From Chloroflexota bacterium (GTDB taxonomy: Bacteria; Chloroflexota; Dehalococcoidia; Lucifugimonadales; JACPCL1): a DNA stretch of 33,748 nucleotides. The notes under the pieces were generated by a model. That model saw only the letters and a program-made list of their open reading frames with translations. It was not told where the DNA came from and searched no databases. Shown here one piece after another: positions 1-33,748 of the stretch. The translations under genes and the position numbers were made by a program. How positions within the stretch are numbered: the stretch's first letter is position 1; every line of letters starts with the position of its first letter. The stretch spans positions 1 through 33,748 of the forward strand of contig JACQUI010000102.1 of NCBI GenBank assembly GCA_016210395.1. Reading direction: 5' to 3'.

Positions 1-2
1 AG

Positions 3-140
3 GCCTTAGATTCTTCGCAAGACAATCGCTGGTGATGACGTTCGTCGTTTGACCGCCTCGCTCAGAATGACAAATGGTATCCACTGCGCCGACAAACAAG
101 AGGCTTGATAAGTTCACACGCTCTGACTTCACTGGCATCA
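3..140 (+). repeat. Dispersed intergenic repeat, long form, copy A (directly tandem with copy B)
   Basis: Box1 GCCTTAGATTCTTCGCAAGAC at 3-23 is 21/21 identical to 141-161. Box2 TTGACCGCCTCGCTCAGAATGACA at 48-71 matches 187-210, 3390-3410 and the reverse complement of 2067-2091. The 24-26 nt between the boxes is not conserved among copies. Confidence 0.75.
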
Positions 141-306
141 GCCTTAGATTCTTCGCAAGACGGCGGCTTGAGGTAGCAACTGTTGATTGACCACCTCGCT
201 CAGAACGACAGCGGGCCGCTACACCGCAAGGCAAAGGCTTAGTTGTCAACACCCTCTGAGCGCAAACGGGCGGCCTCCCCCTACATCCCGAACACCGAAA
301 GACCCC
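141..306 (+). repeat. Dispersed intergenic repeat, long form, copy B
   Basis: Box1 at 141-161, box2 TTGACCACCTCGCTCAGAACGACA at 187-210. The roughly 95-nt tail aligns by eye with the tail of copy C (3411-3500). It ends CCCGAACACCGAAAGACCCC (287-306), which recurs as a reverse complement at about 2010-2029. The copy abuts the stop codon (310-312) of the TPP enzyme gene. Confidence 0.75.
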
Positions 307-309
307 GCC

Positions 310-1971
310 CTATCCGCCGCCCATGCGGGGGAACTCGTCGGGGTCAACGGGCACCTCGATGACGCTGGGCACGTCGTTTTTCATGGCGGCGCGGATGGTC
401 TCGGCAAGGTTGTTGATGTTGTCCACGTAGTAGCCCTTGCCGCCATACAGCTCGGCCAGCTTATCGAAGCGCGGGTTGGTGATGTCTGTGCCCACCAGCC
501 TGCCTTTGAAGCCGGCGATCTGCAGGGCCTTTTCCGAGCCGTACAGCCCGTTGTTCATACACAGCGTGACAAAGGGGATATGCTCCCGCACCGCCGTCTC
601 CAGCTCCTGGGCATTGAACAGGAAGCCCCCGTCACCGTTGAAGACGATAACGGGAGAGCCTGGGCTGGCCAGCTTCGCGCCGACGCCTTCGGGAATGCCG
701 TAGCCCAGGCCGCCCGTGGGCGGTGAGATGAAGGTGCGCTGGTTTTCAAAGTCAATGCGGTCGTAGCCGAAGGCCTGGCACGCGCCAGCGTCCAGGATGG
801 CGATGGTGTCCGGCGTCTTGACCTTGCGGAACTCGGCGTAGACCCGCCGTGGGCTGATCATAGCGCCGCTGATGCGCCCCTCGGCGTCCAGTCGCTGGCG
901 GCGCTTGGCCCTCAGCTCCTGGGCCTCGCGCTTCCAGGCGGGGTCGCCGCCTTCGGCGCCTTCCCTGCGCAGGGCCTCCAGGATGCCCTGAAGGACTGCC
1001 TGAGCATCGCCCTGGATGCCGACGCTGACGGGACAGTGGCGGCCGATCTCCTTTTCGTCCAGCTCTATCTGGATAATCTTGGCGTCTTTGTTCACGGTCC
1101 CGTTGCCGACCAGGTTGGCGAACCCCAGGAGCCTGGTGCCCACGCCAATGATGACGTCCGCCTTTTTTGACAGCTCACTGGTCTCGGCGGCTCCCCGCGC
1201 GCCATAGGGGCCGACATACAGCGGGTGCGAGTTGGGCACGGCGTCGTTGCGCCGGTAGCTGGTGACCAGCGGCGCCGACAGCAGCTCGGCCAGCGCAACG
1301 GCATCGGCACTCGCGCCGCTTTCGGTGACGCCGCCGCCGGCGATAATCAGCGGGCGTTGCGCGCCTTTGAGCAGCGCGGCGGCCTGGCGGACAAGACTAG
1401 GGTCGCCGGGCAGGCGCTGGTGGACGCGGTAGACGGACGGCGGCTGAAGCTCCGTCTCAACAAACTTGTCGTGCATCATGTCCACGGGGAAGTCAACCAG
1501 GACGGGGCCCTTCTTGTTGGCCACGGCCACCCGGAAAGCGTGGCGCATCATCTCAGGGATGCGCGACGTTGTGGGAATGGTGAGGGCCAGCTTGGTTATC
1601 GTGCGGAACATGGCGACGTGGTCCAGCTCCTGGCCTGTATCGCGATAGACCTGCTCCCTGCTGGTCGCGCCGGAGAGGGCGATCACCGGCACATGGCCCA
1701 TGAAGGCGGTGAACAGCGGGCCGGCGATGTTTGGCGTGCCGGGGCCGCCGGTGGTGATGGTGACGCCGGGCTGGCCGGAGATCCTTGCGTAGGCGCTGGC
1801 CATGCACGCTGCGCCTTGCTCGTGGCGGACGGTGATGAGCTTGATGTTCCGCTCATCGTAGAAGGCGTCGGCAATCTCCAGCGTCTCGTTGCCTACGATG
1901 CCGAATGCGTACTTCACGTCTTCGTTGATCAGGGACTTCACCACGGCCTCACCGGCCGTCATTCTGGGCAT
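310..1971 (-). CDS. Thiamine-pyrophosphate-dependent enzyme, acetolactate synthase large-subunit-like (specific substrate unknown)
   Basis: ORF 310..2064 trimmed to the ATG at 1969-1971, which is preceded by GGAGG (reverse complement of 1977-1981). N-terminus is MPRMTAGEAVVKSL. TPP-binding signature GDGGFLFNAQELETAVREHIPFVTLCMNNG lies near the C-terminus. Length of 553 aa is typical of the family. Confidence 0.9.
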   Translation of the reverse strand: MPRMTAGEAVVKSLINEDVKYAFGIVGNETLEIADAFYDERNIKLITVRHEQGAACMASAYARISGQPGVTITTGGPGTPNIAGPLFTAFMGHVPVIALSGATSREQVYRDTGQELDHVAMFRTITKLALTIPTTSRIPEMMRHAFRVAVANKKGPVLVDFPVDMMHDKFVETELQPPSVYRVHQRLPGDPSLVRQAAALLKGAQRPLIIAGGGVTESGASADAVALAELLSAPLVTSYRRNDAVPNSHPLYVGPYGARGAAETSELSKKADVIIGVGTRLLGFANLVGNGTVNKDAKIIQIELDEKEIGRHCPVSVGIQGDAQAVLQGILEALRREGAEGGDPAWKREAQELRAKRRQRLDAEGRISGAMISPRRVYAEFRKVKTPDTIAILDAGACQAFGYDRIDFENQRTFISPPTGGLGYGIPEGVGAKLASPGSPVIVFNGDGGFLFNAQELETAVREHIPFVTLCMNNGLYGSEKALQIAGFKGRLVGTDITNPRFDKLAELYGGKGYYVDNINNLAETIRAAMKNDVPSVIEVPVDPDEFPRMGGG

Positions 1972-2007
1972 GTACCCCTCCTTTTGCGGACATGCAACGT
2001 GTGGCCC

Positions 2008-2134
2008 CAGGGTCTTTCGGTTCGGTTCCAACGGCGCAATGGGATTACAAGGTCTGCGAGGCACATTGTCATTCTAGAGCGAGGTGGTCAAAAGCTTTTC
2101 GCTTTCAATGACGCCCCGCCTCGCGAAGAATCCC
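2008..2134 (-). repeat. Dispersed intergenic repeat, long form, copy D (inverted relative to A/B)
   Basis: 2067-2091 TGTCATTCTAGAGCGAGGTGGTCAA is the reverse complement of box2. 2118-2134 GCCTCGCGAAGAATCCC is the reverse complement of box1. 2010-2029 GGGTCTTTCGGTTCGGTTCC matches the reverse complement of the copy B tail. Confidence 0.7.
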
Positions 2135-2232
2135 TCACGACGATCGTCTTTCGCAGGGCCACGGCAGTGGCCCGTCGCCCGTTTTCCCAGGAACCCCTTC
2201 GCCCTTGAACACGGAAAAACTCAGCACCCACT

Positions 2233-2542
2233 CTACCTGCCCGTCGTGGCCTCAATGACCCGCGCGGGCATGGGCAACTCCGCCGAGTCCACGGGGATTT
2301 CGATGACGCTGGGCAGGTCCGACGCATCGCCTGCTTCAGCACGTCAGGCACGTCCTCCACGCGGTCCACGTAGAAGCCGTTGGCGCCAAAGAGTTGCGCC
2401 AGCTTGTCGAAGCGGGGGTTCGTGATGTCGGAGCCGACCGCCCTATCGCCGAACATAGCGGACTGGTAGGCCTTCTCCGGTCCCCACATCCCTCCGAGCG
2501 CAGCGACTCCACTACTGCCTGGCCGGCGGTCATTCTGGGCAT
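2233..2542 (-). pseudogene. Remnant of a second TPP-dependent enzyme gene (tandem paralog of 310..1971) with a large internal deletion and frameshifts
   Basis: It starts with MPRMTAGQAVVESLRSEG (compare MPRMTAGEAVVKSL in the intact gene). It then jumps in a different frame to GMWGPEKAYQSAMFGDRAVGSDITNPRFDKLAQLFGANGFYVDRVEDVPDVLKQAM (compare GLYGSEKALQIAGFKGRLVGTDITNPRFDKLAELYGGKGYYVDN). A further 1-nt shift is needed to read ...DLPSVIEIPVDSAELPMPARVIEATTGR-stop (stop at 2233-2235). Confidence 0.8.
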
Positions 2543-2656
2543 TGAGGACCTCTCTTGCGTTGTGTGAGCGGCGGCAGTGTAGCATAAGGTGTGCGGGAAT
2601 GAAACCTGCCGACGGTTGCCGTCGTACTACTGACATGACGCTACAAGGAGGCTCCC

Positions 2657-3223
2657 ATGTCCGGCCCAAACCTTGAGACCGCAACACTGGCAAGCGGCTG
2701 CTTCTGGTGCACCGAGGCCGTCTTTCAGCAAGTGCAGGGCGTGAAGAGCGTCATGTCCGGCTACACCGGCGGCAGGCTCCCCAACCCCTCCTACATCCAG
2801 GTGTGCTCCGGCGCAACGGGCCACGCCGAGGCCGTCCAGGTGGCGTATGACCCCTCGGTCATCTCCTACCGCGAGGTCCTGGAGATCTTTTTTGCCACCC
2901 ACGACCCCACGACCATGGACCGCCAGGGCGCGGACGTGGGCACGCAGTACCGCTCCGCCATCTTCTATCACGACGACGCCCAGAAGAAGACGGCGGAAGA
3001 GGTGATGGAAGACCTGCGCCGTCAGAAGATTTTCCGAAACCCGATTGTCACGAAGCTTGAACCTGCGGGGCAGTTCTACCCGTCCGAGGAGTACCACCGC
3101 GACTACTACCAGCGCAACTCGGATGCCCCCTACTGCCAGTTCGTCATCGAGCCGAAGGTGGCCAAGTTCCGCAAGCAGTTCGCGAAAAAGCTGGCAAGCC
3201 CGGTGGCCGGCACGGGCCATTAA
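2657..3223 (+). CDS. msrA: Peptide-methionine (S)-S-oxide reductase MsrA
   Basis: GCFWCTEAVF active-site motif, then GYTGG...PSY..VC.G.TGHAEAVQV.YDP, HDPTT..RQG.D.GTQYRS. AAGGAGG sits 6 nt upstream of the ATG at 2657. Confidence 0.95.
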   Translation: MSGPNLETATLASGCFWCTEAVFQQVQGVKSVMSGYTGGRLPNPSYIQVCSGATGHAEAVQVAYDPSVISYREVLEIFFATHDPTTMDRQGADVGTQYRSAIFYHDDAQKKTAEEVMEDLRRQKIFRNPIVTKLEPAGQFYPSEEYHRDYYQRNSDAPYCQFVIEPKVAKFRKQFAKKLASPVAGTGH

Positions 3224-3260
3224 GGACCGTGGGGCGCAAGAAGGTGGCGATTCCGCACAA

Positions 3261-3300
3261 TGTCATTGAAAGCCATGACGGTAGTCAGGCGAAGATCTAA
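3261..3300 (-). repeat. Dispersed intergenic repeat, short form, copy E
   Basis: TGTCATTGAAAGCCATGACGGTAGTCAGGCGAAGATCTAA. Positions 3271-3292 are 22/22 identical to 33727-33748. It has the same GTCATT...GAAGATC architecture as the long form. Confidence 0.7.
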
Positions 3301-3343
3301 TGCGGTAGCTGCTGCAGCATTTCCACTCTTCGCACGGGCACAT

Positions 3344-3500
3344 GCCTTGGATTCTTGGCGAGACGATCGCTAAACAGAACATCCCTTGGTTGACTACCTC
3401 AGAACGACAGTGGTCTGCCGCACCGCGAGACAATAACTTAATTTGCCAACACCCCCCTGAGCCTTCTAAGGGCCCTGCCCCCTGCCACAACCCGAACGCC
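3344..3500 (+). repeat. Dispersed intergenic repeat, long form, copy C
   Basis: Box1 variant GCCTTGGATTCTTGGCGAGAC at 3344-3364. Box2 variant TTGACTACCTCAGAACGACAG at 3390-3410. The tail aligns by eye with copy B (…CACCGC.AG.CAA…TT..CAACACCC…CTGAGC…CCCCCT.C…CCCGAAC.CC). Confidence 0.7.
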
Positions 3501-3536
3501 GTTGCCTTCTTCAGCGCTTCCACCGGACGCCAACAA

Positions 3537-3573
3537 GAAACGAGCAGAAGTGGATCCCACTTCTGCTCGTTTC
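3537..3573 (-). terminator. Hairpin terminator downstream of the CoA-binding protein gene
   Basis: Perfect 17-bp stem GAAACGAGCAGAAGTGG / CCACTTCTGCTCGTTTC with a 3-nt loop. On the minus strand it is followed by TTGTTGG. It lies 90 nt downstream of the stop at 3664. Confidence 0.55.
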
Positions 3574-3663
3574 TGCTCTATGCTGATGCTGCCGCTAGGA
3601 AGGTGCGCTTCCGGCCTGACCCTGTAAGGCGCCGCCGTACCGGCGGCGATGTTCTCGCAGCGT

Positions 3664-4080
3664 TCAGTTGTTCATGATGACGGGTATGCCCGCCGCCCGC
3701 GCCTTCTCGGCCGCCTCCTCGTTCACAACGCCGTCCTGCATCCAGACAAACTTCGCCTTCACTTCGATGGCTTCGTCCACCACTGGCGCAACCAACTCCG
3801 ACCGCCGGAAAATGTCCACCATGTCTATGGGCACCGGCACCGACTTCAGGTCCGGGTAGCTCTTCTCTCCCAGCACCTCAGTCACCTGAGGGTTCACCGG
3901 AATGATTTTGTAGCCGACACTCTGCAGGTATTTTGCGACGCGATGGCTGTCCCGGTCTGCGTTAGGGGACAGGCCAACCACGGCAATCACCTTGCTTTGC
4001 GTGAGCTGCTGCTCCACAAGGTCCACAGGCGCACCTCCTTCTTGCGAAACGTCCAGGGCGGCAACCCTGTTGGCCGCCAT
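3664..4080 (-). CDS. CoA-binding domain protein (YccU/YneT-like)
   Basis: ORF 3664..4206 trimmed to the ATG at 4078-4080 (MAANRV...). KVIAVVGLSPN..R.SH.VAKYLQ..GY.IIPVNP and DMVDIFR are typical of the small CoA_binding_2 family. Confidence 0.8.
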   Translation of the reverse strand: MAANRVAALDVSQEGGAPVDLVEQQLTQSKVIAVVGLSPNADRDSHRVAKYLQSVGYKIIPVNPQVTEVLGEKSYPDLKSVPVPIDMVDIFRRSELVAPVVDEAIEVKAKFVWMQDGVVNEEAAEKARAAGIPVIMNN

Positions 4081-4164
4081 TCTACTCCCATGCAACCAAA
4101 GCCACAATATGTCTTTGCGTGCAATAGGAGGGCCGAAGGTAATGGGAGCGCGACGCCCTCGCAC

Positions 4165-4193
4165 TTGTACGGGTTTCGTCACACTGGTACAAT
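4165..4193 (+). promoter_or_regulatory. Putative sigma70-type promoter for the DUF1445/DUF4392 pair
   Basis: TTGTAC (4165-4170), 17-nt spacer, TACAAT (4188-4193), with TG at 4185-4186 (extended -10). It lies about 26 nt upstream of the ATG at 4219. Confidence 0.4.
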
Positions 4194-4218
4194 CGTCCGA
4201 AGGCAAAGGAGCTTCCTT

Positions 4219-5013
4219 ATGGCAATCAACGCGCTCCCCTCCAGCTCATCGGAGCTACGCGCCCTCATCCGCCAGGGCAAGTGGACCGGGCCCACGGTCG
4301 CGCTTGCTCCAGGGCGCGTCCAGGCCAACCTGGTGGTGTTGCCCAAGGAGCAGGCCTTCGACTTCCTCCTGTTTTGCCAGCGCAACCCCAAGCCGTGCCC
4401 CCTTGTCGAGGTGCTGGACCCCGGCAACCCGGAGGCGTCACAGACAGCTCCACGCTCGGACGTCCGCACCGACCTTCCACGCTACCGCATCTACCGGGAT
4501 GGCCGCATGTCGGCTGAGGTGGAGGACATCCGCGAGGAGTGGAGGCCGGACCTGGTCACCTTCCTCCTGGGGTGCAGCTTCTCGTTCGAGGCAGCTCTGC
4601 AGCACGCAGGCGTGCCCCTCCGCCACGTGGAAGAGGGGAAAAACGTCTCCATGTACATCACCGCCATCCAGACGACGCCTGCCGGCCAGTTCTCCGGGCC
4701 GATGGTCGTCTCCATGCGCCCCATCCCCAGGGACAAGGTCGTCCGCGCCGTGCAGGTGACCTCCCGCTTCCCCAGCGTGCACGGCGCGCCGGTGCACATC
4801 GGCAACCCCCAGGACATCGGCATCCGCGACCTCTCGCGCCCGGACTTCGGCGACGCCGTGGAGGTCAGGGATGGCGAGGTCCCCGTCTTCTGGGCCTGCG
4901 GCGTGACGCCCCAGGCGCTGGCCGTGAAGTCGCGCCCGCCCCTAATGATCACGCACGCACCCGGGCACATGTTCATCACCGACCTCCGGGACGAAGACCT
5001 GGCCGTCTTGTAA
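4219..5013 (+). CDS. DUF1445 / UPF0317 putative hydro-lyase (D-glutamate cyclase-like catalytic domain)
   Basis: The 454-aa ORF is trimmed to the ATG at 4219, preceded by AAAGGAG. Family-typical N-terminus: R..IR.G.WTGPT...APG.VQANLVVLP...A.DF..FCQRNPKPCPL.EV. The upstream part of the ORF is antisense to the CoA-binding gene. Confidence 0.85.
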   Translation: MAINALPSSSSELRALIRQGKWTGPTVALAPGRVQANLVVLPKEQAFDFLLFCQRNPKPCPLVEVLDPGNPEASQTAPRSDVRTDLPRYRIYRDGRMSAEVEDIREEWRPDLVTFLLGCSFSFEAALQHAGVPLRHVEEGKNVSMYITAIQTTPAGQFSGPMVVSMRPIPRDKVVRAVQVTSRFPSVHGAPVHIGNPQDIGIRDLSRPDFGDAVEVRDGEVPVFWACGVTPQALAVKSRPPLMITHAPGHMFITDLRDEDLAVL

Positions 5014-5076
5014 GGCACACCTTGCAAAACAACGCGGCGAGCGTTTTACGGCTAGAGGCCTTGAGAGCGAGACGCT

Positions 5077-5934
5077 GTGTCACAAGTTGAAGACATCATA
5101 CTCGACCGCGACAAACGGGGTGTCTCCCACCTCCGTGGCTATCTGTCGCCGGACTTTTGCCACGATGCCGCCCGATTCCTCCTGGAGCATGCGCCGCGCG
5201 CCCTCATCTGCACCGGCTTCTACATCAAGCGGGCCAAAGCCCCGGAAACCGATGGCCCTCCGGGGGCCTACTTCATCGGCAAGGCCCTTCAGGCCCTTGG
5301 GTTTCAGGTAACATACGTCTCAGACCGGCATTCCATCGGACTGTTTCGGGGCTTGGCGCGGCCGCATGAGCTTATCGAGTTCCCAATCGCGGACGTGGCT
5401 ACGAGCCGACGGTTCGCGCAGGACGTGCTGTCCAGGTTGACGCCCACGGTGGTCATCTCCATCGAACGGTGCAGCCTGACCGCGCGGGGGCGCTACCTGA
5501 ACATGCTGGGCGTGGACATCACGCCCTTCAACGCCCGGCTGGACTATCTCGTCGAAGGCCAGCCGGCCACCATCGGCATCGGCGACGGCGGCAACGAGAT
5601 CGGCATGGGCAACCTGGCAGCCCAGATCCCCAGCGTCGCCACACTGCCCAAAGAGCCGGCGGCAACAACGGTCTCGAAGCTGGTGCTGGCCAGCGTCTCC
5701 AACTGGGGCGGGTACGGCCTCATCACCGCGCTATCGCTGCAGGCGCGCCGCAATCTCCTTCCTTCCGTGGAGACGGAGACGGACCTCATCCGGTTCATGG
5801 TGTCCCGTGGCGCAGTGGACGGCATCATGACGCAAAGGGTCCACGCCGTGGACGGTTTCCTGCTGGAGGAAAACCAGAAGACCCTGGAGCGGCTCCACGC
5901 GTTGCTGTCTGCCCAAGGTCTGCGCACCGGGTAG
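5077..5934 (+). CDS. DUF4392 domain protein (second domain of animal D-glutamate cyclase)
   Basis: 285-aa ORF with a GTG start, 63 nt after the DUF1445 gene. The GIGDGGNEIGMGN motif and overall size fit DUF4392 as I remember the family. Confidence 0.7.
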   Translation: MSQVEDIILDRDKRGVSHLRGYLSPDFCHDAARFLLEHAPRALICTGFYIKRAKAPETDGPPGAYFIGKALQALGFQVTYVSDRHSIGLFRGLARPHELIEFPIADVATSRRFAQDVLSRLTPTVVISIERCSLTARGRYLNMLGVDITPFNARLDYLVEGQPATIGIGDGGNEIGMGNLAAQIPSVATLPKEPAATTVSKLVLASVSNWGGYGLITALSLQARRNLLPSVETETDLIRFMVSRGAVDGIMTQRVHAVDGFLLEENQKTLERLHALLSAQGLRTG

Positions 5935-6122
5935 AGGATGCAGCAAAAAACAGAGGTTCTAGCCCCAATCCCAGAAAGGGCATATCGTTTCCCCATCAAA
6001 AAGCCTTGACACCTAGGAGCGCAGAATGCTAGGCTGCCTACGGCTTTTTGCATAGTCCACATATGGCTGTGCCTGTGAGCACGGCTGTTGCCCACAAAGC
6101 GAAGACTTGAATCCACTGGAGG

Positions 6123-7388
6123 ATGCGCCAAATGCTGTTGACCAGAAGTCGGACCCCTGTTGTAGTAGGCGGACTTATCTTGCTCTTGGGACTCGTGATC
6201 GCCATCGTCGGCGCTGTCAGCGCCGACAACGCCACCCATCCCTTTGGAGAGAGCGCTCCGAACACGGACTTCGGCTGGCAGCCGATGGTGGCCGGTGATC
6301 TGGTAGGTGTTGACGTCCTGTTGGATCCCGTGATGACCGGCGCCAAAGCGGTCTACTCGATTGAGGTGTTCCTGAAGAACTCCACGACCTTGACGGACAG
6401 CATCGTCAGCGGAACGCCAGCCGCATTCGTTCGGACGACTGCCTCCGGTGGTAGCTTGCCGACCGGCCAGGTCATCAATATCCGGTTCAGTTTCCTCAAC
6501 GACGTGCCCGCCTCCGTCCGGCAGAACGCCATCACCCCGCCGGCAGTGGCCGGCATCCACCTCATGGGCCGCGACAACGCAGGCAACCCTGTCCTCGTAG
6601 GCAGGTCGGTCAACCCCGCGCTAAAGCCCATTCCTGCGCCCACAGCGACTCCCGTTCCGCCGGCGGAGCCCACGCCCACGCCTGTCACAACGGTAGTCGT
6701 GCCTGAGTCCCAGGTCACGGCCGTGGCCGCGCCCGCGGGCGGCGCTTCCAAGATCGTGCAGCCCAATGCGGCGGCCACACTCAGCGCGCCCGACGGAAGC
6801 GTGACGGTGAACCTACCCCCCACATCCAGCAGCAAGACGTTCCAGGTAACGTACGCGCCGCTCACCACGGGCGTTCCCGCCGCTTCTCCCAAGACCCAGG
6901 TCCTGCGCGCCTTCGCGCTGACCACCTACGGCACTGATGGCGCCAAAACCGAGGTCACGCTCCTCCAGTCCGTAACCATCAGCGCCAAGTACACCAGCGC
7001 CGATAGCCAGGCGGCCCCGGACAAGAACCCGGCCAACCTGCGCATCCTTAGCTACGACGACACCACCAAGGTGTGGAGCCTCCTCAACACCACCGTGGAC
7101 ATCGCCGGCCAGATGCTTACGGCCAAGGTCAGCCACCTGAGCACCTTTGCCGTGGGCAGCGCGGAGCCGCCCCCACAGACGGTTGAGCAACTGCAAACCC
7201 CGACTCCAACAGCAACACCCGTGGCAACGGCAACGCCCACAAGAACCCCGGCGCCTGCTCCGACGTCTCCACCCACCGGCGACTTCGCGCCTAGCTCCGG
7301 CCTGGTCCTGGCCGTGATGCTGGCGGGCCTGCTCATGGTCCTGGGCGGTGCAACCTATATCACCCAGAGCCGCCGGTCGCGGGCATAG
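6123..7388 (+). CDS. Type-I membrane surface protein with Pro/Thr-rich linkers (function unknown)
   Basis: N-terminal signal/anchor VVVGGLILLLGLVIAIVGAVSA-DN. Two PT-rich linkers (about 6628-6695 and 7198-7280). C-terminal TM GLVLAVMLAGLLMVLGGATYI followed by basic QSRRSRA. GGAGG at 6118-6122 is better spaced for the second ATG at 6132, so the true start may be 6132. Confidence 0.8.
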   Translation: MRQMLLTRSRTPVVVGGLILLLGLVIAIVGAVSADNATHPFGESAPNTDFGWQPMVAGDLVGVDVLLDPVMTGAKAVYSIEVFLKNSTTLTDSIVSGTPAAFVRTTASGGSLPTGQVINIRFSFLNDVPASVRQNAITPPAVAGIHLMGRDNAGNPVLVGRSVNPALKPIPAPTATPVPPAEPTPTPVTTVVVPESQVTAVAAPAGGASKIVQPNAAATLSAPDGSVTVNLPPTSSSKTFQVTYAPLTTGVPAASPKTQVLRAFALTTYGTDGAKTEVTLLQSVTISAKYTSADSQAAPDKNPANLRILSYDDTTKVWSLLNTTVDIAGQMLTAKVSHLSTFAVGSAEPPPQTVEQLQTPTPTATPVATATPTRTPAPAPTSPPTGDFAPSSGLVLAVMLAGLLMVLGGATYITQSRRSRA

Positions 7389-7417
7389 CTTCCCCGGCTC
7401 GTACACATGCGTGAACG

Positions 7418-7460
7418 AGAGGCCTGGCGAGACTCATCGAGAGTCCTGCGCCAGGCCTCT
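7418..7460 (+). terminator. Hairpin terminator after the 421-aa surface protein gene
   Basis: AGAGGCCTGGCG (7418-7429) pairs with CGCCAGGCCTCT (7449-7460). An inner GACTC/GAGTC pairing is also present. It is followed by TTCATG. Confidence 0.55.
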
Positions 7461-7766
7461 TTCATGTCCGCGACTACAAGCAAGCCTCATACCGCCACGG
7501 GTGGTGGCACCATCGCCATCCAGTGGGGCCGGCAGCAACCTGTGACCCCACCTTTTCCATCACCCTCTGCTCAAAGCCAGGGTCCGAAGCGTCGCAGCCT
7601 GCTTTTGTAGCAAGGGAACCATACATACGTAAGAAACCTTACCTTCTGACCGGGAAGAGAAGACCTGATTTGCAGGCTAGGGTCTCATGATTTTTGGCGT
7701 AGTTTCACCAAAGGTCAGACGAGTGTCAGTAGACATGTTATGGCCTCATAATCCTTCCTCAAAACC

Positions 7767-7809
7767 TTGCTTTCCCTTTGGCACAAGAGTATAGTAACCG
7801 CTTGGTTAC
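7767..7809 (+). promoter_or_regulatory. Putative sigma70-type promoter plus overlapping palindrome upstream of the giant gene
   Basis: TTGCTT (7767-7772), exact 17-nt spacer, TATAGT (7790-7795). The palindrome GTAACC-GCTT-GGTTAC (7794-7809) overlaps the -10 and predicted start site. GAGGT lies 5 nt before the ATG at 7898. Confidence 0.5.
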
Positions 7810-7897
7810 CATAATAAAGTGCGCTCCTTGCAGCCAGGCCTCCAAGGAGTCGTTGTGTTTGAGCGCGAAATAGCCACGCACCAATCCAGAGGTAGGC

Positions 7898-10800
7898 ATG
7901 TTGACTACGAGTAAACTGCTCGACAGCCGCAAGATCGGTATCGTCTTCCTCCTCACTATTGCCATCACTTCTGCCCTTGTATTCTTGGCGACCACCGCCC
8001 AGGGTTCATCGGCAACCCTTCAAACCAATAAGACCACGCCTTACCTCGTTGGGGAGACGGTCGGTTCCACTGCTACGTACTACATTGACGCGTCCATTGA
8101 TACCATCTATCGAATGCAGCTTGGCGTAGCTCCTACTTCAGGCGTCCCTGACAACCAGTCCTTCGTTGTGGACTTGCGATTCGATAAAGGCGGGCCATTC
8201 GACCTGACCAACCGCCTTCCCGCGGACATGCAGGCCAGGGGATCATCGTTGCTGCTCAGCGTCGGCTACGACGATGCCGTGGGCGCCGGCTACGGCTATG
8301 CCTATGGCTACACCGGCTTCGGCTACAGCTACGGCTACGCCTACTGCTGTGGGTATGGCTACGGCTATGGCTATGGCGGGTCAACGGGAGGCGCAGCAAG
8401 GATCATTCTGAACCTTTCTTGGGACCCGCCACGCATCAATGCCAAGGATGGCACGTACCTCGCCACCTTCACTGTCGGGTCTGACAAGGGTGAGTTCACT
8501 GCCGCTGACGAATTCTCCTTCGTCAAGGTGTCGGCTCTCGATGTCACCATCACCGACCCTGCTGACGATTCCGTCCTGACCTCCACGGCCCCCATCTCCA
8601 TCAAGGGCGGCATTAACGACCCTACCGGCGTGGTCAACGTGTCGCTGGCGCGGCCGGACGGCTCCCTCGTGACCGTGCCCGCAACCATGGGCAACTTGTC
8701 GTGGAGCAGCCCACTGCTGTCGCTCGGTGAAGGCCGCAATATCCTGACCGCCGACGCCACCAACGGCTACACCCCTGCCCTCACTGACACCGCCACGTCC
8801 ACCGTTATCGTGGACAAGACACGCCCCAAGCTGAAGATACTGAATCCCGGCGGCGTGACCAACAACGCCAGCATTGATATTGACATCAGCTTCATCGAGG
8901 CCAACCCTGCGCAGCTTATCCTGAAGCGCAACGGCGCTGTCATCCACAGCCTCGGCCGCGCCCCGTTGGAAACTTCCGGCGGGGTCCTTAAGCTGCCGGT
9001 TCCCCTAGAAGACGGGCCCAACCTCATCTGCGCCGAGATGACCGACCGCGCCGGGTTTACGCCCGACCCCTCGGACCCGTTTAACGTTTTGTGCGCCGCC
9101 CCTATCACGCTTGACCAGACCCCCAGGCCGCCCACCAACGTCGTGGCCACCCGCGGCAACAGCTCAGCGACGCTGACCTGGAGCGCCCTGGACCCCTTTG
9201 GCCAGCCCATTGACAACGGCAGCCCGCTGCTCTTCTACACCATCAAGGCGTTGAAGGTAAACCCGGCTGAACCCGGCGATGAGCCTCAGATTTCAGCCCC
9301 CGGCACTGCGCTCGAAGCGATTGTCGCGGGTCTAACAAACGGCACGACCTACAAGTTCAGGATCACCGCCACCAACGCCAAGGGCGCCAGCGATCCGGCA
9401 TTCTCCAACGTCATCACGCTTGGCACAATCCCCGGCACGCCCAGCCTCAGCGCGGCGCTGGTCTCACACAACAGCGCCGGTATCGTGTGGTCGCTGTCTG
9501 CCGACGGCGGTTTGCCCGTCACCTTCACCCTCTTCCGCGACGGCGCCGTCGTTCTGACAACCACGGCCACATCCTTCACGGATACCGGTCTGTCAAAAGC
9601 CACCACCTATGCCTATCGCGTTCGCGCAGCCAACGCTGTCGGGCCAAACCTGGTGGACAGCGATACCAAGTCTGTGACCACCCCCGACGTGCCCGCTGCC
9701 CCCGTCCTCAGCGGCATTGCCAAGGACAAGGCGGTGGACCTCACCTGGACGGCTTCGCCCGACCAGCCCTTCGCTCCCGTCTTCGGTTATGAAGTGCAGA
9801 TGAAGGCAGGTCCAGGCTCCTTCGTCACCATCGCATCCTTGGGGCGAGTAACCAGCCACACGGTCTTGGGGCTCACGAACGGTGTCACCTACTCTTTCCG
9901 CGTCCGCGCCCTGAACGTATGGGGCCCCGGGGCGTTCTCCAACGAAGTCCCCTTTACCCCCACGGGTCTGCCAGGCAAGCCAGGCAAGCCCGTGGCCACG
10001 CCGTTCGACTCCTCCGCCCTGGTGATCTGGACGCCGCCCCTGGACACCGGCGGCCTGCCCATTCTCACCTACACGGTTGACGGGTTCGAGGTAGGCGTCA
10101 TGGCCCTGTCCGCGCCCGTCGTAACGAAGATTGTGGACGGTTCGCTGACCAGCACCCTCGTCACTGGCCTGATCAATGGGAAGTCCTATGTGTTCACGGT
10201 GACCGCGAGGAACACCGTGGACTTCGGCCCCCCCTCTGACCCGTCAGACCCGGTAATGCCCTCCGGTGTGCCGGGCAAGCCAATCATCATGAGTGCGTTC
10301 CTCGTGTCGCACAACAGCGCCAGCATCGCCTGGACGCTGGCCAGCAACGGCGGGTTGCCCCTTGGAGAGGTCGTCTTCGACGTCTTCCGCGATGGCGTGA
10401 AGATCGCCACTACGCCGGAGAATACCTACACCGACGCCGGCCTCACAGTTTGTACGCTGTACTCTTACACCGTGCAGGCCAGGAATATCAACGGAGCGGG
10501 ACCGGTCAGCGACCCGAAGACCGTCAAGACGGCTTGCGCGCCCGACGCCCCCATCATCAGCGTGCTCGATGGGGACAAGCAGGCGCACGTGTCGTGGTTC
10601 CTGCCGCCGCCGCCTCCAGGCCCCTTCGAAGCGCCCACAGGCTATGAGCTGCAAATGCGCACGGGCGCCGGGCCTTTCGTCACCATCGCCATGCCGGCGG
10701 CAACGCAGACCGCCTACACCGTGAATGACCTGACCAACGGCGTGACGTATACGTTCCGCGTGCGCGCGATCAACGCTGCCGGCGCCGGCCCGTGGTCCGG

Positions 10801-13800
10801 CGAAGTCTCTGCCACGCCGTCTGCCTTTCCCGGCGCGCCCGGCAAGCCGGTGGCCAAGCGCGCCGGCCCGTTGGCCCTCTTGCTGTCCTGGACTGCTCCC
10901 CTGGACACCGGCGGGCTGCCCATCCTTGAGTACCGGCTGGACGGCTACGCCCTACCCTCATCCCTGACCAGCCTTGAGATGACCGCCGCCGCGCCGGACG
11001 TGGTGGTCTTCGTGGGCGGCGATAAGACCTCCGCCATAGTGGGCGGCCTCACCAACGGCACCCGCTACATCTTCACCGTCACGGCCCGCAACGCCCGTGG
11101 CTTCGGGGCGCCTTCCGAACCCTCCGACCCCGTGACTGTCGGCGGTCCTCCGGGCAAGCCCGTGATCACCGAGGTGTCCGCCACGCACAACAGCGTCCAC
11201 CTCAGGTGGATTGTGGACGATGGGGGCCTCCCTGTGTTCTTCAACGTCATCAGGGATGGCGCGATCGTCGCCACCACCACCGCGATGGCTTTCACAGACA
11301 CCGGCCTCGCGCCCAGCACTACATACAAGTACCGGGTTCGCGCCACCAACGAGGAGGGGTCCAGCGAGAGCGACGAAACCCCGGTCAAGGCGGCGCCGGG
11401 CCCCGACGCCCCAGATCTCAAAGCTTTCCCCTGGAACAAGGCCGTAGACCTCATTTGGGCAGGAGCGACGGGGTTCTCAGTCGTCGAGTTCGTGCTGGAG
11501 ATGAAGCTCCCCAGCGGGGGCTTCACCACCGTCGGCGTCTTTGGTCCAGGAGCGACGGCCACCACAGTCTCCGGCCTCACCAACGGCGTGCCCGTGACCT
11601 TCCGTGTCCTGGCCCGCTACGTCGGCGGGCTGGAGCTCTACTCCAGCGAGGTCACCGTTGTGCCCTTCGGCCCGCCAGGCAAGCCCGGTAAGCCAACGGC
11701 AACGCCCGTGGGCGCCGATGCCCTGGTGCAATGGATGCCCCCTGTAGACGACGGCGGTAGGCCTATTCTTGGCTACAGGGTTGACGCCTTTGAGGTCGGA
11801 GTCACGTCCCTCGCAACCTTCGTGTTCAACAGGGAAGTTGGACCAGTCACCAGTACCCTGATGTCACCCCTGACAAAGGGAAAGGAGTACTTCTTCGTCG
11901 TCACGGCGCGGAACGTAGCCGGGTACGGCGAACCCTCCAACCCGTCGGACGACTTCATGTCCGCTACCGAGCCGGGCCAGCCAATCCTCAGCCTCGGGAC
12001 TGTGACCCACAATAGCGTCCAGCTCGACTGGACGCTGGCCGACAACGGCGGCCTGTCGCCCGTGGTCTTTGAGGTCTACCGGAACGGCGCGATGGTGTTG
12101 ACCACCACCGCCTTGGCGATCACGGACACGGGTCTGTCCCCCAGCACCAAGTACACGTACCGGGTGCGCGCTTTCAACGCGCGCGGCTTTGGCAAATTCA
12201 GCAACGAAGTATCCGCAACGACCTCCGGCAGCCCCTCTGCGCCCTCAATTAACGTGACCGCCAAGGACAAGAGCGTCGACGTCTCGTGGATACCGGGGCC
12301 CGGCGCGCCCTTTGCCAAGTTCGAGTTGCAGATGGGTCTTGCAGGCGGGCCGCTTCTCCCGCTTGTGGAGCTTCCTCCAACCACTACCTTCTTTGCCGCC
12401 ACCGGCTTGACCAACGGCGTCACCTACTGCTTCCGCGTGCGCGCCCACAACGCAGCCGGCCCCGGGGAATGGTCCCCCACCGCCTGCGCCATGCCCAACG
12501 GCCTGCCAGGCGCGCCCGGCAAGCCGTCTGCCAAGGCCTTCGAGCAATCTGCACTCGTGAGCTGGACGCCGCCGCTGGACAAGGGCGGATTGGATATCAC
12601 CCGCTACACCATCAGGACGTACGAAGTGCCCGGCGTCATGGTGACCACTTCTTCGGTCCTTATCAGCACTATCATTGTTGACGGCAAGCTCACCAGCGCC
12701 CTGGTCAGCGGCCTGGTCAACGGCAAGAGCTACAACTTCTCCGTTGCGGCCTCCAACTCCAACGGCGAAGGCCCTGAGTCGCTTCCATCCGACGCCGTCA
12801 AGCCCGGCTCTCCTCCCACGCCGCCCAGCGCGCCTAACTTCGTCAAGGCCACGCCAGGCAACAAGATGGCCAAGCTGTCATGGCAGAAGCCGGTATCCGA
12901 TGGAGGCAGCGAGCTGGTCTCCTACAAGATTTACGCCAAGATAGGCGCGTCTGCGCCTGTGCTGGTGCTCACCGTAGCTGGTACCCAGCAAAGCGCAGAG
13001 GTTACGGGCCTGACCAATGGGGTGACCTACCGGTTCCTGGTCACCGCCACCAACGCCGCCGGACTTGAAGGCCCGGCAGGCGTCTCCAACGACGTGACGC
13101 CTGCCGGCACGCCCACCGCGCCGCTGAACGTCACGGCTGTTGCAGGCAAGGCATCGGCCGTTGCGTCGTGGGATAAGCCCCTCTCCGATGGCGGCAGCTC
13201 CATCACCAAATACATCGTGACATCTTCTCCAGGCGGGAAGACTGCCGAGTGGTCCGCGGGCGATCTGAAGGCAACAGTGACCGGCCTGACCAACGGCGTG
13301 TCTTACACCTTCACTGTACGCGCGTTCAACGCCATTGGCCCAGGCCCGGCGTCCGCGCCGTCCAACCCCGTGACGCCTTCCGCCACCGCGCCCGCAACGC
13401 CGGACGTAACGCTGATGACACCCTCACCTACCAACGCCGCCAGCGCGACGTTGCGGATTAAGACGGGAATCGCTAATGTCGCAAAAGTCATCATCTCCGG
13501 CGGCCTGAGCGAGGTCGTTACCACTACGCCCCCATTCACGCCAGGGGAGGCGTTTGAGATCGCTGTCCCGCTCAAGCCCAACACGGGCAACACGCTGGAA
13601 GTGCGCGCCGCCAACAGCGATGGCGTCGTCTCCGAGCCGGCGTTTGTCGTGGTCATCCAAGACAGCATCAAGCCGCTCTTGGGCGAAGGCAACGTCTCCA
13701 CGCCGCCGTCGCCCACCAAGCTCGGCGAGACGGTCTTGACCGTGACCGGCGTCGAGGTAAACGCCACTATTGAAGTGGCGCGTGGCGGCGTTGTCCTCGC

Positions 13801-16800
13801 CTCCACCGTCGTCACGATCCCCGGCAAAGTGGAGACCTTCAAGATTGCGCTCACGCCCAACGCCACAAACACACTGGAAGTGACTGCCACCGACCTCGCC
13901 GGCAACACATCCAACAAGATTACACGCGTGGTCGTCCATGACAACATCGCGCCTGCCAAGCCAACCATCAACACGGTGAACGGGCAGCTTCCGGGCAGCG
14001 CCACGCCCACCAACAAGACCTCCATCATCGTTAATGTGACGGCGGAGAACGGTTCGCTGGTGATGATCACCGGCGGCAAGACCCCCGCCTTCAAGAGCGC
14101 GTCCACCGTTGACATCACCGTGGAGCTGAAGCTCAACCAGGACAACCTTCTGTCCATCGTCGCAACCGACGCCGCAGGCAACGCGTCCGTGGCCGCTACC
14201 GTGACGGTGAAGCAGGACGGCGTTGCGCCCAGCGTCTCCGTGGACCCCATACCCGCCTACACCACCAGCACTGCGCTGACGCTGAAGGTGAAGACCGAGG
14301 CCGGCGCGACGATCATCGCCTCCATTCTCGGCAACGGCATGACCTCTACCGTTGCCACAGGCGGCACGGATGACGTGCGCCTCACGCTGTTGTCCAACAA
14401 CCTCAACGTCATCACCGTCGTGGCCGTGGACGCCGCCGCCAATACCTCCACGCCTGCCGAGCTGAAAATCACGCACGACAACGTGGCCCCCAGCCTGGTT
14501 GTCCTTGTGCCGGCCAATGAGACACAGACGGACACACCGCTGGCTGTGTTTACCCTCAGCATCTCTGCCGAAAAGGACGCCCTGGTTATCATCACCGGCG
14601 GGGCCGAGACCGTGACTGATAAGGGCACGGGCGTTGCGCGGTCCGTTGACGTGCCGCTGAACCCCGAGGTCCTGAACGTCCTCAAGATCAAGGCGGTTGA
14701 TGCTGCGGGCAACTCCCCACCCGAGGTGACAAGGAACATCAAGTCGTCGGCTGCGATTCCCGCGCCGCCAACGGTCTCTGTTCCTGTGTCGCCGGTCAAC
14801 GCAAACAAGGTCAAGTTCACCGTGACCAACATCCAGGGGACCAAGCTCACGGTGAAGCACACCAGCAGCGCTGCTTCCTCCACCGTCGAGTTCGTCACGT
14901 CCCCTGGGGACACCAAGACCCTGAACCTGGACCTGTCCCAGGACGACGTCAACGTCTTTGCCTTCAAGGTGAGCAGCGCCGCCGGCGTTGACTCCGCCGT
15001 TGTCACACGCTCGGTCACCGAAGACTCCACGCCGCCTGCTCAGCCGGCGCTGCGTGAGGCTGTCCCTGCCGAGACCAACCTCTCCTCCATCATCATCAAG
15101 CTGGAGGTGGAGTCCGGCGTCACCGTGACCGTCACGGAGCTCAAGTCCAAGAAGCTCGTCGGCTCCGGCAAGGCCTCCTCCCCCATAGACATCCTGGTGG
15201 AGCTCCAGCTCAACCAGGACAATACCCTGTCCATCCGCGCCATTGACGCTGCGGGCAACCAGTCGCCTGCCCTGGAGCTGGTGGTCCGCCAGGACGGCCA
15301 GGCCCCCGACAAGCCCAAGCTCATCGGCAAGGTCAAGTCCCCTACGACGGGCACGACCGCAACGCTGAAGCTTTCCGCCGAGACCAACTCCACAATAGAG
15401 GTCAGCGGCGGCAAGACGCTGAAGACCGCCACGGCCACCGGCGAAGCGCAGGATGTCGTCGTCGAGCTCAACACCGGCAACGGCGTGCTCAACACCCTGG
15501 TGGTCATCGCCAAGGACTCCTTGGGCAACGTGTCCGAGCCGCTCACCGTGCTGGTGATGCAGGACAACGTCAAGCCCGCCGCACCCATCGTCACATCGCC
15601 GCTGGCCCCTGGCGAAACGACGATGTCGGCCTTCATCACCCTGACGGTAGGCTATTCCGCCACCGATACTACCATCAAGACCATTCAAGTCGCCGGTCCC
15701 GCCGCGGACGCCAAGGAGCCCGCCACGGGCTCGGGCGAGCAGGCTGTGCGCGTCGTGCTCAAGGCCAACACCGACAACGTGCTGGTCGCCACCCTTGTAG
15801 ATGCCGCCGGCAATGTCTCCGAACCCACGACGGTCACCGTCAAGCGCGGTCCCGCCGAGACCAGCATCTTCGGCACGCTCAGGGGCACGCCCGAGAACCT
15901 CTCCGACGCTCAGGCTATCGCCACTACCGTCACGCCCGGTATCACCGTTGACCGCGTGGCTTCGGCCATTGACGCCGATTCCGGCGAGTTCGAGCTTGGC
16001 GGCCTTGACCCCACGGGCGAGTACACCGTGCAGGTCATCTACAAGGCCGGCGCAGGCACCGACACCCGCTACTACCAGGCCGGCGCGTCCGGCAACGCAG
16101 GCACGTCTCCCGCAAGCGCCACCAAGCTCAAGCCCGGCGCTGCAGGCATCAGCATTGAAATGTCGGTCCTGACCAAGCCCGTCATCACGGGCATCGGCGT
16201 TGCGCCCGCCGGCACGGACAACGACGTTGACCGCACGCTGACGATCACAGGAACGTCCCTCAGCGGCACGCAGGTCTGGCTGGTCGCCGACGCGAAGACC
16301 ATCGAGCTACCCATCACGCTAAAGACCGACACAGCCATCACGGCCACCATCCAGGCGAGTACCGCGCCTGGCGCATACAAGGTCCAGGTCAGGACCGGCG
16401 GCGGCCTCTCAGAACCTTCCAGCGACACGGTCGTCATCACCAAGGCGGCCGGGATTGACCCGCCGGTCATCAAGAACCTCAGGGATAGGTTCGTGCGCGC
16501 GGGCTTCCCGTCGGTCATCCGCGTGGAAGGAGCAAACCTTAAGGGCGATGGGGAGACCCTCGTGACGATCTTGCCCTTGGGCCTCGTAGTGAAGGCCACC
16601 GGCATTAACTCGGCCGGCACGCGCATGAATGTGCCCATCCTCGGCACGCTTCCTACAGGCGTGTACCAATTGCAGCCACGCAACAGCAAGGGTATCGGCC
16701 CTGCCAGCGAACCGTTCGTTGTGGCATCCTGTCTGCCGCGTGGGCTACGGATCGCCAGGTTCCCCGTCTGCTTCGGCGGCGGCGGGATTTTCAGCCTTGC

Positions 16801-19800
16801 GCTGGAAAGCACGCTGACCGACTCCGAGCTGATCCTGACCAACGCCGGCGAGGACACCGCCCCAGGCGCGCCCATCGCCAGCGTGCGCCTGCCCCAGGGC
16901 ACGTCCTTCACCAACGAGGCAGGCGAAGGCATTGAGACGCTGCTGCCGCCCAGGATGGTCACCCTCCCGGACGACCTCCAGGCCAAAGCGCCCGACGCCG
17001 TGGGCATCAAGCTGGGCCTGTCCGAAGGCCGCGTCCTGCTCTCCACTCCCGTGGTCTTGCAGGTGAAGATCACCCGCGCCGCCGCAAGCACGCCCACCCT
17101 CTTCCTGCAGCTCGACGAGACTACCTTCGAGGAGGCGGGCATCGAGGCCACCGTTGACGGCATCGCCTACAAGCCGGGCGGCATTGTGCTCAGCAAGACG
17201 CTGTTGCCGAATGGCCAGGCGGAGTTCCTTATGGCCGCCCTGCTCACCCACTTCTCCGAGTTCGTGGCCACGGACGAAGACCTGGTGCCGGATGTGCCGC
17301 CCAGCACGCCACAGAACGTCGAGGCCACGGCGGGCAACGCTCAGGCCACCATCACGTGGGAGGCCCCCGCCTCCGATGGCGGCGCGGACATCACGGGCTA
17401 CACCGCCACGTCCAACCCCGGCGGCAAGACCGCCACGGTGGGCGCGGGCACGTTCACGACGAACGTCACCGGCCTGACCAACGGCACGGACTACACCTTC
17501 AGCATCGTGGCGACCAACAGCGCCGGCGACAGCGCGCCCGCCACAACCGACGCGGTAACACCTGCCACCACGCCTGGGGCACCCACGGGCGTCACCGCCG
17601 GCATCGGCAACACGCTGTCCATCATCTCGTGGTCGGCCCCGGTGTCCAACGGCGGCTTCGCCATCACTGGCTTCAAGATCACCAACGACAAGAACGCCAC
17701 GACGCTCCTGGTCGGCAGCGGCAGCACCGCCGCCACATTCACCGGCCTGACTAACGGCGTGACCTACACCTTCACCGTCAGGGCCATCAACGCCCTGGGC
17801 GACGGCGATACGGCCGCGTCCAACGCCGTCACGCCCGCCGCGCCGACGGCAAAGCCCGGCGCGCCCACAGGCGTGACGGCGGCTGTAAAGGGGCCCACCA
17901 GCCTGGAGGTGACGTGGACGCCTGGTCCCCAGGGCGGCAGCCCCATCAAGGGCTACATCATCACGTCCGATCCACCCAGCACGAACAGCCCGCTGTCCGT
18001 TGACGGCGACGCGACGTTGACCAGCGCCGTCGTGACCGGCCTGACGCCCGGCGCCACCTACACCTTCACCGTGCAGGCCGTCAACGACGTCGGCGCCAGC
18101 GACCCCTCGGCAGCTTCGACAGGCGTCAAGGTCCCCGGCGCAACCCCTGGCGCGCCCACGGGCGTCAGCGCCACGGCGGGCAACGGCCAGGCGACCGTCA
18201 ACTGGACTGCGCCGTCGCCGGGCGATTCGGCCATCACCAAGTACATCATCAGAGCCTCCAGCGGGGTCGAAAAAGAGACGCCCGCACCCGCCACGTCCTT
18301 CGTGTTCACCGGCCTGACCAACGGCGTGAGCTACACCTTCACCGTCAAGGCCGTCAACGACGCAGGCGCAGGCGCGGCCTCCGCCGCTTCCAATGCGGTC
18401 GTGCCGACGGCTGGCGGAGGCGGCGGCGGTGGTGGCGGCGGTGGCGGTGGCACAACGCTCACCGCTCCCGCTGCGCCGACCGGCGTAGCGGCCACGGCAG
18501 GCAATGCGCAGGCGGTCGTTACATGGACGCCCCCTGCCTCCGACGGCGGTTCGCCCATTGTCGGCTACACCATCGTGTCCGATCCCGGCAACATCACCGC
18601 AGTGGCAGGCGCAGGCGAGACGACAGCGATCGTTACGGGCCTGCAAAACGGCGTGACCTACACCTTCTGGGTGATTGCCACCAACTCCATCGGCAACAGC
18701 TTGCCTTCCGGCAAGTCCGGCGCCGTCATGCCCATCGCGCCTACGCTGCCGCCGGTGCTCCCCAACAACACGGGGTCCTCCAGCGCAACGCTCAACTTCG
18801 AGCCCACCGTCAGCCAGACGGCCACGGCCAAGACCACCTCCGGCGCGGCGGTGGAAATCGTTGCCGGCGGCCAGATTGACCTGGCCGTGAAACCCGACGG
18901 CAGCAACGTGCTGGTACTGCCCATCAAACTGGCTGCCGGCGCATCTCTCGACCAGTTCCGCGACGACGCCTCCGGCGTGTCTGTCCAGGGCAACGTTGTG
19001 CGGATTATCGTGAAGGACGCCCAGGGCCAGCCCAGCATCTACCTGGAAGCCAAAGTGAAGTCTGTCACCGGGACCGGCAATACTGCTGAGGTCCAGCTCC
19101 AGGACTTCCGCCTGAAGACCGCAGAGCAGCGCAAGGTGGTCAACGGCGACGTAGGCACGGCCTCCGTGACGTTTGACGCCGCCCTGGTTGACGTGGACAT
19201 CGCGCCCGATGCAACCATCACCGTCACGATTCAAAACGCGCCGGACGCCCCCGACAAGACCGCCTTCGACGCCGCAGCCGCTGCAGGCAACGCCAAGGTA
19301 ACCGCCTATGCCTATGCTGCAAAGGTCGAGAAGGTCAAGCTGGCCGACGAGACCGACATCGGCCAGGCCTTCGTCGAAATGAATGCCGGCAAGGGCTTCG
19401 TGGACAAGTACGGCCTGAGCAAGGTCAAGATCATGCGCAGGGCCGATGGCGGCGCGGTGAGCACCCTTGCCACTGAAGTCAAAGGCTCGGACGACGAGGG
19501 CAACGTGACCTTCCGCGCCACTTCGCCCAAGGGCCTCTCCGTCTTCGCCCTGGTGGTGCAGGAGACGCTGCCTCCGCCGCCCACGCCGACGCCCACGCCA
19601 GGGCCGACGGCTACTCCTACGCCGACGCCACCTCCGGCAACGGCCACGCCTACGCCGACGCCTGGTGTTGGCACGCCGACGCCAACCCGCACGCCGGCGC
19701 CCGGCACGGTCACGCCGACGCCGACGCCAACCGTGGTTGGGCCGCGAACGCCGACGCCGACGCCCACACCGACGCCTGGTGTTGCTACGGCTACGCCGAC

Positions 19801-19957
19801 AGCCAGCCCAACGCTCGTGCCGCCGACGCCCACAGCCGGGCCAGGCGTGCCCACCGGCGCAGGCGGGGCCACGATCATCATCATCGTGGTGATCATCGTC
19901 GCGCTGGCGGCAGTGGTCGGCTTCCTCATCTTCCGCCGCCGCACGGCTCAGGGATAG
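7898..19957 (+). CDS. Giant (4,019 aa) multi-domain cell-surface protein: FN3 / Ig-like / IPT-TIG arrays with a C-terminal membrane anchor
   Basis: Single uninterrupted 12,060-nt ORF. Signal/anchor KIGIVFLLTIAITSALVFLATTAQG. About 20 FN3-like modules (W..P..DGG..I..Y......LTNG..Y.F.V.A.N..G). About 11 Ig-like modules ending D.AGN.S......V..D...P. Two IPT/TIG-like modules, a PT-rich linker, TM IIIIVVIIVALAAVVGFLIF, and RRR. Confidence 0.93.
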   Translation: MLTTSKLLDSRKIGIVFLLTIAITSALVFLATTAQGSSATLQTNKTTPYLVGETVGSTATYYIDASIDTIYRMQLGVAPTSGVPDNQSFVVDLRFDKGGPFDLTNRLPADMQARGSSLLLSVGYDDAVGAGYGYAYGYTGFGYSYGYAYCCGYGYGYGYGGSTGGAARIILNLSWDPPRINAKDGTYLATFTVGSDKGEFTAADEFSFVKVSALDVTITDPADDSVLTSTAPISIKGGINDPTGVVNVSLARPDGSLVTVPATMGNLSWSSPLLSLGEGRNILTADATNGYTPALTDTATSTVIVDKTRPKLKILNPGGVTNNASIDIDISFIEANPAQLILKRNGAVIHSLGRAPLETSGGVLKLPVPLEDGPNLICAEMTDRAGFTPDPSDPFNVLCAAPITLDQTPRPPTNVVATRGNSSATLTWSALDPFGQPIDNGSPLLFYTIKALKVNPAEPGDEPQISAPGTALEAIVAGLTNGTTYKFRITATNAKGASDPAFSNVITLGTIPGTPSLSAALVSHNSAGIVWSLSADGGLPVTFTLFRDGAVVLTTTATSFTDTGLSKATTYAYRVRAANAVGPNLVDSDTKSVTTPDVPAAPVLSGIAKDKAVDLTWTASPDQPFAPVFGYEVQMKAGPGSFVTIASLGRVTSHTVLGLTNGVTYSFRVRALNVWGPGAFSNEVPFTPTGLPGKPGKPVATPFDSSALVIWTPPLDTGGLPILTYTVDGFEVGVMALSAPVVTKIVDGSLTSTLVTGLINGKSYVFTVTARNTVDFGPPSDPSDPVMPSGVPGKPIIMSAFLVSHNSASIAWTLASNGGLPLGEVVFDVFRDGVKIATTPENTYTDAGLTVCTLYSYTVQARNINGAGPVSDPKTVKTACAPDAPIISVLDGDKQAHVSWFLPPPPPGPFEAPTGYELQMRTGAGPFVTIAMPAATQTAYTVNDLTNGVTYTFRVRAINAAGAGPWSGEVSATPSAFPGAPGKPVAKRAGPLALLLSWTAPLDTGGLPILEYRLDGYALPSSLTSLEMTAAAPDVVVFVGGDKTSAIVGGLTNGTRYIFTVTARNARGFGAPSEPSDPVTVGGPPGKPVITEVSATHNSVHLRWIVDDGGLPVFFNVIRDGAIVATTTAMAFTDTGLAPSTTYKYRVRATNEEGSSESDETPVKAAPGPDAPDLKAFPWNKAVDLIWAGATGFSVVEFVLEMKLPSGGFTTVGVFGPGATATTVSGLTNGVPVTFRVLARYVGGLELYSSEVTVVPFGPPGKPGKPTATPVGADALVQWMPPVDDGGRPILGYRVDAFEVGVTSLATFVFNREVGPVTSTLMSPLTKGKEYFFVVTARNVAGYGEPSNPSDDFMSATEPGQPILSLGTVTHNSVQLDWTLADNGGLSPVVFEVYRNGAMVLTTTALAITDTGLSPSTKYTYRVRAFNARGFGKFSNEVSATTSGSPSAPSINVTAKDKSVDVSWIPGPGAPFAKFELQMGLAGGPLLPLVELPPTTTFFAATGLTNGVTYCFRVRAHNAAGPGEWSPTACAMPNGLPGAPGKPSAKAFEQSALVSWTPPLDKGGLDITRYTIRTYEVPGVMVTTSSVLISTIIVDGKLTSALVSGLVNGKSYNFSVAASNSNGEGPESLPSDAVKPGSPPTPPSAPNFVKATPGNKMAKLSWQKPVSDGGSELVSYKIYAKIGASAPVLVLTVAGTQQSAEVTGLTNGVTYRFLVTATNAAGLEGPAGVSNDVTPAGTPTAPLNVTAVAGKASAVASWDKPLSDGGSSITKYIVTSSPGGKTAEWSAGDLKATVTGLTNGVSYTFTVRAFNAIGPGPASAPSNPVTPSATAPATPDVTLMTPSPTNAASATLRIKTGIANVAKVIISGGLSEVVTTTPPFTPGEAFEIAVPLKPNTGNTLEVRAANSDGVVSEPAFVVVIQDSIKPLLGEGNVSTPPSPTKLGETVLTVTGVEVNATIEVARGGVVLASTVVTIPGKVETFKIALTPNATNTLEVTATDLAGNTSNKITRVVVHDNIAPAKPTINTVNGQLPGSATPTNKTSIIVNVTAENGSLVMITGGKTPAFKSASTVDITVELKLNQDNLLSIVATDAAGNASVAATVTVKQDGVAPSVSVDPIPAYTTSTALTLKVKTEAGATIIASILGNGMTSTVATGGTDDVRLTLLSNNLNVITVVAVDAAANTSTPAELKITHDNVAPSLVVLVPANETQTDTPLAVFTLSISAEKDALVIITGGAETVTDKGTGVARSVDVPLNPEVLNVLKIKAVDAAGNSPPEVTRNIKSSAAIPAPPTVSVPVSPVNANKVKFTVTNIQGTKLTVKHTSSAASSTVEFVTSPGDTKTLNLDLSQDDVNVFAFKVSSAAGVDSAVVTRSVTEDSTPPAQPALREAVPAETNLSSIIIKLEVESGVTVTVTELKSKKLVGSGKASSPIDILVELQLNQDNTLSIRAIDAAGNQSPALELVVRQDGQAPDKPKLIGKVKSPTTGTTATLKLSAETNSTIEVSGGKTLKTATATGEAQDVVVELNTGNGVLNTLVVIAKDSLGNVSEPLTVLVMQDNVKPAAPIVTSPLAPGETTMSAFITLTVGYSATDTTIKTIQVAGPAADAKEPATGSGEQAVRVVLKANTDNVLVATLVDAAGNVSEPTTVTVKRGPAETSIFGTLRGTPENLSDAQAIATTVTPGITVDRVASAIDADSGEFELGGLDPTGEYTVQVIYKAGAGTDTRYYQAGASGNAGTSPASATKLKPGAAGISIEMSVLTKPVITGIGVAPAGTDNDVDRTLTITGTSLSGTQVWLVADAKTIELPITLKTDTAITATIQASTAPGAYKVQVRTGGGLSEPSSDTVVITKAAGIDPPVIKNLRDRFVRAGFPSVIRVEGANLKGDGETLVTILPLGLVVKATGINSAGTRMNVPILGTLPTGVYQLQPRNSKGIGPASEPFVVASCLPRGLRIARFPVCFGGGGIFSLALESTLTDSELILTNAGEDTAPGAPIASVRLPQGTSFTNEAGEGIETLLPPRMVTLPDDLQAKAPDAVGIKLGLSEGRVLLSTPVVLQVKITRAAASTPTLFLQLDETTFEEAGIEATVDGIAYKPGGIVLSKTLLPNGQAEFLMAALLTHFSEFVATDEDLVPDVPPSTPQNVEATAGNAQATITWEAPASDGGADITGYTATSNPGGKTATVGAGTFTTNVTGLTNGTDYTFSIVATNSAGDSAPATTDAVTPATTPGAPTGVTAGIGNTLSIISWSAPVSNGGFAITGFKITNDKNATTLLVGSGSTAATFTGLTNGVTYTFTVRAINALGDGDTAASNAVTPAAPTAKPGAPTGVTAAVKGPTSLEVTWTPGPQGGSPIKGYIITSDPPSTNSPLSVDGDATLTSAVVTGLTPGATYTFTVQAVNDVGASDPSAASTGVKVPGATPGAPTGVSATAGNGQATVNWTAPSPGDSAITKYIIRASSGVEKETPAPATSFVFTGLTNGVSYTFTVKAVNDAGAGAASAASNAVVPTAGGGGGGGGGGGGGTTLTAPAAPTGVAATAGNAQAVVTWTPPASDGGSPIVGYTIVSDPGNITAVAGAGETTAIVTGLQNGVTYTFWVIATNSIGNSLPSGKSGAVMPIAPTLPPVLPNNTGSSSATLNFEPTVSQTATAKTTSGAAVEIVAGGQIDLAVKPDGSNVLVLPIKLAAGASLDQFRDDASGVSVQGNVVRIIVKDAQGQPSIYLEAKVKSVTGTGNTAEVQLQDFRLKTAEQRKVVNGDVGTASVTFDAALVDVDIAPDATITVTIQNAPDAPDKTAFDAAAAAGNAKVTAYAYAAKVEKVKLADETDIGQAFVEMNAGKGFVDKYGLSKVKIMRRADGGAVSTLATEVKGSDDEGNVTFRATSPKGLSVFALVVQETLPPPPTPTPTPGPTATPTPTPPPATATPTPTPGVGTPTPTRTPAPGTVTPTPTPTVVGPRTPTPTPTPTPGVATATPTASPTLVPPTPTAGPGVPTGAGGATIIIIVVIIVALAAVVGFLIFRRRTAQG
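8282..8380 (+). other. Gly/Tyr-rich low-complexity insert with vicinal Cys, inside the N-terminal domain of the giant protein
   Basis: Codons 8282-8380 read GAGYGYAYGYTGFGYSYGYAYCCGYGYGYGYGG. Confidence 0.9.
9421..12810 (+). repeat. Four copies of a three-FN3 super-repeat (about 275-293 aa each) within the giant gene
   Basis: Units start near 9421, 10261, 11141 and 11965. Each unit has type a (VSHNS..W.L...GGLP..F.V.RDG......TDTGL), type b (KDK.VD..W......F.GYE.QM..G.G.F) and type c (PG.PGKP......AL..WTPPLD.GGL.I..Y..D..E). DNA identity between units is only moderate. Confidence 0.85.
13390..15852 (+). repeat. Array of nine roughly 90-aa Ig-like modules within the giant gene
   Basis: Each module ends with a variant of TL.V.A.D.AGN.S.P....V..D...P. 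Examples: TLEVTATDLAGNTSNKITRVVVHDNIAP, LLSIVATDAAGNASVAATVTVKQDGVAP, TLSIRAIDAAGNQSPALELVVRQDGQAP. Period is about 270 nt. Confidence 0.8.
17296..18735 (+). repeat. Five canonical FN3 modules, with a Gly13 tract (18413-18451) between the fourth and fifth
   Basis: Repeated PGAPTGV.A..GN..A.V.W..P...G...I..Y.I........LTNGV.YTFTV.A.N. Thirteen consecutive GGC/GGT/GGA codons at 18413-18451. Confidence 0.85.
19568..19957 (+). other. Pro/Thr-rich linker (19568-19866), TM helix (19868-19933) and basic tail of the giant protein
   Basis: LPPPPTPTPTPGPTATPTPTPPPATATPTPTPGVGTPTPTRTPAPG... followed by ATIIIIVVIIVALAAVVGFLIF RRRTAQG-stop. Confidence 0.9.
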
Positions 19958-19980
19958 CCTGATACACGTACCCGAATAGC

Positions 19981-20014
19981 GAAGGGGGCGGGCAGCTAAG
20001 CTGCCCGCCCCTTC
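19981..20014 (+). terminator. Hairpin terminator after the giant gene
   Basis: GAAGGGGGCGGGCAGC-TAA-GCTGCCCGCCCCTTC, a 15-bp stem with a one-base bulge, 24 nt after the stop. No clear T-tract follows. Confidence 0.55.
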
Positions 20015-20023
20015 CTGCGCCCA

Positions 20024-20032
20024 TGCTATAAT
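20024..20032 (+). promoter_or_regulatory. Putative extended -10 promoter element for queF
   Basis: TGcTATAAT (TG at 20024-20025, TATAAT at 20027-20032), 33 nt upstream of the queF ATG. No good -35 is visible; the terminator hairpin occupies that position. Confidence 0.4.
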
Positions 20033-20064
20033 CAACCTCACATCACGCCATCCCAGGGACACAC

Positions 20065-20469
20065 ATGCTGACCGATAAATACGCATCCCGCCGGTACGAC
20101 GTTGAAGACGAAGCCAGGATAGACGCCGAGGTGCTGGAGCACATCCCCTTCGACTACCCCGGCACGGCCACGGACGTCACCTACGAGACAAACGAGTTCA
20201 CCTCCGTCTGCCCCTGGACAGGCCTGCCGGACTTCGCCCGCCTGGTCATCGTCTACCGCCCCGGCGATAGGCTGGTGGAGCTGAAGTCGCTGAAGTACTA
20301 CCTCACCTCCTACCGCAACGTGGGCATCCTGCAGGAGCACGCCATTAACCGCGTGCTCAAAGACCTCGTCGCCCTGCTCCAGCCGGAGCGCATGGTGGTG
20401 GAGGGCTACTACAACGAGCGCGGCGGCTTGCGCACCCACGTCCGCGCCGAATACCCCGCCGCGGGCTAG
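20065..20469 (+). CDS. queF: NADPH-dependent 7-cyano-7-deazaguanine (preQ0) reductase QueF, short unimodular type
   Basis: [15 protein letters not shown] (catalytic Cys motif E-F/Y-T-S-x-C-P-x-T-G-x-P-D). Also [11 protein letters not shown] and the 134-aa size. Confidence 0.9.
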
Positions 20470-20472
20470 GCG

Positions 20473-21399
20473 ATGGCCTCCCAGGCCACGCAGTCAGAGA
20501 GCGACGCCCAGCTTCCGGCTGCCCTGGAAAACCATGCCGCAGACCTGGCCGGCCAAGCGGGCGCCCTGCTCCTGGACTACTTCAACCGCCCTCTTGAGAC
20601 CACCTACAAGTCCAAAGGCCACGGCGATCCCGTCACCGATGCCGACAAGGCAGCGCATGAGCTGCTGGTCAAGGGCATCCAAGCCCGCTTCCCAGAGCAC
20701 GGCGTCCTTTCAGAAGAGGGCGCGGGCACTCCCCCAGCCGGCGCAACTCCCTACCTCTGGGTCATTGACCCTCTGGACGGCACGACAAACTACCTCAACC
20801 GTTTCCCCCTCTGGGGCGTCTCCATCGGCGTGCTGCGCAATGGCGTTCCCGTCGCCGCCGCCCTCTACCTCCCTGCGCTGGCCAGCCTGGGCAGCCCCCT
20901 GCTGCACGCCCGCGCCGGCGGCGGCTCCCACATCGGCGATGCGCCCCTTGCGCTGGCTTTCGGCGCGGAGACCTCCGACCGCCGTCTGACGACGATGCCC
21001 GCCTACTTCCGCGGCCAGTTCCGCATGTCGAAAACACTTCGCCGCAACATCGGCGAGGTGCGCAACACCGGCAGCATCGCATGCGAGCTGGCGCTGGCTG
21101 CCACAGGCTCCCTCCAGCTTGCCGCGTTCGGCTCGCCGAAGATATGGGATGTAGCTGCAGGCGCGCTCATCGTCAATGAGGCGGGCGGACGGGTCATGGT
21201 GCGAACGCGGAGGAGCCGCTGGAAGCCCTTCGAGTCGTTCCTTGATCCCGGCGCCGGCCTTCCCCGCGACGGCAACCTGGCCAAGTGGGGCGCCGGCCTG
21301 CTGGCGGGCGCGCCCGCTGCCGTAGACGCTGCCGCCTCCGGCCTTCGCCCGCGCCTCGGCCTGGTACGGTGGTTCCGCCGCCTTCTCGACAGGCGGTAG
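20473..21399 (+). CDS. Inositol monophosphatase family protein (SuhB/HisN-like phosphatase)
   Basis: Metal-binding motifs SEE, WVIDPLDGTTNY and WDVAAG. It starts 3 nt after the queF stop. Confidence 0.88.
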   Translation: MASQATQSESDAQLPAALENHAADLAGQAGALLLDYFNRPLETTYKSKGHGDPVTDADKAAHELLVKGIQARFPEHGVLSEEGAGTPPAGATPYLWVIDPLDGTTNYLNRFPLWGVSIGVLRNGVPVAAALYLPALASLGSPLLHARAGGGSHIGDAPLALAFGAETSDRRLTTMPAYFRGQFRMSKTLRRNIGEVRNTGSIACELALAATGSLQLAAFGSPKIWDVAAGALIVNEAGGRVMVRTRRSRWKPFESFLDPGAGLPRDGNLAKWGAGLLAGAPAAVDAAASGLRPRLGLVRWFRRLLDRR

Positions 21400-21403
21400 C
21401 AAG

Positions 21404-21453
21404 GCCGTCCTCCCGTAGGAGCGACGCATGCGTCGCTCCTACGGGAGGACGGC
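21404..21453. terminator. Perfect 50-nt palindrome between convergent genes (probable bidirectional terminator / REP-like hairpin)
   Basis: GCCGTCCTCCCGTAGGAGCGACGCA|TGCGTCGCTCCTACGGGAGGACGGC: the two 25-nt halves are exact reverse complements. It sits between the stop at 21397-21399 (+) and the stop at 21466-21468 (-). Confidence 0.6.
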
Positions 21454-21465
21454 TCGGGTCTGTCC

Positions 21466-22446
21466 CTACCTGAACCGGGGCAGCACCTCGCGGCCCATCA
21501 TGCGAATGGCGGCCAGCGCCTCTTTCTGGCCCATGCCCGGCCACTGCATGCGCATGATGATGGTCTCGACGCCCAGCGCCTCGTAGCGCCGGACCTCCTG
21601 CTCGCATTGGTCTGGGTCGCCGATGATGAACCGGTCCTTCAGGATCTGCTCGAAGGGCACGTCAATCCTGTCGGCCTGGGGCAGGTCCCGCGCATGCCCC
21701 AGCGACGCGCGGTCTGCGTACAGCGCCTCCACCGAGGGCCGGACGGTCTCCATGGCCTTGCGCTTGCTGCCGGCCACGTACGCCTCTCTCCACGCCCAGA
21801 TCACCGGCTGCTTGCCTGCCTTCTGCGCGGCCTCCTTGAACAGCGCCGCCTGCTTCTCGATGGTCGGGTACGTGGCGCGTGTGCTGATGAGCCAGCCGTC
21901 CGCAATGCTGGGCGCGCGCTGGATGCCGGGGTCGGCGTTCGCCGCCACAAGGATGCGCGGGTACGGCCGGCTGGCGGGCCTGGCGATCGGCCTGTCCACG
22001 TCCACCTGAACGTATTTGCCGTGGTAGCTCACCACGTCTTGCGCCCAGAGCTGCTTCATCGCCTCCAGCGTCTCCAGGAACCTCCCCAGCCGCTGCTTGG
22101 CAGGGATGCCGAACGCGTCGAACTGGAACTCGCGCCACCCTTGCGCCACCGCCACGGTCAGCTTGCCTCCGCACATCATGTCCAGGGTAGACAGCTCCTC
22201 GGCCAGCACAATGGGGTGCTCCAGGGGCAGCAGGAACAGCGTCCCCAACGCCATGCCCGGGATGTGCGCCGTCAGCCGCGCCTGCAGGAGCGTGCCTTGC
22301 AGCCCGCGTCCAAGGTGGCCGCCACTGACCCACACAGCGTCGAAGCCGGCCTCCCGCGCGGCCTGCGCCTTCTTGATAGAGTCCCTCAGCACCTCCTCCA
22401 TGGACTGCTCCGGCAGCCCGCCAAAGAGCAAGAGCCCGAAGTTCAT
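21466..22446 (-). CDS. LLM-class (luciferase-like) flavin/F420-dependent oxidoreductase
   Basis: 326-aa ORF MNFGLLLFGG......A..AGFD.VWV..H. Size and pattern fit the luciferase-like monooxygenase family. AAGGAGG lies upstream of the ATG at 22444-22446. Confidence 0.8.
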   Translation of the reverse strand: MNFGLLLFGGLPEQSMEEVLRDSIKKAQAAREAGFDAVWVSGGHLGRGLQGTLLQARLTAHIPGMALGTLFLLPLEHPIVLAEELSTLDMMCGGKLTVAVAQGWREFQFDAFGIPAKQRLGRFLETLEAMKQLWAQDVVSYHGKYVQVDVDRPIARPASRPYPRILVAANADPGIQRAPSIADGWLISTRATYPTIEKQAALFKEAAQKAGKQPVIWAWREAYVAGSKRKAMETVRPSVEALYADRASLGHARDLPQADRIDVPFEQILKDRFIIGDPDQCEQEVRRYEALGVETIIMRMQWPGMGQKEALAAIRMMGREVLPRFR

Positions 22447-22522
22447 GTCGCCTCCTTCAGAGCCTGTCGTATCAGCAACGCCTCACCTTCACCGTATTCT
22501 GAGGCTGCGCTTACTTTACCAA

Positions 22523-22720
22523 CCGTCACGTCTGCCCTCCCCCCGCCACCGCCTTCCAGAGGATTCGTTCCTCCCAAAAAATAAAACGAATCCAGATACA
22601 AACCCAAGCCAATAAAGGCCCCCAAGAAGCGCAAAAAACGAATCCCCGCCCCTCCTCTCCTCCCCCCGCCGACTGACCTCTTCCGCGCGGCAGGCCGCCG
22701 GCCCTGCCGTCCGTCACGTC
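22523..22720. repeat. Intergenic block of short exact direct repeats arranged in mirrored order, with polypurine G-tracts on the minus strand
   Basis: CCGTCACGTC at 22523-22532 and 22711-22720. CCTCCCCCCGCC at 22536-22547 and 22659-22670. AAAACGAATCC at 22583-22593 and 22635-22645. GGATTCGTT (22561-22569) pairs with AACGAATCC (22585-22593). Confidence 0.7.
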
Positions 22721-22757
22721 CCTGCAACAATTCCGCTGCGCTCCCCCGTCTGCCAGC

Positions 22758-23546
22758 CTATGTCCGCCCCGTTCGCGCCGCCCGCACCTTCGCCAGCGCA
22801 TCCGCCGATGCGCCGCGCAGTAGCGTGGGCACGTGCGTGTACAGGTAGCCCACGCCCTGGGCAGCGTACTGCGCGATCACATCCGGCGCGCCCACACAGC
22901 CGGCGGTGCGGCCCGCCGCCATGATGGCAGCCAGCGCATGTTGCACCGCCTGCCGCACCTCCGGGTGGTTCGGCTCCTTCAGGTGGCCCAGCGAGCCGGA
23001 CAGGTCCGTCGGCCCGACGAAGAAGACGTCCACGCCCTCTACGCGCAGAATGTCCTCCAGGTTGCGCACCGCCTCTGCATCCTCGATCTGGGCGCAGACC
23101 AGCGTCTCGTTGTTCACCCAGTCCACGTACTCGCTGCGTGAGGCGCGCAGCTCAAAGGTGGCGCTGCGCAGGGCCGCCGCGCCCATGCCTCGCGCTCCCA
23201 ACGGCGGGTACTTGATGGCTTCCACCGCCCGCTTGGCGTCGTCGGCCGTCCGGATGTGCGGCATCTGCGCGCCCATTGCGCCACGGTCCAGCAGGCGCGG
23301 AAGCTCGTCCGACCCCGCAGACGGCGGACGTACGATGGGGATGACGCCCGCCAGCTCAGCGGCCATGCACATGTGCTCCACCGCCTCTGCGTTCATGGGG
23401 CCGTGCTCGCAGTCAATGAGCACCCAGTCGAACCCGCAGTACCCGATGATCTCCACCAGGTGTGGAGAAGGGAACGTCAGTGAGACGCCGATGGCCGGCT
23501 GGCCGGCCTTGAGCTTGGCCTTCATGGTGTTGGCGCGCATAGTCAC
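22758..23546 (-). CDS. HpcH/HpaI-family 2-keto-3-deoxy-acid aldolase
   Basis: KAKLKAGQPAIGV....PSP..VEI.G..GFDWVLIDCEHGP and DVFFVGP.DLS are family-typical. The ORF-track start is GTG at 23544-23546. In-frame ATGs at 23538-23540 and 23523-23525 are alternatives. Confidence 0.85.
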   Translation of the reverse strand: MTMRANTMKAKLKAGQPAIGVSLTFPSPHLVEIIGYCGFDWVLIDCEHGPMNAEAVEHMCMAAELAGVIPIVRPPSAGSDELPRLLDRGAMGAQMPHIRTADDAKRAVEAIKYPPLGARGMGAAALRSATFELRASRSEYVDWVNNETLVCAQIEDAEAVRNLEDILRVEGVDVFFVGPTDLSGSLGHLKEPNHPEVRQAVQHALAAIMAAGRTAGCVGAPDVIAQYAAQGVGYLYTHVPTLLRGASADALAKVRAARTGRT

Positions 23547-23707
23547 CGCCGGAGCAAGATGCCGCCTAGTCTAGCGCATTGCGTACGTCTTCTCCAGGGT
23601 CCATACCTCTGCTCTAGATACTAGCTCTAGTACTTTCAGATAAGCCTGTGCTCAAATGGAGGCCGTAGTTATGGGTACGTATTTAGTAGTAACGAGGCTC
23701 AAGAACG

Positions 23708-25534
23708 ATGACTACGTACAGAGCAGTCTTGCAACCCCTCCGCGGCAATCTGTTCCTGCGCTCTGCTTTGCTGGCAGCCGCAGTCATCATCGTGGTCGGG
23801 GCCGGGATCCTGTATGCCATCCGGTTCCCAATCGAAGAGCGCATCCGCTGGGAAGCAACCGATGATGCCTCCATCAAGGTCCAATCGCTCGCTCGAAACC
23901 TTCTCGATCCCCACATGCTTTCTGGACCGCTTTCCGGGCAGGAGTATGAGAGGGTGGACCAGGCGGTGAGGGCATACGTCCTCACCGACCGTGTGAGACG
24001 GGTCAAGATATGGAACCCCGAGCTGGAAGTGATCTATTCTTCTCTTCCCTCCCAGATGGGCAGTGTAGTTTCCGACAACGATGAGCTTCATGAGGCCCTG
24101 GAGGGAAAGACGATTTACGAGTTGGGGACGCCAAAGGAAAGCCCGGATGACCTGGAGTTCGGCGCCGTCATAGAAGCCTACTTCCCCGTTTCCCTGCAGC
24201 CAGGCGCTCCCCCAGACATCGTTGCCGAAGTGTACATCCCGTACGCCCCCTACGCGGCAATCGTCGCTTCAATCCAGCGAATTGTCCTCGTGGCCGCTGC
24301 CCTGGCCGGACTCATCGTGTGCCTCGCCCTGTATTTCGCCTATCGGACGGGGTGGAAGGCAATCAACCGGGAGAAGAACATTGCCAGTCAACGCTCCGCT
24401 GAGATGGACAAGCTCTACCGGATCGTAGCCACAGAGCGCGGCACCCTTGCGGCCATCCAGGAGAGCATGGTGGAAGGGCTGCTTGTCCTCGACCGCTGTG
24501 GCAAGGTGGCCTACCACAACCAGGCTCTGGAGCAGCTCATCGGCCTCAGCGATGGGCAAATCATTGGGTTGCCGCTCAGGCAGGTCTTGGAAGGCAGGAG
24601 TCAGCTTTTCTTTGAGGACAACAAGACCTGTGACGCCCTGCTGGAGGCTTTGCAAAAGTGCCCCGGGGGACCGCTCACCATCGAAGTAGTGATGATATCC
24701 CCCCGCCATCGCGTGCTAAGCGCAACGGCCTTTCCCATCCCAAGAGACGGGCAAGAGCCGATGTCGGGCCTCCTCCTGCGCGACATTACCGAGGAGCGTG
24801 AAGCTGAGCAACGCCGCGACGCCTTCGTCTCCGTGGCCTCCCACGAGTTGCGCACTCCTATGACCGCCATTGTGGGTTTTGCCGAGCTCTTGCGCGACCG
24901 CGATCCCGCGCCTGAGGTGCGCAGGGAGTGGCTCCACTACGTGGTCCGCGAAGGCCAGAGACTCACAGCAATCGTGGAGGACATGCTGAACGTCTCCCGT
25001 ATCCAGTCTGGGAAACTGACCGTGGACCTGGCCCGTGTGGATATTCGCGATATCTTCCGAACCGTCGCCGGCGCCTTGCAGCCGACCACGGCAAACCACA
25101 GGATCGTGATTGAGGCGCCACAAAGCATCCCCCCGGTCATCGCCGACAAGGACAAGCTGATGCAAGTCATCATCAACCTGGTGTCCAACGCCATCAAATA
25201 CAGCCCCAACGGCGGCGACGTCATCCTCAACGCGACCAGCAATTCTGAGAGGGCAGAGCTTGTTCTCAGCGTTGCCGACCAGGGGATAGGCATCGCGCCC
25301 GAAGACCGGGCGCGCCTCTTCTCCACATTCACACGCATCCGGCGGCCCGAGACCGAAGGCATACGGGGAACGGGACTTGGCCTCTACATCGTGAAAGGCC
25401 TGGTGGAGCTCATGCTCGGACGCATCTGGCTTGACAGCGAAGTCCACAAAGGCTCCACGTTCTACGTCGCCCTCCCTGCCATCATCCCGGCGCAGCCAGT
25501 CGCCAGAGCATCGGGAGCAACTGTTACAGGATAG
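23708..25534 (+). CDS. Membrane sensor histidine kinase (two TM segments, PAS-like region, HisKA, HATPase_c)
   Basis: H-box SHELRTPMTAIVGFAELL. N-box NLVSNAIKYSP. G-boxes DQGIGI and GTGLGLYIVKGLV. TM segments LLAAAVIIVVGAGILYAI and LVAAALAGLIVCLALYFA. Confidence 0.92.
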   Translation: MTTYRAVLQPLRGNLFLRSALLAAAVIIVVGAGILYAIRFPIEERIRWEATDDASIKVQSLARNLLDPHMLSGPLSGQEYERVDQAVRAYVLTDRVRRVKIWNPELEVIYSSLPSQMGSVVSDNDELHEALEGKTIYELGTPKESPDDLEFGAVIEAYFPVSLQPGAPPDIVAEVYIPYAPYAAIVASIQRIVLVAAALAGLIVCLALYFAYRTGWKAINREKNIASQRSAEMDKLYRIVATERGTLAAIQESMVEGLLVLDRCGKVAYHNQALEQLIGLSDGQIIGLPLRQVLEGRSQLFFEDNKTCDALLEALQKCPGGPLTIEVVMISPRHRVLSATAFPIPRDGQEPMSGLLLRDITEEREAEQRRDAFVSVASHELRTPMTAIVGFAELLRDRDPAPEVRREWLHYVVREGQRLTAIVEDMLNVSRIQSGKLTVDLARVDIRDIFRTVAGALQPTTANHRIVIEAPQSIPPVIADKDKLMQVIINLVSNAIKYSPNGGDVILNATSNSERAELVLSVADQGIGIAPEDRARLFSTFTRIRRPETEGIRGTGLGLYIVKGLVELMLGRIWLDSEVHKGSTFYVALPAIIPAQPVARASGATVTG

Positions 25535-25553
25535 TCAAGTGACCCAATGAGAA

Positions 25554-25586
25554 AACAGGCGGTGCGCCAAAGGCGCACCGCCTGTT
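25554..25586. terminator. Hairpin terminator between convergent kinase and acyl-CoA ligase genes
   Basis: AACAGGCGGTGCGCC-AAA-GGCGCACCGCCTGTT, a perfect 15-bp stem. A second small hairpin TTAGCAA-ATC-TTGCTAA follows at 25585-25601. Confidence 0.65.
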
Positions 25587-25633
25587 AGCAAATCTTGCTA
25601 ACCTAAACGCTAAATCTACTGGGAAAGGCCGCG

Positions 25634-27163
25634 CTAGATCCGCCGGTCTTTGCCGGCAAAGGCCTCCGCAACAGCACGGCGCTGCACCTTGCCCGTGGCG
25701 GTGCGCGGTATCTGCGGGACGACATAGATGGAGCGCGGCGCTTTGAAGTCGGCCAGCCGCTCCCGGCAATGCTTGATCAGCTCCGCCTCGGTCACCTGGC
25801 CGCTCAGGACGACCGCCGCCGCCGGCTCCTCGCCGTGCGTTGGGTGAGGGACGCCGAACGCCACAGCCTCCGCCACAGCGGGATGGCTCAGCAGCGCCTC
25901 GTCTATCTCTACGGGCGCTATTTTCTCGCCGCTGCGGTTAATCAGCTCCTTGATGCGCCCCACCAGGGACAGATAGCCGCCCGCGCCAACCACGCCCTCA
26001 TCGCCTGTGCGGAACCACCCGTTCACGAACGATGAAGCATTGGCTGCAGGATTGTCCTCATAGGCCGAGATCACGTTGGGGCCTTTGATAACAACCTCAC
26101 CCTGAAGACCTTCAGGAAGCAGATTCCCCTCCCCGTCCATGATGCCGATCTCCACCCCTGTTGCCATGCCGACGCTTCCCGGCACGCGCCTGCCCGGCGG
26201 CAGCGGATTGGACGCCATCTGGTGCGCGGCCTCGGTCATGCCGTAGGCTTCCAGCACCGGCACGGCAAACCGCGCCTCCATCTCGTGCATGAGCCCGGCA
26301 GAGAGCGATGAGCTGCATGAGCGCACGAACCGCAGGCTCCCCAGCAACGAAGGGTCAACGCTGTTGCTCCTGGCCCGGGCGACCAGCGCCTGGTGCATGG
26401 CGGGTACAGCGGTGAACCACGTGGCCTGGTAGCGCTGGACCACCGGCCAGAAGCCCATAGGGTTGAAGCGCGAGGGCAACACCACTGTGCCGCCGGAGGC
26501 AAGGGTTGCCAGCGTGGACGCCACGAGGCCGTGGACGTGGAAGAGCGGCATGACGCACAGGGACACGTCTTCGGGCGTCAGGTTGTAGGTGCGGATGATG
26601 TTGCCGACCGAGGCCATGACGTTGCGGTGGCGCAGCGGCACGCGCTTGGGCCTGCTGGTGGTGCCGCTGGTGTGCAGCACCAGGGCCACGTCTTCTGCCT
26701 CGGCGAACCCATCGGAGGACCAGCCGTTCCGGTGCGCAGCGGTCTCCAGCCTCACTTCGCCCTCGGCGTCCATGCCTGCGACAACATGAATCGCTCCCGG
26801 CGGCAGGGCCTGGACTGCGGCCTCGGCCCCATCCTTGGGCGTGATGAGTACCTTGGCCCGCGTGTCCTCCAGGTAGAAGGCGAACTCCTGGGACTTGTAG
26901 GCCGGGTTCAGCGGAGCGGCAGTCCCCGCCGTGGCGGCTGCAAGAAAGAGGATGATGGCTTCAGGTGTGTTGGGCGTCACCAGGGCTACCCGGTCGCCCC
27001 TACGCACCCCAAGGGCCTTGAGGTCCTCGGCCACCCGCTGGACCTGTGAGCGGAGCGATCCGTAGGTGATCGCCGGGCCATCGGGTGACTGGATTGCCGT
27101 GTGGGAGGCCACGCTGGTTTCCAGCAACGCCAGCAGCGATTGAGCGGAAGCGGTGATAGTCAT
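25634..27163 (-). CDS. AMP-dependent acyl-CoA ligase, oxalate--CoA ligase (AAE3/Pcs60)-like
   Basis: LHTSGTTSRPKRVPL, MPLFHVHGL, WFTAVPAMHQ, LRFVRSCSSSL, VPVLEAYGMTEAAHQMASNPLP, GWFRTGD and GYLSLVGRIKELINRSGEKIAPVEID. These closely track the plant AAE3 / yeast Pcs60 sequences as I remember them. GGGAGG lies upstream of the ATG. Confidence 0.85.
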   Translation of the reverse strand: MTITASAQSLLALLETSVASHTAIQSPDGPAITYGSLRSQVQRVAEDLKALGVRRGDRVALVTPNTPEAIILFLAAATAGTAAPLNPAYKSQEFAFYLEDTRAKVLITPKDGAEAAVQALPPGAIHVVAGMDAEGEVRLETAAHRNGWSSDGFAEAEDVALVLHTSGTTSRPKRVPLRHRNVMASVGNIIRTYNLTPEDVSLCVMPLFHVHGLVASTLATLASGGTVVLPSRFNPMGFWPVVQRYQATWFTAVPAMHQALVARARSNSVDPSLLGSLRFVRSCSSSLSAGLMHEMEARFAVPVLEAYGMTEAAHQMASNPLPPGRRVPGSVGMATGVEIGIMDGEGNLLPEGLQGEVVIKGPNVISAYEDNPAANASSFVNGWFRTGDEGVVGAGGYLSLVGRIKELINRSGEKIAPVEIDEALLSHPAVAEAVAFGVPHPTHGEEPAAAVVLSGQVTEAELIKHCRERLADFKAPRSIYVVPQIPRTATGKVQRRAVAEAFAGKDRRI

Positions 27164-27243
27164 GTGCCAAGCCTCCCGTACGCCGGTTGTCCGTTACGAT
27201 ATATGGATATAACCAGGTGAACAGCGCCCGTTCTCTGTAATGA

Positions 27244-27292
27244 ATGCGCATGAATCAGCTAAATGCATGTTAACGCCTATACATGCGCCATG
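27244..27292. promoter_or_regulatory. Three palindromic ATGC(G)CAT-type boxes in the leader of the acyl-CoA ligase gene (candidate operator array)
   Basis: ATGCGCAT at 27244-27251, ATGCAT at 27263-27268, CATGCGCCATG at 27282-27292. Centres are about 18-21 bp apart, just downstream of the predicted minus-strand start site. Confidence 0.35.
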
Positions 27293-27306
27293 AGCCATTG
27301 ACAGAA

Positions 27307-27335
27307 ATTATAGTAAGCTATGAGGTATTTGTCAA
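27307..27335 (-). promoter_or_regulatory. Consensus sigma70-type promoter reading toward the acyl-CoA ligase gene
   Basis: The minus strand reads TTGACA (27335-27330), 17-nt spacer, TATAAT (27312-27307). Both hexamers are perfect consensus. A plus-strand TTGACA at 27298-27303 forms an inverted repeat with it. Confidence 0.6.
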
Positions 27336-27411
27336 ACCCCTGTGCGAGCAATGATGGTATTGACGATTTGAATTGGACTTTTGCCAGGACGATGGCTACA
27401 CTGTGGGCGCA

Positions 27412-28155
27412 ATGGTCAGACCACCAGACCAGCAGACCACAACGCTGGACCCCGCCATCACAGCGGTGCACCGCACACGCCTCTTCGAAAGCGTGGTGGC
27501 GCAGTTGCGGGAGCTTATCCGGGACGGCAAGCTCCTGCCGGGGCAGCGCCTTCCCTCTGAGCGGGAGATGGCCCAGCGGTTCCAGGTAAGCCGCGCCTCG
27601 GTGCGCGAGGCCGTCCGCGCCTTAGAGCAAGAGGGCCTGGTGGCGACCCGCTCCGGCGCGGGGACATTCGTGAGCGAGGAGGGCTTTGATGCGGCGGTGG
27701 ATGTCCTGGCAAAGCGATTGCTGGCCGGACGCGAGGTCGTCGCAGATATCCTGGAGCTGCGGTTGCTCCTGGAGCCGCAGATAGCGGCACTGGCTGCCCA
27801 GCGGGCAACGGCGGGGGACAAGGAGCAGATGGCGGCTATTCTGAGGGAGCAAGAGGCGCAGGTGGCGGAGGGAGAGACCGGGGCCGCCGCCGACGTGGCA
27901 TTTCATTCCACCGTTGCTTCCGCCTCGCACAACCAGGTCCTGGAACGGCTCAGCGCAACGCTCGCCGACCTCCTGTCCCCCATCAGAGACGAAGGCCTCC
28001 AGACGCCGGACCGCTCCTACAGCTCCCTGCGCACCCACAGGGCAATCCTTCAGGCAATAGAGGCAGGAGACCAGGAGGCCGCCCGCTTGGCCATGCAAGA
28101 GCACATCGAGGGCGTGGAACGCGAGCTTTCGCAGGACTCGCCGGGGCGCCAGTAG
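27412..28155 (+). CDS. GntR-family transcriptional regulator, FadR subfamily (FCD C-terminal domain)
   Basis: Winged-HTH segment LPSEREMAQRFQVSRASVREAVRALEQEGLV..R.G.GTFV followed by an all-helical C-terminal domain. The ORF track starts at TTG 27373. I prefer the in-frame ATG at 27412, but the start is uncertain. Confidence 0.85.
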   Translation: MVRPPDQQTTTLDPAITAVHRTRLFESVVAQLRELIRDGKLLPGQRLPSEREMAQRFQVSRASVREAVRALEQEGLVATRSGAGTFVSEEGFDAAVDVLAKRLLAGREVVADILELRLLLEPQIAALAAQRATAGDKEQMAAILREQEAQVAEGETGAAADVAFHSTVASASHNQVLERLSATLADLLSPIRDEGLQTPDRSYSSLRTHRAILQAIEAGDQEAARLAMQEHIEGVERELSQDSPGRQ

Positions 28156-28195
28156 CGGGGCACGAGGGGCAAGAATTGCAGGGCGGGGGATATTC

Positions 28196-28259
28196 GTAGG
28201 GGCAGACCCGCGTGTCTGCCCAGTCCCATGGGTAGGCGGATACGTCGGTCCGCCCTTAC
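28196..28259. repeat. Two tandem GTAGG-type GC-rich hairpins between the regulator and the oxidoreductase operon
   Basis: GTAGGGGCAGAC-CCGCGT-GTCTGCCC (stem 28200-28207 / 28214-28221) and GTAGGCGGA-TACGTCGG-TCCGCCCTTAC (stem 28235-28240 / 28249-28254). Confidence 0.6.
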
Positions 28260-28317
28260 AAGCAACGTTCATGGCTTCACCTTCTCAGCACAGGAACAGG
28301 AAAGGAGGGTAGCGACT

Positions 28318-29481
28318 TTGACAACATTCGCAGTAGAAGTCGTGTACCGGGGCATTTTCCAGCGGACCCTTTCCCGGAACATCTGCCGGGGCATCGTCCT
28401 GGCTGCCAGGAAAGAGGGCAAGATTGGGACGGCGTTCGGCCGGTACGGAGACTCCCCGGAGAGGAACGGCATTCCGGCCAAGTATTTCGCGGTCGTCGCC
28501 GACGACCAGCTCGCGCTGGAGGAGACCCTTGCCAGGTACGAGCCAACGGAGGTGGACGTCACCATCTGCGTTGACGACACCATGTGCAAGGGCATCGAGT
28601 CCTGGGCCTGGTACGGCCTCCAGCCCATCAACGCCCTGACCAAACAGGGCGGCACGCTCCTCGTCGTCTCCAAGCAGGCTCCGGAAGCCCTGCTGGAGGA
28701 CATCCACCGCAAGGACGTTCCCTATGAGGTGGGCATCATCAGCGGGCCCGCAAGCTTCTCCGGCCTGTGGGTCTACAAGGACGACCATACCGATGTGCGC
28801 ATCCTGGGCGCCCTGGCAAAGGTGTGCCCCGGCCTTGCAGGCATGGACTCCTATGAGAAGGTCATCCAGGACGTGTGGAAGAGCGACCCCAAGGTCAAGT
28901 CGGCGCGGCGCTCCCACGACCTCACCTTGCGCCGACCCATCGAACCGGCGGAAGGCAACACCTCCACGCCATTCTCGTTCTCCAAGCCCGGCTGGACTGA
29001 GATGCGCCAGGCCCTCACCATCACCGGCGTCCCCCAGGGCGGCGGGTTCCGCGGAGGCACGGAAGGCTTCCAGGCTGCCCGCAGCGAGGTGTTCAAGAAA
29101 TACAGCACCCGCACTATGCGCCCCGTTATTAACTTCCAAACATGCACCAAGTGCACCCTCTGCTGGCTCCAGTGCCCGGACTCCTGCTTTGACGTGACGC
29201 CGGACAGCCACTACGACGCCAACCTGGAGGCCTGCTGCGGCTGCGGCGTTTGCGCAGACGTGTGCCCGGTGGACAAGTGCGTCACCATGGTCAACGAGGC
29301 CCAGTTCAACGACAACGCCAGCCAGTACGAGTGGTTCCAGCGGGACCAGGCTGGCTACCTGCGATGGCTGGACGGCGTTATCACCCGGCAGGACGCAGAG
29401 GCCCGCTCCCATGGTCTTCACCACTGGGGCCAATACAAAGAAGAGATAGCTGCCGCGGCAGCATCGGAGGGTAGCAGATGA
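28318..29481 (+). CDS. 2-oxoacid:ferredoxin oxidoreductase, fused gamma + delta (2x[4Fe-4S]) subunit
   Basis: Two ferredoxin motifs: CTKCTLCWLQCP and CCGCGVCADVCP. The N-terminal domain resembles the OFOR gamma domain but lacks the usual GxGGQG stretch. The start is set at TTG 28318, 9 nt after AAAGGAGGG (28301-28309); the ORF-track start is 28228. Confidence 0.8.
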   Translation: MTTFAVEVVYRGIFQRTLSRNICRGIVLAARKEGKIGTAFGRYGDSPERNGIPAKYFAVVADDQLALEETLARYEPTEVDVTICVDDTMCKGIESWAWYGLQPINALTKQGGTLLVVSKQAPEALLEDIHRKDVPYEVGIISGPASFSGLWVYKDDHTDVRILGALAKVCPGLAGMDSYEKVIQDVWKSDPKVKSARRSHDLTLRRPIEPAEGNTSTPFSFSKPGWTEMRQALTITGVPQGGGFRGGTEGFQAARSEVFKKYSTRTMRPVINFQTCTKCTLCWLQCPDSCFDVTPDSHYDANLEACCGCGVCADVCPVDKCVTMVNEAQFNDNASQYEWFQRDQAGYLRWLDGVITRQDAEARSHGLHHWGQYKEEIAAAAASEGSR

Positions 29482-30704
29482 CAACGAGGACTGAAGCCCC
29501 AATCGCAGAGCGCGAGGAGCTCATCAGCGGCAGCGAGGCCATCGCAAATGCCTGCGTCCTGGCTGACATTGACGTGGTCACGGCCTACCCCATTCGCCCC
29601 TACGACACCGTCATGCAGTACCTGTCGAAGGTTATCGCTGACGGGGACCTGAGCTGCGAGTTCATCGTCGCCGAGAGCGAGCACTCCCAGTTCGAGATCG
29701 TCAAGCACGCCTCCGCCGTCGGCGCGCGCACGTTCGTCGGCTCCAGCGGCGTGGGCTGGTTCTACGCCCTGGAGGCCATCGCCGTTACCGCAGGCCTCCG
29801 CCTGCCGGTGGTCGCGCTGGTGGGCAACCGCGCCCTGGACGACCCCGGCGCCTTCGGCTGCGAGCACAACGACGCCCTGGCGGTGCGCGACCTGGGCTGG
29901 ATGATGAACTGGATCTCCACCGCCCAGGAGGCGCTGGACACCGCCCTCATCGCCTGGCGTGTGGCGGAAGACCCCCGCGTCTTCCTCCCCTGCGCCATCA
30001 GCGCCGACGGCGCGTTCCTGACCCACTCTCAGCAGATCGTCCGCGTGCCGGACAAGCGCCTGGTCCAGCGGTTCCTGCCCCCCTACAACCGGGGCGATCT
30101 TCAGCTACATCCCGATAACCCCATCACCATCGCCCCGCAGGTCAACGAGGACTGGCTCATGGAGATGCGCAAGCAGACCGACGCCGCCATGCGCCGAGCC
30201 TGGGATGTCATCATCGAGGCCAACGACGACTTCAACCGCATCTTCCACCGAGACTCCACACCCTTCACCGAGGAGTACATGACCGAAGACGCCGACGTGA
30301 TCCTCGTGGGCGTCGGCACGCTGGCCCTGCCCATTAAGGTGGCGGTACGGCGGCTTCGTGAGCAGGGCCACAAGGTCGGCTTCCTGCGCATCAAGTGGTT
30401 CCGCCCCTTCCCAATGCCGGAGGTGCAGAAGGCACTGGCCAACGCAAAGGCCGTGGGCGTCATAGACCGGGACTACTCCTTTGGCTCACCCATGCACAGC
30501 GGAGTCCTGGTCCATGAGATACGGTCGGCGCTGTACGACCTGCCCCGGCGCGTGCCGGTGGTGAGCTTCATAGCGGGCCTGGGCGGGCGCGAGATCACGC
30601 AGCCCTATGCCAGGGAGATGTTCGACACGACAGGACAAGTAGCGCAGACGGGCAAGTCCGATGGCCAGACCCACTGGATCGGTGTACGGGAGAAGCAGGA
30701 ATGA
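29478..30704 (+). CDS. 2-oxoacid:ferredoxin oxidoreductase alpha subunit (oxalate-oxidoreductase-like YPIRP variant)
   Basis: SGSEAIA......D.DVVTAYPIRPYD and SGVG are typical of OFOR alpha, but with Arg in place of Thr in YPITP (nt 29586-29600). The start overlaps the upstream stop (ATGA at 29478-29481). Confidence 0.88.
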   Translation: MTTRTEAPIAEREELISGSEAIANACVLADIDVVTAYPIRPYDTVMQYLSKVIADGDLSCEFIVAESEHSQFEIVKHASAVGARTFVGSSGVGWFYALEAIAVTAGLRLPVVALVGNRALDDPGAFGCEHNDALAVRDLGWMMNWISTAQEALDTALIAWRVAEDPRVFLPCAISADGAFLTHSQQIVRVPDKRLVQRFLPPYNRGDLQLHPDNPITIAPQVNEDWLMEMRKQTDAAMRRAWDVIIEANDDFNRIFHRDSTPFTEEYMTEDADVILVGVGTLALPIKVAVRRLREQGHKVGFLRIKWFRPFPMPEVQKALANAKAVGVIDRDYSFGSPMHSGVLVHEIRSALYDLPRRVPVVSFIAGLGGREITQPYAREMFDTTGQVAQTGKSDGQTHWIGVREKQE

Positions 30705-31702
30705 CCACCACGCAGAACCTACCCCAAATTCGCGGCGTCCATAATGCTCCGCTGGCGGAGTTCTACACCTCAGGCCACCGCACCTGCCAGGGGTGTGAGT
30801 CGGCCCTGGTCATGAAGCTCATGGTGAAGGCGGCCGGCCCACGGACCATCGTCCTGGGCAGCACCGGCTGTATGTACGTGGCCAACACCACCTACTACAG
30901 CACCCCCTGGGTCGTGCCATGGATGCACACCCAGCTCGGCTCTTCCGGTTCGGCTGCCACAGGCACCGCCGCCGCCCTGAAGGTCCTGATGAAAAAGGGC
31001 AAGATGAAGGAGGAGCCCATCAACGTCATCTCCTTCTGCGGTGATGGCGGCGGCGCGGACATGGGCCTCTCGGCCATTTCCGCCTCGATGACCCACTCGC
31101 AGTACAACCACCTGGTGCTCATGTACGACAACGAGTCGTACGCGAACACGGACATCCAGGTGTCCGGGTCCTCGCCCTGGGGCGCCAACACCAGCTTCAG
31201 CACCCCCGGCAAGGTCCGCCGCATCATGAACGACCGGTGGAAGAAGAACACCGCCGCCATGCTGGCCCACGGGCATCCCAAGTCCCGCTTCGTCGCCACG
31301 GGCTGCCCTTCCTACGCCCTGGACCTGATGAATAAGGTGCGAAGGGCGCTGACCCTGGGCGGGCCGACGTTCATCCACAGCTTTGACCCCTGTCCCAAGG
31401 GATGGGACTACGACCCCAAGTTCTCTCACGAGCTTGGCATCATGGCTGTGGAGACAGGCCTCTGGGTGCAATGGACCATCGAGGACAACGTCCTGCGCTA
31501 CGACGGCCCATCCCGCATGATCGCCTCCGGCAGGCGGAAGCGGAAGCCCATCGTAGAGTATCTGAAGCGCCAGGGCCGCTTCGCCCATTTCACAGAGGAA
31601 GACATCACGTACTTCCAGTCCCAGGTGGACGAGATATGGGACAAATGGGGCACGCCGGGCGTCTCCCAGGTACGGCTCGACGTCAAGGGTGACAGAGCGT
31701 AG
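30701..31702 (+). CDS. 2-oxoacid:ferredoxin oxidoreductase beta subunit (TPP-binding)
   Basis: CQGC cluster ligands. TPP motif CGDGGGADMGLSAISASMTHSQYNHLVLMYDNESYANT. ATGA overlap with alpha at 30701-30704. Confidence 0.9.
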   Translation: MTTTQNLPQIRGVHNAPLAEFYTSGHRTCQGCESALVMKLMVKAAGPRTIVLGSTGCMYVANTTYYSTPWVVPWMHTQLGSSGSAATGTAAALKVLMKKGKMKEEPINVISFCGDGGGADMGLSAISASMTHSQYNHLVLMYDNESYANTDIQVSGSSPWGANTSFSTPGKVRRIMNDRWKKNTAAMLAHGHPKSRFVATGCPSYALDLMNKVRRALTLGGPTFIHSFDPCPKGWDYDPKFSHELGIMAVETGLWVQWTIEDNVLRYDGPSRMIASGRRKRKPIVEYLKRQGRFAHFTEEDITYFQSQVDEIWDKWGTPGVSQVRLDVKGDRA

Positions 31703-31722
31703 CCGGAACAGCGCGGCAACCC

Positions 31723-31753
31723 AAAAGCAGGCCGACTCTGTCGGCCTGCTTTT
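31723..31753. terminator. Bidirectional intrinsic terminator between the oxidoreductase operon and the LysR gene
   Basis: AAAAGCAGGCCGA-CTCTG-TCGGCCTGCTTTT: a GC-rich stem flanked by an A-tract and a T-tract. Confidence 0.8.
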
Positions 31754-31771
31754 GTTCAGGCAACCGGCGTA

Positions 31772-32716
31772 TTAGCGGGCAGCTACCCTGGGCGCTTCCA
31801 GCAGCGCGTCCTGGCCTTCGCCGGCAAGGCTTGCGGGATACATGGAGTACAGTTGCGCCAGGAACGCCTCCACCACTGCGCCGTGGCTGGACGCCTTTCG
31901 CACCATCACGGAGGTCGGCAGCACGACGTTGTACCCCTCTTTGAGGGGCACGGTGGCGAGCGTCTCCTGCTCCAGCTCCGTGAGGATGGAGTTATAAGGA
32001 AGGAACGATATGCCAAGGCCACGCTCGATCATGCGCTTCGTGGCCTCGATGCTGTCCAGGTCCATCTGCACGTTCGGCACGATACCCGCTTCCCGCACCA
32101 CCTTGTTGATCAACACGAAGTAGCTTGAGTCTTTGTCGTACAGGATCAGGGGCTCGTGGGCGACGTCGTAGATGCTGGCCACGCCCGCCCTCACGAAGGG
32201 GTGCGACGGGTGCGACACGAGGACGACGTGCTCATCGTACAGGTGGCGGCTTTCGATCTCCTGGTGCACCATGGTGCGCGTCAGGCCAATCTGCACCTCT
32301 TCCGAGAGCACCATCTCCAGCACATCGGAGGACCGGCCCGTCTTGATGGCCACGTCAACGCCAGGGTGGGCCTGGTGGAACGCCTCCAGAATACGCGGGA
32401 GCACATAGGCGCAGATGGCTCTGGCGGACCCGATGCGGAGCTTGCCGGTGGAAGCGCGATGCGTGGCGTCCACGGCGTCCATAGCGTCGCGCAGCGCCTC
32501 CAGCGCCCGCTCCACGTACGGCTGAAAGGCCCGCCCGGCCTCGGTAAGCCGGACGCCACGGCCCATGCGCTGGAACAGCGGCTCCCCCATCTCCCGCTCC
32601 AGCGCCAGGATGCGCGCGCTCAGAGAAGGCTGGGTGAGCTCCAGCGCCTCAGCCGCCCGGCTGAAGCTGTGGTGCTGCACTACCTGAAGGAACGCTTCCA
32701 GTTGGCCGATTTCCAT
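31772..32716 (-). CDS. LysR-family transcriptional regulator
   Basis: MEIGQLEAFLQVVQHHSFSRAAEALELTQPSLSARILALEREMGEPLF is a canonical LysR HTH. The start is set to the ATG at 32714-32716; the ORF-track GTG is at 32734. Confidence 0.92.
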   Translation of the reverse strand: MEIGQLEAFLQVVQHHSFSRAAEALELTQPSLSARILALEREMGEPLFQRMGRGVRLTEAGRAFQPYVERALEALRDAMDAVDATHRASTGKLRIGSARAICAYVLPRILEAFHQAHPGVDVAIKTGRSSDVLEMVLSEEVQIGLTRTMVHQEIESRHLYDEHVVLVSHPSHPFVRAGVASIYDVAHEPLILYDKDSSYFVLINKVVREAGIVPNVQMDLDSIEATKRMIERGLGISFLPYNSILTELEQETLATVPLKEGYNVVLPTSVMVRKASSHGAVVEAFLAQLYSMYPASLAGEGQDALLEAPRVAAR

Positions 32717-32738
32717 ATGCTTGTAGCCTCGCACAGGT

Positions 32739-32753
32739 ATAGGCGTGGACTAT
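32739..32753. promoter_or_regulatory. Candidate LysR box (T-N11-A dyad) in the LysR/fabG-like divergent region
   Basis: ATAGGCGTGGACTAT = ATAG-N7-CTAT, 23 nt upstream of the LysR start. Confidence 0.35.
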
Positions 32754-32826
32754 GCGTATTATAGACTACAATCCACATTGTACATAGTATATCCCTGGGA
32801 TTTTTCTATCATGCAGGAGGTAAGGT

Positions 32827-33570
32827 ATGGCAAACCTCGAAGGGAAAGTGGCGCTGGTGACCGGCGCGTCCCGGGGTATTGGCAGGGCCATCGCCATCGA
32901 GCTGGGCGCGTGCCGCGCCACTGTCGCCGTCAACTACGTGCGCAACCGAGACGCCGCCGAGGGCACGGCGCGGGCAGTAGAAGCAGCGGGCGGTCGTGCG
33001 GACGTCTTTCAGGCGGACGTGGCTGTCCTGCAGGAGGCCCAGGCGCTGGTGCAGCAAGCGGTGGAGCGGTTCGGGGGCTTGGACTTCCTGGTCAACAACG
33101 CAGGCGTGGTCAGCGATCGGACTATCCGGCGGATGACGGGCGAAGAGTGGGGGCGCGTTGTGCACACGAACCTGGATAGCGTCTTCTACTGCACCAACGC
33201 CGCGCTCCCTCACCTCATCAGCCGTGGCGGAGGCCGCATCGTCAACATGGCCTCCGTACTGGGGCAGACGGGCAACACCGGCCAGGTGAACTACTCCGCC
33301 AGCAAGGGAGGCATCATCGCCTTCACCAAGGGACTCGCCCTAGAGGTGGCCCACTACAACATCCTGGTGAACGCCGTGTGCCCAGGCTACATAGAGACGG
33401 ATATGATGGCGGGCCTAGCTCCCCAGTTCAGGGAAGGCCTCCTCAACCGCATCCCCCTCAAACGCTTCGGCGCGCCGGAGGAGGTAGCCCGCCTGGTGCG
33501 CTTCCTTGTCACCGAGGGTGACTACGTTACGGGCCAGCAGTTCAACATCAACGGCGGCATGTATATGTAG
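32827..33570 (+). CDS. fabG: SDR-family 3-oxoacyl-[ACP] reductase (FabG-like)
   Basis: GKVALVTGASRGIGRAIA, NNAG, YSASKGG and PGYIETDM. 247 aa. GGAGG lies 7 nt upstream of the ATG. No other fab genes are adjacent, so the FabG assignment is family-level only. Confidence 0.85.
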   Translation: MANLEGKVALVTGASRGIGRAIAIELGACRATVAVNYVRNRDAAEGTARAVEAAGGRADVFQADVAVLQEAQALVQQAVERFGGLDFLVNNAGVVSDRTIRRMTGEEWGRVVHTNLDSVFYCTNAALPHLISRGGGRIVNMASVLGQTGNTGQVNYSASKGGIIAFTKGLALEVAHYNILVNAVCPGYIETDMMAGLAPQFREGLLNRIPLKRFGAPEEVARLVRFLVTEGDYVTGQQFNINGGMYM

Positions 33571-33584
33571 GTTGTGCTACCATT

Positions 33585-33748
33585 AGCTTTAGTGCGAGGC
33601 TGTTGACAAAAGGAATCTGAGTGCCTTGCAAATAGGTGCAGGCCGAGCGAATTACTGTCATGAAGAGAGCCAGTGAAGGGGGAACCACGCGTGACAGCGG
33701 ACGCGTTGGTTCGCATTGTCATTCTGAGCCATGACGGTAGTCAGGCGA
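33585..33748 (-). repeat. Cluster of three short-form copies (G, H, F) of the dispersed repeat, running off the window end
   Basis: 33588-33626 AGTGCGAGGCTGTTGACAAAAGGAATCTGAGTGCC resembles AGAGCGAGGTGGTCAAAAGC...GAAGAATC of copy D. 33654-33682 CTGTCATGAAGAGAGCCAGTGAAGG resembles copy E. 33717-33748 TGTCATTCTGAGCCATGACGGTAGTCAGGCGA has 22/22 identity to 3271-3292. Confidence 0.6.

Follow-up and report, generated by a model that had tools for sequence, protein, structure and literature searches.

The 33,748-nucleotide stretch of DNA from a Chloroflexota bacterium analyzed here (the window) carries a 12-kb gene for a giant surface protein, and this gene is real. Its product is a chain of about 34 tandem beta-sandwich modules (among them 20 FN3, nine Big_6-like, two Ig-like and two TIG). 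Judged from its sequence, the protein is probably a Sec-exported, type-I (tail-anchored) surface fiber of an uncultured groundwater-type Chloroflexota, serving as an adhesin or spacer. The initial annotation had already read it as a surface fiber, and that reading is supported by the very long string of beta-sandwich modules, which has an export signal at its N-terminal side and a transmembrane (TM) anchor at its C-terminal side. In Chloroflexota, genes of more than 5 kb are common, and surface proteins are often their products (PMC10608941).

Gene structure and module map

The ORF occupies positions 7898 to 19957 of the forward strand, as do all features below, and encodes 4,019 amino acids (408 kDa, pI about 5). 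The single uninterrupted frame of 12,060 nt reported earlier was confirmed: it starts with ATG and has zero internal stops. GC content at the third codon position is 0.77–0.90 in each 1.5-kb slice, against 0.47–0.59 at the second position, and since it is high in all slices the coding signal is uniform over the full length. A Shine-Dalgarno-like AGAGGTAGG (7888–7896, with AGAGG at 7888–7892) is located 5 nt upstream of the start codon. The promoter previously placed at 7767–7795 does exist as a promoter-like site, TTGCTT-17 nt-TATAGT, which on its sequence is suggestive only. Calling it near-consensus was an overstatement, as the weak -35 and good -10 boxes match in 3/6 and 5/6 positions (8/12 in all) and the site was not called in a consensus scan. 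Similarly, the terminator proposed at 19981–20014 corresponds to a perfect 14-bp GC hairpin (19983–20013, z = -3.5 against shuffles), but it lacks a U-tract, being followed by CCTGCG and no T-run. This hairpin precedes queF. The 510-nt gap upstream of the giant gene holds another strong hairpin (7417–7463, z = -5.7) immediately 3' of a gene for a 421-aa protein, for which it is a terminating hairpin of its own. With this gap and the two hairpins, a monocistronic layout is plausible.

The module order predicted earlier was essentially borne out by scans with Pfam and with self-built profiles. Hydropathy analysis found two hydrophobic segments only, at aa ~12–34 and ~3982–4015. The first belongs to a predicted signal peptide or signal anchor (aa 1–36, nt 7898–8005; hydropathy and sequence) with a basic n-region, a hydrophobic core and AQG, where cleavage would be expected. 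With about 23 aa this core is long, and it might be retained as a second anchor. Next comes a lineage-specific head domain (aa 37–215, nt 8006–8542), interrupted by a Gly/Tyr-rich, Cys-Cys-centered loop (aa ~130–165, nt ~8285–8392) whose coding DNA is a hexamer repeat. The head has no recognizable binding fold. Two Ig-like modules (aa 216–415, nt 8543–9142) with a Pfam match to Glucodextran_B/Big_7 lead into 15 FN3 modules (9143–13372), which Pfam, the self-built profile and self-comparison resolve as one copy, four times a three-FN3 super-repeat with a period of about 281–287 aa (843–861 nt), and two further copies. Nine Big_6-like Ig modules follow (13373–15847; Pfam and self-built profile). 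The Pfam fn3 model matches the protein in 17 stretches (E = 3e-199; 646 bits, cut-off 25), while the self-built profile finds 15 + 5 = 20 strong FN3 copies in addition to the nine Big_6-like ones.

A conserved cassette opens with the small beta domain (aa 2651–2757, nt 15848–16168), present in the relatives P0002–P0008 described below. It has zero Pfam matches, and the pattern of its sequence may resemble a transthyretin/CarboxypepD_reg-like fold. The two IPT/TIG modules after it (16169–16729) score below the Pfam TIG threshold in the giant protein alone (18.4 against 20.9 bits), but the region lines up column for column with TIG-positive homologs such as P0012. The cassette ends with an all-beta 'mid' domain (16730–17287), represented in a 21-sequence alignment and terminating in THFSEFV. 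Five more FN3 modules (17288–18733; Pfam and self-built profile), with a Gly13 run (18408–18451) ahead of the last one, precede a C-terminal domain of 275 aa (18734–19561) that ends in GLSVFAL and is 51% identical to aa 2935–3209 of P0002. A single-sequence AF2 model of this domain failed (pLDDT 39.5). A Pro/Thr linker of 97 aa (19562–19852), recognized from its composition of 36 P and 32 T, then connects to a predicted TM helix (aa ~3991–4012) and a cytoplasmic RRRTAQG tail (19868–19954; hydropathy and sequence). Residues 1–215, 2945–3135 and 3610–3890 had zero matches in Pfam, NCBIfam or PDB sequences. In keeping with the initial annotation, Pfam and NCBIfam scans of the whole protein and of its segments found no catalytic, toxin or secretion-partner domain.

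Relatives in groundwater Chloroflexota

An exhaustive phmmer search of 1.84 billion sequences with aa 2640–3135 as query returned 29 representatives at E ≤ 1e-3; the family counts some 30 cluster representatives in all. Two of these resemble the giant protein module for module. P0002 (3,352 aa) comes from groundwater metagenomes (ERZ909605, ERZ27253369 and JGI 3300001380), and P0003 (2,939 aa, clipped by a contig end) from the NCBI MAG GCA_016210375.1. Both are colinear with aa 416–3888 of the giant protein at 35–52% identity (segment-wise BLASTP, E from 1e-10 to 1e-106). The three proteins have in common the order of FN3 array, Big_6-like array, small beta domain, two TIG modules, mid domain, five FN3 modules and C-terminal domain, as well as a Gly-rich stretch ahead of the final FN3 module, the PT linker, and the TM helix with its basic tail. 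Because five independent metagenome contigs carry P0002 in identical assembly, genes of this type are not assembly chimeras.

The N-terminal part behaves differently: BLASTP found no counterpart of aa 1–415 in any of the 30 family representatives. The common cassette is instead associated with PKD-type heads in P0002 and P0003, which are unrelated to the first 415 residues of the giant protein, with an SdrD_B-type head in P0005, with a right-handed beta-helix in P0012 and P0013, and with an orphan head in the protein studied here. Such swapping of heads between family members is what one would expect of a part that binds a ligand or a surface. Stalk and membrane-proximal cassette (small beta, two TIG, mid) are common to a small family of giant surface proteins. 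Gene neighborhoods differ as well. The genes for P0002 and P0003 are directly downstream of a giant NosD/beta-helix gene of about 2,800 codons, and that for P0002 is then followed by a Choice_anch_L giant (loci L020–L023); these neighboring giants do not carry the cassette. The gene in the window is flanked instead by the 421-aa surface protein and queF, with no NosD/beta-helix neighbor.

Other searches added little. Word-index protein searches with the N-terminal 420 aa, the C-terminal domain and a cassette profile gave nothing useful; these negatives weigh little, since P0002 was missed despite having exact 5-residue words in common with the query and being located on public-assembly contigs. 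Exact-sequence look-ups found no record of the giant protein, the 421-aa protein or QueF, and scans of a genome collection with the cassette and of metagenomes with the head gave zero matches. The earlier statement that no characterized homolog could be named holds for Pfam, PDB and sequence searches; uncharacterized homologs do exist. The protein is not an orphan and belongs to a rare, uncharacterized family from groundwater Chloroflexota.

The synteny survey suggested with the initial annotation for the pair of 421-aa and giant genes was run on the nearest MAGs, L001 and L002, and did not recover the pair. The neighboring gene for a TPP enzyme was the only one in common (89% identical to its counterpart in L001, a groundwater Chloroflexi MAG, and 70% in L002), and none was common at the site of the giant gene. 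The 89% match speaks for a groundwater-type Chloroflexota as the source. In the window the giant gene sits among housekeeping genes, with no partner genes for glycosylation, secretion or regulation.

The mid domain deserves separate consideration. Its AF2 model is good (pLDDT 87.3, pTM 0.83), and the Foldseek comparison that had been proposed for it found no structural neighbor at E ≤ 1e-3 in PDB or BFVD; at the sequence level it had zero matches in Pfam or PDB. Profile comparison with hhalign gave a probability of 92% for homology to domain 2 of the upstream 421-aa surface protein (6123–7388), which consists of a signal peptide, an orphan domain, a PT linker, the mid-related domain, a second PT linker and a PPTGD...TM...RRSRA tail. 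The mid domain is thus very probably a distant homolog of a domain in the upstream gene, a kinship visible only at the profile level, as nothing significant came of aligning the 421-aa protein directly with the giant one by BLASTP. A comparison of the C-terminal domain of the giant protein with the domain 2 family was not significant. One might speculate that the mid domain (about 160 aa, all-beta, ending in H-[FM]-S-x-[FY]-[VA]) constitutes an undescribed fold and superfamily with a specific task in the envelope of monoderm Chloroflexota, such as wall attachment or fiber oligomerization, and that the orphan head is a new adhesive or cross-linking tip. We consider this a long shot.

Export, anchoring, and alternative readings

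If the protein is a tail-anchored fiber, its N-terminal signal would direct the chain across the cytoplasmic membrane, and the C-terminal hydrophobic helix, with the RRR tail left in the cytoplasm, would stop transfer and keep the protein in the membrane. The Pro/Thr linker, probably O-glycosylated, would span the wall zone. The modules would form a semi-rigid stalk, perhaps 120–150 nm long, presenting at its distal end the lineage-specific head with its Gly/Tyr-rich loop. Most likely, such a fiber would serve to attach the cell to particles, to polymers or to other cells, or to space the envelope, and would have no catalytic function.

It could also be that the giant protein is a structural part of the envelope, for instance a subunit of an S-layer-like lattice, a sheath or a cell-cell connector, whose modules associate laterally with each other. 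The S-layer glycoprotein of Haloferax volcanii and similar archaeal anchors have a Thr-rich O-glycosylated stalk, a hydrophobic segment and basic residues, together with a PGF motif processed by archaeosortase A. The Thr/Pro-rich linker, hydrophobic helix and basic tail of the giant protein seem similar to these anchors, and the distant family members P0011–P0016 have archaeal-looking NW..GG-TM-RRR tails. The mid domain, being of no known fold, could be an oligomerization module, and the homolog in relatives belongs to a row of three giant surface-protein genes. However, the giant protein has neither a PGF motif nor a PGF-CTERM match, and its size and repeats are very different from those of the archaeal glycoprotein. 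S-layer subunits are normally far smaller, highly expressed, and without 30 or more tandem FN3/Ig modules. No SLH or other known S-layer domain was found with Pfam or NCBIfam, and assignment to the SLH-anchored S-layer proteins was rejected for lack of an SLH match. In addition, the head is not conserved among close homologs, which fits ligand binding better than lattice contacts. A structural envelope role is therefore unlikely in our view.

A second alternative concerns the C-terminus, which might be the substrate of a sorting enzyme of its own (akin to sortases or exosortases, or of some other type) that would link the protein covalently to wall or lipid. The tail does have a tripartite shape, with G-V-P-T-G, a hydrophobic stretch and RRR, and the hydrophobic segment and basic tail stand at the extreme C-terminus as in LPXTG substrates. 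A PPx(1-2)GD...SG-TM-RR tail common to the 421-aa protein, P0005 and P0009 also looks like a sorting motif. The sequence before the TM helix (...AGPGVPTGAGGATIIII...) nevertheless lacks the LPXTG pentapeptide, or LAXTG/NPQTN. The LPXTG_anchor model TIGR01167 comes close in favor of a sorting signal, at 15.5 with a cut-off of 15.9, but because its alignment begins at model position 5 the match covers only the TM and basic parts. CTERM models remained far under their cut-offs (GVDTG_CTERM, a weak match, 14.6 against 29, PEP_CTERM 8.5 against 16, Firmicu_CTERM 11.1 against 50, PVV_CTERM 8.5 against 27). In P0002, the closest full-length homolog, nothing but a Gly run precedes the TM helix and a common motif is absent, and genes for sortase, exosortase or rhombosortase are absent from the window. 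Classification as an LPXTG sortase substrate (no pentapeptide, TIGR01167 under cut-off) and as a PEP-CTERM protein was rejected, and we regard processing by some other sorting enzyme as quite unlikely. Anchoring of the fiber is most simply explained by a stop-transfer TM helix.

We give rather little credence to a scaffold for the capture or breakdown of polysaccharides or other polymers, in which the FN3/Ig stalk would hold partner enzymes in place or capture insoluble substrate in a cellulosome-like manner. The best NCBIfam match is indeed to the FN3 region of the exoglucanase CbhB, but with 222 bits, where the cut-off is 1950, no more than FN3 similarity is behind it. The Ig-like modules resemble domain B of glucodextranase, and pectate-lyase-like beta-helices (NosD/Beta_helix) occur in the relatives as neighboring or fused heads. 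Against this, Pfam found no CBM, cohesin, dockerin or glycoside-hydrolase domain, and no carbohydrate-active genes are near the giant gene in the window.

Finally, an assembly artifact, chimera or repeat collapse is hardly credible, even though no independent assembly of the exact gene was found (exact look-up, genome-collection and metagenome scans) and the first 415 residues are without counterpart among homologs: the internal repeats are old and strongly diverged (25–60% identical as protein; as DNA, no more than 78% over stretches of up to 128 nt), which makes collapse unlikely, aa 416–3888 are colinear with independently assembled homologs, GC3 is uniform, and the head has its own signal peptide, Shine-Dalgarno site and upstream non-coding region.

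Comparison with known giant adhesins and significance

Gram-positive giant adhesins such as staphylococcal SasG/Aap and Ebh and the streptococcal antigen I/II-type fibrils are LPXTG sortase substrates or are made of other repeats (G5-E, FIVAR-GA). The protein described here shares with them an N-terminal Sec signal, a distal binding head, a tandem beta-rich rod projecting that head and, close to the C-terminus, a Pro-rich segment that spans the wall, and differs in lacking LPXTG, in using FN3, Big_6 and TIG modules, and in most likely retaining its TM helix. The giant adhesins that Gram-negative bacteria secrete by type I systems (LapA, SiiE and MpIBP) have no Sec signal; they carry C-terminal RTX repeats and a T1SS signal, and an N-terminal plug for retention in the outer membrane. 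Similar size, tandem Ig-like extenders and a ligand-binding region at one end are points of likeness, whereas RTX repeats, T1SS signal and retention plug are all missing from the giant protein. Membership in the RTX/T1SS group was rejected, as there was no HemolysinCabind/RTX match and an N-terminal signal and C-terminal TM helix are present instead. The fourfold recurrence of a block made of three different FN3 types recalls the FN3/Ig super-repeats of titin. This likeness is purely architectural, titin being eukaryotic, intracellular and kinase-associated.

The attachment of uncultured bacteria to minerals, polymers and other cells depends largely on giant surface proteins made of repeats. 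In Chloroflexota, which abound in groundwater and sediments, envelope proteins are almost unstudied. The giant protein adds a new member to a well-known class; it leaves the current view of giant adhesins unchanged and gives no pointer to a new mechanism. Together with its homologs, it makes up a small family in which anchor and stalk are conserved while the heads are exchangeable. This family exposes one well-modeled domain type outside database coverage, which is useful for annotation and for the choice of structural targets.

Architecture of the giant protein and its family

The 4,019-aa giant can be assigned to an uncharacterised family typified by the homologues P0002 and P0003. Across the family, anchor and stalk are conserved and the heads are exchangeable. 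The initial annotation had proposed a signal or anchor segment, a split head, a long series of FN3, Ig-like and TIG-like modules and a Pro/Thr linker before a membrane helix, and our map matches that layout almost exactly. Hydropathy gives only two hydrophobic segments: one at aa ~12-34, and one at aa ~3982-4015 with RRRTAQG after it. By hydropathy and sequence, aa 1-36 would form a signal peptide or signal anchor. The head domain (aa 37-215; sequence and domain scan) is interrupted by a Gly/Tyr-rich loop, and the domain scan then places 2 Ig-like modules of Glucodextran_B/Big_7 type (aa 216-415), 15 FN3 modules that include a three-FN3 super-repeat present four times with a period of 281-287 aa (aa 416-1825; also from repeat comparison), and 9 Big_6-like modules (aa 1826-2650). 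These are followed by a small beta domain defined by homologue alignment (aa 2651-2757), 2 TIG modules (aa 2758-2944), whose Pfam match alone is below threshold and is backed by alignment with TIG-positive homologues, a mid domain ending in THFSEFV (aa 2945-3130), 5 FN3 modules with a Gly13 run preceding the last (aa 3131-3612), a 275-aa C-terminal domain ending in GLSVFAL (aa 3613-3888), and a linker composed of 70% Pro and Thr (aa 3889-3985). Pfam and NCBIfam, run on the whole protein and on segments, bore out the proposed absence of catalytic and toxin families, and gave no RTX, SLH, cohesin/dockerin or CBM match. No PDB sequence relatives were found for the three non-repeat domains.

The head loop (GAGYGYAYGYTGFGYSYGYAYCCGYGYGYGYGG; window 8285-8392, aa ~130-165) is of low complexity, with a vicinal Cys-Cys at mid-loop. 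Its DNA is an imperfect in-frame hexamer repeat (period 6, 14.7 copies, 71% match), and the loop could change in length by slippage. It could also be a tip that serves adhesion or cross-linking. No counterpart was found among the homologues compared. A separate insertion at the start of the mid domain (aa 2945-2976, nt ~16730-16825; CLPRGLRIARFPVCFGGGGIF...) carries a Cys2945...Cys2958 pair and a GGGG run, and is missing from all aligned homologues.

The family is rare but real, since exhaustive HMMER with giant aa 2640-3135 as query, spanning the conserved cassette of small beta domain, TIG pair and mid domain, retrieved 29 cluster representatives from 1.84 billion at E <= 1e-3, 10 of them at E <= 1e-10. 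Word-index protein searches with three different queries retrieved zero family members, missing P0002 despite exact 5-residue words in common with the query and public-assembly contigs that encode it. We suspect that low-complexity words swamped these searches. With P0002 and 28 others missed, word-index negatives on Thr/Ala/Gly/Pro-rich repeat proteins are untrustworthy.

Starting at the first FN3 block, P0002 (3,352 aa) and P0003 (2,939 aa, ending at a contig edge) follow the giant's module order; they differ from it in head and genomic context. P0002, which is complete, also matches it in the Gly-rich run before the last FN3, the PT linker and the TM helix with basic tail, and the two C-terminal domains are 51% identical. 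The homologue P0005 keeps stalk and cassette, with a different membrane-proximal domain at its end. In P0012 and P0013, the 2 TIG modules and the mid domain of the cassette follow huge heads of right-handed beta-helix type. Segment comparison gave no match to giant aa 1-415 in family representatives, nor did the head match anything in JGI metagenomes. Compared with the giant, the 1,930-aa P0008 has a circularly permuted order (mid-domain end, then FN3, Big_6-like, small beta and TIG) and has an out-of-character C-terminal end; it probably arose from tandem paralogues or is a frameshifted or miscalled gene.

In the contig set of the two homologues (L020, L021, L022, L023, L026, L027), wherever flanks are present, the gene immediately upstream of P0002 or P0003 encodes a ~2,800-aa NosD/beta-helix giant, and the gene after P0002 a Choice_anch_L/TSP_3/Big_1 giant of >3,300 aa; a search of these neighbours for the cassette found none. 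The P0002 locus is a row of three giant surface-protein genes, a row absent from the window. Directly downstream of P0005 is a 483-aa TMEM260_N-family gene (L024 18311-19762; L025 12422-13873). As TMEM260 in animals is an O-mannosyltransferase modifying IPT/TIG domains (PMC10214176), this gene hints at O-mannosylation of the family's TIG cassette or PT linkers. The window has no TMEM260_N gene.

Proposed role and membrane anchoring

Because a variable head is set on a conserved stalk, the pI is acidic (~5) and enzymatic domains are absent, we favour an adhesin or spacer over the rival possibilities of an S-layer or sheath subunit or a polymer-capture scaffold. The earlier interpretation of an anchored surface fibre is supported, and for its mechanism we infer that the giant would be exported by Sec and retained in the membrane by its C-terminal helix, with the basic tail on the cytoplasm side. 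The Pro/Thr linker, likely O-glycosylated, would span the wall zone, and a stalk of about 34 beta-sandwich modules would present the lineage-specific head. Such modules are 3.5-4.5 nm long, so the stalk would measure roughly 120-150 nm. Giant repeat adhesins of monoderm bacteria are similar in this proposed role and in design, with their distal head, repeat rod, Pro-rich wall spanner and C-terminal anchor, and the tail is like archaeal S-layer glycoprotein anchors. By the defining tests of each, the giant is not an LPXTG substrate, an RTX/T1SS adhesin, an SLH protein or a member of a known CTERM sorting family.

The simplest reading of the tail (…AGPGVPTGAGG-ATIIIIVVIIVALAAVVGFLIF-RRRTAQG) is that the helix would serve as a permanent stop-transfer anchor. 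A minority alternative is processing by a sorting enzyme of unknown type, which would leave the giant wall-linked: the tail is broadly shaped like a sorting signal, and its TIGR01167 score of 15.5 is close to the cut-off of 15.9. However, that alignment starts at model position 5 and thus involves the hydrophobic and basic parts only. The tail has no LPXTG, GVDTG-, PEP- and other CTERM models in NCBIfam leave the giant far below threshold, and P0002 has just a Gly run there, without a motif in common. A different and distinctive pattern, PPx(1-2)GD...SG-TM-RR, is common to the tails of P0005, the homologue P0009 and the 421-aa protein encoded upstream of the giant (PPTGDFAPSSG-TM-RRSRA). Since no NCBIfam sorting model recognises it, it is a candidate for a separate sorting signal, as yet undescribed.

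The giant gene and its surroundings

The ORF (7898..19957, + strand) is uninterrupted from its ATG through 4,019 aa, as first described. It is clearly coding end to end, as every 1.5-kb slice has a GC3 of 0.77-0.90, compared with about 0.5 for codon position 2, and recognisable domains in the same frame cover most of its length. An assembly artefact is unlikely, because repeat copies with 25-60% protein identity and longest DNA repeats of <=128 nt at <=78% identity are too old for collapse or expansion, and aa 416-3888 show colinearity with homologues that were assembled independently. The closest of these, P0002, has the identical assembly in five separate metagenome contigs, so genes of this design are real.

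By sequence reading, a Shine-Dalgarno-like AGAGG lies 5 nt upstream of the ATG (+ strand). The promoter site proposed at 7767-7795 reads TTGCTT-17 nt-TATAGT, but calling it near-consensus was too strong, given 3/6 and 5/6 matches, its absence from the consensus-scan output and a region total close to that of shuffles (3 sites against 1.6 expected). At the position of the proposed terminator, a GC hairpin with 14 perfectly paired bp (19983-20013; z = -3.5 vs shuffles) lacks a U-tract after it. A stronger hairpin (7417-7463; z = -5.7) just 3' of the 421-aa gene makes separate transcription of the giant plausible. Both hairpins are very stable, have no U-tracts and stand immediately 3' of their respective genes; terminators in this high-GC lineage may usually take this form.

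The neighbouring genes are ordinary ones. Those for metabolism encode a TPP enzyme, MsrA, a D-glutamate cyclase pair, QueF, an inositol monophosphatase and a 2-oxoacid:ferredoxin oxidoreductase, and the regulatory ones a histidine kinase and GntR- and LysR-type regulators. The cyclase pair comprises a D-glutamate cyclase domain gene (3649-5013, +; domain scan) and the adjoining gene for a D-glutamate cyclase-like C-terminal (GLUCM-like) domain (5077-5934, +), both unrelated to the giant. No sortase, secretion system or glycosyltransferase occurs among the window genes. Two groundwater Chloroflexi MAGs have TPP enzymes with 89% and 70% identity to the one in the window, and their contigs have the TPP gene alone in common with the window. 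Given these matches and a G+C of about 64%, the host is an uncultured member of the Chloroflexota. Exact-sequence look-up of the giant, the 421-aa protein and QueF in a public gene collection returned no record.

Mid domain and upstream 421-aa protein

An AlphaFold2 model of the mid domain, built on a 21-sequence alignment, has about 13 strands and one short helix (pLDDT 87.3, pTM 0.83). Foldseek found nothing at E <= 1e-3 in PDB or BFVD, the best matches being E = 0.13 with TM about 0.2 and E = 9e-3 with TM 0.29, respectively. Profile and members had no PDB sequence match and no Pfam match above gathering score. With PDB and BFVD as the only structures compared, a "new fold" is not established.

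The 421-aa protein (6123-7388, +) is predicted to be a small anchored surface protein, consisting of a signal peptide, an orphan domain, a PT linker, a second domain ending in HLSTFAV, a second PT linker and the PPTGD...TM...RRSRA tail. The membrane-proximal domains of P0005 (E = 2e-9) and P0013 (E = 6e-8) are homologues of this second domain. Direct BLASTP between the 421-aa protein and the giant gave no similarity; at profile level this domain is related to the mid domain (hhalign probability 92%, E = 5e-7), so the two genes share a domain superfamily. The giant's C-terminal domain showed no profile-level tie to that superfamily, and a single sequence yielded no usable model of it.

Chloroflexota are already known to commonly carry genes for giant surface proteins (PMC10608941), and adhesion roles have been widely proposed for giant bacterial proteins (bioRxiv 10.1101/2023.11.21.568195). 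What is actually new here is a conserved, confidently modelled domain type that matches nothing in Pfam, PDB or BFVD, and an orphan head bearing a Gly/Tyr-rich loop.

What the first reader, a model, noticed from the sequence alone, without database searches (positions are those of the whole stretch)
28318..31702. Three-gene OFOR whose alpha subunit has the oxalate-oxidoreductase-type Arg substitution (YPIRP)
Seen in sequence:
- Three translationally coupled genes (ATGA overlaps at 29478 and 30701) encode gamma+delta fusion, alpha and beta subunits.
- Alpha reads TAYPIRPYD (nt 29586-29600), where the pyruvate, 2-oxoglutarate and 2-oxoisovalerate enzymes I know read YPITP. A second Arg (GNRAL) lies exactly 78 residues downstream.
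- The gamma domain reads VVYRGIFQRTLS where the usual GxGGQG segment sits.

Established knowledge, from memory of the Moorella thermoacetica oxalate oxidoreductase work: Arg31-alpha replaces the PFOR Thr and, with Arg109-alpha (also 78 residues apart), binds the extra carboxylate. That enzyme is CoA-independent and has an alpha / gamma(III+V) / beta subunit layout like this one.

Inference: this is an OOR-like enzyme, or a relative acting on another dicarboxylic 2-oxoacid. It sits in a GC-rich genome that does not look like an acetogen, next to an oxalate--CoA-ligase-like gene.
Basis: partly seen in the sequence, partly recalled or inferred. Interest (0 to 1): 0.65.

Follow-up and report, generated by a model that had tools for sequence, protein, structure and literature searches.

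The report
Oxalate-oxidoreductase-like enzyme, unrecognised sister clade
Three coupled genes in a groundwater Chloroflexota contig encode a thiamine- and iron-sulfur-dependent enzyme most like the oxalate oxidoreductase of Moorella; it belongs to a large sister clade that databases label pyruvate oxidoreductase and that probably oxidises oxalate or a similar small acid to CO2 without coenzyme A.

Summary
Three translationally coupled genes encode a domain III+V fusion (387 aa), alpha (408 aa) and beta (333 aa).

- **Closest relative.** For all three subunits the best solved structure and the best NCBIfam model are the Moorella thermoacetica oxalate oxidoreductase (OOR).
- **Key residues.** Arg40 of YPIRP aligns without gaps to OOR Arg31-alpha. 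The domain III glycine-rich motif is absent, as in OOR.
- **Not an OOR orthologue.** Identity is 45/44/24 %, and all three OOR equivalog cut-offs are missed.
  - The switch-loop Asp116-alpha is Ala in 82 of 82 clade members.
  - The beta NTG motif reads NTD.
  - The fusion subunit carries an extra ~55-residue C-terminal tail.
- **Phylogeny.** Arg-type enzymes are monophyletic (100 % bootstrap). The window's clade (100 %) is sister to OOR proper. At least 582 species genomes hold a relative, and the closest 80 are mostly Dehalococcoidia/SAR202 MAGs.
- **Context favours oxalate.**
  - An oxalyl-CoA-synthetase homologue lies next to the genes, but only here and in one close relative.
  - Oxalate/formate antiporter equivalogs flank the genes in alphaproteobacterial members and in a second Arg-type clade.
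  - Many Dehalococcoidia instead carry a lactate/glycolate-oxidase-like gene downstream.
- **Regulation.** A GntR/FCD regulator with a conserved operator lies upstream.

Likely function: CoA-independent oxalate (or glyoxylate-type) oxidation to CO2 with ferredoxin reduction. This is untested.

The parts
28318..29481 (+). Fusion subunit, 387 aa: OFOR domain III (about residues 1-210), a poorly modelled linker, domain V (two-cluster ferredoxin) and a C-terminal extension.
   Evidence: The profile aligns end to end only with the OOR 'delta' chain 5c4i_B (positions 6-332 against 15-315, E 3e-21). Foldseek ranks OOR chains first (E 2e-18), then PorC gamma subunits 2raa and 9bt4_F with TM 0.73-0.77. 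Pfam detects only Fer4_21. Homologues are annotated '(4Fe-4S)-binding protein'.
28339..28374 (+). VVYRGIFQRTLS: a degenerate strand-1/helix-1 loop where canonical gamma subunits carry the glycine-rich GxGGQG motif.
   Evidence: It aligns to OOR ITVWARGVVMNKDARD. V[VI]YRG[IV]FQ[KR] is found in 74 of 82 clade members. The position of GxGGQG in canonical gamma subunits is taken from memory, not from a tool result.
29143..29268 (+). Two CxxCxxCxxxCP motifs (Cys276-286 and Cys306-316) that would bind the medial and distal [4Fe-4S] clusters.
   Evidence: All Cys are invariant in alignment A2.
29314..29478 (+). C-terminal extension of about 55 residues (333-387), predicted helical. OOR ends before it.
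   Evidence: The OOR chain ends at profile position 332. The model shows helices 336-361 and 372-384. Homologues are 382-404 aa long.
29478..30704 (+). Alpha subunit, 408 aa (domains I and II).
   Evidence: 5c4i_A E 1e-102, compared with M. acetivorans PFOR alpha at 3e-69. Identity to OOR alpha is 45 %. NF045791 scores 403 bits against a cut-off of 500. Pfam finds POR_N and PFOR_II.
29586..29600 (+). YPIRP motif. Arg40 (nt 29595-29597) is equivalent to OOR Arg31-alpha.
   Evidence: It is invariant in 82 of 82 clade members. The role of the motif in OOR is described in PMC5020499.
29829..29876 (+). Arg118 (the arginine kept across the OFORs compared) followed by the switch-loop equivalent RALDDPGAFGCEHNDA. 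Ala125 (nt 29850-29852) replaces OOR Asp116-alpha.
   Evidence: In the alignments this position pairs with Ile of the PFOR 'S-I-F-G' and 'N-I-W' stretches.
30701..31702 (+). Beta subunit, 333 aa (domain VI). It carries the TPP-binding GDGG...DNESYANT motif and Cys29, Cys32, Cys57 and Cys231 for the proximal cluster.
   Evidence: 5c4i_C E 3e-82. Identity to OOR beta is 44 %. NF045792 scores 339 bits against a cut-off of 590.
31151..31153 (+). Asp151-beta in YANT-D-IQ. OOR, M. acetivorans PFOR and the P0127 sister clade have Gly here (NTG).
   Evidence: (81 of 81 clade members).
27412..28155 (+). GntR/FadR-type regulator with an FCD domain. The likely true start is ATG 27412; the ORF call begins at TTG 27373.
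   Evidence: Pfam finds GntR and FCD. The best NCBIfam matches are NanR, LldR and PdhR, all below cut-off. It lies directly upstream of the OFOR genes in 46-47 of 81 loci.
27413..27423 (.). Palindromic operator TGGTCAGACCA, overlapping the regulator's start codon.
   Evidence: This is the only exact copy in the window. There are 37 exact copies in 1.53 Mb of related loci, and every one lies at the start of the GntR gene.
25634..27163 (-). Oxalate-CoA ligase (oxalyl-CoA synthetase) homologue, 509 aa, divergently transcribed.
   Evidence: 6qjz E 1e-132, 5ie0 3e-129, 8aff 1e-121, compared with malonyl-CoA synthetase at 5e-72. The adjacency is shared only with L001.
27307..27335 (-). Perfect sigma-70 consensus promoter-like site (TTGACA-17-TATAAT) pointing at the ligase gene.
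   Evidence: 12 of 12 matches; shuffles give a mean of 0.6 sites.

Best explanation
The three genes encode a heterotrimeric (probably dimer-of-trimers) 2-oxoacid:ferredoxin oxidoreductase of the oxalate-oxidoreductase lineage. It would bind TPP at the alpha/beta interface, a proximal [4Fe-4S] cluster in beta, and two further clusters in the ferredoxin domain of the fusion subunit.

Arg40-alpha replaces the Thr of YPITP, and together with the conserved Arg118-alpha it makes a positively charged pocket for a small anionic substrate. Domain III lacks the glycine-rich CoA motif. The reaction is therefore inferred to be CoA-independent: TPP attack, decarboxylation, two one-electron transfers through the clusters to a ferredoxin, and release of the second product as CO2.

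The most likely physiological substrate is oxalate, giving 2 CO2 and 2 reduced ferredoxin.

The enzyme is not an orthologue of the Moorella enzyme. It belongs to a separate clade in which the switch-loop Asp is Ala and other acidic residues appear near the active site (Asp43-alpha, Asp122-alpha, Asp151-beta). The 'bait-and-switch' step must therefore work differently.

Expression is probably controlled by the upstream GntR/FCD repressor through the TGGTCnGACCA operator.

Shown here: homology, residue equivalence, phylogeny, cofactor ligands, gene context and the operator. Inferred: substrate, CoA independence, direction of reaction and mode of regulation.
For: - OOR is the best solved-structure match for alpha (1e-102), beta (3e-82) and the fusion subunit (3e-21 with a profile). 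The fold search ranks OOR chains first.
- OOR equivalogs are the top NCBIfam hits for all three subunits.
- Arg40 aligns to Arg31-alpha and Arg118 to Arg109-alpha without gaps.
- YPIRP is invariant in 82 of 82 clade members.
- The Arg-type clade has 100 % bootstrap support and separates from 49 YPITP-type representatives.
- No Pfam POR domain is found, and no canonical gamma subunit is detected by sequence even at E<=10.
- All Fe-S and TPP motifs are present.
- Oxalate context:
  - The adjacent ligase is most like oxalyl-CoA synthetases.
  - MFS transporters next to the OFOR genes in L061, L045 and L030, and in the sister-clade locus L082, pass the curated oxalate/formate antiporter cut-off (419-549 bits against 335).
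- An FprA-like flavoprotein lies in four proteobacterial loci and would offer a ferredoxin-to-NADP outlet. The FprA assignment is mine, from its N-terminal sequence; its NCBIfam hits are only weak matches to glutamate-synthase small-subunit and NAD(P)-binding models.
- PMC12337175 and PMC5020499 state that OOR is the one OFOR that needs no CoA, and that Arg31-alpha binds oxalate.
Against: - All three subunits score below the curated OOR equivalog cut-offs: 403 of 500, 339 of 590 and 97 of 230 bits.
- Identity to OOR is only 45, 44 and about 24 %.
- Asp116-alpha, named with Arg31-alpha as key to the OOR mechanism (PMC5020499), is Ala in the whole clade. Ala also enlarges the R-group pocket, which could fit a larger anion.
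- The ligase adjacency is found in only 2 of 82 loci.
- In 39 Chloroflexota loci the conserved downstream gene is an FMN-dependent 2-hydroxyacid oxidase most like L-lactate oxidase (1e-122) and glycolate oxidase (1e-86). The regulator and its operator resemble LldR and PdhR. This context would also fit glyoxylate, or even pyruvate, as the substrate.
- No expression data or biochemistry exists. Only DNA runs from groundwater hold the sequence.
Confidence: 0.6

Rival explanations
1. The same Arg-type, probably CoA-independent enzyme acts physiologically on the product of a neighbouring FMN-dependent 2-hydroxyacid oxidase. The substrate would be glyoxylate (from glycolate), or another small polar or anionic 2-oxoacid such as mesoxalate, hydroxypyruvate or oxaloacetate, rather than oxalate itself.
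For: - An FMN_dh gene lies directly downstream on the same strand in 39 of 82 loci. Its best solved-structure relatives are L-lactate oxidase and glycolate oxidase.
- The regulator resembles LldR, PdhR and GlcC, and its operator resembles the PdhR/LldR box (the box consensus is from memory).
- Ala125 in place of Asp116 or Ile enlarges the pocket.
- From memory of Pierce et al. 2010 (not readable here), OOR itself oxidises a few other 2-oxoacids without CoA.
Against: - The FMN_dh linkage is seen only in Chloroflexota-labelled loci, and many of these are close relatives, so shared ancestry may inflate the count.
- The window and L001 lack this gene.
- Members from other phyla, and the sister clade, carry oxalate/formate antiporter equivalogs instead.
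- Glycolate oxidases are known to oxidise glyoxylate on to oxalate (from memory). The FMN_dh context is therefore also compatible with oxalate as the OFOR substrate.
Confidence: 0.27
2. It is an ordinary CoA-dependent pyruvate:ferredoxin oxidoreductase, as the databases name it, working with a lactate oxidase and an LldR/PdhR-like regulator in lactate/pyruvate catabolism.
For: - Source annotations read 'pyruvate ferredoxin oxidoreductase'.
- PorA_Arch is the second-best NCBIfam hit, at 344 bits.
- The lactate-oxidase-like neighbour and the LldR-like regulator fit this reading.
Against: - The substrate-binding Thr of YPITP is Arg in every clade member.
- The clade separates from all YPITP enzymes with 100 % bootstrap support.
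- PorA and PorB cut-offs are missed by wide margins: 344 of 550 and 259 of 405 bits.
- The gamma part has no recognisable POR domain or glycine-rich CoA motif, and it resembles only the OOR fusion subunit by sequence.
- The source names are automatic annotations, not tested functions.
Confidence: 0.06
3. The enzyme works mainly in the reductive direction. It would fix CO2 onto a C1 or C2 acyl unit, or make oxalate or glyoxylate from CO2 using reduced ferredoxin.
For: OFORs are reversible in principle (PMC12337175). No direct evidence was obtained here.
Against: - Antiporter, ligase and 2-hydroxyacid-oxidase neighbours all point to catabolism.
- Without a CoA site there is no activated acyl donor.
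- From memory, the CO2/oxalate couple is very negative.
Confidence: 0.03

Closest known systems
Oxalate oxidoreductase of Moorella thermoacetica (EC 1.2.7.10; PDB 5c4i, 5exd, 5exe; NCBIfam NF045790-NF045792)
   Same: - Three subunits with the same domain split: I+II, III+V fusion, VI.
- YPIRP with Arg at the Arg31-alpha position, and the conserved Arg109-alpha equivalent.
- Domain III without the glycine-rich motif.
- Three [4Fe-4S] sites and the TPP motif.
- It is the best sequence and fold match for all three subunits.
   Different: - Identity is 45, 44 and about 24 %, and all equivalog cut-offs are missed.
- The enzyme sits in a sister clade, not within the OOR clade.
- Switch-loop Asp116 is Ala and Pro113 is Asp; Thr34 is Asp; the beta NTG motif is NTD.
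- The fusion subunit has an extra tail of about 55 residues.
- The host is a GC-rich groundwater Chloroflexota rather than an acetogenic Firmicute.
Four-subunit pyruvate:ferredoxin oxidoreductase PorABCD (e.g. Methanosarcina acetivorans, PDB 9bt4)
   Same: - Homologous alpha (E 3e-69), beta (2e-54) and delta (4e-12) subunits.
- The same cofactor motifs.
- The gamma fold is recognisable by structure comparison, with TM about 0.77.
   Different: - PFOR has YPITP (Thr) and an Ile at the Ala125 position.
- PFOR has separate gamma and delta genes. From memory, its gamma carries the canonical GxGGQG motif.
- PFOR depends on CoA.
Uncharacterised FPIRP-type OFOR clade (representative P0127, locus L082)
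   Same: - An Arg-type motif, and the same RALDDPG loop start.
- An oxalate/formate antiporter equivalog lies next to the genes.
- It is the nearest sister of the window's clade, with 80 % bootstrap support.
   Different: - Identity is 47 %.
- Gamma and delta are separate genes.
- Asn, not Ala, sits at the Asp116 position.
- The beta subunit keeps NTG.
- It has an AsnC-type rather than a GntR-type regulator.
Oxalyl-CoA synthetases AAE3 / Pcs60 / LsOCS (PDB 5ie0, 8aff, 6qjz), the comparator for the neighbouring gene
   Same: The neighbour 25634-27163 matches them over its full length, at 410-446 bits. The next enzyme class scores about 247 bits.
   Different: - The characterised examples are from plants and yeast.
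- The NCBIfam best hit is the 'FadD7 family', below cut-off (460 of 650 bits).
- Substrate-binding residues were not checked here.

Membership tests
Oxalate oxidoreductase (OOR, EC 1.2.7.10) | Subunit layout: alpha (domains I+II), a domain III+V fusion, and beta (domain VI). | tested here: met
   The three coupled genes have exactly this split.
Oxalate oxidoreductase (OOR, EC 1.2.7.10) | YPIRP motif: Arg31-alpha in place of the Thr of YPITP. | tested here: met
   Arg40 aligns to Arg31-alpha without gaps. It is invariant in 82 of 82 clade members. The role of the motif is described in PMC5020499.
Oxalate oxidoreductase (OOR, EC 1.2.7.10) | Switch-loop Asp116-alpha of the 'bait-and-switch' mechanism. 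| tested here: not met
   This position is Ala125 in RALDDPGAFG, in 82 of 82 clade members.
Oxalate oxidoreductase (OOR, EC 1.2.7.10) | Scores above the curated NCBIfam equivalog cut-offs (NF045791 alpha, NF045792 beta, NF045790 delta). | tested here: not met
   The scores are 403 of 500, 339 of 590 and 97 of 230 bits. These are still the top-ranked models.
Oxalate oxidoreductase (OOR, EC 1.2.7.10) | Groups phylogenetically with the characterised enzyme. | tested here: inconclusive
   It lies inside the 100 %-supported Arg-type clade that contains MtOOR, but in a separate 100 %-supported sister clade. The tree is neighbour-joining only.
Oxalate oxidoreductase (OOR, EC 1.2.7.10) | Domain III without a CoA site, and CoA-independent catalysis. 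| tested here: inconclusive
   The glycine-rich motif is absent. No Pfam POR domain is found, and only the OOR fusion subunit aligns by sequence. CoA independence itself needs an assay.
Oxalate oxidoreductase (OOR, EC 1.2.7.10) | Oxidises oxalate to 2 CO2 with ferredoxin or viologen reduction. | not testable with these tools
   Only contextual support is available: the ligase and the OxlT equivalogs.
2-oxoacid:ferredoxin oxidoreductase superfamily | TPP-binding GDG...N motif, four Cys for the proximal cluster, two CxxCxxCxxxCP motifs, and the conserved carboxylate-binding Arg. | tested here: met
Pyruvate:ferredoxin oxidoreductase (the database annotation) | YPITP Thr, a canonical gamma subunit with GxGGQG, and scores above the PorA/PorB cut-offs. 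| tested here: not met
   The motif has Arg, not Thr. No canonical gamma is detected by sequence. The scores are 344 of 550 and 259 of 405 bits.
GntR/FadR-subfamily FCD regulators (upstream gene) | An N-terminal GntR winged helix-turn-helix, a C-terminal FCD domain, and a palindromic TGGT-N-ACCA-type operator. | tested here: met
   Pfam finds GntR and FCD. The operator TGGTCnGACCA lies at the gene start in 37 loci and in the window. The effector is unknown.

The most novel reading that the evidence does not exclude
A large, mis-annotated clade of oxalate-oxidoreductase-like enzymes gives Dehalococcoidia/SAR202 and assorted Proteobacteria, Acidobacteriota and Nitrospinota a CoA-free route from oxalate to CO2. 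The route may also serve glycolate-derived glyoxylate or oxalate, and it yields low-potential electrons. At least 582 species genomes hold a relative of the enzyme. The clade would use a catalytic 'switch' different from the Moorella enzyme: Asp116 is lost and Asp43-alpha, Asp122-alpha and Asp151-beta are gained. An added C-terminal tail on the ferredoxin domain might adapt the enzyme to non-acetogenic, possibly oxygen-exposed, lifestyles.
Probability: 0.4. Interest if true: 0.65.

Novelty: new variant of a known kind. Interest (0 to 1): 0.55.

Why it matters
As far as I know, oxalate oxidoreductase has been characterised from a single acetogen. The only solved structures under that name are its three (5c4i, 5exd, 5exe), and only 33 papers in the searched library mention the enzyme at all. 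None links it to Chloroflexota.

If this sister clade really oxidises oxalate or glyoxylate, three things follow:
- A second oxalate-degrading pathway besides Frc/Oxc would be widespread in groundwater, soil and ocean Dehalococcoidia/SAR202. These groups matter for the turnover of small organic acids, and their gene inventories currently list these genes as 'pyruvate ferredoxin oxidoreductase' or '(4Fe-4S)-binding protein'.
- The natural Asp116-to-Ala variant, with its compensating acidic residues, would be a ready-made test of the proposed bait-and-switch mechanism.
- The conserved GntR operator would give a handle for finding the inducer.

If the enzyme instead proves to be a glyoxylate or broad-range 2-oxoacid enzyme, it would still define a new substrate class within the OFOR family.

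Tried and rejected
- **OOR papers.** I tried to read the primary OOR papers (PMC4498597, PMC4720323, PMC5381805, PMC3003350) and the M. acetivorans PFOR paper (PMC11956543). None is held. OOR active-site details beyond Arg31, Arg109 and Asp116 therefore rest on PMC5020499 or on memory, and I dropped one recalled residue (a 'Glu154-beta') because it did not fit the chain numbering.
- **Frc/Oxc route in the window.**
  - The TPP enzyme at 310-2064 and the two downstream of L001 are AHAS/Xsc-like, with no oxalyl-CoA decarboxylase model among the top hits.
  - CoA-transferase III fusions recur about 9 kb away in some loci, but that family is generic.
- **Conserved ligase-OFOR linkage.** Rejected: it occurs in only 2 of 82 loci.
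- **Shared operator.** I looked for an operator common to the ligase and the OFOR operon. Only the single GntR site at 27413 was found. The palindrome at 28200-28221 is not conserved in other loci.
- **Structure model.** The model of the fusion subunit is only moderate (pLDDT 67, linker 217-264 below 50). I used it for fold assignment only. I did not model alpha, because a monomer without TPP and beta adds nothing to a gap-free 45 % alignment.
- **Expression.** No RNA runs hold the sequence.
- **Ordinary PFOR.** Considered and rejected on motif, phylogeny and domain III evidence.

Full report
**Observation**

A script confirmed every sequence statement.
- The ATGA overlaps lie at 29478 and 30701.
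- YPIRP is alpha residues 37-41, which is nt 29586-29600.
- Arg40 and Arg118 are 78 residues apart.
- VVYRGIFQRTLS is residues 8-19 of the first gene.

The first gene starts at TTG 28318, behind a GGAGG. The window is 61-69 % GC. The products are 387, 408 and 333 aa.

**What the proteins are**

Against all solved structures, the best match of each subunit is the Moorella thermoacetica oxalate oxidoreductase (OOR, 5c4i).
- Alpha scores 1e-102; the next match, M. acetivorans PFOR, scores 3e-69.
- Beta scores 3e-82; the next scores 2e-54.
- The first gene matches the OOR 'delta' chain, which is a domain III+V fusion.

A profile of 32 homologues of the first gene aligns end to end with that OOR chain (positions 6-332 against 15-315). 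It finds no canonical gamma subunit even at E<=10. An AlphaFold model (pLDDT 67) has OOR chains as its top Foldseek hits (2e-18). PorC gamma subunits follow at TM 0.73-0.77, so the N-terminal ~210 residues are a domain III fold.

Pfam sees only a ferredoxin domain in this protein, and public records call its homologues '(4Fe-4S)-binding protein'. All cofactor motifs are present: two CxxCxxCxxxCP motifs, four Cys in beta, and GDGG...DNESYANT.

NCBIfam ranks the three OOR equivalog models first, but all fall below their curated cut-offs: 403 of 500, 339 of 590 and 97 of 230 bits.

**Residues**

Arg40 aligns without gaps to OOR Arg31-alpha, and Arg118 to Arg109-alpha. PMC5020499 states three things:
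- The YPIRP Arg binds oxalate.
- Arg109-alpha corresponds to the arginine that the Sulfolobus OFOR keeps (its Arg344a), while the other active-site residues differ.
- Arg31 and Asp116 drive the bait-and-switch mechanism.

The pyruvate enzymes aligned also keep an arginine at the Arg109 position.

The switch loop differs. OOR reads R-TLDPPG-D116-FGEEHTDA, whereas the window reads R-ALDDPG-A125-FGCEHNDA. In the alignments this position pairs with the Ile of the PFOR loops.

Across 82 clade sequences, YPIRP and RALDDPGAFG are invariant. All 81 beta subunits read YANT-D-IQ where OOR, PFOR and the sister clade read NTG.

A scan for clade-discriminating positions returned 20 sites. They include D43/T34, G116/A107, N117/D108, D122/P113, A125/D116 and N131/T122.

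The fusion subunit also has a helical tail of about 55 residues that OOR lacks.

**Phylogeny and distribution**

The neighbour-joining tree used 67 sequences, 387 columns and 100 bootstraps.
- All [YF]PIRP enzymes form one clade (100 %), apart from 49 YPITP-type representatives.
- The window's clade (100 %) is sister to an FPIRP clade represented by P0127 (80 %).
- MtOOR and P0129 branch next.

Identity to OOR alpha is 45 % and to OOR beta 44 %.

The species-level genome scan found at least 582 genomes with a relative. The best 80 (67-75 % identity) are mostly Dehalococcoidia/SAR202 MAGs. Some are labelled Acidobacteriota, Alpha- or Gammaproteobacteria, Nitrospinota, Armatimonadetes or Acetothermia. 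Bin labels on short contigs may be wrong.

The window's nearest relative (90 %) is a Chloroflexi MAG. Reads holding the window come from groundwater metagenomes.

**Context**

The three genes are adjacent in all 81 related loci. Other neighbours vary by lineage.
- **Regulator.** A GntR/FCD regulator sits directly upstream in 46-47 loci.
- **Operator.** The exact palindrome TGGTCnGACCA occurs 37 times in 1.53 Mb of these loci, always at the start of that regulator gene. The window's only exact copy (27413-27423) overlaps the in-frame ATG at 27412.
- **Ligase.** The divergent ligase is most like plant and yeast oxalyl-CoA synthetases and has a perfect sigma-70 consensus site. It is adjacent only in the window and in L001.
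- **Antiporters.** In the alphaproteobacterial loci L061, L045 and L030, and in the sister-clade locus L082, an MFS transporter next to the OFOR genes passes the curated oxalate/formate antiporter cut-off (419-549 bits against 335).
- **Flavoprotein.** Four proteobacterial loci also carry a flavoprotein that I read as FprA-like from its N-terminal sequence; its NCBIfam hits are only weak matches to glutamate-synthase small-subunit and NAD(P)-binding models.
- **2-Hydroxyacid oxidase.** In 39 Chloroflexota loci an FMN-dependent 2-hydroxyacid oxidase lies downstream on the same strand. Its best matches are L-lactate oxidase (1e-122) and glycolate oxidase (1e-86).

**Interpretation**

The enzyme is an Arg-type OFOR of the OOR lineage with a domain III that lacks the CoA motif. 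PMC12337175 notes that OOR is the only OFOR that does not need CoA.

Three independent contexts point to oxalate: the ligase here, OxlT equivalogs in another phylum, and an OxlT equivalog in the sister clade. The FMN_dh context suggests glycolate or glyoxylate. That is compatible with oxalate if the oxidase carries glyoxylate on to oxalate (from memory, glycolate oxidases do this), but it also allows glyoxylate as the direct substrate.

The loss of Asp116 and the gain of nearby acidic residues mean the Moorella mechanism cannot simply be transferred to this enzyme.

My estimates:
- About 0.85 that this is a CoA-independent Arg-type enzyme for small anionic 2-oxoacids.
- About 0.55-0.6 that oxalate is the main substrate.
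- About 0.06 that the PFOR annotation is right.

**Novelty**

No held paper connects OOR with Chloroflexota or SAR202, and 'YPIRP' appears in an OFOR context only in PMC5020499. I class the finding as a new variant of a known kind. It is a large, mis-annotated sister clade of OOR with a different switch loop, a different domain tail and different hosts.

Noticed in passing
window 27413-27423; loci L001-L081 at the start of the GntR gene: The palindrome TGGTCnGACCA (extended AATTGGTCnGACCACTT) occurs 37 times in 1.53 Mb, and every copy lies at the regulator gene upstream of the OFOR genes. In the window it overlaps the probable ATG start at 27412, which suggests autoregulation and possibly a leaderless transcript.
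   Followed up: partly
L066:13335-14444 and 38 other loci (for example L058, L070, L071): An FMN-dependent 2-hydroxyacid oxidase/dehydrogenase gene lies directly downstream of the beta gene on the same strand in many Dehalococcoidia loci. Its best solved-structure hits are L-lactate oxidase 7f22 and glycolate oxidases. The window lacks it.
   Followed up: partly
L061:7440-8732, L045:710-1939, L030:14596-15864, L082:457-1752: MFS transporters that pass the curated oxalate/formate antiporter equivalog cut-off lie next to Arg-type OFOR genes. This is seen in alphaproteobacterial MAGs and in the FPIRP sister clade.
   Followed up: yes
L061:12584-13993; also L030, L051, L017: A flavoprotein that I read as FprA/adrenodoxin-reductase-like lies beside the OFOR genes in proteobacterial loci. 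It is a possible ferredoxin:NADP+ outlet for the electrons. The assignment rests on its N-terminal sequence and on weak NCBIfam hits only.
   Followed up: no
window 31151-31153 (beta Asp151); 29604-29606 (alpha Asp43); 29841-29843 (alpha Asp122): These acidic residues are specific to the clade. They appear where OOR has Gly, Thr and Pro, alongside the loss of Asp116-alpha. This may be a relocation of the catalytic 'switch' acid.
   Followed up: partly
window 28200-28221: A near-perfect palindrome, GGGCAGACCCG/CGTGTCTGCCC, lies between the regulator and the first OFOR gene. No T-run follows it, and it is not conserved in other loci. Its function is unknown.
   Followed up: partly
window 7898-19957 (+): A giant 4019-aa ORF with at least 16 fibronectin type III repeats and other Ig-like domains. 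It is presumably a surface or adhesion protein.
   Followed up: no
window 310-2064 (-) and 2088-2693 (-): An AHAS/sulfoacetaldehyde-acetyltransferase-like TPP enzyme lies next to a 201-aa ORF. About 60 residues of that ORF match the C-terminal end of the same enzyme family, so it may be a gene fragment or remnant. Similar TPP enzymes recur near the OFOR genes in 26 related loci.
   Followed up: partly
window 3649-5013 and 5077-5934 (+): A pair of genes with D-glutamate cyclase and D-glutamate-cyclase-like C-terminal domains.
   Followed up: no
window 20473-25534: Four genes lie between the giant ORF and the ligase: an inositol-monophosphatase-family gene, an F420/LLM-class oxidoreductase, an HpaI/GarL-type 2-oxoacid aldolase, and a PAS histidine kinase.
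   Followed up: no
L082:3972-5073: In the FPIRP sister clade the gamma and delta parts are separate genes (216 and 144 aa). In the window's clade and in OOR they are fused.
   Followed up: partly
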